A stretch of 64,000 nt of DNA from Gemmatimonadota bacterium (GTDB lineage Bacteria > JBHIER01 > G020348925), in contig CP070758.1 in the NCBI GenBank assembly GCA_020348925.1, forward strand, positions 762,469 to 826,468. Reading direction: 5' to 3'. The notes under the pieces were generated by a model. The model made no database searches and was not told the origin of the DNA. It saw only the letters and a program-made list of their open reading frames with translations. The stretch's first letter is position 1; every line of letters starts with the position of its first letter. Both the position numbers and the translations under genes were made by a program. This document shows positions 1 through 64,000 of this stretch, one piece after another.

Positions 1-701
1 AACACAGCGTTTCCCAGAGTCAGTGGTAGTTGTGGTATTACGAGCAATATTAGAGCTGAACCCAGGAGATTCAAGCGAGGAAGGGTAATATTCAAGGTAT
101 GATTACTGTGAGACAATTCTGAAATCGACGGCAAATAGAGAAGGCTGAATATCAAACCCAGTACCATGAGCACCAATGAACAGGGAAAACGTTTCCATCT
201 CCATTGCGTCCCCGTCACAAAAACGGTTGAAACCACAACCACTCCAAGGCTAAGCTCAGTACTCGTGACAAATTCATTTAGAAAAAGTTTAGAAGTTGTT
301 ATCATTTCCAGCGCTTTCCTCGCCAGTAACAAGCCTATTCCTACTTGCACACCACGTATAATGGGTATAGTAAATAGCTTCTGTAAAAAGTGTAAGCCTT
401 TCATATGAGTTAGGGCTAAGAGTATGATCCCATAAATCAATGCAGCAGTAAAGACAATGTCCATATTGAGACCAGAGGCAATCGTAATTACAGCCATTAC
501 CTTTAGGGGTTGAACTGAGATGGGTACTTTATAGTACCAGCCAGTGAATATATAAACCAAACCCCATAGGGAGAAAATGCCGAATGACGAGAACCGATTG
601 CAGGTAATCAGGACGAAGGCCAACGGTAATGCAATACCCAAGTCACCCAAGGCACCAGCGAACTCACCCCAACCAAAGCTATTTTTTAATTTTGTTGACA
701 T
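1..701 (-). CDS. MOT1-family molybdate/sulfate transporter (partial, runs off window edge)
   Basis: Absent from ORF track. Manual translation from ATG 701 gives MSTKLKNSFGWGEFAGALGDLGIALP...YKVPISVQPLK...IRGVQVGIGL...IPQLPLTLGNAV, which are MOT1 signature motifs. Lies next to mobB/moeA. Confidence 0.85.
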   Translation of the reverse strand, partial: MSTKLKNSFGWGEFAGALGDLGIALPLAFVLITCNRFSSFGIFSLWGLVYIFTGWYYKVPISVQPLKVMAVITIASGLNMDIVFTAALIYGIILLALTHMKGLHFLQKLFTIPIIRGVQVGIGLLLARKALEMITTSKLFLNEFVTSTELSLGVVVVSTVFVTGTQWRWKRFPCSLVLMVLGLIFSLLYLPSISELSHSNHTLNITLPRLNLLGSALILLVIPQLPLTLGNAV

Positions 702-945
702 ACGTCGTTCATATTTTGCTGATTTTTATTTCGCTATAGTAATCAGATAGCATAAATAAATCTTAGATCAATCTACTACTTTTGATCCTCCAAGTCCCAC
801 ATGAGCGTCGAAAAGGCCCCGCATGGTTACATACAGTCTCCGAAAGGAATGAATCCAGCACTATTCCTTCCACTTCTTCCAGATTTTTTCTGAATTTGTG
901 TTAAAGAAAGCAATTCATCACGTATCAAACATTTCAATACCCTTT

Positions 946-1452
946 CTATGGATAGTTGGCTAAAAACTGTTCCTCGATAAAACCCACAAGGCCATTAATA
1001 TTATCAAAATCAAACTGAGGAACATCGATCTCAAGTCGTGAATCACAAACCAAGGCGATTCTTTCACTCTTATTAATATCCAAGGGCTTTGCGTGAACGT
1101 CTGATCGAAAGCACTCTATTTTTGGCTTGTTTTGAGCCTTATATCCTTCTGTTATAACAATATCTACATCTTGAAAAAAATTTTTCACCATCTTGTCTAA
1201 AGGAAGCGAATTCCTTAGTTTTTTAATGAGAGCCAATTTTTTAGACGATGCGATAACCACCGTTTCACTTCCCGCCTGATAGTGTCGATATGTATCCTTC
1301 CCTTCATAATCAATCTCAAATCCATGAACATCATGTTTAATCGTCCCTACTCGGTAGCCCCGCTTCTTGAGTTCACTGACTATTTTTTCAATCAGCGTTG
1401 TCTTCCCGCTGTTCTTCTTACCGACGATGGAAACAACTGGAATTCTCATCAT
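946..1452 (-). CDS. mobB: Molybdopterin-guanine dinucleotide biosynthesis protein B
   Basis: GKKNSGKTT P-loop, IKHDVHGFEID.EGKDT and EGYK motifs. Confidence 0.95.
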   Translation of the reverse strand: MMRIPVVSIVGKKNSGKTTLIEKIVSELKKRGYRVGTIKHDVHGFEIDYEGKDTYRHYQAGSETVVIASSKKLALIKKLRNSLPLDKMVKNFFQDVDIVITEGYKAQNKPKIECFRSDVHAKPLDINKSERIALVCDSRLEIDVPQFDFDNINGLVGFIEEQFLANYP

Positions 1453-2672
1453 TCAAGCACCTCGTTTAGAATCTGGATTTTGACGTTTGAGTCTTTCTCA
1501 ACAAAACTGAGATTTTCAGGCAAAACAATAAGACTATTTGCCTGGCTCATTGACCGTAAAATACCCGACCCCTGAGGACCGCTTGGTGATGTATAATAAA
1601 CTCCGTTATTCACTATAGTCTTAGCTCTGATAAAATGGACTCTTCCTGGATTGATTCGAATATCTTCCATTACAATAGCATTGACAAGAGGTTGTAATCG
1701 GTGTTTTCTTCCGGACATTTTGAAAATTGCTGGTTTGACGAACTGTTCAAAAGAAACCATAGATGAAACAGGATTACCTGGAAGCCCGAAGACGGGTTTC
1801 CCTTTTATGAGTCCAAACGCAAGAGGCTTACCCGGTTTCATGGCCACTTTCCAAAATTTCATCCTTGTTCCAAGTTCGGCCAAGATGTCCTTTACGAGGT
1901 CATAAGCCCCGACTGAAATACCACCTGAAACCAGGATCATATCAGCCATCAATCCAGACAGTAATTTTTCTTTAATGACTTTCGCTTCATCACACGCAAT
2001 ACCTAAATCGATTGGTATTCCCCCGCACTTGAGAATTTGAGTATACAGTATACTGCTGTTGCTATTCCTGATTTTTCCAGGTCTTAACTTATGATCTGGG
2101 TCGACTAATTCATCTCCAGTAGCTAATATGGCCACCTGCGGCATCTTGTTTACCTGCACCCATTTCTTTCCCAGAGAGGCAAGAAGTCCTATTTCGGCCG
2201 GCCTGATCAACACACCTTTCTTAATAACCAGATCACCTTCTCCGATATTTTCTCCGGTCTTTCGGATGTTCGTCCCTTTCCTGATCTCTTTGAGTATTTC
2301 AACCTTACGACCATTGATGTTTGTATTTTCGACCATTATTACGGCATCTGCGCCGCAAGGGATTGGTGCCCCGGTCATTATTCTTATTGCCTGTCCCCTT
2401 GCCAAATTCTTTGTGGCGACATATCCTGCCGGTACATCTTCTATCACATCAAGTTCCACCTTAAGTCCTGAGGGGGATTTTTTTGTATCTGATGCAAGAA
2501 GAGCATAACCGTCCATAGCAGAATTGTCGAAAGGTGGAACATTTGATTGAGCATAAATATCCTCCGCTAATACCCTATCAAGTGAGAATAGGACCTTCAC
2601 TTTTTCTGAGCCTATTTCTTTAACGTTTCTAAGAACAATATGTAAAGCGTCTTTTTTCGAAATCATTGACAT
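1449..2672 (-). CDS. moeA: Molybdopterin molybdotransferase
   Basis: PPFDNSAMDGYA, IMTGAPIP.GADAV, TGDEL, SGGISVG.YD, KPGKP, LPGNP. Confidence 0.97.
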   Translation of the reverse strand: MSMISKKDALHIVLRNVKEIGSEKVKVLFSLDRVLAEDIYAQSNVPPFDNSAMDGYALLASDTKKSPSGLKVELDVIEDVPAGYVATKNLARGQAIRIMTGAPIPCGADAVIMVENTNINGRKVEILKEIRKGTNIRKTGENIGEGDLVIKKGVLIRPAEIGLLASLGKKWVQVNKMPQVAILATGDELVDPDHKLRPGKIRNSNSSILYTQILKCGGIPIDLGIACDEAKVIKEKLLSGLMADMILVSGGISVGAYDLVKDILAELGTRMKFWKVAMKPGKPLAFGLIKGKPVFGLPGNPVSSMVSFEQFVKPAIFKMSGRKHRLQPLVNAIVMEDIRINPGRVHFIRAKTIVNNGVYYTSPSGPQGSGILRSMSQANSLIVLPENLSFVEKDSNVKIQILNEVLE

Positions 2673-2703
2673 ATTTACCCCTTAAACAATTTGTGGTTTA
2701 TAT

Positions 2704-2726
2704 CGATGGGCAATATCTGCCCATCG
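2704..2726. repeat. Perfect 9-bp inverted repeat between modE-like gene and moeA
   Basis: CGATGGGCA-ATATC-TGCCCATCG; function (operator, hairpin or REP-like) unknown. Confidence 0.5.
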
Positions 2727-2764
2727 CTCGGTAAAAAATGTAGGGCGATAACAAATCCTTTTAT

Positions 2765-3097
2765 TTACTCACAAAATATCTTTTGAAACTTTTGATCGAT
2801 AGCGTTGTGTATTCCCTTCTCGAGTGCCCTGTAATTCTGAATAAGTTCCATTGCCTGCTTGCTAAGTTCGGCGCCACCACCACCCTCTCCGCCGATGGTC
2901 CGATACACGAGCGGTACATCTAACCTCATTTCCATCAATTTGATGTAACTTCTCGCACGGCGGTAAGAAATGCCTGTCTTGGCAGCAGCTTCTTTAATTG
3001 AACCCAATTTACCAATAGCTTCCAACAATTGAGCTCTTCCGCTTCCAAAAACTGTTTGACCATTCTTTTCCAGCCAAATTTTCGATTTTACCTTCAT
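2765..3097 (-). CDS. ModE-family winged-helix regulator, DNA-binding domain only
   Basis: KIWLE..FG.GRAQLLEAI...GSI..AA...ISYRRA and GG.GGGGA.LS; no C-terminal mop/TOBE domains. Confidence 0.85.
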   Translation of the reverse strand: MKVKSKIWLEKNGQTVFGSGRAQLLEAIGKLGSIKEAAAKTGISYRRARSYIKLMEMRLDVPLVYRTIGGEGGGGAELSKQAMELIQNYRALEKGIHNAIDQKFQKIFCE

Positions 3098-3195
3098 AAT
3101 TACAACGGACAATCTTTTTTCTTTCAGAATTAGACATACTGAAATTTTAAAAGCACCGTGGCATAAGCCTCTTGCATGTAATTATGTTACTATCG

Positions 3196-3804
3196 CTAGC
3201 TCTCGGATAGCCTTTTCAGATCTTTTTTTATAAAAGATCGTGTGAGACGAGCTAAATGTTTATAAAACTCAGTCTCGGCATTTGCCTCTACAGTGTCAGT
3301 AAATTCTAACACCCAAATAGCCAAATGATTTTCCAAGAAATCTTTCTGTTTTCTAAGATAACGGGTTGTATTGATAGAATCGGAATTCAAAGCCGCTTCG
3401 ATTTCTTTGGAAATGAGAAAGCACATGAACTCTAATTCAATAGCGATATGGTCGGGTGCTTCCTTGAGATCAACCCGTAATCCCTCCTCAGCATATGTGT
3501 ACCATATATCCATTGTTGAGTCACCCATCACTCTTCTCGCATTTTCCAGATAAACAGATCCGTAAGGCGGAGCAAGAAGTTTGTAGGGTCCCAAAAATAG
3601 CTTCGCATAGTCGATTTTAAGTGACTCAACGTTGTTTGTTGTAGGAGAGTTTTTTGAAATTTCAGAATATAAACTCCCTCTCGATGTATCTGATTCCCTG
3701 AGTGTATTGAGTAATCCCTCATCTGGCGAGTAATAGCATTCCGATAGGAGTTTATAAGTATCTCTTCTATGTTCTTCCCGAGATAAGAATTCTTTGCTTT
3801 CCAT
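3196..3804 (-). CDS. arrD: TorD/DmsD-family maturation chaperone (ArrD-like)
   Basis: YAKLFLGP..LLAPPYGSVY, EAPDHIAIELEFM, FL..HL..W; directly downstream of arrA. Confidence 0.9.
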   Translation of the reverse strand: MESKEFLSREEHRRDTYKLLSECYYSPDEGLLNTLRESDTSRGSLYSEISKNSPTTNNVESLKIDYAKLFLGPYKLLAPPYGSVYLENARRVMGDSTMDIWYTYAEEGLRVDLKEAPDHIAIELEFMCFLISKEIEAALNSDSINTTRYLRKQKDFLENHLAIWVLEFTDTVEANAETEFYKHLARLTRSFIKKDLKRLSES

Positions 3805-3940
3805 GTGTTTCGACCTCTACATACGTTCCCATATGACGTGTGAAGTAAAGATGCGCCATACACTCACTCTTTTTCAATGGTACGTTTTTATGACGTGAAC
3901 TCCCAGGTATATTTAGAAACGCAACAATTTTTGAAGCTTT

Positions 3941-6478
3941 TTATACCTTGACTATTTTCACTCGCACAACGCCAAAAAAGGCTGAGCTTCCGCTTAAGCG
4001 CTCATAGTCTGCCGGGATAATATCGTTATTGTTCCCGCCCCTTGGCACCTTACCGAACTCGCTGGCAGCTATTTCTCCATAGGCCCAGTGTCCTTGACCG
4101 TAGCACTTGGCAATCGTTCCAGGCCTCGTACCTTCCCAGAGTTTCGCCGTGCATTCCAACTCCCCTGTTGGTGAGAGAAGCCTGATTCTGTCTCCCGTCT
4201 TCACTCCAAGTCTTGCAGCATCGACCGGATTTATTTTGGCTACATCATCCCATGCCTCATCGCCCGGATCGTGGTCTTTCAATTCTTGGTACCACAAGCA
4301 ATTGGCGGACCTCCCCTCACGGTTAAGTCTGGACTTGTAATCTACAAACACTAATCCATCTTTATTACCGTACATATAAGGTTCTTCATAGTGTGGAACA
4401 AATGCTTTTTCCCCTCTTGCCTCGTAATTACAGGCAGCCAGAACGTCATCAATGGACTTTGCGTGTTTCTCGGCGTGTTTCGCCAGAGCTTCCTTCAGTG
4501 TCTCGCTATAGAACTCAAACTGCTTGGTCTTCGTCTTCATACTTCCCCATCTCTTTCTGAATGGATAAGGATCCGAGTTCCAGACACCGGTCTTTCTGAA
4601 ATCCTCCCAGCCGTTAAATTTATCACCTCCTTGGTATTCAGCTGGATCCCAGAGTTTATGAGTAGCGTGTTTCAGAGCATATAAGGCAAACTCTTTCTCA
4701 TTTGTTGGGATTTTACCAGTTTCTGGGTCTTTATACTCTCGGTAGTGCCTGAGTAAATTATCAAACCCCCTTTCGGCTAATTTCTCCGCTATCAGCCATG
4801 GGATCTCGGTCTCATCTGTCCTCACATCCCATAACGGTTTTATTACTGGTTGATTCATGGTGACGTGGCGATATCCGTTGGCAAATGACTTAACGTAGCC
4901 CCACTTCTCAAACATGTGGTGGTTAGAAGGTAGCACTATATCAGCAAACCATGTAGTCTCTGATGCATTCGTGGTGATATGCACCGAGAAGGGGATTTTA
5001 GACAAAGCCTTGAACCACCTTTCACTCTGAGTACAAGAGAAGGCGAAGTTATTCATATACCCTATTGCGACCCTAATCTCATTAGGATCCTCATTCAGTA
5101 TACCGTCCGCAGCATTGTTCGTTACTACTCCGCCTCCAGACTTACCGGCATTGAGGGCTGGGAACTCCAGTCTCCCCCTGTGGTCTATTTTCTTATGTTT
5201 TATTCCCGCCTGTGCTATTTCATCAAGGAACTTCTTTTCACTCGGGAAGCTTTGAGTATACTCTTTATTCGCCTTCAGGGTTCCTCCAACGTTATCGACT
5301 GAACCTATCAGACCATTCAGGGCATGACATGCCAGAGATGCATATGCTCCCCTGACCTGCATCACCGGTCCACGAGCCACCCATGAGATGGCATGAGGGC
5401 CCGCCTTTCCGTAACCGATAGCGACCCTTCTTATTTGCTCCGCTGGCAGTCCCGTCTTCGCCGCCGCCCACTCAGGAGTTTTGTCCTTCAACTCAATATT
5501 CCACCACTTGACTAGACCATACGTGTATTTTTCCTCAAAATCACTCTCACTTATGGTTTTTCCTGCAGCAAACCTGTTGGTGCCGTCAATGAAATCACCA
5601 ACAAAATCTCTGTTCCATAGACCTTGAACCAATATCTCATGGGCCATAGCACAGGCCAGTGCACCGTCTTCACCAGGCTTGACTGGCAACCATTCGGATG
5701 CTTTCGCTGCCGTCGCCGATAGTCTGGGGTCGACTACTGCCACCTGCGCTCTATCGAGTGCGTCCCCCCACCTGCTCATGTAGTAGGACACCTGCCTGTT
5801 GGCAGCGAGGGGGTCTGCACCCCAGAGGATGATATATCTGGTATTAAGAATGTCATACTGTCGATAGGTCCATTCACCCTCTGTGTAATAAGGCCCAAAC
5901 TTCTCTGCTTCAGCACAAATGGCACTATGGGAGATATTGTTCGGAGAGCCGATGATTTTTGTCATCCGGCTGTAAATGATATCCCTCATGTAGGAATATC
6001 TACCTCTCAACAGTAAATACTTATGGGTTTCGTTGTTTTTCCGGAGTTCCATGATCTTGTCGGCTATCGTGTTAAGAGCCTCATCCCATGTTATAGGCAC
6101 AAATTTCGGATCCTCATTTCTCCCCTTTTTGGGATTGGTCCTCCTCATAGGTGATTTGACTCTGTCTGGGTCATATACTTGCTGGAGACTCATATGTGCC
6201 CTTGGACAGCTCGCGGCTCCATTTACTTTGGAGTTTGGGTTGCCGCGAACTTTGATAGCTCTGCCATCTACAACATAGACCTGCTTAGAGCACCAAGACG
6301 TGCAGCCCTGACAGGTGGTTGGTCTCCATTCGCCTTGTACTTCGTAATCAGCGCGACCAGTTCGTGCGAATGCTCTTAATACCGGTTTAAGCGTGGTGCC
6401 CAATGTCACTGTTGCACCGACCACAGCAGCGTTCTTTAATAAATTTCGGCGAGTCAGTTCTTTTGAACTTTTATACAT
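3941..6478 (-). CDS. arrA: Respiratory arsenate reductase catalytic subunit (Mo-bisPGD, DMSO reductase family)
   Basis: TAT signal TRRNLLK; CQGCTSWC...C 4Fe-4S motif; KGRNEDPKFVPITWDEAL; ArrA-diagnostic RGRY; GSPNNISHSAICAEAEKFG with Mo-ligating Cys; SRLNREGRSAN. Confidence 0.92.
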   Translation of the reverse strand: MYKSSKELTRRNLLKNAAVVGATVTLGTTLKPVLRAFARTGRADYEVQGEWRPTTCQGCTSWCSKQVYVVDGRAIKVRGNPNSKVNGAASCPRAHMSLQQVYDPDRVKSPMRRTNPKKGRNEDPKFVPITWDEALNTIADKIMELRKNNETHKYLLLRGRYSYMRDIIYSRMTKIIGSPNNISHSAICAEAEKFGPYYTEGEWTYRQYDILNTRYIILWGADPLAANRQVSYYMSRWGDALDRAQVAVVDPRLSATAAKASEWLPVKPGEDGALACAMAHEILVQGLWNRDFVGDFIDGTNRFAAGKTISESDFEEKYTYGLVKWWNIELKDKTPEWAAAKTGLPAEQIRRVAIGYGKAGPHAISWVARGPVMQVRGAYASLACHALNGLIGSVDNVGGTLKANKEYTQSFPSEKKFLDEIAQAGIKHKKIDHRGRLEFPALNAGKSGGGVVTNNAADGILNEDPNEIRVAIGYMNNFAFSCTQSERWFKALSKIPFSVHITTNASETTWFADIVLPSNHHMFEKWGYVKSFANGYRHVTMNQPVIKPLWDVRTDETEIPWLIAEKLAERGFDNLLRHYREYKDPETGKIPTNEKEFALYALKHATHKLWDPAEYQGGDKFNGWEDFRKTGVWNSDPYPFRKRWGSMKTKTKQFEFYSETLKEALAKHAEKHAKSIDDVLAACNYEARGEKAFVPHYEEPYMYGNKDGLVFVDYKSRLNREGRSANCLWYQELKDHDPGDEAWDDVAKINPVDAARLGVKTGDRIRLLSPTGELECTAKLWEGTRPGTIAKCYGQGHWAYGEIAASEFGKVPRGGNNNDIIPADYERLSGSSAFFGVVRVKIVKV

Positions 6479-6535
6479 TTTACTTTCACCTCCCGTAGTG
6501 AGACTTGGAAATCTTTCCAGCAGCTATATGTAATT

Positions 6536-7393
6536 CTATACCATGCCCTTCGTTTTTTCATAGGAACCCTGATTAAATTCTCTTACATAAAACACTTTCG
6601 GTTCTGTTCCCAAATCTTCCTTGAGTCGCCGAGAGTTGAATTTACTGAGGATTTGGTTTACCTCGCTATTCGGATCATTCAGATCTCCGAATATTCTTGC
6701 GTCAGTCGGGCAGGCTTCCACACAGTAAGGCAACTCTCCCTTGATAAGCCTGTGATCGCAAAAGGTGCATTTCTCCACAATACCTTTGCGTCGTATCCCT
6801 GTACCAGGGTTGGATAGCTCCCTGGCCGGATTGTAATAAGGAAGAACTCTACCTCTGGCCTTCTGTGTAACCTCGCGAGCAGACGCAGTACCATTTTCAA
6901 TCAGAGGCTTGTCATTGCTCCAGAAACGGTGCTTTCCCTCTTCGTTAAAATGAATTACACCATAGGGGCAGTTGGTGATACAATATCGGCAACCAATGCA
7001 CTTACCCGGACTGTGCATAGTGATGTCACCATCCGCCTTGTGCATGGCTCCCGTTGGGCATCCTTTGACGCACGGAGCCTTCTCGCAGTGATTGCACAGA
7101 GTCGGCATATATTCATATTTAGGATAAGGGAACCGCCCAACAGTCCTGCTGATTCGACTCGCCCAAGCAACATTCTCTTGGACATTGTTCTCGTTCTTAC
7201 AAGCAATCATGCACGCTCCACAACCTACGCACCTTCTGAGGTCGATTACCATTGCCAGTTTCTTGCCTGAAATCGAGCTCTGGGCTTTCGCCGGCCCTCC
7301 TGTAACCGCAGACATTATGCCAGCGGTTCCCCCCAAAACTCCGCCTTTCAGGAAATCTCTCCGGCTGATCTCGTTACCATTCGATTTACTCAT
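6536..7393 (-). CDS. arrB: Arsenate reductase 4x[4Fe-4S] electron-transfer subunit with twin-arginine signal
   Basis: CVGCGAC..AC, CNHC..APC..GC, CIGC.YC...C, CTFC...CVEAC; ArrB-like insertion (PYYNP.R...G...GIVEKC); N-terminus SRRDFLK...AKA. Confidence 0.88.
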   Translation of the reverse strand: MSKSNGNEISRRDFLKGGVLGGTAGIMSAVTGGPAKAQSSISGKKLAMVIDLRRCVGCGACMIACKNENNVQENVAWASRISRTVGRFPYPKYEYMPTLCNHCEKAPCVKGCPTGAMHKADGDITMHSPGKCIGCRYCITNCPYGVIHFNEEGKHRFWSNDKPLIENGTASAREVTQKARGRVLPYYNPARELSNPGTGIRRKGIVEKCTFCDHRLIKGELPYCVEACPTDARIFGDLNDPNSEVNQILSKFNSRRLKEDLGTEPKVFYVREFNQGSYEKTKGMV

Positions 7394-7513
7394 GGTTATT
7401 GTGACTCCCTATTCATGTTGACCTGCAAACGGTTTATTGATAGTGTGTTACATCACATCCCTGTTGGTCAGATTGAACATTAAGTTACCAGGCATAAGTC
7501 CTGCCCAGATGGA

Positions 7514-8650
7514 CTAAGAATGGTGTGGGACTTCTTTCAAAGCCAGTTTCTTTGTCCCCCACATGTACAGTAAAGCTGTTAAGGAAACGGCCAACATCAC
7601 AACAGCAATCTCGGCAAATGAAGCTGAGTATTGTGCCGGAGAGCCATGCTCGAGGTGCTTCAAATCCTCCAACATCGGTTCGATGAGGCCTCCTATGGTG
7701 TAATCCATTCTGGCAGCGAACATTCCTATCAGTACCAGAAAGGATCCAACGAGTATGCCGTTCGGTGTTCTTGTCCTTCGGTTTAAAAAGAGAAATAGTG
7801 GTATTATTAAACCTAAAAGTATCACAATTGCCCAATACCACCAGAGAGATAGGCTGTGCTGATAAGCCGTGCTGTCGACTGTACTGTGCAGCCCCGTAAC
7901 ATCTCTCCAAAACGTGAAAAGAACAGCTACGCCTAAAGCTAAGGCTAAGAACTTGGCAAGAGTTGCTGTCACGCGGCGGAATTCAGTACTCATTTCACTT
8001 TTGCTGACACTAAACTGGAGAGTAGTAACAAATAAGACCAGCGCCGTGCCGATTATTATAGCAATCAGTACAAAGTATACTGGGGCAAAAGCTCCCCCAT
8101 AGAACGGCCTCGCGACAGCAAATCCGAAGACAGCTCCAAGTGTAGAGTGAACCCCTATAGCAGCCAGAGGAGCAATGATGCCAATTACCCGGGCCTTCTT
8201 GACATCGTTTTTATGGAGCAGAGAGAAGTCAATAACCAGCAATACCAAGTAAAGGGTATAGAAGATTACCATCCACCCCAAAGGGGACCCTACGTTGGGA
8301 GATATCAACAGGTAATACGCTTGAATCGGAGAACCGAGGTGAAGGACTATGAGAATGCCTCCGGCAAAAAGGGTGATTATCGCCAGAAATACCGCCCTTT
8401 TTATTATGAGCTCAAATCCCTTTATGCCTAAGGCATGACCAAGTGACACCGTTATACACCCTGCGCTCGCTGCCACAAAAAAGACATACGCGGCAGTAAC
8501 TATGCCCCAAGGTATTTGATCTGTTACTCCCCATGGACCCAGACCTCTAATGAGGGTGTAAACAGCACCCCATATTCCTATCAACAGTCCGACAATTACT
8601 ATCACCATCCATCCGTATAAGATCCGGTTAGAGGATTTTTTCTCTATCAT
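7514..8650 (-). CDS. arrC: NrfD/PsrC-family membrane anchor (ArrC-like quinol oxidase)
   Basis: PWGI...YVFF, HLGSP, SPL.WM, HSTLG..FG..ARP; about 10 hydrophobic segments. Confidence 0.88.
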   Translation of the reverse strand: MIEKKSSNRILYGWMVIVIVGLLIGIWGAVYTLIRGLGPWGVTDQIPWGIVTAAYVFFVAASAGCITVSLGHALGIKGFELIIKRAVFLAIITLFAGGILIVLHLGSPIQAYYLLISPNVGSPLGWMVIFYTLYLVLLVIDFSLLHKNDVKKARVIGIIAPLAAIGVHSTLGAVFGFAVARPFYGGAFAPVYFVLIAIIIGTALVLFVTTLQFSVSKSEMSTEFRRVTATLAKFLALALGVAVLFTFWRDVTGLHSTVDSTAYQHSLSLWWYWAIVILLGLIIPLFLFLNRRTRTPNGILVGSFLVLIGMFAARMDYTIGGLIEPMLEDLKHLEHGSPAQYSASFAEIAVVMLAVSLTALLYMWGTKKLALKEVPHHS

Positions 8651-8766
8651 GGTGTTTACCTCATTTCATCTAATACACCGGATTTGGTGCCAATTCCTTC
8701 TTTCATCTTCACCTCCCCATTTTAGGGAGGCAAAATTCTCATTCTGCCTTTTAACATTCATTTCGT

Positions 8767-9852
8767 TTAGATGTGCATCTGGTATTGAACTCTCAGACCA
8801 AACTCAGTGTCGGCACCGTCCTTTTGCGACATATCAACATCCAGGTTTATCTGAACCCGGTTGTACTTGTCAAAGAAGATATCCACTCCTGGCGTCACCA
8901 GAATATTTCTGGTGTCATCGTCATCAGTGTCTCTTTGGGCATAATCAACCCGAATTGCCGGACGCACAGAATAGATTTTCTCTCCCTCGGACAACTTTAC
9001 GTTGTAACTTCCGAGAAAGACAAATCCCATGAAATTTGCTTCATCGCTGATAATGGGATTAGAACCATAGACGACCTCTGTTTGTACCCATGGACCAGTC
9101 CTAGAGACCTTGTCTTTAATTCCATACTCTAAATCAGCTTCAAAAGCCAGAAAGTTATCGCTTGAACCGTTTTTAGTCGTATCTATGAAACTTTGGTATT
9201 TTGATACGGTTCGATTCGACACACTCGCCCCAAAAGACAAATCTTCGAGAGCACTGAGAACAACTCGACCACCGATCAGCTTTCCGTTGTCGTCGTCACT
9301 CTTTTTGTTATCACCATTGCCATTGAATACTCCAATATAGTATTTGACCTTCTCCACCTGTCCGTGCACCATGGCACCGATATCACGACCGGCGTATAAC
9401 CCGTCTTTGGTAATGATCTGATTGCTGCTCTTCCAGCTACTCCCGATAAGATGATTACCCCTTTCGATAACCATAGTCTTAGTGGTTGAGGTCAGCTCCC
9501 AGAGCGAAAACGGCTTTTTGTACTGGCCGAGCTTGATGTTGAATTTCGGGTCAAGGATTACGTCCACATAGCCGTCCTTGAGCTTTGCCCCTCCTTCTCC
9601 CAGGTCATATTGAACTTTGGCCTTCATTGTGCCCGCGGAGTTTTTATACTCGGCTGCGAGTCTCGCTCTGCGGACATAGAAAGTGTTATTCATATCTTCC
9701 GCCGCTTCCACGTTGGAGGTATGGAACTGTCCATGCAGCCTTCCGGCAAAGGTTACCTTTGACTTTTTAGCGACCACGTTCTCCTGGCCATTTGTGGTTG
9801 ACCATACACATGCGAATACCGTCAAACAAAGCATCAATTTAACCACTCTCAT
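8767..9852 (-). CDS. Outer-membrane porin, phosphate-selective porin OprO/OprP-like
   Basis: Signal peptide; F.VRRARL, LKDGYVD, GQYKKPFS.WEL, GRDIGAM, Y.IGVFNG; C-terminal beta strand RVQYQMHI. Confidence 0.75.
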   Translation of the reverse strand: MRVVKLMLCLTVFACVWSTTNGQENVVAKKSKVTFAGRLHGQFHTSNVEAAEDMNNTFYVRRARLAAEYKNSAGTMKAKVQYDLGEGGAKLKDGYVDVILDPKFNIKLGQYKKPFSLWELTSTTKTMVIERGNHLIGSSWKSSNQIITKDGLYAGRDIGAMVHGQVEKVKYYIGVFNGNGDNKKSDDDNGKLIGGRVVLSALEDLSFGASVSNRTVSKYQSFIDTTKNGSSDNFLAFEADLEYGIKDKVSRTGPWVQTEVVYGSNPIISDEANFMGFVFLGSYNVKLSEGEKIYSVRPAIRVDYAQRDTDDDDTRNILVTPGVDIFFDKYNRVQINLDVDMSQKDGADTEFGLRVQYQMHI

Positions 9853-10045
9853 TTTATACAAACCTCCCCTCTAACAGAAAAACTACTTACGAAAGAATTT
9901 GAAAAGAAAGAAACTCTATATCCATACACACACTACGATCATTACCCCCCTTCCTTCTCGACTTGACCTTTTCCCCTACTCTCTTGAATTTGCTTTTTGA
10001 GCATCACCTCCTTTTAGTTAGTGGAAGTTTTCAACTTCCTTTATA

Positions 10046-11365
10046 CTAAAATAAATATTGCAATCGAGTGTAAATCTCAAACATGTCGTCCGGATTCGGA
10101 TTTGTGGCGGTTTTGTAGAAATCGCCCACCAAAACATAGGCTGTCCCCAACTCGGCCGTCAGGCCACTGGTAAACTTATATCCCACGACCGCATCGAGTT
10201 CAAAGCCCTTATTCCTTTTGCCGTAAGCATTCTCCGCTGTCGAACGGAGAATGCCACCAGCAAGGGTGGTCCAGATCTTCTCTCTCGGTTCGAATCTGGC
10301 TCTCACCTGAAGAGATAAAAGCCCCAAACCACTGTTGTTGAGATCGGCGTTGAGTCCGGCTACGTCCTCATTTAAAGACGTGAAGATCTCCAAGTATCCG
10401 GCATAATTGGGGCCGAGAATTACATGAAAATCCCCACGACTGGTACTTGTTGATCTCTCCTTCTCCCCGGTGGAATGGGTAACTTGAAGACTGAGGGTTG
10501 TCGGGCCGAGGTTCTTGCTGCCTTCGAAGTTAAGTCCCAAACCGGAATTATCGATATCCTTAACACCAACGCTATCGAAGTCTGTTTTACCTTTATTATA
10601 TAGGATGAAACCACTAAGATCAAATCCTGCCCACTCTTTAACGCAGCTTATACCAGCCCATAAGTCTCGGGTTGTTCTATCGAATTTTAAGTTATCGTTG
10701 AGGAAATAAATATATGGGTTCACTTTACATTTACCAGAGAAAGATAGATCGGCTCCGATCTTTAAGAGATCTCTATCGTCAGCCTTCGTGAGATCACCTC
10801 CCTCATTCAATCTGAAGGCCCCAACAGTGAAAGAATGGGTGTTGAATCCGGTTGTGATCTCAACGCCAGCTACATCAAAATCCCAGTCCCAGTCGAAGAG
10901 GTAACCCTTAAATCCATCCATTGGCGATTGAATTCCGACTTTAAGGTTTACTCGGGTATCAGGAATATTGAAATCCAGATATGCATTTCGAGTCTCAATA
11001 TTGACCACGTCCGCGCCCTGCGCACCGCCGTAATTTTCGCCCACACCGTGTGTTCCCACACCCCATATCATATCGCCCACCTCGAAGGCAAGCACACCTT
11101 TAAGGTTTTTATTGGCTTGGCTTGTCAGAGAGAACCTGAACCTCTGGTCAACCAGTATACGTGTCCTCGAATCGGTTTCAGGCCCTATTATTGGACTTGT
11201 GACGAGAGGTGTAGCTGATCCATAATTATAAAACACGGTTCTGATCCTGTACGCCCCTGTGAATGTTGTACCACTAAAATCGTTGCCTCCTTCTTGGGCT
11301 TCTGCTTCCAAGGAAACGGTAGCCCATAAAGTCACAGCCATAATAACGGTAAATAACCCTCGCAT
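10046..11365 (-). CDS. Outer-membrane beta-barrel porin-like protein
   Basis: Signal peptide ending EAEA; DQRFR, FEVGD..WG, NIETRNAYLDF, G.ELDA...Y; ends RLQYLF. Start moved to ATG 11365 after GGAG. Confidence 0.75.
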   Translation of the reverse strand: MRGLFTVIMAVTLWATVSLEAEAQEGGNDFSGTTFTGAYRIRTVFYNYGSATPLVTSPIIGPETDSRTRILVDQRFRFSLTSQANKNLKGVLAFEVGDMIWGVGTHGVGENYGGAQGADVVNIETRNAYLDFNIPDTRVNLKVGIQSPMDGFKGYLFDWDWDFDVAGVEITTGFNTHSFTVGAFRLNEGGDLTKADDRDLLKIGADLSFSGKCKVNPYIYFLNDNLKFDRTTRDLWAGISCVKEWAGFDLSGFILYNKGKTDFDSVGVKDIDNSGLGLNFEGSKNLGPTTLSLQVTHSTGEKERSTSTSRGDFHVILGPNYAGYLEIFTSLNEDVAGLNADLNNSGLGLLSLQVRARFEPREKIWTTLAGGILRSTAENAYGKRNKGFELDAVVGYKFTSGLTAELGTAYVLVGDFYKTATNPNPDDMFEIYTRLQYLF

Positions 11366-11457
11366 CTCTCCAACTTTCAGTAATGTTAAATGTACCGGCT
11401 GGATCCGCATATATTTAGCACGAATCCCCACACCCGAGCATATTAAAATCTGTGCCT

Positions 11458-11916
11458 TTAGGACGCATCTATATATTCCAGTAATCCAGCTATTGTTTGT
11501 CTGAACCTGGAAGAAATGACCGAAGCAACCTCTTTCATAACTATATAACCGATGTGGCTATTTTTATCGAACAAATCTCTAAGCTCTGTTGCTGGCAGTA
11601 CTATGATTTTGGATTTTGTTACTGTGATAGCCGAAGCAGTAAGACTGTAAGGCTCGACGAGGGCAGACCATCCGAACATCTCGCCTTCTTCTATCTTATC
11701 GACTGAAACAGGTCCTGATATGCTTTTCAATTTAGTCTGAATATCAACCTCGCCCTCAATAAGGATGTACAGATACTCCGCTATGTTACCATCGGTAAGA
11801 ATTCTTGTACTGGCACCATAAGTTTCCTCGGAGGCCAGCCCTGCAATACTTGCCAGCTCATCTTTTTCCAGCCCTTGAAAAATAGACACCTTTTTAAGAA
11901 TGTCGACCGGTACCAT
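11458..11916 (-). CDS. Stand-alone cyclic-nucleotide-binding domain protein (no HTH)
   Basis: LKKVSIFQGL, LYILIEGEV, GEMFGWSALV.P..TASA; about 152 aa. Confidence 0.85.
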   Translation of the reverse strand: MVPVDILKKVSIFQGLEKDELASIAGLASEETYGASTRILTDGNIAEYLYILIEGEVDIQTKLKSISGPVSVDKIEEGEMFGWSALVEPYSLTASAITVTKSKIIVLPATELRDLFDKNSHIGYIVMKEVASVISSRFRQTIAGLLEYIDAS

Positions 11917-12197
11917 TTTTTCTTCCGTGTTTCGATTCAATTTAACGTTTTTTATATGCCATGTCTCATCTACAAATCTATAAAAATTGAAACAGAGCAG
12001 GCTTTCACGCAAATCCGAGAAGGAACTTCTAGGGAAGGATTTCTTTGGCAGGAATGACTATTTTGTGGATCCTTATTACTCACCTGCTCGGTCTTTTTTC
12101 TCTTCAGGACTGCAAGAGAAGAAGCGGAATAGGAGATGGAGTTTCTTTCCATAATGTACCCATGTTTAAGCTTTACTGTGAAGCGAAACGTGCATGG

Positions 12198-13142
12198 TCA
12201 ATTAGCACTCAACATTCCCAATCTATTGAAGATATTCTTGGTCTCTGCAATCATCTCCTTAAAAATCTCTTCAACACTTTGTCGTTTTTTAATTAAACCC
12301 GCGATCTGACCCATCATCACCGACCCGCTCACAACATTGCCATCTATAACTGCTGACTGCAATTTTCCAACAGCCAACCTTTCGATCTCCTCACGTGAAG
12401 CTCCATAGGATTCCAACTGTTGGAGTTTCAAGGTAAGATTATTCTTCAGTGCTCTCACTGGTGCATGAATGGATCTTCCTGTCACGGCTGTCGATCTGTC
12501 ATTGGCTCTGATGATAGCCTCTTTGTAATTTTCATGGGCTTTACACTCATGGGCTACAACCAAACGCGTTCCCAACTGTATCCCTTCTGCACCTAATGCG
12601 AACGCTGCAACCAATCCACGTCCATCTCCGATCCCGCCTGCGGCAATAACAGGAATATGCAGTGCATCCACCATTTGTGGAACTAATGCCATTGTTGAGG
12701 TCGTCCCTATGTGTCCCCCCGCTTCTTCTCCCTCAGCTATGACGGCATCGGCACCAGCCCTCTCCAATCTTCTGGCTAAAGCTACTGAGGCCACCACGGG
12801 AATGACAATGATTCCGGCTTTTTTCAAAGACGATATATATTGACTGCAATTTCCGGCCCCAAAGATCAAAACGTGAACCCTCTCCTCGCTGGCAACTTTG
12901 ATGCAGTTCTCAACCTCATCTGCAATGAGGACCAAATTGACCCCAAATTGTCTGTCACTCTTCTCTCTCGTCCTTTTGATCTGTTCCCTCAACTGACCTG
13001 ATGACATGTTTCCGCACGCTAAAACGCCCAGCCCCCCTGCGTCTGAGACCGCTGCTGTCAGATCGGGATCTGATACCCACGTCATCCCTCCCTGAATAAT
13101 GGGATATTTTGTTCCTAACAAATTTGTAATTCTGTTGTTCAC
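12198..13142 (-). CDS. fabK: Enoyl-ACP reductase II / nitronate monooxygenase family
   Basis: YPIIQGGM, EGEEAGGHIG, IAAGGIGDGRG, QLGTR, GS.MMGQIAGLI. Confidence 0.85.
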   Translation of the reverse strand: MNNRITNLLGTKYPIIQGGMTWVSDPDLTAAVSDAGGLGVLACGNMSSGQLREQIKRTREKSDRQFGVNLVLIADEVENCIKVASEERVHVLIFGAGNCSQYISSLKKAGIIVIPVVASVALARRLERAGADAVIAEGEEAGGHIGTTSTMALVPQMVDALHIPVIAAGGIGDGRGLVAAFALGAEGIQLGTRLVVAHECKAHENYKEAIIRANDRSTAVTGRSIHAPVRALKNNLTLKLQQLESYGASREEIERLAVGKLQSAVIDGNVVSGSVMMGQIAGLIKKRQSVEEIFKEMIAETKNIFNRLGMLSAN

Positions 13143-13151
13143 AAGACATAA

Positions 13152-13724
13152 TCACGAATAATTCGCTATACGACCAAACCTCATCTGAAAATCGTTCATC
13201 AAATTTTCGTAATCCCCCTTCACCTTTTCGAATAAGGTGGCATTCTCAATGGCAATGGCGCCTTGCTCAGCCAAAGCAGAGGCATATTCAATTTCATCTG
13301 GTGTAAATTCGTGAGGTACTTCAGTGTTAACCCTAAGAACACCAATAATTCTGTCTTTGACTGTCATAGGAATGCTCAGAATTGAACATATTCCCTCATT
13401 TTTAGCTTCGTTGGGGTATTGAACTCTCAAATCCTCAGTAGCATCAAATACTACTACAGGGTTCCCTTGCATAGCTTCAGCGATGCTCTTATCGGCATCA
13501 ACAGGCCCTTTTTTCAGACAGCTATCACTCAGGTCATGGGAAGCACAAAGTTCAAATTTCTCTTTGGCCTTATCGAACAGTCTTAGGATACATCCTTTGG
13601 CGTTAAGAGCTACAGACGTTCTTTCAGCGATTAACTTTAAGACCTCTTTCGGGTCTAACGTCGATGTAATTGCCTTACTTACTTGCCAAAACGTATGAAA
13701 ATATTTAGTATCACTATCTTCCAA
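13152..13724 (-). CDS. Stand-alone GAF domain protein
   Basis: SILSIPM.VKD.IIGVLRV....PHEF..DEIE...ALAEQGAIAIENA; TTG start after GGAGG. Confidence 0.85.
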   Translation of the reverse strand: MEDSDTKYFHTFWQVSKAITSTLDPKEVLKLIAERTSVALNAKGCILRLFDKAKEKFELCASHDLSDSCLKKGPVDADKSIAEAMQGNPVVVFDATEDLRVQYPNEAKNEGICSILSIPMTVKDRIIGVLRVNTEVPHEFTPDEIEYASALAEQGAIAIENATLFEKVKGDYENLMNDFQMRFGRIANYS

Positions 13725-13807
13725 TATTTATCACCCTCCTAAATTTTCCTTATATCTATCGTTAAGGTATCTCCTATGATATTGTAAAAGACACACAAGG
13801 CCATCCA

Positions 13808-13861
13808 ATTCAAATTTTAATAAATGATGGGAATATTCAAATTTTAATAAATGATGGGAAT
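13808..13861. repeat. Perfect 27-bp tandem duplication
   Basis: ATTCAAATTTTAATAAATGATGGGAAT at 13808-13834 and 13835-13861. Confidence 0.95.
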
Positions 13862-13887
13862 ATCAGTTTTAACCTCATTCTCCAACG

Positions 13888-14361
13888 TCAATGCTTTTCA
13901 TACTTGGAGCGATCCCCTTTTCGGTTTGATCTAATCATATATTCTTTTAAATATTTAACGTTCTCAATGCTCTGACGATACACTTGACAATTACGGCAAT
14001 CTCTGGAATTATGTGGACATAGCGTCTCCTCAATCATCCAACAGGGATTTTTATACTCATGGAATGCAGGACAATTCTCTTTGTTCTTGATAGTACATGG
14101 TTTGAGCTCCCAGCAGGGCAAAAGGGCCATGAGTCGCCGGACCCCCTCTAGATTGAGCCCATCTTCCCGTATGGCCTTGACAATGAAGTCAACTCTCCGA
14201 ATATCCTCTTCCGAAAAGAGTCGATGCTGTGATGTCTTTCTGAAAGGAATGAGCAAACCAGCACGTTCATACTTTCGTAGCGTGGCGTTCGACAAGTCGA
14301 ACCTTTTAGCCACATCTCGGATGGGATATCGGGGTGTGCGAGCATTTAGCTGTTGTTTCAT
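13888..14361 (-). CDS. MerR/HspR-like regulator with C-terminal Cys-rich (two-CW type) domain
   Basis: YPIRDVA....S.ATLRKYERAGLL.P.R....HRLFS..DI, GLNLEGVRR; tail CWELKPC..CPAF..PCW..C..CRNC. Confidence 0.88.
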   Translation of the reverse strand: MKQQLNARTPRYPIRDVAKRFDLSNATLRKYERAGLLIPFRKTSQHRLFSEEDIRRVDFIVKAIREDGLNLEGVRRLMALLPCWELKPCTIKNKENCPAFHEYKNPCWMIEETLCPHNSRDCRNCQVYRQSIENVKYLKEYMIRSNRKGDRSKYEKH

Positions 14362-14420
14362 TGTGCCCTCAGTAATCTCACCGTGAAAATTAGGCCCAAT
14401 ATATCTCTACTAAAAAATAC

Positions 14421-14469
14421 TGTACTTTAGAGTACAATAATAATATATATATTCTTCCTCCTATGTCAA
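14421..14469 (-). promoter_or_regulatory. Sigma70-type promoter for the MerR gene with downstream palindrome
   Basis: Minus strand TTGACA (14469-14464), 16-18 nt, TATATT/TATTAT, then TGTACT-N4-AGTACA at 14421-14436. Confidence 0.55.
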
Positions 14470-14832
14470 GTAAAATATTTTGAAACAGAGAACTTTTATT
14501 TAAGGGATCTATTTATTGGTGAATGTGAGCCTTAATTTCTTTGATTCTTGGGAAAAATATTGACTTCTTCATAACAACCCAGAGTGAAGAATGTCTTTAA
14601 TATTCCTTTATATATAGTGCTCTTCTCTTAAAAATTCCCAGACACAAAATTCTGAATATATACGGCCTATAGTGACGCCACCAAACCTTTGGTACCTCTC
14701 AATGACAGTGTATCTTGCGAATTAGATCCGGACAAGACGGCACTGTTTAAAATCTGCATCATATCCTATCTCTCTGTTTATTGTAATCTATTAGAAGGCG
14801 CACCCAGGAGAAAAATGTCCGCCACTAACTCC

Positions 14833-14932
14833 NNNNNNNNNNNNNNNNNNNNNNNNNNNNNNNNNNNNNNNNNNNNNNNNNNNNNNNNNNNNNNNNNNNN
14901 NNNNNNNNNNNNNNNNNNNNNNNNNNNNNNNN
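14833..14932. other. Assembly gap / contig join (100 N)
   Basis: Run of 100 N. Confidence 1.
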
Positions 14933-17377
14933 CAGGACCGTGTCAAAAACCGCCGGCTTGTACGTATCTCCCCATTCCTCAAAAACCGGGAAGAAGAAAC
15001 CCCACTCCGCCAGACCGAAGCTGATCTTGGGATAGGCGCTGTTGGGCCCGTCGTTGACCACCGTGGCAGAGACATCGAAGGGCATATTGTGGCACGGATA
15101 CCGCGGACTCCACCGGATGTTCTCCACGTGCACCGGCTGGACCGGACGACCGTCAGGTCCGAGATAGAAGTGCTTCGGATAGGGCAGAAACTCGATCTCC
15201 ACCTCTCCCCACTCACCGTTGCACTTGAAGGCTCTCACCTTGATCACTGTGGCCGTATCAGGCTCCACCTCCCCATCAGGCCAGACCGTCAGTATCAAAC
15301 TCTCCATGGCATTGGGCGGCAGGGTCCGATCCGTCCAGCTCAGATCGGCTTTCCAGTTCTCCGGCAGGTCTGTCACTCTCAACTCGAACCGCATGGGGTC
15401 CTGGTGATCGTTGTGCACCGGTATCGTAATCGGCGCCAGGCCCCACCTGACCGGCTCCTTCTCCCACGGTCCGTCCGGCCAGACCGTCATCCGGCAGCGG
15501 CGGCTCTCGTAATATGTCGGCACATCGTCCTCTAAGCACAAACTCATATCCCGGGTCCAGGCCACCACAATGTTCCGCACCCACCAGTTGTGCGTATCTG
15601 AGTGGTGATGGAACCCGCAATCACACACGACAGTATCCGCCCCGCCTGCCGGAACAAGAATCTCATCTACACAGGAAGCGAACAATCCGAATGGAAGCAT
15701 GGTGAACAAGCCCCACGGCCCGTCGAAGAAGGAGACACCCACTATTCGATCCTCATCACACGTGTTGTGGAAAACAGCCTGCACCGTGTAATTGTCGCAG
15801 ATACACGGGTACTCCCCACGATAGGGATGGCTCCAGGTGATGTCCGGCTCGTGGATCTCAACACACTCGGGCTGGTAGTCCAGACAGACCTCCACCATGT
15901 ACTCGTAACCGGGGAAACATTTCCATTCACCCAGCTCCGCATTGTAAATCCAGGAGTGACTCGTCTCGTGACCGTAATCCCCGAAAATCCTCGGCCTGTT
16001 CTGCCCGGACGGCATCATCCACACGATGTAAAAACAACTCTTGGCCGGTATCTGGATGCACGTCTCGTTCACCTCCACCTTCTCCCACTCCCAGTTGCCG
16101 ATAAAATCACCTGCTCCCACCTGACCCAACCAGACACCCAGGGGACTCTGCCCAGGGTCAAGCGGTTCACAGGGGGGACAAAAATTTTCACGCCCCAGGT
16201 AAACCCACAAATTCACCGATCCTGGATCGTACCACTGGAAGGAGACCGACGTCAGCCTGGCCTCGCCCTTGGGATTGTAAAAGCCCACGGCGTAGGTGTC
16301 CTGGTCGGCGGTACCGGGACCGCTGCCGATGAGAAAGTCCTCGGCTGGCTCATCCAGATCGTTATCCATACACGTGTCACCCCAGGAGACGGCCGGAAGA
16401 GGACCAATGGTGAAATTATTATCGCTCATATCAGAGGGTGTGCCGGTGAGGGCATCGGAAATTCGAATCCGGCACTGTATCGAGGGGGTATTGTTTACGG
16501 TCCACAGGTGACTAATAGGTGTAGCAGTAACCGGGCTGGGGACATTGGTGGCAATGGTGTGAGGAAACGTCACACCGCCATCCGTGGACAGTTCAATGTC
16601 CACATTGCCGGTGAAAATATGAGCGTGCCACACGATAGGAAACGGCCAGCCCACCCCCAATGCTTCACCCCCATTGGGAACATCGACAGTAATCGTCGGA
16701 TTTGACGTAATGGTGAAATCCGCATCACTCACGTCCGTCGGACCCCCACCGGCAGCGTTTGAAATTCGAATACGGCACTGCGTTGAAGGTGTATTAAAAA
16801 CATTCCATGTATAGCTGGTTGCAGTATGCGAGACTGGAGTAGGGATGTTCGTAGCAACGGTGTAAGGATACGTCCCACCCCCATCGATGGAAAGTTCAAT
16901 ATCCACATTACCCGTGAAAATATGAGTGTGCCAAACGATGATGCGCGGCTCGTCCGCCTCCCAGCTCTCGCCTCCATCGGGAATATCGACAGTGATCGTC
17001 GGGTTTGACGTAATCGTGAAATTCGCATTACTCGCATCCGTCGGACCTCCACCCGCGGCATTAGATATTCGAATACGGCATTGCGTTGAGGGTGTATTGG
17101 TTACGGTCCATTGATAGCTAAGAGGTGTGTCAGTGCTCGGGCTGGGGACGTTGGTGGCAATACTGTAGGGATACGATCCACCCCCATTGGTTGAAAGTTC
17201 GATATTCACATTTCCCGTCCAATCAGGGCTGTGCCACACAATAAAGCGAGGTGTGTCTGCTTCCCATGAATTTCCGCCATTTGGCATATCAAGCATCAAG
17301 GTCTGGGCCGGAGTGAAAGAGAGGAAACCTCCTCCAAACATCATGATGATTATCAAAAGGAAACTTTTTGCCTTCAT
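14933..17377 (-). CDS. Large secreted modular protein with three Ig-like repeats and Cys-rich CARDB-like domains (3' end lost in gap)
   Basis: AGGAGG then ATG 17377, signal peptide MKAKSFLLIII...PAQ; three ~101-aa PNGGE.W...IVW...V.IELS.DGG..CRIRIS..D.S..FTI units; reading frame open into the gap. Confidence 0.8.
16405..17300 (-). repeat. Three intragenic tandem repeats, period about 303 bp
   Basis: GACAGTAATCGTCGGATTTGACGTAAT at 16685 vs GACAGTGATCGTCGGGTTTGACGTAAT at 16988; boundaries approximate. Confidence 0.85.
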
Positions 17378-17672
17378 TGCAATTCCTCCTGTGATGAACT
17401 CTCCTGTTTTTTTGAGTGATTTGACTGTCCCTGATGAGGATGCGGTCAATGGATCCAGAGCCAGGGGCACGAAGAGAATACAATGTAAGATAGAAATAAC
17501 AGTACTTAACCGCAAGCATTAATTGAATAATTCTTGCCGTTCCCCATCCGCTTTCACCGGAGTGAAACGACATATCGTTTCAATTGAACACCCTTCAAAA
17601 CCAATATTCTTGCCCACTCTCGAAAATGTGCATATCTCATTTATCTTGATTTTATGAATAGTCCGGGTTAAT

Positions 17673-17701
17673 AAAAAAAGGCCGGAACGTCCAGCCTTTT
17701 T
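17673..17701 (-). terminator. Rho-independent terminator after TPR gene
   Basis: Minus strand GGCTGGA-CGT-TCCGGCC-TTTTTTT; T-runs on both sides. Confidence 0.75.
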
Positions 17702-17747
17702 GTTGAAATATTCAATTTTGTTTTTTTACATTGTGTCGCAGCTTGGG

Positions 17748-18797
17748 TTATTCCTGATCGTCGCCACCTTTGAGGCTTTCCGCCTTTTCCAGAGCTTCCT
17801 TTCCCTTATCCTCCTCCCCCACCTTAAAATAGACAATGCCCAACGCCTCCCAGGCATCGCTATGCATGGGGTCCAGCTGGACAATTCGTTCCAAATAAGG
17901 TTGCGCTGCCTCATATTTTTCCATGTTGAAATAGACGAGTCCGAGATTATAAATAGCATCGATATCGGTATCGTCCAATTCGACGGCTTTCTGGAAATTG
18001 GGAATGGCGTTTTCGTAGTCTTCCCTCTGGGAGTACAACACTCCGATGTTATAGTACAAATCCTTTTCATCCGGCCTGAGCTAGATGGCCTTCTGATAGG
18101 CAGCGATCGCCTCATCGAAGCTTTCCGTCTGCTCATAAGCCTGCGCGATGTACATCCAGGCATTGGGATTCGTGGGATCCAGATCAAGGGATTTTTTATA
18201 CTCCTCAGCCGCGTTCGGAAACATTTTTAGATTAAAATACGTGGTGGCTAAATTCATTCTGATTTGCGCATCGTTAGGGGCAAGTTCGACAGCTTTCTGG
18301 CACGCTGCGATGGCCTCATCGTTGCGCCCCAGAATGGAATAAACGAAACCCAACTGACTGAAAGATTTCTCCTTCATAGGCCAGATTCGTGTTGCGTTCC
18401 CAAAGTATTCAGCGGCCTTATCATATTTTTTGGCGTTGAGATACGTGATTCCATCATTGTAGTAATCTATCCACATGGTCTCACGGCCGGTCCAATATTT
18501 TCTGTCCCCTCGGTTCACAATGCTCTCTTTGGCAGGATCCAATTTGATGACCGTCTCAAATTCCCGGTTCATCTCCTCGAATTTTTTCGTCTTGGCATAC
18601 ACAACTCCGAGTAAAAAATGGGGTTCCCAATCTTGAGGAATTTGCTCGACCGCCATCTCCAGCTGGTCCCTAGCCTTGTCCAAATTATCCTGTCCCAGAT
18701 ATAACTTTCCCGAAGTGAGGGCCGCGTTCTTCGAACAGGAAAGGGAAAAAGCCGTGCACCCTAACACAACCGCAATAAGAAAAAACTTTAACTTCAT
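17748..18797 (-). pseudogene. TPR-repeat lipoprotein interrupted by in-frame TAG at 18081-18083
   Basis: Signal MKLKFFLIAVVLGCTAFSLSC after GGAGG; continuous TPR reading AYQKAI*LRPDEKDLYYNIGVLY; the two track ORFs are in the same frame. Confidence 0.8.
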
Positions 18798-19413
18798 CGT
18801 ACCCTCCCGATAGTTATAGATGCATTTGTGTTTTCCGAGTATCTCCGAGGGGAAAGCCCTCATGAAATTGACATTAAATTTATGTAGAAAAAAGGGAAAG
18901 TCAATATCTTTTTGAAAGATGCTTTTTTCCCAGAAGTACGATTCCTGAGTTTGTGACAACACACGCACGTATCTCTTTTCAAGAAGATTTCGCGCAGCAG
19001 AGCGGCACGCAAAACATTCGTACTCTTGCCCTACCTTTCTCCCAATACCGTTTCCCCGGATCACTGATGCGTGATCAGTGGTAACGATGGTTCCCCGGAA
19101 TCGGGACGGATAGAGGACCGGTATCGATGTGCGACGTTCGATGCCTGTGGGATGAAAATCTTTGTTGCATGAACCTCCGTTCTTTCTCTCCAAGTTTCGC
19201 AAGACGTCTCAACTACGACAATTGACTCCACACCGTGTGCAGCGTCGTATTGAAAAAAATGGGCACCGAACAAACGTCTCTGATGCAATAGATTTAAGGC
19301 CCCTCGCCGCTTCTCTTTCGTATTCTGTCGGAATTCGCAGCTCCTTTTTTCGGAACCCCCAAGGGCAGGTCCGTGATCGTGGGCAAATTTCCTCAAAAAG
19401 TTGTAATTTTTAC

Positions 19414-19442
19414 TTGACTTTGCCCTCTTTTTTTGATAGAAT
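19414..19442 (+). promoter_or_regulatory. Sigma70-type promoter with extended -10
   Basis: TTGACT-17 nt-TAGAAT with TG upstream of the -10; precedes the VWA gene. Confidence 0.65.
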
Positions 19443-19548
19443 GGTAGTTACAGAAAACTGAAAAATGCTTCTTCATCTAAATGGGAGAAAATAGAAGAAT
19501 TTATTTAATAGCCAATTCGATGAGAGAACTCTTGAAAAGGAGGAAGAC

Positions 19549-21229
19549 ATGAGAGGAACGTTCGTGGCCGTAGAGAAGATTCTCTTCTTTGGTATCATTT
19601 CTCTGATTCTGATGTCACTTCTCGGTCACACAACCGCACACGCTGTGGACACCTATCTCGTCCCGGAAAAATCTGTAACTCCTTCTGAGATATGGAAAAA
19701 GACCTGTGAACAAACGCCACAGGAGGCAACGTTGACATTGACACTCACTGGTGCAGGCGATTGTCCCAGTGGGAATCTTGACATCATGCTGATTATTGAT
19801 CGCTCATCGACAATGTTGACCGATTCACGAATAGACAGCGCGAAAGCCGCAGCCCGTGCTTTTATCGATCAATTGCGAGATCAGGATAGAGCCGGTCTCG
19901 TCACCTTTGGGGGTGACGCAACACTGGACAAAGGGTTGACGCCCATGACGCCTGCTGGGAAAGCAGATTTAAAGGCGGCGATCGACACGATTGTAGCTTA
20001 TGGATGGACAAACATCGGGGACGCCATACGCACTGCAAATCATGAATTGGAGGACATAGGCCGACCAGGAGTCGGATGGGTCCAGATTCTCCTGTCCGAT
20101 GGGATACCGAACAGACCCCTGGGGCTGCCGAATCCTCCCGGGCCAGTCGGATATTCAATCATGGCTGCGGACACGGCCAGAATGCTGGGCATACCTATCT
20201 ACACCATTGGTCTGGCTTTAACAATTCCTGAAGGCATCCAGCTCCTTCAGACCATCGCCGACACAACGGGCGCAATCTATTACGACTCTCCCACACCCGA
20301 TGAACTGCGTGACATCTACTTGGACATCGCCGGTGTCATCATCTGCGACGCTGCCACAGACATCGTCGTCACCGATGTCCTCCAAAGCTATATCAACATT
20401 GAGAATGCTTTTACTGTTTCTCCCAACAGCATTAGTACAGATCCGATCACACAGGAAAAGACAATAGTCTGGAATGTCCCCGACATTGATGTCGCCAGCA
20501 GTTGGGTGGTTTCTTTCAAGATCAGTTCAAACGTGGCCGGAAAAGATCTTCCCGTTGATGTCTACGGCGACTCGAAGGTCGAATACACCAGGGACGGCGA
20601 AACGGCTGACACTCTCTTTCCTCAAGCCACGATTGACGTTTTCGAATGTCTCCAGCCCACTCTTGTGGTCACCAAAACCGACGCCCTGTTCAGCGATGAG
20701 GACAGCAATGGTGTCATCAGTCCCGGTGACGTCATCCTGTACACCATCGTCATAACCAATAACGGCGCTGGGATTGCTACTGGAGTTACCTTCGCTGATA
20801 CACCGGATGTCAATTCCGATCTTGTCGTCGGAAGTGTGACGACAAGTCAAGGTACAGTCACCGATGGAAATTTCGGTGGGGACACCACCGTCGGCGTGAC
20901 GATCGGATCCGTTCCAACAATGAACATGGTGACCATCACCTTTCGAGTCACGATCGACGATCCTTTTCCTTTAGGGCTCACCGAAATCGCCAACCAAGGA
21001 TGGGTCAACAGTAACCAGGTCTCTGACAAGCCCACGGACGATCCTGACACCCCTGCTCCTGATGATCCCACTGTGACGCCTGTGGTGGCCGGGCCGATCA
21101 TCGAGGCCGACAAGACGGACACCGATCTCAACGGCGGCAACCTCGAACCTGGCGAGACCCTCGAGTACACCGTCACCATCTCCAACTCCGGCAATCAGAA
21201 CGCCGTCGGCTTACGCTTCACCGATGCCC
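19549..21229 (+). CDS. Secreted VWA-domain protein with DUF11-like repeats (3' end lost in gap)
   Basis: Signal peptide ending AHA; MIDAS DRSSTM, TNIGDAI, LLSDG; K.D...PGD.I.YTI.ITN.G repeats. Track residues after the Ns are not real. Confidence 0.85.
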
Positions 21230-21329
21230 NNNNNNNNNNNNNNNNNNNNNNNNNNNNNNNNNNNNNNNNNNNNNNNNNNNNNNNNNNNNNNNNNNNNNNN
21301 NNNNNNNNNNNNNNNNNNNNNNNNNNNNN
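21230..21329. other. Assembly gap / contig join (100 N)
   Basis: Run of 100 N. Confidence 1.
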
Positions 21330-21559
21330 CTATGCGAGCTTCAGCGATAATTATAGATATTCAGAGAATGAATGAGAAAATTCGCGACTTATACCTATTT
21401 TAGTTTAGTTTGACACTATTCATTCTGCTCCTAAAGTCGGTTACGTTTGAATCTTATTGCAAATCTATAGTCAAAATTTTATTCTTTACGCAAATATATG
21501 TTTCCAGCAGAGGTACGTAGTTCAAGCCGTGGCCCTCCGCCGTTAATGGTACCACTTAA

Positions 21560-22186
21560 TTGGGTTTTGCTCGACGTGCCACTCAGTATAAACAGGCACA
21601 TCTCTTGTTTTCAAACTTAAATCGACTCAGAAGAATTGTAAAGGAGGTGGGACCTCTCCAGGTAATTTATGGGGGAAAAGCACATCCAAAAGATGAAGGG
21701 GGTAAGGATCTCATCCGCAGTATCTATCGAGCTGCCGAGGAGTTGACCGATGATGTCCGTGTCACGTATCTGGAAGAATACGATATGATTCTTGGTAAGC
21801 TTATGTGCGCCGGAGTTGATCTGTGGCTCAATACTCCCCAGAAGCCGCACGAGGCTTCCGGCACAAGCGGCATGAAGGCGGCTATGAACGGTGTGCCGAG
21901 CTTGAGTGTTCTTGACGGCTGGTGGATCGAAGGGCATGTCGAGGGGGTGACCGGCTGGTCGATTGGGGAGAGTTGGGAGAAGGAGAGCAACCCGGAGGGG
22001 GAGAGCACCTCTCTCTATGACAAACTCGAGTATGTGATTCTTCCGATGTTTTACGGTCGTCCCACAGCCTATGCCAAGGTTATGCAATCGGCCATCACAC
22101 TCAATGGGTCCTTTTTCAACGCCCAGCGCATGATGACCCAGTACATGATGAACGCCTACCCAACCCCGAGTCGAATTATTGGTTAA
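21560..22186 (+). pseudogene. glgP: C-terminal remnant of alpha-glucan phosphorylase
   Basis: [45 protein letters not shown]; preceded by in-frame TAA, no RBS, N-terminal part absent. Confidence 0.8.
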
Positions 22187-22207
22187 GTTTCGCAAGGTAC
22201 CATTTCT

Positions 22208-24757
22208 ATGAAAAAGAGATATATTCTTCTCATTGGATTGGTGACTCTTCTTATTCTCCTGATGGCTGTGGCCGTGGCACTGCTCAAAACGTTATTCACC
22301 TCCGAGGAGTTGACGGCCCGGATTGTACCGAAGATGGAAGCCGTCCTCAAGCGGGAGGTTGAAATCGATGGAATCGGGCTGACGGTTTTCTTGTGGGGAG
22401 TAGGCGTGAAGGTGGAGGGCGTGCGGATTGCCAATACAGAGGAGTTTGGATCAGAACCTCTGGCCGGTCTCGATGAGTTTCTATTAAAGGTGAAACTCTG
22501 GCCCTTGCTCAGACGGAGATTGGAGGTCACCAAGATCCTTCTGGTCAAGCCTGACATCAATCTTAGGGTCTCCTTGAGCGGACGATCGAATGTCGATGAT
22601 CTGCTGCTTCTGTTCGATTTTAAACAGGACAAAGCATTCATTATTCCGCTGGCCATCTCTCTTCCGTTGCTGGAGATGAAGGACGGTCGGATCCGCTACA
22701 TGAATGAAAAATCGCACGTCTCGGCATTGGTGGATCACATCGATCACTGGATGAATTTCGAAGCGGACCGGAGCTTTCAGAATGTGATCTCCAGAGGGAA
22801 AATTACTTTTGGAGAGATCGGTTTTTCAGCTCCGGGGATGACCAAAAGACCAATTCAGGGATTGTTTACCAATGTGGAGTATGAGGTCGTTCTAAACGCA
22901 GTCGATGAAAAAGCTGAACTCGAATATGTAAAGTTCGAACTTCCGTTTCTGGCCTTGAATCTGAGAGGTGAGATCAGCAATATCAATGCTATTCCCGCCT
23001 TCAACATTATCCTTAAGTCGGACCAACTGAATCTGGAGAATGTTCTCAATTCTTTGCCGCAGGATATTCATCCACTGCTGAAGACGTTGGACTTATCCGG
23101 CTGGGCACAACTGGAGGCCGATATTTCCGGAGACACAGCCGTTCCCAAAATCACCGGTAGATTTCTAACAAGAGATGTGAAGGTCTCACACCCTGACATC
23201 TCTCAGCCAATCGTCATAACAACTGATATCGATTTTACAGAGAACGCTCTGAACCTCCGAAATTTTCAGGCTGGGGTGGGAGGAAACAGCGTTCGGCTGA
23301 ACGTGCATCTGGCGGATTTCAACGATCCAACCCTGAACGCCCGAGCGGAGAGCGACTTCAATCTCGAGGAGATTGGGGAGCTCTATCCCCTTCCTCCAGG
23401 GATAGTCCTCTCCGGGAAGGTATCGTCTGAAGTCAATGTGAGGGGAAAGATCTCAAAAGCGCAAGAGATGCACATTGATGGTCAGGCAAACGTTGCCAAA
23501 ACAGTGATTTCCTTGCCACGCGTTGCAAAACCGTGGGAAAACATCCAGGGGAAAATCAAATTCAGTCAAAACTCGGTGGATGATTTGAACATGAGTTTGT
23601 CCTGGGGTCAATCGGACCTTAGTCTATCCGGAAAAGTGACGGATCTTCGCACCCTGCTCGTGGGTTCAGGAAAGAGGCCGCGGGCCTCCCTTTTCCTCAC
23701 CTCAAACCTCCTGGATCTCGATGAGATACTCCCCCCTCCTGTAAAGAGCGAAGTGCGGGATGGTGAAAAGACCGGTCAGCCCCCTCTTGTTCCCCTTCCC
23801 GACATAGGAGCGGAGCTATATTTTCAGGGGAAATCCGTGCGCTGGAAAACCATGGACATGACCGGGGTGAGCCTGAAACTGAAACTGAAGGAGCGGCTGG
23901 CCACCCTGGAGGAATTGAAAGCGGATGTACATGGGGGGACCCTGAACCTCAATGGACATATTGATCTCACCAATGCGGAGACTCCAGTATTTTTAGTCAA
24001 GACAAGGATCGATAACGTCGAAGCCAACACTTTTGTGTCCCGATTCTCTTCCTTCGGCCGACACCTTTTCGGGAAGTTAACGACGGGCATCACGTTCGAG
24101 GGGAAAGGCGGAGATATTGAGACCGTCAAACGTTCCCTGACCGGTTCCGGCGGAATAGCCATCAGTGAGGGCACACTGAAGAACTGGACTGTGCTCCAAA
24201 GCCTGTCCAGGTGGGCGCAGCTGCAGGGTCTCGAAGAGATGCGTTTCAAAAACTGGCAGGGGAGCTTTTTTATTCTGAATCAGAGGGTAAAAACAGAGGA
24301 TTTGAAAATACACGGTGAAAATGCTGACTGGAGCGTTTCCGGATCCACTGGTTTCGATGGTTCGCTGGATTACACGGTGGATGCACTCCTTTCACCCTCA
24401 TTATCTCAGAAGGTGAGCACGGGCTCACTTGGAAATCTTGTAAGTCTTTTGAAAGATGAGCAGGGTAGGGTGAACCTCATGTTCCGCGTGAGCGGGAAGC
24501 CGTCAAAACCTAAGTTTGAGTGGGACACCGAAAGCGCACAGGAGAAGGCGAAACAGCGCTTGGCCTCGGAGGCGGAGAAACTGAAACAGGAGGTCGAGGG
24601 TAAAATTCAGGAGGAAAAAACCAAGCTGGAGGAGGAGGCCAAAAAAAAGGCCGACGAGCTGAAGAGAAAAGCCGAAGAGGAGAGAAAGAAGAAGGAGGAG
24701 GAGCTTAAAAAGAAGGCTCAGGAAACGCTGAAGAAACTCTTAAAACCGGGGCCGTGA
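22208..24757 (+). CDS. AsmA-family protein
   Basis: N-terminal membrane anchor, VKLWPLLRRRLEV..I.L.KP, long beta-rich body, G..GFDGSLDY, charged coiled-coil tail. Confidence 0.85.
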   Translation: MKKRYILLIGLVTLLILLMAVAVALLKTLFTSEELTARIVPKMEAVLKREVEIDGIGLTVFLWGVGVKVEGVRIANTEEFGSEPLAGLDEFLLKVKLWPLLRRRLEVTKILLVKPDINLRVSLSGRSNVDDLLLLFDFKQDKAFIIPLAISLPLLEMKDGRIRYMNEKSHVSALVDHIDHWMNFEADRSFQNVISRGKITFGEIGFSAPGMTKRPIQGLFTNVEYEVVLNAVDEKAELEYVKFELPFLALNLRGEISNINAIPAFNIILKSDQLNLENVLNSLPQDIHPLLKTLDLSGWAQLEADISGDTAVPKITGRFLTRDVKVSHPDISQPIVITTDIDFTENALNLRNFQAGVGGNSVRLNVHLADFNDPTLNARAESDFNLEEIGELYPLPPGIVLSGKVSSEVNVRGKISKAQEMHIDGQANVAKTVISLPRVAKPWENIQGKIKFSQNSVDDLNMSLSWGQSDLSLSGKVTDLRTLLVGSGKRPRASLFLTSNLLDLDEILPPPVKSEVRDGEKTGQPPLVPLPDIGAELYFQGKSVRWKTMDMTGVSLKLKLKERLATLEELKADVHGGTLNLNGHIDLTNAETPVFLVKTRIDNVEANTFVSRFSSFGRHLFGKLTTGITFEGKGGDIETVKRSLTGSGGIAISEGTLKNWTVLQSLSRWAQLQGLEEMRFKNWQGSFFILNQRVKTEDLKIHGENADWSVSGSTGFDGSLDYTVDALLSPSLSQKVSTGSLGNLVSLLKDEQGRVNLMFRVSGKPSKPKFEWDTESAQEKAKQRLASEAEKLKQEVEGKIQEEKTKLEEEAKKKADELKRKAEEERKKKEEELKKKAQETLKKLLKPGP

Positions 24758-24861
24758 ACGCTTGCCGTGACGCAAGCCTGTTGTCTTTTCCCCGGAAGGT
24801 GTGATGCTGATAAAAAAAGAGCATTACACAAGGCCACCGCCCTCATTCGGAGGTGAAAATC

Positions 24862-25641
24862 ATGTGTCGGTTTTATGCAAACGTGCTGAGTTGTTTGTTG
24901 ATCCTATCGCCTCTATTCTGCCTGGATATGAGTTGTTCTGCAGAGGATGATCCCGTCGTTGCCGACCGGCCAGGGTTCAGCAGCAGCACGTCCATTGTAG
25001 GACCCGGCCAGGTGCAAATCGAAATGGGATACGACAGGACCCGGGCTGCATCGGGAGATGAAACGGTCGCTCAGACCTTTCCCCTCGTCAATGTTCGAAA
25101 GGGCGTTGCCCCGGCCGTGGAGTTCAACCTCTTCTGGCGCGGCTGGAGCCGGTTCTCAGTCAACGATCAATCGTCAACCGCAGAGAACGACGTCGCGGTT
25201 GGGGTGAAATATGCGATGCATGCCGCGACCGCCCATCATGTGAGCTTCCTCGGAGCCGTCAACCTGCCCACAGGTGACGCCTCAGTCACATCTGACCATG
25301 TCGATCCTACAGTAGGCGTCATCTGGGATTACGCAATGACACCGTCGCTGGGAGCATTCGGCACAATATTGGGAACGACTACACAACCGGAATCCTCCCG
25401 AATATACACCGTCCAGCCCGCCGTCGGGGCGAGCGTATCGCTGAGCTCCGGGCTGTCCGCATTTGTTGAATATTTCTCGATGCTTCCCAGTGAAAAGGCG
25501 GCCTCACAGCATTCACTCGATGCGGGATTCACCTATCTGATGACAGATGACATCCAACTGGACGGAAGCGCCGGAATCGGTCTGGACCGCGACGCCCCGG
25601 ATTTTGTGGGCTTGGGTCTGGTATACAGACTCAATTTTTAA
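24862..25641 (+). CDS. Outer-membrane beta-barrel, MetA-pathway-of-phenol-degradation-like transporter family
   Basis: Signal peptide, ADRPGFS.S...V..G.VQIE.GY, DAGFTYL...IQLD.SAG.GL, terminal F. Confidence 0.75.
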   Translation: MCRFYANVLSCLLILSPLFCLDMSCSAEDDPVVADRPGFSSSTSIVGPGQVQIEMGYDRTRAASGDETVAQTFPLVNVRKGVAPAVEFNLFWRGWSRFSVNDQSSTAENDVAVGVKYAMHAATAHHVSFLGAVNLPTGDASVTSDHVDPTVGVIWDYAMTPSLGAFGTILGTTTQPESSRIYTVQPAVGASVSLSSGLSAFVEYFSMLPSEKAASQHSLDAGFTYLMTDDIQLDGSAGIGLDRDAPDFVGLGLVYRLNF

Positions 25642-25998
25642 AGGCAAGTCTCCTGCCTGTGAGAGCGTGGCAGGATAATCTTGCCTCCATACGGCGCTGT
25701 GAAGGCATTGATGCGGGCACCTTACCATTTTCGAAAATTGATCGCGGAGGTTCAGGTATATACGAACAAGAGAGACATGTCCCGGGGTGTGAAGACGCAG
25801 CAAAGGAAGTGTTCATACGATTATCGTTTTATTAAAGGCTGAAGGTTAGGAAGTACTTGCACGTACATGAAGTTCCTTTAAGTGAATTCCAGGGCGGGAG
25901 GGTGAGTGTCCTGACGAACCGGGGAAAGGGCGGTTTTGGGGACCGTATTCTGAACAGGACTTGAGATGCGATCTTCTTTCCTATGAGACACGTCGTTC

Positions 25999-26133
25999 AT
26001 GGTTATCGTGCTATTCTCTTTGATTGCAAGTTTAGGGCTGTTGTACCTGGGCGCAGGGGGATTGGTTCGGGGCAACGCCGGCCTAGCCCGTCGTTTAGGG
26101 TTCACCTCAAGGGAGAATGTATTCACGCCATGA
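25999..26133 (+). pseudogene. 5' stub of a calcium/sodium antiporter (YrbG-like)
   Basis: Manual translation MVIVLFSLIASLGLLYLGAGGLVRGNAGLARRLGFTSRENVFTP*, resembling the YrbG N-terminus (compare 44658 GADFLVVGASSIARRF). Confidence 0.6.
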
Positions 26134-26261
26134 GATGTTAGGTTTAAAAAGAGAAGAGTATGCCCTTACTGTGGCAGGGAAATTGAGACCTGAGAGAAAT
26201 TATGCATCTCAGCATATTTTATTGCATGGTTTTGAGACGATTCATAAACAGAGACTCACTC

Positions 26262-26290
26262 TTGACACCGCTTTCGTATCTTCGTATATT
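26262..26290 (+). promoter_or_regulatory. Sigma70-type promoter
   Basis: TTGACA-17 nt-TATATT upstream of the SLC13 gene. Confidence 0.6.
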
Positions 26291-26522
26291 CTACTATTGA
26301 TAATTTGGTATTAGGAATGAGTGGTTGTTAAACTTGGTTGTAGTACTATGTTACGGTTTAAATCGATTCTTCGTCGAAGAAGTCCCGTGAACCCTAAATT
26401 TCTCTTTCATCATAATAAAGCAAGTAATTCAAAAGTCAGCACAATAGGACATTTTTGAAGTTATACCACACGAAATAACTCAGAGTATAGTACCCATTTT
26501 TAACTCTTTAAGTAGTGTAATA

Positions 26523-28313
26523 ATGACTCCTGACATCATTCTTGTATTATTGGTTCTCACAGTTACCATTGTGCTCTTCATTTTTGAAGCGTTTCGAGTC
26601 GATGTTATCGCCATCCTGGTCATGCTGAGTCTCGCCTGGCTGAATTTGGTCACACCGGCCCAGGCGTTTTCGGGACTGGCGAGCAATGCGGTCATTTCAA
26701 TCATCGCCGTGATGATCCTGGGTCATGGCGTTGACCGGTCCGGCGTCATGAGCCGAGTAACCCGGCCCATCATGCGCATTGCCGGTTCGAGCGAAAGGCG
26801 ATTGATCGGATTCGTTTCCGCCGTCGTTGGCTGCCTCTCCGCATTTATGCAGAACATAGGGGCGGCCGCTCTCTTTCTGCCGGCGTTATTACGGATTTCA
26901 AAGAATGTCAAAATTCCCGCATCACGACTTCTCATGCCGATGGGATTTGCGACCATACTGGGAGGTACCCTCAGCATGGTCGGCTCAGGGCCGTTAATTA
27001 TTCTGAACGACCTTCTCCGACAAGGGGGGCAAAAGGCTTTCGGTCTTTTTAGTGTCACGCCTATCGGGCTGACATTGTTGGGCGCGGGTATCGTGTATTT
27101 TCTGCTCTTCGGCAAAGCTGTCCTGCCCGCACGAGTGAAGGACGAAGCGGTTGTGAGTCCACAGCAGCTGTTGATCGAGACGTGGCAGTTGCCCTCCACC
27201 ATATACCAGTGTGTCATCCCACCGGACAGTCCACTCATTGGCAAGACCCGAGAGGAGACCAACCTGTGGACGAAATATACCATTAACCTCCTTGCCCTGA
27301 GTGAGGGTGGTGATGTTCAGTATGCGCCGTGGCGATACACGCGTTTTGTTGCCGGGCAGGAGCTGGCATTACTCGGGGCCAAGCGTGATGTCGAGCGTTT
27401 TGAAAGTGAGTACGGATTGCAGACGAGAGAAAAGAAAGAACGGTTCGAGGATCTGCAGAGTGCCGGTCAGGCAGGTTTTGCCGAGGTGATCATTCCACCG
27501 CGTGCTCCTGTCTCAGGCAAGACTTTGCGTCAGATAGCAATGCGTAAAACGTACGGTGTCGAGCCGATCATGCTGTTGAGCGGCGACAGAGAGGTGCGAG
27601 GTGATTTTTCCGATCAGATATTACAGCCCGGAGACGCCATTATTGTGCATGGCCTGTGGGAAAACATGAAAGCCCTGGGAGATAATCGAAATTTTGTGCT
27701 TGTCACTCCCGTCGAAGCAGAGGTGGGGGGACGAGCCAGACCTCTGGTTGCAATGCTGTGCTTCCTGGGGGCAATTGCACTTGTTTTGTCAGGTGCTCCG
27801 CTTTCAGTCGGATTGTTATCAGGCGCCCTGGCGATGATTATCCTTCGGATCGTCCCGATCGATGAGGCCTATAGAGCGGTTGACTGGCGCACCGTCTTTC
27901 TTCTGGGCGGTCTCATTCCCCTGGGCATAGCCATAGACAATACCGGCGCCGCGAGTTTTGTTGCCAATGGGATTATGCAGCTCTTGGGGGGAAGCCACCC
28001 TGTTCTCGTTCTCTTGGCCATCGCGGCGCTTTCCACGCTGTTTTCACTTTTTATGTCGAATGTAGCCGCAACCGTGCTCCTGGTACCGCTTGTCGTGATT
28101 ATTGGAAACGTCTCAGGAATCAATCCCCGTGGATTGGGCATGCTCGTCGCCGTCTGCGCCTCCAACTCTTTTGTTCTGCCGACACATCAGGTCAATGCTC
28201 TTCTCATGTCGCCGGGCGGATACCACAACGTCGATTACCTGAAAGCCGGAGGGATCATGACGATTCTTTTCATGGTGATCGCCGTCGGACTTATATATGT
28301 ATTCTATGTCTAA
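26523..28313 (+). CDS. SLC13/DASS-family permease with two TrkA-C domains
   Basis: RVDVIA, SAFMQNIGA, LGGTLSMVGS, FMSNVAAT, ASNSF.LP.HQVN, PGGY...DY.K.G. Confidence 0.9.
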   Translation: MTPDIILVLLVLTVTIVLFIFEAFRVDVIAILVMLSLAWLNLVTPAQAFSGLASNAVISIIAVMILGHGVDRSGVMSRVTRPIMRIAGSSERRLIGFVSAVVGCLSAFMQNIGAAALFLPALLRISKNVKIPASRLLMPMGFATILGGTLSMVGSGPLIILNDLLRQGGQKAFGLFSVTPIGLTLLGAGIVYFLLFGKAVLPARVKDEAVVSPQQLLIETWQLPSTIYQCVIPPDSPLIGKTREETNLWTKYTINLLALSEGGDVQYAPWRYTRFVAGQELALLGAKRDVERFESEYGLQTREKKERFEDLQSAGQAGFAEVIIPPRAPVSGKTLRQIAMRKTYGVEPIMLLSGDREVRGDFSDQILQPGDAIIVHGLWENMKALGDNRNFVLVTPVEAEVGGRARPLVAMLCFLGAIALVLSGAPLSVGLLSGALAMIILRIVPIDEAYRAVDWRTVFLLGGLIPLGIAIDNTGAASFVANGIMQLLGGSHPVLVLLAIAALSTLFSLFMSNVAATVLLVPLVVIIGNVSGINPRGLGMLVAVCASNSFVLPTHQVNALLMSPGGYHNVDYLKAGGIMTILFMVIAVGLIYVFYV

Positions 28314-28359
28314 GCAGGAGCGATATTCAAGTCTATTCAAGTGAAAGGGGGAGCGTGTC

Positions 28360-29811
28360 ATGTTACTTCAGCATTTTTTTGTACCCAAGATTGCCCATAG
28401 CTCATATCTGCTTGCCGGTGCCCAGACGTGTGCCATCATTGATCCGCGGCGTGATATCGACGTCTACGTCGATGCGGCCAAATCCCTGGATATGAAGATT
28501 ACGCATATTCTCGAGACCCATCTCCATGCCGATTTTATCTCCGGCCATCTTGACCTCGCCGAAAAGACGGGAGCCACCATTTGCGCTCCGAAATCGGCGG
28601 ACTGTCGTTTCGAACACGTTGACCTGGCAGAAGGTGACACATTCGAGATTGAAGATATGGCGCTTCGTGTTTTTGAGACACCCGGACATACCCCTGAACA
28701 TATCTCGTATGTGGTTACCGATACGTCTCGAGGAGAGGAACCTGTCGGTGTCTTCTGCGGTGACACCCTTTTTGTCGGGGATGTAGGCCGACCAGATCTC
28801 TTTCCGGGGAAGGCGAAGGAACTGGCCTCGAGTCTCTAAGAGAGTCTCCATGAGAAACTTCTCACACTCCCGGATTTTTGTGAAGTCTACCCGGCCCACG
28901 GTGCCGGCTCGCTCTGCGGGAGGGCCATGGGCGCCAAATGGAGAAGCACCATCGGTTATGAGAAAAAGTATAACGCCGCATTGCAGATAAAAGACAGGCA
29001 CAAGTTTATTGAGTCTTTGACGACGAATATGCCCCCGGCTCCCGACCATTTCAACCGCTGCAGCGCCATCAACGGGAAGGGTCCCACTTTGGTTCGCACC
29101 CTGCCGAAATGCGAAGCCCTGGACCCCGCGGATTTCAAGAAAAAAGCGAAGGATAAGAATCTGCGCGTGCTGGACATCCGCGATTATGACGCCTTCGGCG
29201 GTCAACATGTTGAGGGCTCGTACCATATCGACTTCGGCGGCAACTTTGCCACATTCGCCGGCTGGGTGCTGCCCCAGGATGTCGACCTTCTTCTGGTTGC
29301 CCATAACGAACAACAGGCCGAAGATGCCGTTGTGTGGTTGCGACGTGTCGGCATCGACAGGGTCGTCGGCTACCATGACGGCAGCATGTATCAGTGGTCG
29401 AAAGAGGGATCTCACTCGACCCACATTGAACAGGTTTCTGTAGAGGAACTTCACGAGATGGTCGGAGGCGATGAGCCCTTCAGGCTCGTCGACGTCCGAG
29501 CACCTGCGGAGTACGAAAGCTCCCACATCGAGCATGCGATAAACATTCCGGCACCGGAGCTGAGGACCCGTCACAAAGAACTCGATCCAGAAATTCCGAC
29601 AGTTCTCATTTGCAGCACCGGTCACCGCTCGAGCCTGGGATGCAGCATACTCAAGCAGCACGGATTCGGGAAACTTGTCAACACCGCAGGAGGCATGTCG
29701 GGATACAGCGCCGCCGGATACGGCGTTAAGTGTACTATCTGTTCCATCCCCCACGGGCCAAATTTCCTGTGGACGAAATCCAGCATGAAAGGCGTCGCAT
29801 CTCAGCTGTAG
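28360..29811 (+). pseudogene. MBL-fold hydrolase (persulfide dioxygenase-like) fused to two rhodanese domains, interrupted by in-frame TAA at 28837-28839
   Basis: ETHLHADF, TPGHTPEH, GDTLF.GDVGRPDL, then LASSL*ESLHEKLLTLPD..EVYPAHGAGSLCG in the same frame; active rhodanese ICSTGHRS. Confidence 0.85.
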
Positions 29812-29908
29812 CCGGATTCCGCTCATATGAGAAAGGACTTGAAAGGGACGAGCGCGGCCTGAACGTTACTGCTTTTTCAATTGGAGTATCAACCCGGAGA
29901 GAAGTTGT

Positions 29909-32143
29909 ATGCCTGGTCAAAAATCGTTCGTGAGAGGATATGGGTTCGGAACCGCCCCTGTTTTTCTGGCGGCCATCAGTACCATTTTGGGCGCAATCCT
30001 GTTTTTGAGGTTCGGCTACGCCGTGGCCAATGCGGGCCTCTTCGGTACCATAGCAATCATTTGTATCGGCCACGCCATCACCGTTCCGACGGCCATGGCC
30101 ATCGCCGAAATTGCGACCGACCTGAAGGTGGGTGGTGGTGGTGAATATTTCATCATCAGCCGTTCCTTTGGTTCTCTCTTGGGAGGAACCATCGGCATCT
30201 CGCTCTATTTCTCGCAGGCCATATCCGTGGCCTTTTACATGATCGCCTTTTCCCAGGCGTTTACACCGCTCTTTGGATGGTTTCAGAATGTGACGGGTGT
30301 GGTCCCCGATGCACGTATGATCAGCCTGCCGGCGACGTTCATACTCCTCCTTGTCATATTGAAGAAGGGAGCCAATATCGGCGTTACGGCACTGTGGGTT
30401 GTTGTCACCGTTCTCGGTGTCTCACTGGTCATGTTTTTCTTGGGCGGTCCCACGTCCGAATCTGCCTCTGAAACGTTCTTGGATACGGTCACACATTCCG
30501 ACAGTTTCTTCAAAGTTTTTGCCATCATTTTTCCCGCTTTTACCGGGATGACGGCCGGCGTCGGGCTGTCCGGTGATCTGAAGAATCCTCGCCGGTCAAT
30601 TCCGCTGGGCACCCTTTCGGCCACCATAGCCGGAATGATTGTCTATATTTTCGTGGTTCTCAAACTTGCCTACAGTGCAACCCCCCAGGATCTGGCTGGG
30701 GATCAGCTCATCATGAGTAAGATCGCCCTGTGGGGACCGATCATCCCCGTCGGACTGGCCGCCGCAACGTTATCCTCGGCCATCGGGTCCATTCTCATCG
30801 CCCCCCGGACGATGCAGGCTCTGGCCGGTGACCGGATATTTCCCACGGGAACCGTGAACCTGTTCCTGAGCCAGGGAAAGGGCGATACCAACGAGCCGGT
30901 CCGCGCGACGCTCGTCACCTCAGTCATTGTTTTGGTCTTTGTGACCATGGGCAGCGTCGATTTCGTGGCCCAAATTATTAGCATGTTTTTCATGATCACA
31001 TACGGAGCCCTCTGTCTCGTCAGCTTCCTTGAACATCTGGCTGGAAATCCGTCGTACCGGCCGACATTCCGGTCCAGGTGGTACGTCTCACTCGTGGGTG
31101 CAATAGCCTGTTTTGTCATGATGTTTCAAATGCAGCCGCTCTACGCGCTATTCGCCATAATCGTCATGGTGGTCATCTACGTCACTTTGAAGCGGAGCAA
31201 GAAGGAGGAGACGGACCTGGCCGACGTTTTCAAGGGTGTGCTGTTTCAGATGACGCGAAAGCTCCAGGTGATGATTCAGAAGAGACAGGCCCACGTCGTC
31301 GGGGTCAGATGGCGCCCCTCTTTTATCGCTATCTCGTCCAGCTCCCTGACCAGATTGGCCCCCTATGATCTTCTGCGGTGGATATCCCATCATTACGGTT
31401 TCGGCTGCTTTTTCCATTTCATCAAAGGTTCCCTGAACGAGGAGAACGCCACGGAATCGAAGAAGACGCTGGCGAGATTGATCGAGCAGGGCGTAAGGAG
31501 TGAGGCCGGTATCTATGCGGACACCATTATTTCCCCGAGCTTTCGGACGGCCGTGGCGCAGATCATACAGGCCCCGGGTGTCTTCGGGATAGAGAACAAC
31601 AGCATTCTTTTCGAATTTCGCAAGGGGGAGGAGGGGGCGATCGAGGACATCATCGACGGCGCACAGTTTGCGTCAGCCCTGGGGTACAGTATTTGCGTCC
31701 TGCGATCATCGGAGCGACATTTCGGCTATCGGAAGAAGATACATATCTGGCTGACGCCCGGTGACTATCGAAACGTCAATCTCATGATCCTGCTCGCCTA
31801 CATCCTCATGGGGCATCCCGAATGGAAAGGCTGCGACATTGAGATCTTTGCCGCTTTCAAGAATGAGGAAATGGACAAGGAGGTGGCGAAACTGAATCAG
31901 CTCATCGAAAGGGGGCGTATCCCGATCTCACAGCAGAACGTGCAAAAGGTGCCCTTCAAGAAGGGTCTCGATCCTTTCGAGGAGCTCGTCACGGAACATT
32001 CCGCCGAGGCGGATCTCGTCATTACCGGTTTTTCCCTCGGCAAGCTCGTAAAAGAGGAGGGCAGATTTTTCAAAAGTTTTGAGAAGATCGAAGATATCCT
32101 GTTCGTCAGGGCCGGGCAGAGAATTATCATTACGGATACGTAG
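29909..32143 (+). CDS. Prokaryotic cation-chloride cotransporter (SLC12-like) / APC permease
   Basis: TILGAILFLR, GGGEYFIISRS.G..GG.IG, FPAFTGMTAG..LSGDLKNP.RSIP.GT, P.YRPTFR, cytoplasmic C-terminal domain. Confidence 0.85.
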   Translation: MPGQKSFVRGYGFGTAPVFLAAISTILGAILFLRFGYAVANAGLFGTIAIICIGHAITVPTAMAIAEIATDLKVGGGGEYFIISRSFGSLLGGTIGISLYFSQAISVAFYMIAFSQAFTPLFGWFQNVTGVVPDARMISLPATFILLLVILKKGANIGVTALWVVVTVLGVSLVMFFLGGPTSESASETFLDTVTHSDSFFKVFAIIFPAFTGMTAGVGLSGDLKNPRRSIPLGTLSATIAGMIVYIFVVLKLAYSATPQDLAGDQLIMSKIALWGPIIPVGLAAATLSSAIGSILIAPRTMQALAGDRIFPTGTVNLFLSQGKGDTNEPVRATLVTSVIVLVFVTMGSVDFVAQIISMFFMITYGALCLVSFLEHLAGNPSYRPTFRSRWYVSLVGAIACFVMMFQMQPLYALFAIIVMVVIYVTLKRSKKEETDLADVFKGVLFQMTRKLQVMIQKRQAHVVGVRWRPSFIAISSSSLTRLAPYDLLRWISHHYGFGCFFHFIKGSLNEENATESKKTLARLIEQGVRSEAGIYADTIISPSFRTAVAQIIQAPGVFGIENNSILFEFRKGEEGAIEDIIDGAQFASALGYSICVLRSSERHFGYRKKIHIWLTPGDYRNVNLMILLAYILMGHPEWKGCDIEIFAAFKNEEMDKEVAKLNQLIERGRIPISQQNVQKVPFKKGLDPFEELVTEHSAEADLVITGFSLGKLVKEEGRFFKSFEKIEDILFVRAGQRIIITDT

Positions 32144-32235
32144 TTTTCGGATGGACACCGTTAAAATTGGGAGGGTAACCCTGATAATAGAGGCGGACGC
32201 GGCAGCTGTCTGTCTCCGGAAAAAGGAGGGTGCAT

Positions 32236-32742
32236 ATGGATTGGCTGAGTATGGGACGATGGTCGCCGTACGCCGTTGGCGTTGGAATTGGCGTTCTGAG
32301 CTGGCTGACCTTTGTGCTGTCGGACAAGCCAATCGGATGTTCGACCGCGTATGCTCGAACCAGCGGAATGATCGAGCGGCTGTTTCGCGGGAATTCGGTA
32401 GTGGCAAAACCGTATTACGCCAAATTTGCCCCGGTGATAGACTGGGAATGGATGCTTGTCCTGGGCATTTTCATGGGGTCGTTTGTCTCGGCGAAATTGT
32501 CCGGGCAGTTTCAAGCCCTGTGGGTGCCGAACAAGTGGGTCTCAACCTTCGGCTATACTCCTGTGGCCCGATTGCTGGTTGCCTTTGTCGGTGGTATTTT
32601 TATGGGACTCGGTGCGCGTTGGGCGGGCGGCTGCACCAGCGGGCATGGTATCAGCGGGACACTTCAACTGGCGGTGAGTGGGTGGCTGGCGGCACTCTGT
32701 TTTTTCATCGGCGGTATCGCTGTCGCCATGCTCATTTATTAG
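32236..32742 (+). CDS. YeeE/YedE family sulfur-compound transporter subunit
   Basis: WSPY..G, PIGCST, GARWAGGCTSGHG. Confidence 0.9.
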   Translation: MDWLSMGRWSPYAVGVGIGVLSWLTFVLSDKPIGCSTAYARTSGMIERLFRGNSVVAKPYYAKFAPVIDWEWMLVLGIFMGSFVSAKLSGQFQALWVPNKWVSTFGYTPVARLLVAFVGGIFMGLGARWAGGCTSGHGISGTLQLAVSGWLAALCFFIGGIAVAMLIY

Positions 32743-32772
32743 GGTTCGATACTTTCATGGAGGGATGAATCG

Positions 32773-33330
32773 ATGCTTACGACCGTTCATTCGAAAAAAG
32801 GTCTCCAATTGACCATGGGCTTGATCCTGGGCATGCTCTTTGGATTTTTGCTGCAGAAGGGGGGCGTGACGAATTATGATGTTATCATCGGACAGCTCCT
32901 TTTGGCGGACTTCACCGTTTTGAAAGTTATGCTCTCCGCCGTGATCACAGGTATGCTTGGCATTCATTTTCTGAGACGTATCGGCCTGGCGCAGCTTCAT
33001 CCAAAGCCGGGCTCGGTTGGAACGTCCGTTGTCGGCGGTCTTCTCTTCGGCGTCGGATTCGCCGTTCTCGGCTACTGCCCGGGAACAGTTGCGGGGGCCG
33101 TCGGACAGGGCTACCTCGACGCGTTGTGTGGCGGGGTAGTGGGCATACTCGTGGGTGCCGGCATTTTCGCCGCGCTCTATCCAAAATTGAACCAACCCAT
33201 TTTAAGCAGAGGCGATTTCGGGGAACTGACCCTGCCGCAGATGTTGAAGCTCCCTGCAGAGATCGTCGTTGTTCCGGTATCCGTCCTTCTGATCGTCCTG
33301 TTGCTCTTCTTGGAAAAGGCCGGTTTGTAA
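32773..33330 (+). CDS. YeeE/YedE family sulfur-compound transporter subunit
   Basis: G.LFGFLLQK, GGLLFG.GF...GYCPGT. Confidence 0.9.
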   Translation: MLTTVHSKKGLQLTMGLILGMLFGFLLQKGGVTNYDVIIGQLLLADFTVLKVMLSAVITGMLGIHFLRRIGLAQLHPKPGSVGTSVVGGLLFGVGFAVLGYCPGTVAGAVGQGYLDALCGGVVGILVGAGIFAALYPKLNQPILSRGDFGELTLPQMLKLPAEIVVVPVSVLLIVLLLFLEKAGL

Positions 33331-33363
33331 TCTCTGTTACTTCAGACGGGTATTCCGGCTGGA

Positions 33364-35082
33364 GTGACGCAGAGGGGGATACTGACGTCGCGTATGGCAA
33401 TATCGATTGATACACTTGTGCCCGCATTTCGTTGGCTTCGGACGTACCAGCGGAGCGAGCTGAAAGACGATCTCGTCGCCGGGGTGACCGTCGCCATCAT
33501 GCTCGTTCCACAGGGAATGGCCTACGCCATGCTGGCCGGATTACCTCCGGTCATCGGCTTGTACGCTTCCACGGTGCCCCTTGTTGTTTATGCCCTCTTC
33601 GGTTCCTCCCGTCATCTCGCGGTCGGTCCTGTGGCCATGGTCTCACTGCTGGTCTTCGTATCATGCTCCAGACTGGCCGAGCCAGGATCGGACCACTATA
33701 TCGCAATCGCCGTATTGCTGTCGCTCATGGTTGGGGCGATTCAGTTCCTGTTGGGAAGCCTCCGATTGGGATTTCTGGAAAATTTCATTTCCCATGCCGT
33801 CATCAGCGGCTTTACATCGGCAGCAGCGATCGTCATCTCCTTGAGCCAGTTGAAGCATATTCTCGGTATCCATGTGGCGAGCGGACATTCCGCCTTCAGC
33901 CTTCTCTCCGAAACGGTGCAGCGTCTGGGTGACACCAATCCTGTCAGCGTCGGCATCGGCCTCTCAAGCATTGGTCTCCTTTTACTCTTGAAGAGAAAGT
34001 ATCCTCTTTTTCCGGCTCCGCTTTTGATCGTGATAGGAGGCACACTTTTGGTCTATTTGTGGGGATTGCGAGACGCAGGCGTCCAGACAGTGGGGAAAGT
34101 CCCGCAGGGATTCCCTTCATTGAGTCTGCCGGAAATTCGACTCAGTGCGGTCAGACACCTGGTCCCGACGGCTCTGACCATCCTGTTCGTCGGGTATATA
34201 GAATCGATTGCCGTGGCGGAGCTTGTGGCTGCCAGGAAAAAGTATACAATCGATCCAGACCAGGAGTTGAAGGGGCTCGGACTGGCGAATATAGTCGGGT
34301 CATTCTTCTCCTGTTATCCCGTGACCGGCGGGTTTTCCCGGACAGCCGTCAATTATCAAGCAGGAGCACGAACGGCCCTGGCATCTTTTGTTACCGCCGT
34401 CATAGTGCTTCTGACACTCCTTTTTCTCACGCCCCTCTTTTCATTTCTCCCCAATGCAGTTTTAGCCGCCATCATTATCGTCGCCGTATTGGGTCTGATA
34501 GATGTAGAAGACGCCAGATATCTTTTCAGGCTCAAGAGGGCCAACGGATGGGCGCTGGTTCTCACGTTCCTTACAACACTGGCCATAGGCGTCGAGCAGG
34601 GCATCCTCATCGGGGTCGCCTTTTCTCTCCTTCTCTTTATCTGGAGGAGTTCGCGGCCGCATGTGGCGGAACTCGGGTTCTTAGGGGAGGAAGGAGTGTT
34701 TCATGATATTACGCGTTTTCCCGAGGAGAAGACGTATCCTCAGGTGCTCATACTTCGGATAGATGCCTCCCTCTACTTTGCGAACATGAAGTTTCTCGAA
34801 GATACGATTCGCAGAAGCATTGAGGACAGACCAGATCTGCGCTGGGTCGTGCTCGATTTTTCCGGCGTGAATGACATGGATGCTGTGGCTGTCAGAACCC
34901 TGGAAGAGATGATGGACACATACGGAGAGAGAGGGATCACTTTTACGTATGCCGCCATGAAGGGACCTGTCAGGGATCTTGTCGCCAGGGCGGGTTGGAC
35001 CGAGAAATACGAAAAAAACTTGATTCACGCCTCGGTTCAACATGTGCTGAGGGGCATAGGCGTGCTCAAAGAAAACGGGTAA
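33364..35082 (+). CDS. SulP/SLC26 anion transporter with STAS domain
   Basis: PQGMAYA.LAGLPP..GLY, GSSRHL.VGP, GGFSRTAVN, LYFAN; start uncertain. Confidence 0.95.
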   Translation: MTQRGILTSRMAISIDTLVPAFRWLRTYQRSELKDDLVAGVTVAIMLVPQGMAYAMLAGLPPVIGLYASTVPLVVYALFGSSRHLAVGPVAMVSLLVFVSCSRLAEPGSDHYIAIAVLLSLMVGAIQFLLGSLRLGFLENFISHAVISGFTSAAAIVISLSQLKHILGIHVASGHSAFSLLSETVQRLGDTNPVSVGIGLSSIGLLLLLKRKYPLFPAPLLIVIGGTLLVYLWGLRDAGVQTVGKVPQGFPSLSLPEIRLSAVRHLVPTALTILFVGYIESIAVAELVAARKKYTIDPDQELKGLGLANIVGSFFSCYPVTGGFSRTAVNYQAGARTALASFVTAVIVLLTLLFLTPLFSFLPNAVLAAIIIVAVLGLIDVEDARYLFRLKRANGWALVLTFLTTLAIGVEQGILIGVAFSLLLFIWRSSRPHVAELGFLGEEGVFHDITRFPEEKTYPQVLILRIDASLYFANMKFLEDTIRRSIEDRPDLRWVVLDFSGVNDMDAVAVRTLEEMMDTYGERGITFTYAAMKGPVRDLVARAGWTEKYEKNLIHASVQHVLRGIGVLKENG

Positions 35083-35128
35083 GCGCGGCCATGCGATGCT
35101 GTGACGTATTAGGGTTAAGGAGTCAAAG

Positions 35129-35500
35129 ATGACACTATTGCACTATATCTCCGTGGGAATCGGGTTTGCCGGTGTGGCCATTATTGTGTGGGGGGTGATA
35201 TTGATGTTGTTTCGGCTCATACGCCTCGAGTTCACGCGTATACGGAAAAAAAGTATTTTTCAGGAACGGGAGACAATCCGGCATCAGCTCGGTTCCTACC
35301 TTCTCCTGGGATTGGAATTCCTCATCGCGGCCGATATCATCAACACCATTACCCATCCGACGCTGAATGAAATGGCGGTTTTAGGAAGTATCGTCGTCAT
35401 TCGATCGGTCATCAGCTATTTTCTCGACAAGGAGAGGGCAGAATTCGACAGCCGTACTGAAGAGAAAGCTTCAGAGACGAAGGATACGGTTGCGGTGTAA
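35129..35500 (+). CDS. DUF1622 family membrane protein
   Basis: R.QLG.YLLLGLEFLIAADII.TI..P, IVVIR..ISYFL..E. Confidence 0.85.
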   Translation: MTLLHYISVGIGFAGVAIIVWGVILMLFRLIRLEFTRIRKKSIFQERETIRHQLGSYLLLGLEFLIAADIINTITHPTLNEMAVLGSIVVIRSVISYFLDKERAEFDSRTEEKASETKDTVAV

Positions 35501-35560
35501 GCCCAAAAATCTACCGGTTGCCACTTTTCACTACAATTTCTTGAAAAAAGGAGTCCGTGG

Positions 35561-37372
35561 TTGACAGAGCATATCTTCATCGGCTTGGCCAGCATCATTA
35601 TCCTTGGGGTCGGTGCTCAGTGGTTGGCCTGGCGCCTGCAATTCCCTTCCATTCTCTTTCTACTGGTCTTCGGATTCGCCGCCGGTCCCCTGACGGGATT
35701 TATTGATCCGGACAATCTTCTGGGTGATCTTTTGCTGCCCGTCGTTTCGATCTCAGTGGGGATCATCTTATTTGAGGGCGGTCTGAGTTTGAGAGTCCGC
35801 GAGCTCCGAGAGATCGGACATATCGTCCGCAATTTTATTACAATAGGCGTCTGCTGTACGTGGGTGATCGGTGCTGTATCGGCACACGTTCTTTTGGGCA
35901 TCACCCTAAAATTATCAATTCTCCTGGGCGCTATTCTGGTCGTGACCGGTCCGACAGTCATTGGACCGCTGCTGCGGCATATCCGTCCGACAGGACATGT
36001 CGGAAATATCTTGAAATGGGAAGGCATATTGATCGATCCGGTGGGGGCCATTCTGGCCGTTCTGGTTTTTCAGATCATTTTCGTGGCAGGCGGTCAAAAG
36101 GCCGGTTTTCTCATTTTAGTCGGTCTGCTGAAAACGATCGTGCTCAGCGGAATCGTGGGCGTTATCATGGCCCTGATACTGATTGTTCTCCTTCGGCGGT
36201 ACTGGATCCCGGATTTCCTTCACCAGACGGTGACGCTGATGCTGGTGATTGCGGCCTTTCTCGTCTCAAATCTCCAGCAGCAGGAATCCGGTCTGCTGAC
36301 CGTCACAATCATGGGTATCACGCTGGCCAATCAGGGCAAGGTTGCGGTCAAGCATATTGTGGAATTCAAGGAGAACTTGCGCGTCCTGATCATATCGAGT
36401 CTCTTCATCCTGCTGGCAGCCCGGATGCACATGAGTGATCTCGAATTTTTTAACGTTCGGAGCGCGCTCTTTTTGGGTGCGTTGATGCTCTTGGCACGAC
36501 CCCTCTCGGTATTCATGTCGACACTGCGGTCGAGGGTAACGTGGCGGGAACGTCTCTTTCTCGCCTGGATGGCACCCCGCGGCATTGTGGCGGCTGCTGT
36601 CTGTTCCGTTTTCGCCCTGCAGTTGTCTATGGAGGGCTTTGCCCAGACTGAATATTTGGTTCCGGTGACGTTTCTGGTTATATTCGGAACCGTTGTCATA
36701 TATGGGTTGACGGCTCCTCTCGTGGCCCTGTGGATGGGTTTGGCCGAAAAAGATCCCCAGGGGATTCTGATTATCGGTGCCCATACGTGGGCGCGAGCCA
36801 TGGCGAAGGCGCTTCAGGAGGAAGGCTTCCGGATACTCTTGGTCGATTCAAATCGGGTCAATATTCGAGCTGCCCGGATGATCGGGCTGCCGGCGTATCA
36901 CGGCAACATCCTGTCCGAATATGCCATGGATGAGATTGAACTGAGCGGCATTGGGCGATCACTGGCCGTGACATCGAACGATGAGGCCAATTCTTTAGCT
37001 TCCTGCCATTTGAGAGAAATATTGGCCAGATCCGAAATATATCAGCTTGTACCTCATGGTGGAGAACGCGTGAAAGAGGCGTACGTACCACAACATATGC
37101 GAGGCCGCTTCGTCTTCGGTCCGCACGTGAACTATGAAAGGCTGAGTGAACTTTGTACGTCCGGTGCTGTGATTGAAAAAATCGATCTCACAAAGGAGTT
37201 TGACTTCGATGCGTTTACGTCGCTGTATGGTGATTCGGCGGTACCACTGTTTGTGGTGAAAGAGGGGAAAAAACTCGATATTGTTACGATTGATGCCGGT
37301 CCATCCCCTCAGCCGGGTCAGTCGATTATTGCTTTCATCGATTCCAGGCAGACACGCAGGGCCGAGGCGTAA
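35561..37372 (+). CDS. NhaP-type (CPA1) cation:proton antiporter with C-terminal TrkA-N domain
   Basis: ILFEGGL, VTGPTVI.P, WEGILIDPVGA, APRGIVAAA. Confidence 0.9.
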   Translation: MTEHIFIGLASIIILGVGAQWLAWRLQFPSILFLLVFGFAAGPLTGFIDPDNLLGDLLLPVVSISVGIILFEGGLSLRVRELREIGHIVRNFITIGVCCTWVIGAVSAHVLLGITLKLSILLGAILVVTGPTVIGPLLRHIRPTGHVGNILKWEGILIDPVGAILAVLVFQIIFVAGGQKAGFLILVGLLKTIVLSGIVGVIMALILIVLLRRYWIPDFLHQTVTLMLVIAAFLVSNLQQQESGLLTVTIMGITLANQGKVAVKHIVEFKENLRVLIISSLFILLAARMHMSDLEFFNVRSALFLGALMLLARPLSVFMSTLRSRVTWRERLFLAWMAPRGIVAAAVCSVFALQLSMEGFAQTEYLVPVTFLVIFGTVVIYGLTAPLVALWMGLAEKDPQGILIIGAHTWARAMAKALQEEGFRILLVDSNRVNIRAARMIGLPAYHGNILSEYAMDEIELSGIGRSLAVTSNDEANSLASCHLREILARSEIYQLVPHGGERVKEAYVPQHMRGRFVFGPHVNYERLSELCTSGAVIEKIDLTKEFDFDAFTSLYGDSAVPLFVVKEGKKLDIVTIDAGPSPQPGQSIIAFIDSRQTRRAEA

Positions 37373-37440
37373 AATCGATTGGTTCCAGGTGCTGTGGAAT
37401 CGGAAAAGAGATTCATGAAAAAGAAGCGGGGGAGTTGCAC

Positions 37441-38613
37441 ATGTGGAAAACGATAACAGCTGTTGCAGCATTGGTTTTTGTTCTAGTATGTGACCTTGCA
37501 TTGGGCCAAAACGTTTCGGTTACCGATTACGAGGTGGCGGTGAGTACGGCCAAGGATTTGCGTTTCGACGTCAACTATGCCTTTGATCGCCAGGGCGATT
37601 CGACGAGAGTGGATCAGGGGTTCGGGGGAGTCGCGTTCAAAAAGTTTTACAGCTCGTTGCCCTTCGCCTGGAACGTCGATGTGACAGGGAGCAGTAGCAA
37701 GAGCAGGGGCGATTTTACATCCATACTCGATTTTGTCGGTCGTTTCAACAGATACGTGGATGAACAGAAGGATGTTTTTGGGTTTGGCCGACTGGCAGTG
37801 AATTACATCACCGAGGCCGACATTCTCGGTCGGGATGAACCGAGAATTGATGTGACGATCGGGGGAGGGTACGGCAGGTTCGTCAATGCCTCACCGTTGG
37901 CCAAGGCCGTTCGGATTGAAGATTTTCTTATCAAGGAGGGCATTCTGAAGGATCACTTGCCCAAAGAAATTATTTTGGAGCTGGCCACCCTGATTCGGAA
38001 GGAGGGAGAGTACAGTGACCGCTACGGTGCGGTGTACGAAGCCAAGTGGTACAACGATATGGAAAAAATCATGGGAAAAAGCGGTCTCCTGAGAAAAGAA
38101 GGCCTCGGGGCTCTTGGGGCCGTTCGCATCGGGGAAGTGCTCTACCGCGAAAAGGTGCAGGACCGCTACTACGGCTATGACATCACGGCCGGTGCAGGCG
38201 CCACGCTTTCGACTCCGGATACGACGATGGAGAGGGGAAAAGCTCTCATGAGTCTCGGATTTCGCTGGTCCCGTCCGGTCGCCTGGAGGAGTCAGTTGGA
38301 TCAGCAGTTTATACTGAACACGCCTTTCGATGTTGATATGTTTAACATCATCACCATTACCCAAACGAGCCGTCTGGTCTACGAGTTGAGCAACCGCATC
38401 GATTTTTCTGTGTCTCATATTCTCTTCTTCAAGAAATTGGCGGACGTTTCCAACGGAGAAGATGAAACTTTTGTTGATAACTCGGTCAGATTGGCGTTTC
38501 TTTTCTATCTTGAGAACTATATTAATTTGACCGTAAACCTTGGTTTTGATAAATACGAGGGTCAGGATATGGTGACGACCTTTAACACAGGTCTTAGGTT
38601 CGATATCTGGTGA
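37441..38613 (+). CDS. Hypothetical exported protein, probable outer-membrane beta-barrel
   Basis: Signal peptide, alternating beta patterns flanking a helical middle, C-terminus GLRFDIW. Confidence 0.6.
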   Translation: MWKTITAVAALVFVLVCDLALGQNVSVTDYEVAVSTAKDLRFDVNYAFDRQGDSTRVDQGFGGVAFKKFYSSLPFAWNVDVTGSSSKSRGDFTSILDFVGRFNRYVDEQKDVFGFGRLAVNYITEADILGRDEPRIDVTIGGGYGRFVNASPLAKAVRIEDFLIKEGILKDHLPKEIILELATLIRKEGEYSDRYGAVYEAKWYNDMEKIMGKSGLLRKEGLGALGAVRIGEVLYREKVQDRYYGYDITAGAGATLSTPDTTMERGKALMSLGFRWSRPVAWRSQLDQQFILNTPFDVDMFNIITITQTSRLVYELSNRIDFSVSHILFFKKLADVSNGEDETFVDNSVRLAFLFYLENYINLTVNLGFDKYEGQDMVTTFNTGLRFDIW

Positions 38614-38670
38614 AGTATTTGGATTAAAAGTGAGACATGTGTTATCACCGTAATATTTTGGTGATGCCTT

Positions 38671-39597
38671 ATGGAGTATAAAGATTATTATAAAATATTG
38701 GGTGTGGAAAAAACGGCCACAAAGGAAGAGATGAAAAAGGCATACCGAACACTTGCCATGAAGTACCACCCTGACAAAAATCCCGAGGACAGGGAGGCGG
38801 AGCGGAAGTTCAAGGAGATCAATGAAGCCCATGCCGTGCTCAGCGATCCTGAGAAACGAAAAAAGTACGACCAGTTTGGCAAGGACTGGGAGATGTACGA
38901 GAAGGCGGTGGCGCAGCAGGGAGACTTTGATTTTTCAAAATATGCAGGTGGCAAGGGCCGACGGGTCTATTGGAAGACGGGAGACTTCAAGGACGTCTTC
39001 GGTGACGTCGGCACCGATGATTTCTTCGAGATGCTCTTTGGGGAGCGATTTCAAGCCCGGCCCGGCGGAAGAGCAAGGGAATTTAAAGGGCCGGACATTA
39101 CGGCCGAGGCGACGATCACCCTTGAAGAGGCGTATCATGGGACGAATCGGTTGGTTGAACTGGGCGGCCAAAAAATCAAGATCAATATCAAACCCGGGAT
39201 TCGTGACCGGCAAATTTTGAGAATCTCCGGCAAGGGTGGTCCCGGCGTGAGCGGGAGCAAAGCCGGTGATTTTTTGCTCAGGGTACGGATTGCGGAGCAT
39301 GCTGAGTATCGTCGAGAAGGATACGACTTGTACAAAGATATTCCGGTCGATCTCTATACAGCCATACTCGGCGGGAAAGTCAATGTTACTACCATGAAGG
39401 GAACGGTCAAGGTCGATATACCGAAGGAGACCGACAACGGGAAAGTTCTCAAACTGAAAAAACTCGGTGTGCCCGTCTATGGCAAAAAGAATGCGTTCGG
39501 CGATTTGTACGTCAAAATATCCCTTCGAATCCCAAAGAATCTGAGTGAAAAAGAGATTGACTTATTCAAACGGTTGAGCGATATTCGAACGTCATAA
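38671..39597 (+). CDS. cbpA: DnaJ-class co-chaperone, CbpA-like (no zinc finger)
   Basis: [13 protein letters not shown] motif, G/F region, DnaJ C-terminal domain. Confidence 0.85.
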
Positions 39598-39956
39598 TGA
39601 GGATGATTCCCATGTTGACCTTATATGATCCCTTGGAACTTCGGGAAATTCGAACTCTTCTTGAGGAAGCCCTGATGAACCAGTGTGAATTCTATGCCAG
39701 TGAGCTGATGAGGGTTCTGGAATACGAGGATCAGACACTGTTTGAAGCTGCTGTGTCATCTGCCATTCGAGCCTGTTCGACGCTACGCATTCCCATACGG
39801 CATCACATCAGGACAGTCTTTCGCTGCACCGATAAGGATGTTCGGAGAGATTATATCATATCGCGCTTCGCCTGCCACTTGATCGTCATGAGCGCCGACC
39901 CGAGTTATCCAGCCGTCGCCGAGGCACAGCTGTATTTTACCCTCAGGCAACGATGA
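39597..39956 (+). CDS. Short DinD N-terminal-like protein
   Basis: DYIISRFACHLIVMSADPS.P.VA.AQ.YF resembles DinD DY.LTRYACYLI.QN.DP.K...A.AQ.YF; TAATG overlap with cbpA. Confidence 0.55.
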   Translation: MRMIPMLTLYDPLELREIRTLLEEALMNQCEFYASELMRVLEYEDQTLFEAAVSSAIRACSTLRIPIRHHIRTVFRCTDKDVRRDYIISRFACHLIVMSADPSYPAVAEAQLYFTLRQR

Positions 39957-40091
39957 AAACAGGTATGATGGATACAGTTCCTGATGTCACTGCCACCAGT
40001 ATGTTCAATTCGGAAGGGAGCAACAGAGACAAGGGAGACGAACGGGCAACAGTGGTTCTGACATCTCACCGACATCGTTCAGAAAGGATAT

Positions 40092-41570
40092 ATGATGACC
40101 GAGACTAGTGACAAGCAACACCGCTTTCAACTGCAAGCCATTGCCCGTCGGGTGATGCGTGAGAGAGGACTTCTTCCAGAATACTCCTCTCAAGTGCTCA
40201 CCGAGCTTGAGAAAATTCACGGGCCAGCGAAACAGACCGCTGAATCGAGGCGGGATCTCAGGAACCTTCTCTGGTGTTCCATCGATAATGATGATTCGGA
40301 GGATCTGGATCAGCTTACCGTTGCCCAGGCCATGCCGGGCGGGGTCGCGAAGATCCTCGTCGCCGTAGCTGACGTTGACGCTGTGGTCAAGAAAGCGTCG
40401 GCGATTGACGACCACGCCAGGCAGAATACCACGTCGGTGTATACCGTTGCCGAGACGTTCTCCATGCTGCCCGAGAAACTCTCCACGGACATTACGTCGC
40501 TGAACCATGAAACGGATCGTCTGGCCATCGTCATTGAGATGGTTATCGGCAACGATGGATCGCTTATGAGTTCGGACCTCTATCCGGCGGCAGTGCGTAA
40601 CCGGGCGAAGCTCGCTTACAACAGCGTGGCCGACTGGCTGGACGGCAACGGACCGATGCTGCCGCAGATCGATGCGGTCAGCGGTCTTGAGGAAAGCCTT
40701 CAACTCCAGGACCGCGTGGCCCGGAAACTGAAAACGTTGCGGCACCAACATGGTGCCCTTGATCTGGAAACAATAGAGGCGCGGCCGGTTTTCTCCGGGG
40801 ATACGCTCGAGGACCTGGCGGCCGAAAAAAAGAACAGGGCCAGGGACATCATTGAAGATTTCATGATCGCCGCCAACGGTGTCACTGCACGGTATCTTGA
40901 GTCAAAAAAGTATCCGGCACTGCAGCGCGTCGTCCGCACGCCAAAACGCTGGGAGCGGATCGTCGAACTCGCCGCGGAGCATGATGTAAAGCTTCCTCAG
41001 GTACCCGACGCACAGGCCCTGGAGCGGTTTCTGCTTAAAGCCAGAGCCGCCGATCCGCTCAGGTTCCCCGATCTCTCTCTCAGTGTCATCAAGCTCATGG
41101 GGCCGGGGGAATACGCCGTGGGACTTTCGGACGGCAGTGTCGCCGGGCACTTCGGTCTCGCGGTCAAGGACTATGCTCACTCCACTGCTCCAAACCGTCG
41201 ATACCCTGATCTGATTACCCAGCGACTGCTTAAAGCGGCCCTGGCGAGTCATTCACCGCCTTACAGGACCGATGAACTGGAATCTCTCGCGAAGCACTGT
41301 ACAAAGCAGGAAGACGCTGCGAAAAAAGTCGAGCGGCAGGTTGAAAAATCGGGAGCAGCACTGCTGCTGGAATCGAGAATCGGCGAACAGTTCGAGGCCA
41401 TCGTCACCGGCGCGGCTGCCAAAGGCACGTGGGTCCGTCTTCTGCAACCGCCCATCGAAGGAAAACTGGAGATTGGTTTTGAAGGTGTGGATGTCGGCCA
41501 GCGTTTACGCGTCCAACTGATCCGCACGGACGTGGAGCGCGGGTTTATCGATTTTCAGAGAGTGTCATAA
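40092..41570 (+). CDS. RNB-domain exoribonuclease (RNase II/R family, lacking N-terminal cold-shock domains)
   Basis: SIDNDDSEDLDQ, IEDFMIAAN, HFGLA...YAHSTAPNRRYPDL. Confidence 0.9.
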   Translation: MMTETSDKQHRFQLQAIARRVMRERGLLPEYSSQVLTELEKIHGPAKQTAESRRDLRNLLWCSIDNDDSEDLDQLTVAQAMPGGVAKILVAVADVDAVVKKASAIDDHARQNTTSVYTVAETFSMLPEKLSTDITSLNHETDRLAIVIEMVIGNDGSLMSSDLYPAAVRNRAKLAYNSVADWLDGNGPMLPQIDAVSGLEESLQLQDRVARKLKTLRHQHGALDLETIEARPVFSGDTLEDLAAEKKNRARDIIEDFMIAANGVTARYLESKKYPALQRVVRTPKRWERIVELAAEHDVKLPQVPDAQALERFLLKARAADPLRFPDLSLSVIKLMGPGEYAVGLSDGSVAGHFGLAVKDYAHSTAPNRRYPDLITQRLLKAALASHSPPYRTDELESLAKHCTKQEDAAKKVERQVEKSGAALLLESRIGEQFEAIVTGAAAKGTWVRLLQPPIEGKLEIGFEGVDVGQRLRVQLIRTDVERGFIDFQRVS

Positions 41571-41717
41571 AGGGGGAGGTTTTTTACATGGAGAACCAAT
41601 ACCACTTCTGTCGATGGGTAAACGGAGTTCTGTATCAGATTGAACACACACACCCAAGTCCGTGAGTGATTACTTAAACGCTCGTTGAAATCGTTGTTTA
41701 AAAAAGGAGGAATGTCC

Positions 41718-43223
41718 ATGATGCCACGGTACGTGAGACGTTGGATTGTTGTGGGGGCACTTTTTGGGACATTGATGGTCTTGGCACCATGTTTGGTTCT
41801 GGAGATCTGGTCCTATGATGAACAAGAAGGGCAGTCAAGCCAGAATTCCGCGCAGCATGAGGATACGAAGGAGGTGCTGCGCCGGTTTTGCGCCGTCTTC
41901 GATGAGGTCGCAGATGAGGCCAGCCCGGTCGTCGTTTCGATCTTCGCCGAGCAGATCGTGAAAGTGCCGACCTTTGGATTGCCGGGTGATCCCTTCCGCG
42001 ATTTCTTCGGCCCTGACTTCTTCAAGCACTTTTTTGGACAGCAGCCTGAGGAGCGGGAGAGGCGTCAGAGAAGTCTGGGCTCCGGGGTCATTGTTTCAAA
42101 TGACGGGTATATCCTCACGAACAACCATGTCGTGGAAGGTGCCGACAAGCTAACCGTCATGCTGACGAGCGGAAAAAAGTATGAGGCCAGGATTGTGGGC
42201 ACTGATCCTCAGACCGACGTGGGCGTGATCAAGATTGAAGCACAGGATCTGCCCGCGGCGAAGCTGGGCGATTCGGACAAGGTGCGTGTGGGGGAGTGGG
42301 TCCTGGCCATCGGGAATCCCTTCGGATTGGCCAACACGGTTACGGCCGGTATCATCAGTGCCAAGGGGAGAGCCAACGTTGGATTGGCCGCGTATGAGGA
42401 TTTTCTCCAGACCGACGCGGCCATCAATCCGGGAAACTCCGGAGGCGCTTTGATCAACATGGACGGTGAACTGGTGGGAATCAACACCGCCATCTTCAGC
42501 CGGAGCGGCGGGTATCAGGGGATCGGCTTTGCTGTGCCGATCAATATGGCCAGAAGGGTCATGGAGGAGCTTCGGGATTCGGGCAAGGTTACCCGGGGGT
42601 ATTTGGCCCTGTTACCTCAGGATATCGATGAGAAGCTGGCCAAGGCGATGAATCTGAAGAGCACGGAAGGGTCCTTGGTGGGAAATGTGACCCCCGGCGG
42701 CCCGGCCGACAAGGCGGGTATAAAAAGGGGGGACGTCATCATAGAGGTCGATGGCAGCAAGATCAAGGACAGCACGCAGTTGCGAAACGTCGTCGCGGCG
42801 GTGAAACCGGGCACACAAGTACATATCACACTCCTCCGGGATGGAAAAGAGATGAAGGTGAGCGCTGAATTGGCCGAGCGTCCGACGGAGGTTGGGGCAA
42901 AGGCTCCGGAAAGAAGGGAAGAGAAAGCTGAGACAAAATTAGGCTTGAGCGTTCAGGATCTGACACCGGATATTGAAGAACAGTTGGGTTATAAAGGTGA
43001 GAAAGGCGCGGTCGTGACATCCGTGATTCCGGGAAGCCAGGCTGATGAGGCGGGGATTGCGTTGGGTGACCTGATCAAGGAGGTCAATCGGAAAGAGGTG
43101 ACATCGGCCAGCGAATTTTCAAAAAGTATCTCCCTGGCCAAAGGCGGCGATACGCTCCTTTTTCTCCTGCGCAGGGGGGAGAATACGTTCTTTGTCGCGG
43201 TGGAATTTCCAATGATACGTTAG
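41718..43223 (+). CDS. HtrA/DegP/DegQ serine protease with two PDZ domains
   Basis: LGSGVI, TNNHV, TDAAINPGNSGG; start placed after GGAGG. Confidence 0.95.
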   Translation: MMPRYVRRWIVVGALFGTLMVLAPCLVLEIWSYDEQEGQSSQNSAQHEDTKEVLRRFCAVFDEVADEASPVVVSIFAEQIVKVPTFGLPGDPFRDFFGPDFFKHFFGQQPEERERRQRSLGSGVIVSNDGYILTNNHVVEGADKLTVMLTSGKKYEARIVGTDPQTDVGVIKIEAQDLPAAKLGDSDKVRVGEWVLAIGNPFGLANTVTAGIISAKGRANVGLAAYEDFLQTDAAINPGNSGGALINMDGELVGINTAIFSRSGGYQGIGFAVPINMARRVMEELRDSGKVTRGYLALLPQDIDEKLAKAMNLKSTEGSLVGNVTPGGPADKAGIKRGDVIIEVDGSKIKDSTQLRNVVAAVKPGTQVHITLLRDGKEMKVSAELAERPTEVGAKAPERREEKAETKLGLSVQDLTPDIEEQLGYKGEKGAVVTSVIPGSQADEAGIALGDLIKEVNRKEVTSASEFSKSISLAKGGDTLLFLLRRGENTFFVAVEFPMIR

Positions 43224-43296
43224 TTTGTGAAAATTTTTTCTCTTTTATGAAGCGGTGTCCTGAACTGTCATTATTACAAAAAGGTGGTGATTCGAT

Positions 43297-43455
43297 ATGG
43301 CATCCGTTCGATGGGATCCGCGGAGGGAAATGGATCGAGTGTTTGACCGTTCCGCAACAAAGGATACCACGACCGTCAGAGGCGAGTCCAAGCAGGAAGA
43401 GGTTAAAATGAAATACCATGAGAGCTCCTCAGGGCCACGCTTCTTACTTTTGTGA
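43297..43455 (+). pseudogene. Internally deleted small heat-shock protein (Hsp20) remnant
   Basis: AAGGTGGTG RBS, then MASVRWDPRREMDRVFDRSATKDTTTVRGESKQEEVKMKYHE...*, which joins Hsp20 motifs RWDP..REMDR.FD and D.LT.RGE.KQE....YH. Confidence 0.65.
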
Positions 43456-43467
43456 AAGGAGAGAAGG

Positions 43468-44586
43468 ATGAGAACATCATGGCGTATTGGGAGGATCTTT
43501 GGGATTGAGATCTTTATTGATTCCAGTTGGCTCATCATCTTCGCTCTTATTACGTGGTCGTTGTCCAGTTTTTACTTTCCTCACTATCATCCTGGCTGGT
43601 CTGTTCGAATGTACTGGCTGATAGGAGTAACAACAAGCATCATATTTTTTATGTCTGTATTAATTCATGAGCTGGCTCATTCGCTGGTTGCCAAGAAGCA
43701 GGGGGAAGAAGTACGAAATATTACGCTCTTCATATTCGGTGGCGCAGCCCAGATTGCCGACGAGCCGGATCGACCGTCAAAGGAATTTCGTATGGCCATA
43801 GTTGGTCCTCTAACGAGCATAGCACTTGCAGTAGTTTTTGGAATTATCTGGTTGATCGCTCGAGAGATCAACCAACCGTTGGCTGCTTTGACGCGTTATG
43901 TTGCCTTTATCAACGTCATGCTGGCCCTTTTTAATTTGCTTCCCGGATTCCCCTTGGATGGCGGGCGCGTTCTGCGCTCCATCGTCTGGGGAGCAACAGG
44001 AAACTTTCGAAGAGCCACCCGAATTGCCACCTGGGCAGGACAGGTATTGGCTTTTATTTTCATTGTGTGGGGTATTATTCAGGTTTTTGCAGGTTCGTTC
44101 ATTGGTGGTTTATGGATAGCCTTCATAGGCTGGTTTTTGCACAGTGCGGCTTCGAGAAGCTACCATCAGGTTTTTCTGAGAGAAATGCTGCGAGGCGTAA
44201 GAGCAAAAGATCTGATGACAACAGATTTTAAAACTGTGACGGGAAATATGAGTGTTCAGAAGCTCATTGATGAATATGTGCTGCATCACGCGGGCCATGC
44301 ATTTCTTGTCGCGGAGAACGGACACATCGAGGGCATTGTGTGTTTGGAAGACATCAAAGTTGTTCCTCAGGAAAAGAGAGCGACAACTCTGGTCAGAGAA
44401 GTGATGACTCGGAAAGAAGAGTTGGCGACCGCGGCTCCCGAGGAGGATGGAAATGTCATTTTGAGCCGCCTCGGTTCAAGAGATGTGGGTCAGCTTCCGG
44501 TTATCGAGCGCGGTCAGGTGATCGGCATTTTGTGTCGCAGCGATATTCTTCGAAATTTGCAATTGCGCACTGAATTGGGCATTTAG
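43468..44586 (+). CDS. Site-2 protease (M50) with two CBS domains
   Basis: HELAH, FNLLPGFPLDGGR, C-terminal CBS pair. Confidence 0.95.
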   Translation: MRTSWRIGRIFGIEIFIDSSWLIIFALITWSLSSFYFPHYHPGWSVRMYWLIGVTTSIIFFMSVLIHELAHSLVAKKQGEEVRNITLFIFGGAAQIADEPDRPSKEFRMAIVGPLTSIALAVVFGIIWLIAREINQPLAALTRYVAFINVMLALFNLLPGFPLDGGRVLRSIVWGATGNFRRATRIATWAGQVLAFIFIVWGIIQVFAGSFIGGLWIAFIGWFLHSAASRSYHQVFLREMLRGVRAKDLMTTDFKTVTGNMSVQKLIDEYVLHHAGHAFLVAENGHIEGIVCLEDIKVVPQEKRATTLVREVMTRKEELATAAPEEDGNVILSRLGSRDVGQLPVIERGQVIGILCRSDILRNLQLRTELGI

Positions 44587-44657
44587 GATATTGAACGCAA
44601 AACACATTACTACCACGAGTAGGGTGCATACAGAAAAATATCACAGAGGTTTATAAA

Positions 44658-45617
44658 ATGATAGTATATGTATTGCTCGTTGTTGGATTTGTTTTTCTCA
44701 TAAAAGGCGCCGATTTTCTCGTCGTAGGTGCCTCTTCTATCGCCAGGCGGTTCAACGTTTCTGATCTGGTCGTCGGACTGACAGTTGTAGCCTTTGGCAC
44801 ATCGACGCCCGAGCTGTTTGTGAATATAATTGCTAGCATTAACGGAAATACCGGCATTGCGGTTGGTAATGTCCTGGGAAGTAATAGTGCCAATATTTTT
44901 CTTATTTTGGGTATATCCTCAATAATATATCCATTGAGTGTGGGCAAGGGAACGGTCTGGAAAGAGATCCCTCTCAGTCTCCTGGCAGCCCTAATGTTAG
45001 GTGTTTTGGCCAATGATGTGTTGATAGACGGAAACGTTTATTCTGCTTTAACCAGAATAGATGGGCTCGTGTTCATTGCCTTTTTTGTCATATTTCTCTA
45101 CTATTCATTCAGTATTGCCAAGAGAATTGAAGGAACGGAAGACCACGTTCCTACGAAGCAGTACAGGCTCGTTACGTCTTTTTTATTGGTCATATTGGGG
45201 CTTATCGGGCTGAGCCTTGGAGGCAAGTGGATTGTCGATGGGGCAGTGCGTATCGCTTCGGCTTTGGGTGTAAGTCAATCGATGATCGGCTTGACCATTG
45301 TTGCCGTAGGAACGTCTCTGCCAGAATTGGCGACCTCAGCGGTGGCCGCATCCAAGAAAAACGTTGAGATTGCCGTGGGCAACGTCGTTGGGTCGAACAT
45401 CTTCAATATCTTTTTTGTACTTGGAATCAGCTCAATCATCAATCCGATTCCTTTTCAACCCAAAAGTAATATAGATATTGGGGTGGTTTTGCTGGCAAGC
45501 GTCCTGTTGTTTGTCAATATGTTCACCGGCGGAAAACGTGTATTGGATAGATGGGAAGGAATTGTTTTTCTTGTTCTCTATGTCGTTTACATTGGATTTC
45601 TCATCTTTCAGGGTTAA
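44658..45617 (+). CDS. Calcium/sodium antiporter (YrbG, CaCA family)
   Basis: GTSTPE / GTSLPE alpha repeats, GNV.GSN twice. Confidence 0.93.
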   Translation: MIVYVLLVVGFVFLIKGADFLVVGASSIARRFNVSDLVVGLTVVAFGTSTPELFVNIIASINGNTGIAVGNVLGSNSANIFLILGISSIIYPLSVGKGTVWKEIPLSLLAALMLGVLANDVLIDGNVYSALTRIDGLVFIAFFVIFLYYSFSIAKRIEGTEDHVPTKQYRLVTSFLLVILGLIGLSLGGKWIVDGAVRIASALGVSQSMIGLTIVAVGTSLPELATSAVAASKKNVEIAVGNVVGSNIFNIFFVLGISSIINPIPFQPKSNIDIGVVLLASVLLFVNMFTGGKRVLDRWEGIVFLVLYVVYIGFLIFQG

Positions 45618-45678
45618 TGTATTCTAACACTCTGGAGATTTTTATTCGAAATTATGAAGGAACATAAAGGAGAGCACA

Positions 45679-46713
45679 ATGACAATCTTAATCTTCGTTG
45701 TCGGCTTCACTCTTCTAATTTCAGCCTCCTGCTCCCTGTTCGAAGCTGTCTTGTATTCCACCAGGATAGGAAAGCTTGAGGCCGATAGAAAAAAACCAGA
45801 GAAAAAAGCCCTGGCGTCCGCTTTTCTGAAAATGAAGCGGGAAATTGCCATACCTATTGCCGCCATACTCATCTTAAATACCTTCGCCAACACTGCAGGT
45901 GCAACACTTGCGGGTATGTATGCGGCCAAGGAGTTGGGTTCCCATATGGTGCCATTCTTTTCGATAGTGTTCACATTAGGGATTTTATTTCTTTCGGAAA
46001 TCCTGCCCAAGACTGCCGGGGCAGTGTACTGGAGAAGACTGTGGTTCCTTATCGTATGGCCTCTTATAATCATAAAATATATACTCTATCCGGCCATATA
46101 TATAGCACAGTCCTTTTCGAGGCTCATCACGAGGGGCAGTACCGTATCAAGGATAACCGAGGAAGAGATTTTGGCCGTCGTTCGCCTGGGGGCCAAAGAG
46201 GGTGAGATTTCGAAACAAGAGAGTCTCATGATCAACAACATCATTGAACTGGAAAATATACATGCTCGTGATATCATGACACCAAGAACGGTGGTCTTTT
46301 CACTGGAATCCAATCTCACCCTGCCAGAGGCTCTTGAGCTGGCCGATGCACAGGGCTTTACTCGTATACCCGTTTACGAAAAAGAGAAAGAAAATATAAT
46401 AGGATATGTGATGACGCACGATCTCAGCTCTGCAAAAAACATGACACAGCCTCCTCGGAGGCTTTCAGCAATTGCACGCCCTATTTCGTTTGTACCAGAG
46501 AATTGCGATTGTTTGCAATTACTCACTGACTTTTTAAAACACAGAAAGCACATTTCAGTCGTTTCAGACGAGTTCGGCGGTGTAGCCGGATTAGTAACTC
46601 TGGAGGATATCATTGAAACCCTATTAGGTAAAGAGATCATTGATGAAACCGATCAAATCGTTGATCTTCAAAAAAGCGCTCGAAAGAAGGGATCGAGCAA
46701 GAAGGAAAGGTAG
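45679..46713 (+). CDS. CNNM (DUF21) plus CBS domain protein
   Basis: SASCSLFEA, ILILNT.ANT, SEILPKT, IMTPR, DEFGG..GLVTLEDIIE. Confidence 0.9.
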   Translation: MTILIFVVGFTLLISASCSLFEAVLYSTRIGKLEADRKKPEKKALASAFLKMKREIAIPIAAILILNTFANTAGATLAGMYAAKELGSHMVPFFSIVFTLGILFLSEILPKTAGAVYWRRLWFLIVWPLIIIKYILYPAIYIAQSFSRLITRGSTVSRITEEEILAVVRLGAKEGEISKQESLMINNIIELENIHARDIMTPRTVVFSLESNLTLPEALELADAQGFTRIPVYEKEKENIIGYVMTHDLSSAKNMTQPPRRLSAIARPISFVPENCDCLQLLTDFLKHRKHISVVSDEFGGVAGLVTLEDIIETLLGKEIIDETDQIVDLQKSARKKGSSKKER

Positions 46714-46896
46714 GATTTGTTTGGATCGTTTATCATGGATATTCTGGTTGACCGTAAGTTGAAAATGATGTACCTTTGGTTTTGAAGTCTGCAGAGATAC
46801 AGCGCCTGGAAAGTAGAAGAGTTATACCAACGGAGAACAAAAATCGTTAGGCTCATCGCAATGGTTGTTAAGTCATATTCATAGGAGGTAGTACTC

Positions 46897-47811
46897 ATGG
46901 GTTTCAAGAATGTACTCCATACCATTTGGGTTTGGTTTCTATCGTCAGGACTCAAAATAATTTTAATTGCATTTGTTACGTTAATAATTATTAAAGTGGT
47001 GTCCCTTTTCACATCTCGATTAACAGAATTGTTTAGTAAGAGGAGGGTAGATGAGGAATCAAAGAAACGGGCTGCCACATTGAGTTCTGTTATTAAGAAC
47101 TTGTTGATTGTTGTGATCCTGGTCATTGCCCTTATCACTGTATTGGGAGAAATCGGAATAGAAATAGGCCCTATTTTAGCTGCAGCCGGAATTGTAGGGT
47201 TGGCGGTCGGATTTGGAGCACAGAGCTTGGTGAAAGATGTCATTAATGGATTCTTTATCTTGCTGGAAGATCAAATCAGAGAAGGAGATATTGTTCAAAT
47301 TGCTGGAAAAGGCGGTCTTGTTGAGAGAGTAACACTGAAAATGACTGTTCTTCGCGATCTGGCAGGTACGGTTCATTTTATTCCGAATGGTCATATAGAT
47401 GTGGTCTCGAATATGACAAAAGGATATTCTCGGTATATATTTGATGTCGGAGTCGCTTACCGGGAGAATGTCGATGAAGTGATCGACGTTATGAAAGAAG
47501 TTGATGAAGATCTTCGGAACGATCCTGATTATAAGGATGACATATTAGAACCGATTGAGATATTAGGTCTGGATAAGTTTGATAATTCTGCAGTGATTAT
47601 TAGAGCTCGTACAATGACAAAGCCGAGTAAACAATGGCGTGTCGGCCGCGAGTTCAATCGCCGTCTCAAGAGGGTATTTGATGAGCGAAATATTGAAATA
47701 CCGTTCCCGCACGTGACCCTTTACATGGGAAAGGACAAACAGGACACAGCGGCACCGTTGCACATACTCATGGAAGAAAGGGAAAAAGCGGCTCCGAATG
47801 TGTCAAAATAA
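46897..47811 (+). CDS. MscS-family mechanosensitive channel (YbiO-like)
   Basis: GLAVGFGAQSLVKD..NGFFILLEDQ, IPNG, IEIPFPH. Confidence 0.93.
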   Translation: MGFKNVLHTIWVWFLSSGLKIILIAFVTLIIIKVVSLFTSRLTELFSKRRVDEESKKRAATLSSVIKNLLIVVILVIALITVLGEIGIEIGPILAAAGIVGLAVGFGAQSLVKDVINGFFILLEDQIREGDIVQIAGKGGLVERVTLKMTVLRDLAGTVHFIPNGHIDVVSNMTKGYSRYIFDVGVAYRENVDEVIDVMKEVDEDLRNDPDYKDDILEPIEILGLDKFDNSAVIIRARTMTKPSKQWRVGREFNRRLKRVFDERNIEIPFPHVTLYMGKDKQDTAAPLHILMEEREKAAPNVSK

Positions 47812-47841
47812 AAAGAAAGATTACCGGGGAGGTGAATAAGA

Positions 47842-48906
47842 ATGCCAAGGTTTTTTAAGAGAGTGTCGAAGAAGGTCGGCCTTTCTCCCGGAACGCTCGT
47901 ATACACCGGCAAGGAACGGGTTGAGAAAGTCGGGATAAGCATCATTGATTATGATCAATCCCAATTTGAGGAAAAAGAAGCCAAGAGTGTTGAGGAATGT
48001 TTTCCTTTCAAGGAAAAACCAACTGTGACCTGGATCAACGTTGACGGTATTCACGAGCCGGAGATTGTGGAGAAGATAGGGAAATATTTTGAGGTACATC
48101 CTCTTGTTTTGGAGGACATTGTGCATACGGATCAACGTCCGAAGATTGAGGATTTTGACAAGTACATCTTCGTTGTTCTGAAGATGCTGTTGTATGACGA
48201 AGAGAAGAGTGAGGTAAAATCTGAGCAGATCAGTTTGATTCTTGGTCCAAATTTTGTCATTTCTTTTCAAGAGACAAAGAAGGATGTTTTCGATGCGGTC
48301 AGAGATCGAATTCGGAATGCAAAGGGTCGCATCAGAAAGATGGGAGCCGACTACCTTACTTACGCATTAGTGGATGCCGTTGTTGATCACTACTTTGTCA
48401 TTTTAGAAAAGTTTGGTGAAAGAATAGAAAGTTTGGAAGAAGAACTTGTCACCGATCCAAAACAGGAAACCTTGCAGGAGATACATGTTTTAAAGCGAGA
48501 GATGATATTCTTGCGCAAATCGGTCTGGCCGCTTAGAGAAGTTATTAGTAATTTAACACGTGGTGAATCGGCTCTGATACAGGATGCAACCGGCATCTTT
48601 TTGAGAGATGTCTATGACCACACAATTCAGGTCATCGATACCGTAGAGACATTCAGAGATATAGTTTCAGGAATGCTTGATACTTATCTGTCCAGTGTCA
48701 GCAATCGCATGAATGAGGTCATGAAGGTGTTGACCATCATTGCCACCATATTCATTCCCTTAACGTTTATCGCCGGAATCTATGGAATGAATTTTGAGTT
48801 CATGCCTGAGTTGAAGTGGAGATTGGGATACTTTGCCGCTCTTTTTGTAATGGTCGTCATAATAGCAGGAATGGTCATCTATTTCAGAAGGAAGAGATGG
48901 CTCTAA
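47842..48906 (+). CDS. corA: Magnesium/cobalt transporter
   Basis: HPLVLEDI, QRPK.E, MNEVMKVLT, YGMNF..MPEL. Confidence 0.96.
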   Translation: MPRFFKRVSKKVGLSPGTLVYTGKERVEKVGISIIDYDQSQFEEKEAKSVEECFPFKEKPTVTWINVDGIHEPEIVEKIGKYFEVHPLVLEDIVHTDQRPKIEDFDKYIFVVLKMLLYDEEKSEVKSEQISLILGPNFVISFQETKKDVFDAVRDRIRNAKGRIRKMGADYLTYALVDAVVDHYFVILEKFGERIESLEEELVTDPKQETLQEIHVLKREMIFLRKSVWPLREVISNLTRGESALIQDATGIFLRDVYDHTIQVIDTVETFRDIVSGMLDTYLSSVSNRMNEVMKVLTIIATIFIPLTFIAGIYGMNFEFMPELKWRLGYFAALFVMVVIIAGMVIYFRRKRWL

Positions 48907-48972
48907 AACAGAGGAAGAGAAAGAACATCCGAGTATTTTACGAAAAGTTATTTCGACGGGGGAGAAAATCTC

Positions 48973-49167
48973 ATGAAAGGGAAGACTCTTGTTATTGCCG
49001 TTGTGCTTATTCTGTTCTTGATTGTTTTAGTACAGAATACCCAAATTGTTACGGTAAAGTTGTTTTTCTGGGATATGAGTATGTCTCGAATTATACTCAT
49101 CTTTTTAGCAATGCTTATCGGCTTTGTTGTGGGATACTTTCTTCAAAAATTGAGGCATAAAGGGTAG
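48973..49167 (+). CDS. LapA-family small membrane protein
   Basis: Two hydrophobic segments around QNT..V.V.LFFW. Confidence 0.7.
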   Translation: MKGKTLVIAVVLILFLIVLVQNTQIVTVKLFFWDMSMSRIILIFLAMLIGFVVGYFLQKLRHKG

Positions 49168-49261
49168 AAATCGAAAGTGAAACAATAGAAACGTTACGTT
49201 CATCTGTTATAGAATTTGAATCCTATTACATGATAGAAGACGGAAAATTCTTTTCATAGAT

Positions 49262-52200
49262 ATGAAAGGTAGACAATCTTTACGAACATCAGGGGTCCGT
49301 CTACTAGTTATGGGGCTCCTGTTTGTTTTTGCAGCCATAATGCTCGGGCTGTTCATGCTTACTCTGAGTCCTGGTGAAAAAGTACTCAAAGGATTTCTTG
49401 AAAAACAGTTGCGACAGAAACTTGGACTGGAAGCTCGGATAGGTAGATGTGAAACGAATCTCCTGTCACGAGTTCAATTTCAAGACGTTTGTGTGTGCGA
49501 TCCCAATTCGGATACCTCGGATACCCTTCTCACCCTGAATCAGGCTCGAATCCAATACAGTCTGGCAAATCTACTTCGTCGCAGACTCTCAATACAGTCA
49601 ATTGATCTTGACGGTTTGAGTATGTCACTGAGCCGGGACAGTACAGGGAGCCTTCATTTCCCCATTGTAAGCGAATCAGCTTCTTCAGATACAGTTTCGC
49701 CGAAGCCTGGATTTTCTGTTCAACTTGATCGTTTTTCTCTCAAACATGCTTCGTTGACATATCAGGATGCTCTCCTGCTGTTGGGTATGTCGGTAGAAAA
49801 TGTATCAAGTACCATAGAACGTCGAGAAGACGAAGCGTATTCCTTTTCCCTGCGTGTTGATTCAGTCGATGTGGGATATCAAGGTATACCACTCTCTGGA
49901 AAAGATTTTGAACTGAGGGGTATCTTGAACGAGCGTCGCATCAGCTTGGATTCATTATCGGCGAATGTGATGCGTTTCGAATTGTCCGGAAAAGGTGAGC
50001 TTGTCCGGGATGAAACACCGTCGTCGGTACGAGGTGATTTTCTTTTGAAGGGAAATCCTGAACGGTTGTTGCAGGCTGTCCACACCTATCTGCCGAAAGG
50101 ACTGACTGTAGGTGAAGGAGATCTGAATCTCGCCCTTCATGTAGACGGGAGCCTTGATCATCCAAAAGCTCTGGCTCACCTCGATCTGCCTCACTTTGAA
50201 ATATACTCCGTTCCCATTCAAAAGGGGCATATTGAGGCTGATGTTGAACCCGGCTTTATCACCATCGGTCAGGCGAAAATGCAGCTTCTCAATGGTGATG
50301 TATCAGCAAAGTGTGATTTGAATCTCGATAGCCTCAGTCTGAATAATCTCGTCGTGAAAGCGGAGCAAGTCCATGTGGCAAAAGTATGGCAGATATTTTA
50401 TGGAGAGAGCTCGCCGTATCAAGGTATCATTAATATGGACGTGGCAGCGTCCGGTATTGGATATTCATTGAAAGACTGGGATGTATCGGCTGATCTCCTC
50501 ATGACGCAGGTGCGATACAGATCTCAGAGACTACCAGATTTTGTGACAAAAATAAAGCTTCGAAACGGAACCGCCGAATTTCTATCCAAGCACAATGATT
50601 TTGTTATCAAGGCTGAGGCGGACGTAACTCAAAGACGACTTACCGGCCGGTTTTCAGTCGACATTTTCAAGTTAGAGACCTTGGCTGAGTTGTTCAATTT
50701 TCAGGAGTTGAGCGGTGCCCTGCAAATTCAGGGTACTGCTGGAGGTGAACTATCAGCTCCAGAGATTTCGGCAAATTTGAGAGGGAAACATATTCAATAC
50801 CAAAATTTTCCTATTGATACACTCCTTGGCGAAATTCAATACGCTCATAACCAGATTCATATTTCCAATATTCTCTTTTCTGGAACTGCAGACACGATAG
50901 ATTCACTGAACGCTCCATTTCATATTCAGCATGTTCGTGGTGGAATGGAATACAAGGGGAGAGCAAGCGGACCAGTGAATGATCTTCATGGTACGCTTGC
51001 AGTCATGCTTAGAGAACTCCGATACGACGATATTGATTTTGATAAGGGGATAATAGAGGTCGAGCTGAAAGAGCAAAAAGTAACACTTTCAACCCTGGAA
51101 TTGCAGAAGGATTCATTGCTTATTCAAGCCGGTGGTGAGTTTACGATTCCTTCATCGAAAGGGGGCTTTACCATTGATTTGCACAAAGTTCCGTCAGGAG
51201 AGGGGACCCAAGAAAGTTCGAAACAGCTTTTTAAGCAGGAGGGAGCAGAAGGCACAGAGCAGAGCCTTGGTATGCTCTCAGGGATGTTTGATATGTCTGA
51301 TAGGGACGCCATCTCTTTTCAAATTGATGGTGATCAATTGGATCTTAAAAGTCTTGAGTTCGTTCTGAACGGTATTCCAGAAATCGGTGGATTGTGTCGC
51401 TTCCATTTCGATTTCGTTGGAAATGGAAATGATCCAAAAGCAGAGCTGATCTTTAACATTACAAAGCCAAGGTATCAACGGATTACGATTGATTCACTCA
51501 AGGGCCATATAGCCTTCAACGAAAATAAGCTTACGCTCCATCTTTTTGAATTATATCACGAGGACCAATATGCATGGGCCGGCGGATTGTTGAGATTGGA
51601 TAAAAAGGAAGATGGTACGTACGGTCTTTCAAAGAGCTGCATAATCAATGGACAGGCGAAGGGGCAGGGTATTGATCTTCGACCCTTGAACCTCTTTTTC
51701 CCCGAGGATATGGAACTGTTCGGTCAAGGCTTTTTTGATCTCAGATGGGATGGAGCAGTGACGGATCCGCATGTAACTGGATTTTTTGAAGTTCAAAAAG
51801 GCACGATGATTCTTGGCTCAGGCAAGCCGACCATAGACAACATACATCTTGCTCTCACCTTGGAGGATTCAGTTTTTATGATTGAAGAGGTTTATGGTGT
51901 GGTTCAAGAAACACCTTTTTCTTTTACAGGTCAAGTCGAAGCTTCGAAGTTGCAGCAATTCAGCCTAACCGCGGCACTATCTGTTTCCGATTATGGAGTC
52001 ATTAACGGAGATGGATATATTTCACCGGACTCTCTAAGATTCAATACCAGTGTTCGCAAAGTGGATCTTTCACTCTTGGGGTCATTTTTCCCTGAGGTGA
52101 AACAATTGTCTGGGAGATTGGGCATTGAAGTTGCCGTGGACGGGTCCATCCGATCTCCATCATTCAATGGAAAATTGGAAATACGTGACTTTTCTCTGAT

Positions 52201-53362
52201 GCCACATTGGTTGACAGAACCTCTCAGCGGCGGTGTGTTGAAAGTGAGGTTTCGACAAAACGAAGTACACGTCGATTCTGTCTTTGCACACATAGGCAGT
52301 GGTGCTGTCCTCATAACTGGGAGTGCCGCCCATACGCACAGGAAATTGACAGATATGAAACTTCAGGCAACCATGCATAACGTCCACATGAGTCGCCCCA
52401 GGGAGTTCGATATCATCATCAAGTCGGCTCAACTCAGTTACACAAAGCAGAATAATCTTTATTACATAGATGGCGATGTCACTTTGGGGGAAACCCGTCT
52501 CACGCATCGTTTTCAGCCCAGGGCAATACTGTCCTTTATGCGGAAAGTTGAGCGACCTGCGCCTACTCCGCCACTCATACTCCAACAGACCCGGTTAAAC
52601 ATCCGTCTCCGTGAGAGTGATCGTATATGGATCGATAACAACCTTGCTCATCTACGATTACGGTCCGAACTCAATTGTATTGGAACGCTTGCCAATCCAA
52701 ACATATCTGGTCGGTTGTCATTTGAGGAGGGGTATGCCCTCTATTTGGATAGAAAGTTTCAGATAAAGCGAGGCATCATGGATTTTGTCAATCCGCACCG
52801 AGTAAACCCAATCGTGGATTTGGCCGCAGAGGCTAATATTAAGAGTTATCAGACCCTCGTAGGAACACCTTATGTGATCACAATTTCAATTAGCGGTCCA
52901 TTGGATGAAGCTGTTGTCAATATTAGCTCCGATCCCCCCCTGGACAAACCGGATATCGTTGCTCTTCTTACGGTTGGTGCTACACGCGGGCAGATGACGG
53001 GAAGGGATAGTGAAGGCGAGGGAACCTCTGTAGGTGAAATTTTGAAGGAGCGACTTGCAGTGCTTTCAAGCCAACGAGTATCGAATTATGCCTCCCGCAA
53101 AGTTGGGACACTCTTGGGATTGGACCAAATGACAATTGAGGGTAATTTATTTCCTTCAGGGAGATCATGGGGTCCTCAACTCTTAGCATCAAAAAAGTTA
53201 TCTGATCGAATGGGGATTACATATACAACGACAGTTGGCCACATGAACGAACAGAGTATTCGCCTCGACTATCGTCTGTCGAGATATTTCTCCGTTGAGG
53301 GGCAGACCGATCAAAGAGGCCGGTCTGGAATGGATTTGAAATATCGTTTAAAATTCAAATGA
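49262..53362 (+). CDS. tamB: TamB/AsmA-like translocation and assembly module protein
   Basis: N-terminal anchor, long beta-rich body, C-terminal DUF490-like region (SSDPPL...DI..LL..G; DL.YR.KF). Confidence 0.8.
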   Translation: MKGRQSLRTSGVRLLVMGLLFVFAAIMLGLFMLTLSPGEKVLKGFLEKQLRQKLGLEARIGRCETNLLSRVQFQDVCVCDPNSDTSDTLLTLNQARIQYSLANLLRRRLSIQSIDLDGLSMSLSRDSTGSLHFPIVSESASSDTVSPKPGFSVQLDRFSLKHASLTYQDALLLLGMSVENVSSTIERREDEAYSFSLRVDSVDVGYQGIPLSGKDFELRGILNERRISLDSLSANVMRFELSGKGELVRDETPSSVRGDFLLKGNPERLLQAVHTYLPKGLTVGEGDLNLALHVDGSLDHPKALAHLDLPHFEIYSVPIQKGHIEADVEPGFITIGQAKMQLLNGDVSAKCDLNLDSLSLNNLVVKAEQVHVAKVWQIFYGESSPYQGIINMDVAASGIGYSLKDWDVSADLLMTQVRYRSQRLPDFVTKIKLRNGTAEFLSKHNDFVIKAEADVTQRRLTGRFSVDIFKLETLAELFNFQELSGALQIQGTAGGELSAPEISANLRGKHIQYQNFPIDTLLGEIQYAHNQIHISNILFSGTADTIDSLNAPFHIQHVRGGMEYKGRASGPVNDLHGTLAVMLRELRYDDIDFDKGIIEVELKEQKVTLSTLELQKDSLLIQAGGEFTIPSSKGGFTIDLHKVPSGEGTQESSKQLFKQEGAEGTEQSLGMLSGMFDMSDRDAISFQIDGDQLDLKSLEFVLNGIPEIGGLCRFHFDFVGNGNDPKAELIFNITKPRYQRITIDSLKGHIAFNENKLTLHLFELYHEDQYAWAGGLLRLDKKEDGTYGLSKSCIINGQAKGQGIDLRPLNLFFPEDMELFGQGFFDLRWDGAVTDPHVTGFFEVQKGTMILGSGKPTIDNIHLALTLEDSVFMIEEVYGVVQETPFSFTGQVEASKLQQFSLTAALSVSDYGVINGDGYISPDSLRFNTSVRKVDLSLLGSFFPEVKQLSGRLGIEVAVDGSIRSPSFNGKLEIRDFSLMPHWLTEPLSGGVLKVRFRQNEVHVDSVFAHIGSGAVLITGSAAHTHRKLTDMKLQATMHNVHMSRPREFDIIIKSAQLSYTKQNNLYYIDGDVTLGETRLTHRFQPRAILSFMRKVERPAPTPPLILQQTRLNIRLRESDRIWIDNNLAHLRLRSELNCIGTLANPNISGRLSFEEGYALYLDRKFQIKRGIMDFVNPHRVNPIVDLAAEANIKSYQTLVGTPYVITISISGPLDEAVVNISSDPPLDKPDIVALLTVGATRGQMTGRDSEGEGTSVGEILKERLAVLSSQRVSNYASRKVGTLLGLDQMTIEGNLFPSGRSWGPQLLASKKLSDRMGITYTTTVGHMNEQSIRLDYRLSRYFSVEGQTDQRGRSGMDLKYRLKFK

Positions 53363-55155
53363 AATCTTTCGAGATAAAAGTTACCATCTTTATGTTCCTT
53401 ATTCTGTGTGCAGGTGTGAGTACTGTATTCGCCGAAGCACCATCAAAAATGAAAATCGAATCGGTCCATTTCGAGGGTAACAATGCTTTTCAGGCGAAAC
53501 GCCTCTACAAAGTTATGGTCTCACGTCCATCATCTTTCTTGAATCCTTCCAGGTACTATCCCGAGGTCTTTCAGGATGATCTAAAAAACATCGAACTGTT
53601 TTACAGGCAACGGGGTTACCTGGAAGCTCACATTGTCAATTCGACCGTTCAAGAGGACACAATTGAGCATCGCGTACATCTTTTCATACAAATTTCTGAG
53701 GGAGAGCGAACGTATGTGGAGGGTGTGGGGATCTTCGGAAATCAAGTGTATTCTGATACGTTGTTGCACGAACACATTACGATACAAAAAGGTGATGCTC
53801 TTGAACAAAAAAAAATTGAGAAGTCCACTATTCATCTGTTAACTCTCTATGCGAATAACGGATATCTGAATGCTCAGGTTGAACCATCTATCCGTGTGAG
53901 CACCGAAACTCACAGAGCTGTGATTGATTTCAATATTCTTGAGGGGGTACAATTTCGGATTGCCCAAATCGCACTCACTGGGTCACAAAAAACACGCCAG
54001 AAGGTGATCCGTAGAGAGTTACGGTTTCGGTCTGGAGAAATTGTGGATTATTCTCGCTTGCTGGAATCGCAACGCCGTCTCTATTTGACGGGCTTGTTTC
54101 AGAGTGTATTTGTCCACCCCAAAACAGCAGTTGGTGGCGATTCAACAAAAAAAGATATACTCATTGAGTTGCATGAAAATATGTCTGGTGAGTTCAATGT
54201 TGCTCTTGGGTTTGGTTCGGTTGAAAAAGCCCGTGGGAAAGTGGAAGTGTTCAATCACAATCTGTGGGGAACGGCCCGCCAGATCGGTCTGGTCACGAAG
54301 CTGAGTTTCATAGGTCGTAGTGTTGAAGCATCATTCACCGAACCATGGACTTTTGGTACTCGATGGCGCACGGACGTAAATACCGCTACCGAATATAAAG
54401 AAGAACCCGGCTATAATCTCAATCAAGTGGGCGGACGCATTATGATCGGCCGGCAATTCTTGAAACGTTCGAATCTCACGCTGACGTATCGTCGGGAACG
54501 AGTGAATTTAAGCGATATTCAGGTGCGTACGATCCCAGGTGAGAGAAAAACGAATACGAATGGTCTGAAACTCTCTCTTATCTACGACACGCGTGACAAT
54601 CTTTTCAATTCTACGAGTGGTGCATATTTCGAATGGAGCAATGAAGTGGGACAATTCTTTTCGAGCACCACAAAGGGCTTTTTCCGATCGAATATCCAGT
54701 TCAAATTTTTTCGTTCCCTCAGTCGTTCGACCGTACTGGGGAGTTCGTTGGAATTGGGATGGATGAATGCCCGGAGTGGCATACGTTCGATTCCTTTGCA
54801 TGAGCGTTTTTACGCCGGTGGCCCAAATGTTCTGCGAGGTTTTGAATACCAAAAGATTGGACCGATAGATGGGAACAGAAATCCCCTTGGCGGAAGGCTA
54901 AAATTTACGTGGAATTGTTTCGAGTTTCGACGCACAATATATAGAATGATTGGCCTGACGTTGTTTACAGATATGGGATCAGTCTGGGATAATCCCGAGC
55001 GTATTCGGATGAATGATTTTCGTATATCACCCGGAATCGGATTTCGGGTGAACACTCCTATTGGATTGGCTCGATTAGATTTTGGAATCAACATCGACAG
55101 AAATAAAGGTGAGCCTGGTTCAAAGTTGTATTTCAGTATGGGACAGGCTTTTTAG
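53359..55155 (+). CDS. Omp85 family (TamA/BamA-like) protein with about three POTRA domains
   Basis: FEGN, Y..RGY, ERFYAGG...LRGF, TPIG..RLD.G, ends GQAF; overlaps tamB stop. Confidence 0.9.
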   Translation: MKSFEIKVTIFMFLILCAGVSTVFAEAPSKMKIESVHFEGNNAFQAKRLYKVMVSRPSSFLNPSRYYPEVFQDDLKNIELFYRQRGYLEAHIVNSTVQEDTIEHRVHLFIQISEGERTYVEGVGIFGNQVYSDTLLHEHITIQKGDALEQKKIEKSTIHLLTLYANNGYLNAQVEPSIRVSTETHRAVIDFNILEGVQFRIAQIALTGSQKTRQKVIRRELRFRSGEIVDYSRLLESQRRLYLTGLFQSVFVHPKTAVGGDSTKKDILIELHENMSGEFNVALGFGSVEKARGKVEVFNHNLWGTARQIGLVTKLSFIGRSVEASFTEPWTFGTRWRTDVNTATEYKEEPGYNLNQVGGRIMIGRQFLKRSNLTLTYRRERVNLSDIQVRTIPGERKTNTNGLKLSLIYDTRDNLFNSTSGAYFEWSNEVGQFFSSTTKGFFRSNIQFKFFRSLSRSTVLGSSLELGWMNARSGIRSIPLHERFYAGGPNVLRGFEYQKIGPIDGNRNPLGGRLKFTWNCFEFRRTIYRMIGLTLFTDMGSVWDNPERIRMNDFRISPGIGFRVNTPIGLARLDFGINIDRNKGEPGSKLYFSMGQAF

Positions 55156-55275
55156 GACTCAGGATGCTCTTCAATAAAAACATTGTTGGAAAAGGAAGGA
55201 TTGAGTTTTATTCTGTTTATGATTCCGCCTTCGAAAAAGGCATGGTACCAGTGACAGCATAATGAGGAGGATGTT

Positions 55276-55980
55276 ATGAGTTTCGTTCTCTTGATTCTAT
55301 TTATCGGAGTGTCCTTTCTGATTGTAAGGGCGGGGGCGGTCGCATTCAAGATGACTGGTATGAGTTGGCAGCACGCCAAGTTTCAGGCGTTGTCTGCCTT
55401 TTCAGGCACGGGCTTCACAACAAAAGAGGCAGAATCGGTGGTCAATCATCCGCAGAGACGAAAAATTGCCACATGGCTCATGATCTTCGGGAACGCGGGT
55501 ATCGTCTCAGTCATTGCCACATCCGTTGTTTCCATGCGAAGTGGTGGTATTTTCAGAACTTCACTGACTATCGTTATTGTCGCCCTGACAATCTTTATCA
55601 TACTAAGAATCGCTTCCCGAAGAGATTTCATGAAAAAGTTGACTCAAAAAATCGAGGAAAAATTGGCGGAAAAGACAGAGTTGAAGAAAGTCTCTATTGA
55701 GGAGGTCCTCGAGCAGGCCGAAGGGTACGGGGTGACGAGAATAACTGTTGATGATCAATTTTGTGAGCGTGATAAAACACTCATTGAAGCGCACTTGAAG
55801 GAGCGAGATATCCTTGTTCTTTCAATTGAACGCGGCGAGGATATCTTTCCGAATCCGAAAGCCACGATGAAAATTCAACTCGGTGATACCCTGACCTGTT
55901 TCGGCAAATTGGAGGGCATGCGTCAGATGGTGGGAAGTACAAAAGAGCAATCCGATGAAACGTTCGGAGCGGATGTGTGA
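55276..55980 (+). CDS. Small membrane protein with TrkA-C domain
   Basis: TG.S...A.FQA.SAFSGTGFTT.EAE.VV.HP.RR; C-terminal TrkA-C. Confidence 0.8.
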   Translation: MSFVLLILFIGVSFLIVRAGAVAFKMTGMSWQHAKFQALSAFSGTGFTTKEAESVVNHPQRRKIATWLMIFGNAGIVSVIATSVVSMRSGGIFRTSLTIVIVALTIFIILRIASRRDFMKKLTQKIEEKLAEKTELKKVSIEEVLEQAEGYGVTRITVDDQFCERDKTLIEAHLKERDILVLSIERGEDIFPNPKATMKIQLGDTLTCFGKLEGMRQMVGSTKEQSDETFGADV

Positions 55981-57008
55981 AGATCCACAAGGAATTCGCC
56001 ACGGGAAAACTGAATACCGATTCTTTGGGAGCTCTTCTCAAGAGATACTGCCACGTCGACGAAAGTGTGATTGTCGGACCGAAGATCGGGGAGGATGCGG
56101 CGGTGATCGATTTGGGTGACCGCTGCCTGGTGGCGACGACGGACCCGATCACCTTCGCCACGGACGAGATCGGATGGTATTCCGTTCATATTAACGCCAA
56201 CGATATTGCATCGATGGGAGCGAAACCGAAATGGTTTTTGGCTACTGTTCTCCTGCCGGAGGGCGAGACGTCCGAAGCGCTCGTGGAGTCAATATTTTCA
56301 CAGATTTCCTCGGCCTGTCAGAACCTCGGTATTTCTCTGTGCGGGGGCCATACTGAGATTACGAGCGGTATAGACAGAACGATTGTTGTCGGTCACATGT
56401 TGGGGGAAGTGGCGAAGTCAAAACTGGTGATTTCGGCTGGAGCTCGCAGTGGGGATAACATCCTTCTGACCAAGGGAATTGCTATTGAGGCAACATCCAT
56501 CATGGCTCGAGAGAGGCGTGAAGAGTTGGGACATGACTTTTCGCACGAGTTTCTGGAGAGATGCCGAGGATTTCTCCGTGATCCCGGGATTGGTGTTGTC
56601 TTGGATGCTGAGATTGCGACACAATCGGCAGACGTTCATGCCATGCACGATCCAACAGAGGGTGGACTGGCCATGGGCTTGTACGAATTGTGTGAAGCTG
56701 CTGATGTGGGGGTACTCATCAAAAAGGAACATATTCCCATTTTTCCCGAAACGATGCAACTGTGCAACCACTTCCATCTCGACCCGCTGGGTTCCATAGC
56801 TTCCGGAGCATTGTTGATATGTCTGGCCTCTGAGGACACAGCGAATGTGGTCGAAGCCCTTCAGTCTGAAGGTGTGCGGGCATCGGTCATCGGCACCGTC
56901 ACGGACAGAAAATTCGGAGTGAAGATGGAGGACGAGGGGAAAATTCGCGACCTGCCCAGATTTGAAAGAGATGAGATAACGAAGCTTTTTGAGCCTGTGA
57001 GACGCTGA
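55977..57008 (+). CDS. AIR synthase-related protein (HypE/PurM superfamily)
   Basis: GEDAAV, TDPIT, NANDIA, GGHTE, MHDPTEGG; lacks HypE terminal PRIC. Confidence 0.85.
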   Translation: MKIHKEFATGKLNTDSLGALLKRYCHVDESVIVGPKIGEDAAVIDLGDRCLVATTDPITFATDEIGWYSVHINANDIASMGAKPKWFLATVLLPEGETSEALVESIFSQISSACQNLGISLCGGHTEITSGIDRTIVVGHMLGEVAKSKLVISAGARSGDNILLTKGIAIEATSIMARERREELGHDFSHEFLERCRGFLRDPGIGVVLDAEIATQSADVHAMHDPTEGGLAMGLYELCEAADVGVLIKKEHIPIFPETMQLCNHFHLDPLGSIASGALLICLASEDTANVVEALQSEGVRASVIGTVTDRKFGVKMEDEGKIRDLPRFERDEITKLFEPVRR

Positions 57009-57016
57009 GATTAAAG

Positions 57017-57886
57017 GTGGAAAACAGACCAGATGTAAGGCAGGCTCACTCCCGGAGGAAACATTTGTTCCATTCGATCTATAAAGATTTTTTACGGTTT
57101 TTGGACGCTCTTGAAACTGAAGGCGCTTGGGAGGCATATACAAAGTACTATTATGATCCACATAAGGAATTCCTTGATAGCTATTGGCGTACATTTCGAT
57201 GGATGGATCTTCATCAAATTCAGCAGAGAGTGACAAAAGTGAAGAAGCAGGATTATTCGACCTTAGTGCGTCTTCTGTCTGAGATTGATCTTGAAAATAC
57301 GGTGAAGAACGTCCTGGCGAAGTGTACGAATGTTTTGGAAATTCAGGAGGAACCTGCGGTCTACTTCATGGTCGGATTTTTCAGCGCCGATGGATTTGTG
57401 CTTGAACACAAGGGCAAACCTGTTATAGGGTTTGGCCTTGAACGATTCAAGAGCTGGAGGCTCCTGCCCCTTCTGTTTGCCCATGAATATGCCCATTTTC
57501 TGCGCCATGTCCTCAGGAGCGATGAGCCGTATATTTGTGACGGAGTTGATGGTGTGAGCCGTTCTCTTCTTTCTGAGGGTATTTCGATGGTCTTTTCAGA
57601 GGTCGTGTTTCCCGAGTATGCTTTGAATGACCACCTCTTTCTTTCGAGAGAACGGCTTCTCTGGTGTCAGGAGAATGATGAATATTTGAGGGACCTGGTG
57701 GGACAAGCGCTGAAGGGCGAATGGGATGTAGCGTTAGTACGGAATGGCGATGCCAAAATCGGAGTGCCTCCGCGAGTCGGAAACTATATCGGGTATAACT
57801 TCGTGAAAAGATTCCTTGAGAAACAGGGTGTCTCGAGGATTCATTCGCTGCTGAGCTTGAGAGATTTCCATGAATTGGTGGACTAA
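57017..57886 (+). CDS. Putative Zn-dependent protease (DUF2268-like)
   Basis: HEYAH, downstream SEG, P.RVG.YIGY..V. Confidence 0.6.
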   Translation: MENRPDVRQAHSRRKHLFHSIYKDFLRFLDALETEGAWEAYTKYYYDPHKEFLDSYWRTFRWMDLHQIQQRVTKVKKQDYSTLVRLLSEIDLENTVKNVLAKCTNVLEIQEEPAVYFMVGFFSADGFVLEHKGKPVIGFGLERFKSWRLLPLLFAHEYAHFLRHVLRSDEPYICDGVDGVSRSLLSEGISMVFSEVVFPEYALNDHLFLSRERLLWCQENDEYLRDLVGQALKGEWDVALVRNGDAKIGVPPRVGNYIGYNFVKRFLEKQGVSRIHSLLSLRDFHELVD

Positions 57887-57978
57887 ATGTCTCCCAACAG
57901 GTTAGAATATTCCAGAGTTCGACAGAAGGATGTCGTAGATTCTTGGAGATACACAATTTGTACCGCGTCGAATTCGTC

Positions 57979-58006
57979 TTGACATTCTCAGAGTTCATTA
58001 TATCTT
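57979..58006 (+). promoter_or_regulatory. Sigma70-type promoter of tRNA-Leu/tig
   Basis: TTGACA-16 nt-TATCTT about 20 nt before the tRNA. Confidence 0.6.
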
Positions 58007-58025
58007 TTGGGGTTCAAAGAAGCTT

Positions 58026-58107
<82 letters not shown>

Positions 58108-58245
58108 TTCGTGGTGTTCTTTGCACATCGTACGGAGCGTGTCTTCTTCGGGAAATATGAGATGCCCTGCGATGGACAAACATGCGTCTTGCCTGGGTCT
58201 GCAGGCGACAACGTAACCATAAGTATAGGAAGGAAGTTGAGATTT

Positions 58246-59448
58246 ATGAAAGTTGCTGTATCGGAACCGAAAGCTGGACAGAAATTGTTGGAAATAGAGG
58301 TGCCGATTGAAAGGGTTGAGGGTGCGCTCAAGGCTGCGTATGAGGATTATCGTAAAAAAGCTCGACTTCCAGGTTTTCGGAAGGGGAAAGCCCCTTTGGA
58401 TATCATCAAGTCGAGATTTGGCCGGGCTATTGAGAGCGAAGTCATCGACGACCTCATTTCTGAGACGTATAACGATGCCCAGAGTAAGGAGGGGATCAGG
58501 CCCGCTGGTGCGGCGAAGGTCGAAAGTGTAGAATATGAGTCAGGAAAACCCTTGCGGTACAAGGCTACTGTTGAAGTGATGCCGGATATAACCCTGAAAG
58601 AGTACAGGGGTATTGAAGTAACAAAGGAGATCCCGAACATTACAGACGAAGATGTGGATGCCGCGCTCGAATCTCTCAGAGATCAATACGCCGAAGTCGT
58701 CGGTGTCGATGATGAAGCACAAGAGGGCCACTTCGTCGTCGCTGACATACAGGCCGTTGATCGAGGTCATGTGCCCATTGTCGGCGATAAAGTGGAAAAT
58801 GCCGATTTTCAGTTGGGGAAGAGCCCTTTTGGTCCGGAATTCGACAAAGAGCTGGTCGGGATGAAGCGTTGTGAAGATCGGGTTGTGAAAATTACATATC
58901 CCAAAGATCATCACGATCCCAAGGTGGCCGGAAGCGAGCATTTTTTTTCCGTGAAAATGAAGGAGGTGAAGGAGAAGAAACTGCCTGAATTGAATGATGA
59001 TTTGGCCAAGACTGTGGGAGGCATGAATACTTTGGAGGATCTTCGGAGGAGAGTGGAAGAGGAGCTGGTACGAAGAGCGGAGTTCGAGGCGGAGAGAAAC
59101 GTCAGAGATCAGATTTCGGATCGTCTCGTAAAGGACAATCCTGTGACAGTTCCGGAGGGGATGGTCAACCGGTTTTTAGACTCGTTCATTGCGGATATTC
59201 GGGAGAAGTCCCGGGAACCTTTTGATGAGGAAGTACTGAGAAACAGATACCGTCCTTTTGCCATGAATCAGATCCGACTCCACCTCATTCTCGAGGAGAT
59301 TGGCCAACACGAGCGTATCGAGGGCGGTGAGGAAAAGATTATGAATTATTTGATTGAAAAGGCGGAGATAAGTGAGGTAGAGCCTGTCCGGAAAGAAGGA
59401 GCGTCCTCTCTTATTGTCCAGCCGCCAACGTCGAAGGAGAAACTATGA
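58246..59448 (+). CDS. tig: Trigger factor
   Basis: PGFRKGKAP; the track's N-terminal extension overlaps the tRNA, so start set at ATG 58246. Confidence 0.95.
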
Positions 59449-60032
59449 ACCTCATTCCTATTGTGGTTGAACAGACGGGCCGAGGGGAAAGGGCGTATGA
59501 TATTTACTCACGACTCCTGAAAGACAGGATCATCTTTATTGGAACACCCATCGATGACACGGTCTCAAACCTTGTGATTGCTCAGTTGCTCTTTCTGGAG
59601 GCTGAAGCTCCGGACAAGGATGTGCATCTCTATGTTAACAGTCCCGGTGGTCTGATATCGTCGGGGCTGGCCATTTATGATACGATGCAATATATCAAAC
59701 CGGATGTCCGTACGACATGCATGGGGCAGGCTGCGAGCATGGGAGCTGTGCTTTTGGCCGGCGGTACAAAGGGGAAACGATCCGCGCTGCCCAACGCTCG
59801 GGTGATGATCCATCAGCCTCTCGGCGGTGCTCAGGGAATGGCCAGCGATATCGAGATCATTACGCGTGAGATCCTGACTCTGCGGGAGAGGATCAATGAG
59901 ATCTTAGTCCAACATACCGGCCAATCTTTAGAAAAGATTCAACAGGATACCGACCGGAATTATTTTATGTCGGCTTTAGAAGCGAAGGAGTACGGTATCA
60001 TCGATGAGGTGATCGAAGAGGAGATCAAGTGA
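59445..60032 (+). CDS. clpP: ATP-dependent Clp protease proteolytic subunit
   Basis: [24 protein letters not shown]. Confidence 0.98.
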
Positions 60033-61267
60033 GTCGAGATCTTGTGTGTTCTTTCTGCGGTCGCCAAAGTCGTCAAGCGGGTAAATTGGTGACCGGACCA
60101 TCGGTTCGAATATGTGCCGATTGCATTAAAATATGCGCTGAGGTTCTCCAGCAAGAGGAGAAAACGGACCTGATGTTTCACCTTGAGGACCTTCCCACGC
60201 CTGCCAAGATCAAAGCCGGCTTGGATGGATACGTTATTGGACAGGAACGGGCAAAGAAAACGATTGCCGTCGCCGTGTACAACCATTACAAACGTATCCG
60301 CTCTGGGTTGAACAATGATCAGGTCGAACTGGAAAAAAGCAATATCCTACTCATAGGATCGACGGGGACAGGCAAGACATTGCTCGCTCAAACCTTGGCG
60401 AAGTTTCTCCGTGTTCCGTTCTCTATCGCCGATGCCACGTCGTTAACAGAAGCGGGATATGTGGGCGAGGATGTTGAAAATATACTTGTGCGCCTCTTAC
60501 AGGCCGCCAATTATGATCTCAAGAAAGCCGGTATGGGTATCCTGTACGTTGATGAGATTGACAAAATTGCCCGGAAACAGGCCAATCCTTCCATCACCAG
60601 AGATGTTTCTGGGGAAGGCGTGCAACAGGCACTCCTGAAAATGCTTGAGGGGACGATTGCCAACTTACCCCCACGGGGCGGCCGGAAGCATCCCGAACAA
60701 GAGTTCCTTCAACTCAACACGAAGAACATACTTTTTATTTGCGGGGGAACCTTTGACGGGCTGGAGGCTTTTATTCGCAAGCGAGTTGGCGAAAACAGTA
60801 TCGGTTTCGGGAGTAAGAGCCGACGCGAAAAAAATAGAAAAATTGGGGATATCCTTGCGCTGGTCGAACCGGAAGATCTGCTTCAGTATGGGTTTATCCC
60901 GGAATTGATTGGCCGTTTGCCGGTGGTCTGTACGCTCGATGATCTCAATGAAGAGGCCCTTCTCGAGATTCTCGTGAAGCCGAAGAACGCCCTGACCAAG
61001 CAATACGAGAGGCTCTTTGAGCTCGAGGGGATCAATCTGCATTTTACCCCGGAAGCACTCAAAGCCATTGTTCAAGAGGCTCAGAGGCGAGCTACGGGCG
61101 CTCGAGCACTTCGGGCCGTTCTTGAGGAGGGTATGCTGGACATCATGTTTGAAACACCATCAAAGTCGAATGTCTGCGACTGCACTATCAATGAAGATGT
61201 TATTACGAAAGGCAGCAGACCATTGTATAAGGTCAAACGATCTGTGGCCGATAAAAAAGCAGGATGA
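60029..61267 (+). CDS. clpX: ATP-dependent Clp protease ATPase subunit
   Basis: CSFC..C..C zinc finger, [32 protein letters not shown] loop. Confidence 0.98.
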
Positions 61268-61329
61268 CAACTCCCCACTTGTGGCATCTCTGAACCTTTT
61301 CCATCTGTTTGAACATTAGAAAGGAAATC

Positions 61330-63708
61330 ATGTTTCGAATCGAGCGAGATCAGGAAATTATCGAATTCCCCGAGCAGTTGCCCCTCTTACCGCTTCGGGA
61401 TGTCGTCGTGTTTCCGCATATGATCGTTCCAATATTGGTCGGTCGCGAGTCCTCTATGAAGGCTTTGCAGCAAGCTATGGTCAAGGATCGCTGTATCTTC
61501 CTCTGTGCACAAAAGGATCCAGCAGTTGAGGAACCTGTCAGGAAAGATCTTTATGAGATTGGCGTTGTTGCCCGAGTGCTTCAGGTCCTTCGGTTACCCA
61601 ACGGTATGCTTAAGGTACTTATCGAGGGCTTAACGCGGGCGAAGGGAGTCGGCTTGCAGCGCAAAGGGGAAATTCAACTGGTTCGCCTTGTGGTATTGGA
61701 GAGAGCGAACGGTGAGAATGCCGAGGTACAAGCCCGAGTGAAAGTCCTCACGAACCAGTTTCGGAACTATGTGAAACTCAACCAACAAATTCCGGATGAA
61801 GTTCTCTTCTCCATCACAACGATCGAAGATCCTCAGCAATTGGCCGATGTCATCTCCTCGCAGATTATTCAGAAAATGGAGGTCAAGCAGAAAATTCTTG
61901 AGGCAAGAGATGTAAAGACGCAGCTCCGTGAACTCTCAAAGCTGCTCGCTTCAGAGATGGAGATCCTGCGCATTGAGAAAAAGATCGATGACGAGGTCCG
62001 AAACCGAATGCACAAAACCCAGAGGGAGTTTTACCTTCACGAACAGATGAAGGCCATCAGGGAGGAGCTCGGGGAGGTTGATGATCATTTTACCGAAATA
62101 GCCCAGCTCAAAAAACAGATTGAAACGGCGGGTATGCCGAAGGACGTTCAGAACAAGGCTCTCACTGAGTTGGAGAAACTGAAAAAGATGCACATCATGT
62201 CACCGGAGTCAACCGTAGTCCGCAATTATCTCGACTGGATCATCGCCCTTCCGTGGAACGAACGGACCAAGGATAATTTGAAGATCAACCAGGTCCAGAA
62301 AATTTTGGATGCCGATCATTACGGTCTCGAAAAACCAAAGGAACGCATCCTCGAATATTTGGCGGTGATTCGATTGTCGAAAAAGATCAAGGGCCCGATC
62401 CTGTGCTTTGTCGGTCCTCCTGGCGTGGGGAAAACCTCTCTGGGAAGATCGATCGCTCGAGCCTTAGGGAGAAAATTCGTGAGAATCTCCCTGGGCGGGA
62501 TCCGAGATGAGGCGGAAATTCGCGGTCATCGGCGAACCTATATTGGATCGATGCCTGGACGCATTATCCAGTCGATGAAGCGGGCCAAGACGAAGAATCC
62601 GGTTTTTCTTCTCGATGAAGTCGATAAGATGGGGGTTGACTTTCGCGGTGATCCTTCGTCAGCCCTTTTGGAGGTACTGGATCCTGAACAGAATTGCGCT
62701 TTCAGTGATCACTACTTAGATGTCGATTATGATCTTTCAGAAGTGATGTTCATTACGACCGCAAATGTGAGGCACAGCATCCCACCTCCGCTGTTGGACC
62801 GAATGGAAGTGATCGAGTTGCCAGGTTATCTTGAGCACGAAAAAATTGGCATTGCTACAGGATTTCTTATACCGAAACAACTGAGGGAACAGGGACTCAA
62901 ACCCACGAACTTGAAGATTTCCGAGGGAGCCTTGGTGAAAATCATCCGTAATTACACTCAGGAAGCGGGTGTTCGCAACCTGGAACGGGAGATTGCCGCT
63001 ATCTGCCGCAAGGTGGCCAAGCAAGTCGTCGAAAGAGGAAAGAGATTCTCAGTAGCCGTCTCTTCGAACAATCTTCATGTCTATTTGGGATCGTCGAAGT
63101 TCTTGGACAAGAAGGCCGACGGGACGAATGGGATTGGTGTGGCAACCGGATTGGCCTGGACTGAGATGGGCGGAGATATTCTCAGTGTCGAGGTGACTCT
63201 CATGGAGGGCAAAGGGAAGCTGATCTTGACCGGTCAATTGGGTGAGGTGAGGCAAGAATCCGCCCAGGCCGCTCTGAGCTACGCTCGGAGCAGAGCACCA
63301 TCGCTGGGAATTGCCCCTGATTTTTACAAAAAAACCGATGTCCACGTTCATGTTCCGGAAGGGGCGATCCCGAAAGACGGACCGTCGGCCGGAATTACGA
63401 TGGCCGTTGCCTTAATCTCGGCCCTGACGAAGAAGCCCGTACGGAGGGATATCGCTTTAACCGGTGAAATCACTCTGCGTGGTCGCGTGTTATCTGTGGG
63501 TGGACTGAACGAGAAGTGTCTTGCGGCGCTCAGAGCCGGTGTGGGGATGATTGTTCTGCCCAAAGACAATGATAAGGACTACAAGGAGTTACCCCATCAA
63601 CTGAAGCGTGGATTGGAGTTCTCGATGGTGGAGACGATGGATGAAGTGGTGACGATCGCACTGCCGGATCTGAAGAATGAAAAGAGGGAGACATCCACTC
63701 CACACTAA
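61330..63708 (+). CDS. lon: Lon protease
   Basis: [26 protein letters not shown]. Confidence 0.98.
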
Positions 63709-63924
63709 TACAGGCACCGCAAAGAACCAGAGATGAGTGGACACGGAAAAGGAGATTGTCCAACATCATCGTGACACCGCATGCTGCCAGCCAGACTGTC
63801 GAGACGTCAGAGAAAACCGCTCACTCCATAGCCACACAAATTTCAACCATTGCAAACAGGGGGAAGCAGAGAAGAGAGTGAATACCCCTTGACCCTCATG
63901 TCTTCTCTTTGTGGAGTTCGAAAA

Positions 63925-64000
63925 ATGACGCGGTGGCACCTTCTCGCCATACTTTTCCCGTTGTGGCTTCTTGGCGGTTGCTCTGTGGGTCGATATGCGG
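63925..64000 (+). CDS. Start of a probable lipoprotein (partial)
   Basis: GGAG then MTRWHLLAILFPLWLLGGC lipobox; open at window end. Confidence 0.5.
   Translation, partial: MTRWHLLAILFPLWLLGGCSVGRYA

Follow-up and report, generated by a model that had tools for sequence, protein, structure and literature searches.

An arrCBAD module of Dehalococcoidia affinity in a probable host-lineage MerR–porin cassette of an uncultured sediment bacterium

The first 14,469 nt of the window (the whole 64,000-nt stretch of DNA analysed here) probably constitute a mosaic respiratory locus, in which a true arrCBAD module, closest to those of Dehalococcoidia, occupies a host-lineage cassette for periplasmic molybdoenzymes that comprises a two-CW MerR regulator followed by two porins (porin1 and porin2). 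Judged from the sequence, the unusual trait of the locus is that a two-CW MerR, with the predicted operator palindrome of its family, heads true arr genes.

Fourteen genes, all on the minus strand, were borne out by gene calls within positions 1–14469, and each matched the family named for it in the original prediction; the plus strand of the region contains only three stop-free stretches, of 150–156 codons. Start codons of the cNMP (11916), porin1 (11365), porin2 (9852) and modE (3097) genes were reset by means of ribosome-binding sites and homologues. The region had rightly been noticed to be AT-richer than the rest of the window, with a GC content of 0.440 (genome, 0.497; 14933–64000, 0.496) that ranks at the 2.6th percentile among 269 14-kb genome chunks, although positions 44001–55000 are equally AT-rich (0.439). 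Its tetranucleotide correlation of 0.72 corresponds to the 10th percentile among genome chunks. The MOT1 gene is cut by the window edge, and the same 17.4-kb contig carries its remainder, followed by genes for a CBS protein and cysK. As predicted, no arrSR/arrTSR, arsR or ars efflux genes occur on this contig. Near-copies of both contig ends are present on contig 184, and a stretch at one end (14741..14832), 97% identical to G000:C1:4721132-4721223 of the host genome (G000), may form the right boundary of a variable slot. Annotation of the contig revealed no integrase or transposase gene, and its sole trace of a mobile element is a sequence at its start that resembles the 3' end of a group II intron.

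The catalytic subunit (3941..6478) is, by its motifs and alignments, a genuine ArrA, as originally claimed. It carries a Tat signal and an RGRY motif at residues 158–161 (163–166 in ANA-3 ArrA; PMC13685797), and H184, C188, K193 and Y205 align to the ANA-3 active-site residues 189, 193, 198 and 210. Its alignment to Shewanella ArrA (6cz7) scored 1148.6 bits, versus 143.3 to PsrA (2vpw). The identity of an ArxA arsenite oxidase was rejected, the GRGWG motif being absent and RGRY present instead. Both ArrA (1296.5 bits; NF041714 cut-off, 1600) and ArrB (302.3 bits; NF041715 cut-off, 450) score below their NCBIfam thresholds; for ArrA, PhsA follows as the next-best family with 253 bits. The protein is 85–87% identical to ArrA from Dehalococcoidia MAGs. 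In trees made up solely of MAG proteins, the 74 that could be scored all carrying RGRY, and three Psr-like outgroups, it grouped at 100/100 support with proteins of two Dehalococcoidia and of one MAG without a label, surrounded by a Chloroflexota group with support of only 84/87. Its partners are ArrC (7514..8650), an NrfD-type membrane subunit with 10 predicted transmembrane segments that is 57–60% identical to those of the Dehalococcoidia loci L032 and L051; ArrB (6536..7393), with four 4Fe-4S motifs, its own Tat signal and 80% identity to L032; and ArrD (3196..3804), a TorD-type chaperone 62–64% identical to those of L023 and L032. The Tat signal, Fe-S partner, anchor and chaperone are all accounted for, and tatC is present in the genome.

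Two DNA affinities meet at a join (8651..8766) between porin2 and arrC, which is spanned by one contig in run X1. On one side, the match to locus L116 (G001:C26) of the sister genus covers 8760–11370 (78.6%) and ends at 8760; on the other, the match to the arr module starts at 8521, and L032 is matched over 3958–8521 (72.6%) and 3202–3804 (69.8%). In L032, arrT-S-R lie immediately before arrC. These affinities group arrCBAD with Dehalococcoidia and suggest that it arrived without arrTSR, the porin pair being host-lineage DNA. The host is an uncultured sediment bacterium; in its sister genus (genome G001) the slot holds a different molybdenum enzyme. The order in L116 is merR(broken)-porin1-porin2-B-A-D-mobB-mobA-MOT1-moaA-moeA, and its A subunit is 27% identical to ArrA, with PhsA as best match. 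A second two-CW MerR of G001 precedes TtrB/A-like genes. Porin1 (10046..11365), an outer-membrane beta-barrel of the DESULF_POR1 or alginate-export-like type, is 75% identical to its G001 counterpart, and porin2 (8767..9852), of the OprO/P family, 80%; they behave as orthologues because the median of 193 G001 ORFs against their best G000 match is 72.6%. Only the porins are clear orthologues, since MerR (37% to the intact G001 copy, 46–47% to fragments of the broken one) and the tail (moeA 49%, mobB 53%, MOT1 37%, in a different gene order) lie far below this median. With only two genomes of the phylum compared, any statement on which enzyme occupied the cassette first, and hence on the direction of the swap, would be presumptive.

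Porin2 matches PF07396 at 56 bits (cut-off 20.9), its predicted fold is a 16-strand barrel (pLDDT 91), and it has 13 conserved basic residues. Distant relatives adjoin phoBR, Pit or Na/Pi genes in three of five loci, and a paralogue in G000 adjoins an HTH-PBP regulator.

The regulator (13888..14361) is a MerR/GlnR-type protein that combines a MerR HTH with a C-terminal two-CW domain, in which two CW motifs and conserved cysteines (83, 89, 97, 107, 115, 122 and 125) were found; its score against NCBIfam NF045718 was 19.9 bits (E 7e-4), below the 35-bit cut-off. No published function for the two-CW domain was found in a literature search. A predicted Sigma70-like promoter of merR (14440..14469; TTGACA, 16–18 nt, TATATT/TATTAT) is the best of the region and the only one with 11/12 matches; as 30 promoter sites were found versus 27 expected, only its rank and place carry weight. 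Directly downstream of the -10 box lies a candidate operator (14420..14437), an 18-bp palindrome of the two-CW MerR family to which the regulator would bind. It scored 13.5 bits as a held-out site, the top score in 1–14832 and about the 99th percentile of 1000 shuffles (p about 0.01); this score is modest, the genome having 39 sites of 12 bits or more, and scores of -0.8 and 4.6 were obtained for the two G001 upstream regions that had been held out. Five genes and 5.2 kb separate merR from arrC, with intergenic gaps of up to 281 nt, and arr may have its own promoter. That a different regulator heads the block agrees with the original prediction, and no ArrT homologue was detected in G000 with two ArrT queries at E 1e-5.

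The context of this regulator was surveyed among both two-CW MerR and arr loci. In 68 two-CW MerR loci the gene 3' of merR was NarI-like (with DsrK-like) in 36, SQR in three, DsrC in two, PsrA-like in two and other in 25. Across 79 other loci, members of the family are mostly followed by DsrMK-like, SQR or Psr genes; none of these loci contained ArrA, ArrT or Acr3, and ArsR-family genes occurred in two, 6–8 kb distant. Thirteen of 50 arr-bearing genomes have family matches (20 loci), none of which overlaps the arr locus. Related XRE-two-CW proteins occur in six of 76 arr loci, four of them directly after arrT and its activator. The lack of local arsenic regulators, implied to be odd, is not: of 76 arr loci, 39 have an upstream flank of 8 kb or longer, and 13 of these also have none of ArrT, ArsR and Acr3. 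The original prediction named an absence of the upstream genes from other arr loci as grounds for rejecting it; this absence holds for the block as a whole, which occurs complete in none of the 76 loci, but not for porins considered by themselves, which occur in 7/76. The order CBAD was seen in 11/76, gaf in two, cNMP in one and fabK in none.

Between merR and the porins lie a stand-alone GAF protein (13152..13724), from a family frequent in Desulfobacterota with varied neighbourhoods, a FabK-like flavoprotein (12198..13142) and a stand-alone cNMP-binding domain without HTH (11458..11916). In 26 GAF loci surveyed, none had fabK, cNMP or porins. FabK scored 420.7 bits against TIGR03151, short of the cut-off of 453.1; it is the sole enoyl-ACP reductase candidate found in G000 (FabI was absent from the top matches of 10 G000 SDRs) and was not found in G001. 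The GAF protein is probably a passenger and fabK probably a passenger or housekeeping gene; the three genes together look like passengers or a later insert.

Downstream of arrD are genes for a ModE-type protein (2765..3097), a third genome copy of MoeA (1449..2672), MobB (946..1452) and the 413-aa molybdate transporter MOT1 (1..701, onward to L001:2060 outside the window). The term modE-like fits the ModE-type HTH of the first, a family match of 110 aa that comprises the HTH part only and is not a full ModE. The locus is not nearly self-contained, as had been claimed: moaA, mobA, tatC, menA, menG, arsR-acr3 and an ArsC-like gene all lie elsewhere in G000, those for menA, menG, tatC and acr3 scoring above cut-off. 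MenD, MqnA/D and MqnC were not found in G000, and quinone supply therefore needs salvage or unassembled genes.

In the proposed mechanism, arsenate (probably molybdate too) would cross the outer membrane via the basic-lined, OprO/P-type porin2, and the Tat-signalled ArrA and ArrB would work in the periplasm. ArrC would oxidise menaquinol and electrons would pass through the four Fe-S clusters of ArrB to the Mo centre of ArrA, where As(V) would be reduced to As(III). Cofactor loading would be aided by ArrD and the MoeA/MobB/MOT1 tail, with moaA and mobA from elsewhere, and As(III) entering the cell would be exported by the distant arsR-acr3 locus. As ArrTSR is missing, the genes would most likely be co-transcribed from the promoter upstream, with the two-CW MerR as its repressor; the family context of this regulator suggests that it responds to sulfur or redox state and not to arsenic. 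The gaf, fabK and cNMP genes would be inserted later or carried along.

Chance adjacency offers an unlikely alternative, in which arrCBAD and the Mo tail would form an operon of their own that came to lie behind the porins, with arr constitutive or controlled in trans. On that account merR-gaf-fabK-cNMP and the porins would be separate host units, and the trans-regulator might be, for instance, the ArsR at G000:201610; G000 has five ArsR-family genes. Gaps of 163, 281, 184 and 116 nt within the gene run, the frequency of arr loci without local arsenic regulators and the failure of any two-CW MerR locus in arr-bearing genomes to overlap arr speak for this. Against it, the porin pair of G001 is likewise flanked by a two-CW MerR on one side and a Mo-reductase module on the other, all genes are co-oriented, the only 11/12 promoter is that of merR, and the minus-strand gaps yielded no terminator-like call.

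The original prediction of one arsenic unit, a single island whose Cys-rich MerR senses As(III)/As(V) and whose gaf, fabK, cNMP and porin genes serve arsenate respiration, is very doubtful. The front end is common to a non-Arr enzyme in the sister genus, the complete block recurs in no other arr locus, the neighbours of the MerR family are sulfur and redox genes, fabK is foreign to arr loci, GAF loci have no such partners and key functions are encoded elsewhere. These points outweigh the seven conserved cysteines, which could bind As(III), the XRE-two-CW proteins near arrT, the distant homologues of both porins that follow arr in locus L090, the low GC, the flanks duplicated at another slot, and the MerR gene MROS_1773 that is reported to precede an arsenate-induced psr operon in Melioribacter roseus (PMC5492636, PMC3534657). 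It is extremely improbable that the contig is an assembly chimera or belongs to another organism: despite the tetranucleotide value, the near-copies of its ends and an X2 contig that crosses the join into porin2 by 9 bases only, a single 8864-nt contig of X1 (not independent, as X1 may be the source sample) spans 5925–14788 at an even depth of 12.2, run X2 covers 30/30 bins at depth 5–9 (13.9 in one bin), short pieces in runs X3 and X4 of a second study match both sides of the join with 0–1 differences, bin contamination is 0.52%, and both the porins (79% DNA identity) and clpX of the clpX contig (81%, at most 62% to others) point to G001.

The enzyme is ordinary and arrA is known from many uncultured lineages, so that one further host adds little. 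The value lies in a natural swap experiment, with one family, one porin pair and two different catalytic modules. A transferred arr module could lose ArrTSR and be fitted to an outer-membrane host, and for the uncharacterised two-CW domain there is now a specific regulator to study, together with a predicted operator of 18 bp and a panel of candidate ligands. Should a sulfur or redox sensor control arr, the presence or transcription of arrA in sulfidic sediments would not necessarily indicate exposure to arsenic. A broader and quite improbable extension is that two-CW MerR and the porin pair serve sediment bacteria as a reusable socket for oxyanion respiration, which accepts various periplasmic Mo-enzymes and here drives a true Arr; the two-CW domain would sense redox poise linked to the acceptor or an arsenic-sulfur species (As(III)-thiol, thioarsenate), and the 17-kb arr region may be a cargo that is exchanged at a single slot of the chromosome. 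Control of arr would then have a third route besides ArrTSR and ArsR, which would also account for the arsenate-induced psr operon behind MROS_1773 in Melioribacter.

In terms of known systems, porin2 resembles the OprP/OprO phosphate porins (PDB 2o4v, 4rjw) in its PF07396 match, 16 predicted strands and conserved Arg/Lys residues, although Foldseek does not single out OprP and ranks OmpM1 and Omp36 higher. Geobacter ExtI, likewise an outer-membrane porin, is reported to lower selenite and tellurite reduction when lost (PMC5877670). The winged-helix head of the MerR best matches GlnR of the GlnR/TnrA type (PDB 4r4e, 7tea; E 4e-4), which also has a palindromic site, here predicted downstream of the -10 as for a repressor; the paired CW motifs are shared with NF045718, and the Cys-rich tail found no match in a search of solved structures. 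In Melioribacter roseus, MROS_1773-psrABC is a Mo-reductase operon headed by a MerR-family gene, reported by its authors to be linked to arsenate respiration without ArrTSR (PMC5492636, PMC3534657); the enzyme is Psr/Phs, not Arr. With ArrAB of Shewanella sp. ANA-3 (6cz7) and the arrABCD clusters of bacteria and archaea (PMC13685797, PMC10060404), the locus has in common the fold and active-site motif of ArrA, an Fe-S subunit, an anchor of the NrfD type and a TorD chaperone, whereas the window has the order C-B-A-D, a Tat signal on ArrB, no ArrX/T-S-R, and a porin pair and two-CW MerR upstream. The presence of arrA in Chloroflexota has been published (PMC10060404; a putative case in PMC4959651), and the Dehalococcoidia arrTSR-arrCBAD loci (L032; partial L023; L051) share the gene order, 78–87% identity in ArrA, 67–80% in ArrB, and mob/moe/MOT1 genes downstream of arrD. 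In contrast, the position taken by the porin pair in the window, whose host has outer-membrane porins, is filled in L032 by genes for a PhnD-like ArrT, a kinase resembling NarX and a NarL-like regulator. The L116 cassette of G001 differs in its Psr/Phs-like catalytic subunit, its broken merR, the absence of an NrfD subunit and of gaf-fabK-cNMP from the locus, and a Moco riboswitch in place of the modE HTH, but it shares with the window the two-CW merR, porin1, porin2, a Tat-signalled Fe-S subunit, a Mo enzyme, TorD, mobB, MOT1 and moeA.

The 14 minus-strand genes that the original prediction had read at positions 1 to 14469 of the window are all present, each matching its named family, in the order merR, gaf, fabK, cNMP, porin1, porin2, arrCBAD, modE, moeA, mobB and MOT1. 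They lie on a single contig of 17,432 nt, which extends from 2.6 kb outside the window start to window position 14832, within a scaffold (G000:C1) of 206 contigs linked by 100 N; beyond the window edge the same run goes on with the remainder of MOT1, a CBS protein and cysK. The AT-richness claimed for the region stood (GC 0.440 versus 0.497 for the genome, the 2.6th percentile of 269 genome chunks, with a tetranucleotide correlation at the 10th percentile), but window positions 44001-55000 are just as AT-rich (GC 0.439). This second stretch carries transporter genes and apparent TamB- and BamA-type genes. Elsewhere in the window, a metallo-beta-lactamase/rhodanese-like gene at 28360-29811, near YeeE-like and SulP-like genes, appears by eye to be split into two ORFs (28360-28839 and 28927-29811).

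The catalytic subunit is of the arsenate type, as had been proposed. It scored 1148.6 bits against the solved Shewanella ArrA versus 143.3 bits against PsrA, and carries RGRY at residues 158-161 together with H184, C188, K193 and Y205, in agreement with the ArrA motif and positions 189, 193, 198 and 210 given in the accessible part of PMC13685797. According to the same text, ArxA carries GRGWG at the RGRY site, and identification of the subunit as ArxA or Psr was rejected on motif and scores. Both ArrA (1296.5 versus 1600 bits) and ArrB (302.3 versus 450 bits) fell below their NCBIfam cut-offs; ArrB contains four Fe-S motifs and a Tat signal of its own, and ten helices are predicted for ArrC. 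Of the 264 stretches confirmed in the arr genome scan, the best 80 yielded 76 loci, and the nearest ArrA relatives among these 80 were from two Dehalococcoidia MAGs, L032 and L023 (85-87% identity). In a FastTree phylogeny of 73 rows (three outgroups and 70 ArrA sequences not shorter than 700 aa, seven shorter rows being left out, and without characterised ArxA or AnrA), the window ArrA paired with L032 at a support of 0.998. In an IQ-TREE analysis of a 17-row subset, again without characterised ArxA or AnrA rows, the window, L032, L023 and the unlabelled L089 formed a 100/100 clade nested in a Chloroflexota group (84/87). The arrA gene is already in print for many uncultured lineages, Chloroflexota among them, in the accessible parts of PMC10060404 and PMC4959651.

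A contaminant or chimeric contig is unlikely in view of the porin DNA match to the sister-genus genome G001, the run coverage and ClpX. The host genome is 96.3% complete with 0.52% contamination, and its phylum was represented among the searched genomes by itself and one other, G001, of the same family and 87% complete. The taxonomy check on the clpX contig gave 81% ClpX identity to G001 (partial gene), versus 50-62% for 29 other matching genomes of the 39 searched. The named relatives of porin2, from Calditrichia and Glassbacteria, provide a mere hint of FCB kinship of the host. Seven sediment runs from two studies contain the arr stretch, and four were compared in detail: in X1, possibly the source sample, one contig of even depth spans 5925-14788; X2 covers 30 of 30 bins; and X3 and X4 hold near-identical pieces flanking both sides of the porin2/arrC join.

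At its two ends, over 277 nt at the start and 92 nt at the finish, the arr contig shares 97% identity with a pair of sites on another contig of the scaffold, contig 184. These sites are 4.5 kb apart, enclose other cargo and lead on into a tusA-dsrE cluster that G001 also has. This locus (L325, G000:C1:4716394-4724800) holds both flanks, different cargo and then a tusA-dsrE2-dsrE cluster. The first 69 nt of the arr contig look like the end of a group II intron, at a score (26 bits) under the cut-off, and in run X2 positions 14794 and 14797 show the letters of contig 184. The shared ends would fit an exchangeable slot, but 156 of the 412 contig ends in the assembly have such copies.

At the DNA level, window positions 3958-8521 match L032 at 72.6% and 3202-3804 at 69.8%, while 8760-11370, comprising both porins and their spacer, match a cassette of G001 (L116, on contig C26) at 78.6%. 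Judged from these matches, two apparent ancestries join at 8651-8766. In L116, a broken two-CW merR is followed by porin1 (75%), porin2 (80%), a Tat-signalled Fe-S protein and a Mo enzyme, then by TorD, mobB, mobA, MOT1, moaA and moeA. The Mo enzyme shares 27% identity with ArrA and is closest to PhsA/PsrA, and G001 has no ArrA match at E 1e-100. The porins are taken as orthologues because their 75% and 80% identities compare with a median of 72.6% for G001 ORFs against their best host match (193 ORFs compared, from 285 called on 20 contigs). By sequence comparison, merR (37-47%), mobB (53%), moeA (49%) and MOT1 (37%) have similarly placed homologues in L116 that are not clear orthologues; the Mo tail is about equally close to Dehalococcoidia (moeA 45%, mobB 40-51%). 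The Psr/Phs-like enzyme of L116 (4980-7439) lacks an NrfD partner within its locus and has an N-terminal Fe-S motif, C-W-Q-C-x3-D, in which Asp replaces the Cys of others. A Moco riboswitch (RF01055, 71 bits) precedes mobB in this cassette (L116:8121-8242); none was detected on the arr contig at E 0.01, and the window has a ModE-type HTH gene. In the host genome, a further operon of B-C-A order that encodes a Psr/Phs-like enzyme lies behind acyl-CoA dehydrogenase/ETF-like genes (L118, G000:C1:4530382-4534553).

In L032, ArrT, a sensor kinase and a response regulator precede arrC, and two ArrT queries found no match in the host genome. We infer that arrCBAD may have been acquired from a Dehalococcoidia-like source without arrTSR, displacing another catalytic module, an order of events that rests on two genomes and is not proven.

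Porin2 is predicted to fold as a 16-strand barrel (pLDDT 91) that resembles OmpM1, Omp36 and OprP alike, with 13 conserved Arg/Lys residues, and its distant relatives adjoin phosphate genes in three of five loci. Porin1 is rare (10 matches) and resembles alginate-export-type barrels. A link between a porin and the reduction of oxyanions has a precedent in Geobacter ExtI (PMC5877670). For two more porin1/porin2 pairs the contigs of the two porins have equal lengths, which hints at possible linkage. A porin2 paralogue in L295 (7348-9190; G000:C1 near 535347), directly after a regulator with an excisionase-type HTH and a periplasmic-binding domain, suggests a putative Mo/W porin. An acidobacterial arr locus is followed by distant homologues of porin2 and porin1 (L090:6910-9477).

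The region had been described as nearly self-contained, a view that the rest of the genome does not bear out: moaA, mobA, two more moeA genes, tatC, menA, menG, arsR-acr3 (G000:201610-203081) and an ArsC-like gene all lie elsewhere. The last of these (L105, G000:C1:1471253-1471624), below its cut-off, is inserted between pstS and pstC of a phosphate ABC operon. TatC, menA and menG were above their cut-offs, and MenD, MqnA/D and MqnC were not found in either the host genome or G001; this combination suggests salvage of a menaquinone precursor. Apart from the fabK product, no enoyl-ACP reductase candidate turned up in the host genome, and a search of G001 for fabK was negative.

Nor is the missing arrTSR/ars complement unusual. 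Among the 76 loci (best 80 of 264 stretches), 39 had at least 8 kb upstream; 25 of these carried ArrT, nine Acr3 and nine ArsR, and 13 lacked all three, as did nine of the 29 with both flanks long. The CBAD order occurred in 11 of the same 76 loci, porins in seven and modE, moeA, mobB or MOT1 homologues in 18. Taken one by one in this set, fabK was found in none, gaf in two, cNMP in one, porin1 in one and porin2 in two. The GAF family was found in 20 of 81 Desulfobacterota genomes, with no fabK, cNMP or porin gene nearby in 26 GAF loci. Synteny searches gave no support to the proposal of a single unit, since the full merR-gaf-fabK-cNMP-porin-arr block was found in none of the 76 arr loci (best 80 of 264), 79 MerR loci (best 80 of 127), 26 GAF loci or five distant porin2 loci, sets in which many loci are short. 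The open literature searched yielded no paper combining arrA, arrB, arrC, porin and 'outer membrane'.

The MerR protein joins a GlnR-like head to seven cysteines in the two-CW pattern, a Cys-rich C-terminal domain with paired CW motifs (NCBIfam NF045718, whose cut-off it misses); all seven are conserved across 27 aligned homologues. A feature search (Atlas) with the Cys tail reached 0.76 at best, a lead only; in its structure rows this module is carried by PAS kinases and XRE proteins as well as by MerR proteins. A profile search of representatives gave 80 proteins at E <=1e-30. The term 'two-CW' did not occur in the open literature searched. In the metagenome scan, the best 80 of 127 stretches gave 79 MerR loci, a set that contains near-duplicates; 59 of these loci have a redox or sulfur gene, none has ArrA and two have far-off ArsR-family genes. 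In the 68 loci of this set with downstream DNA, the first downstream gene was NarI-like with DsrK-like in 36, type III SQR in three, DsrC in two, PsrA-like in two and other in 25. Of the 76 arr genomes (best 80 of 264), 50 were searched for the family and 13 gave matches; none of their 20 loci overlaps an arr locus.

Among 71 non-redundant promoters, 31 carry an upstream CTA-N12-TAG dyad, versus 3.1 expected. With the refined 18-bp operator matrix (consensus CTATACTTTAAAGTATAG), 60 of the 68 training promoters scored 8 bits or more versus 4% of shuffles, a fit that is partly built in for training sites. The candidate site in the window (14420-14437), which was held out from training, has a score of 13.5 bits. 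No other site in the 14.8 kb scores higher, the value is near the 99th percentile of shuffles, and the site lies immediately downstream of a sigma70 promoter with 11/12 matches. Two results count against it: the promoters of G001 had low scores, both of them, and with the same matrix 39 sites in the genome reach 12 bits. A genome-wide regulon was rejected, as the top sites are scattered, many inside ORFs. In the merR-gaf gap, 27 nt are duplicated exactly in tandem (13808-13861).

XRE proteins with a two-CW tail occur in six of the 76 arr loci (best 80 of 264; a raw count). In four Desulfobacterota loci (L042, L043, L046 and L048) they lie between arrT plus a sigma54 activator and arrA. In Melioribacter roseus, the accessible parts of PMC5492636 and PMC3534657 describe a MerR gene (MROS_1773) preceding a psr operon induced by arsenate. 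Both were counted for a possible arsenic link of the regulator. Overall, the original prediction received partial support. Enzyme and operon are of a known kind; what is new is the regulatory and envelope context around them, and a module swap relative to the sister genus is visible.
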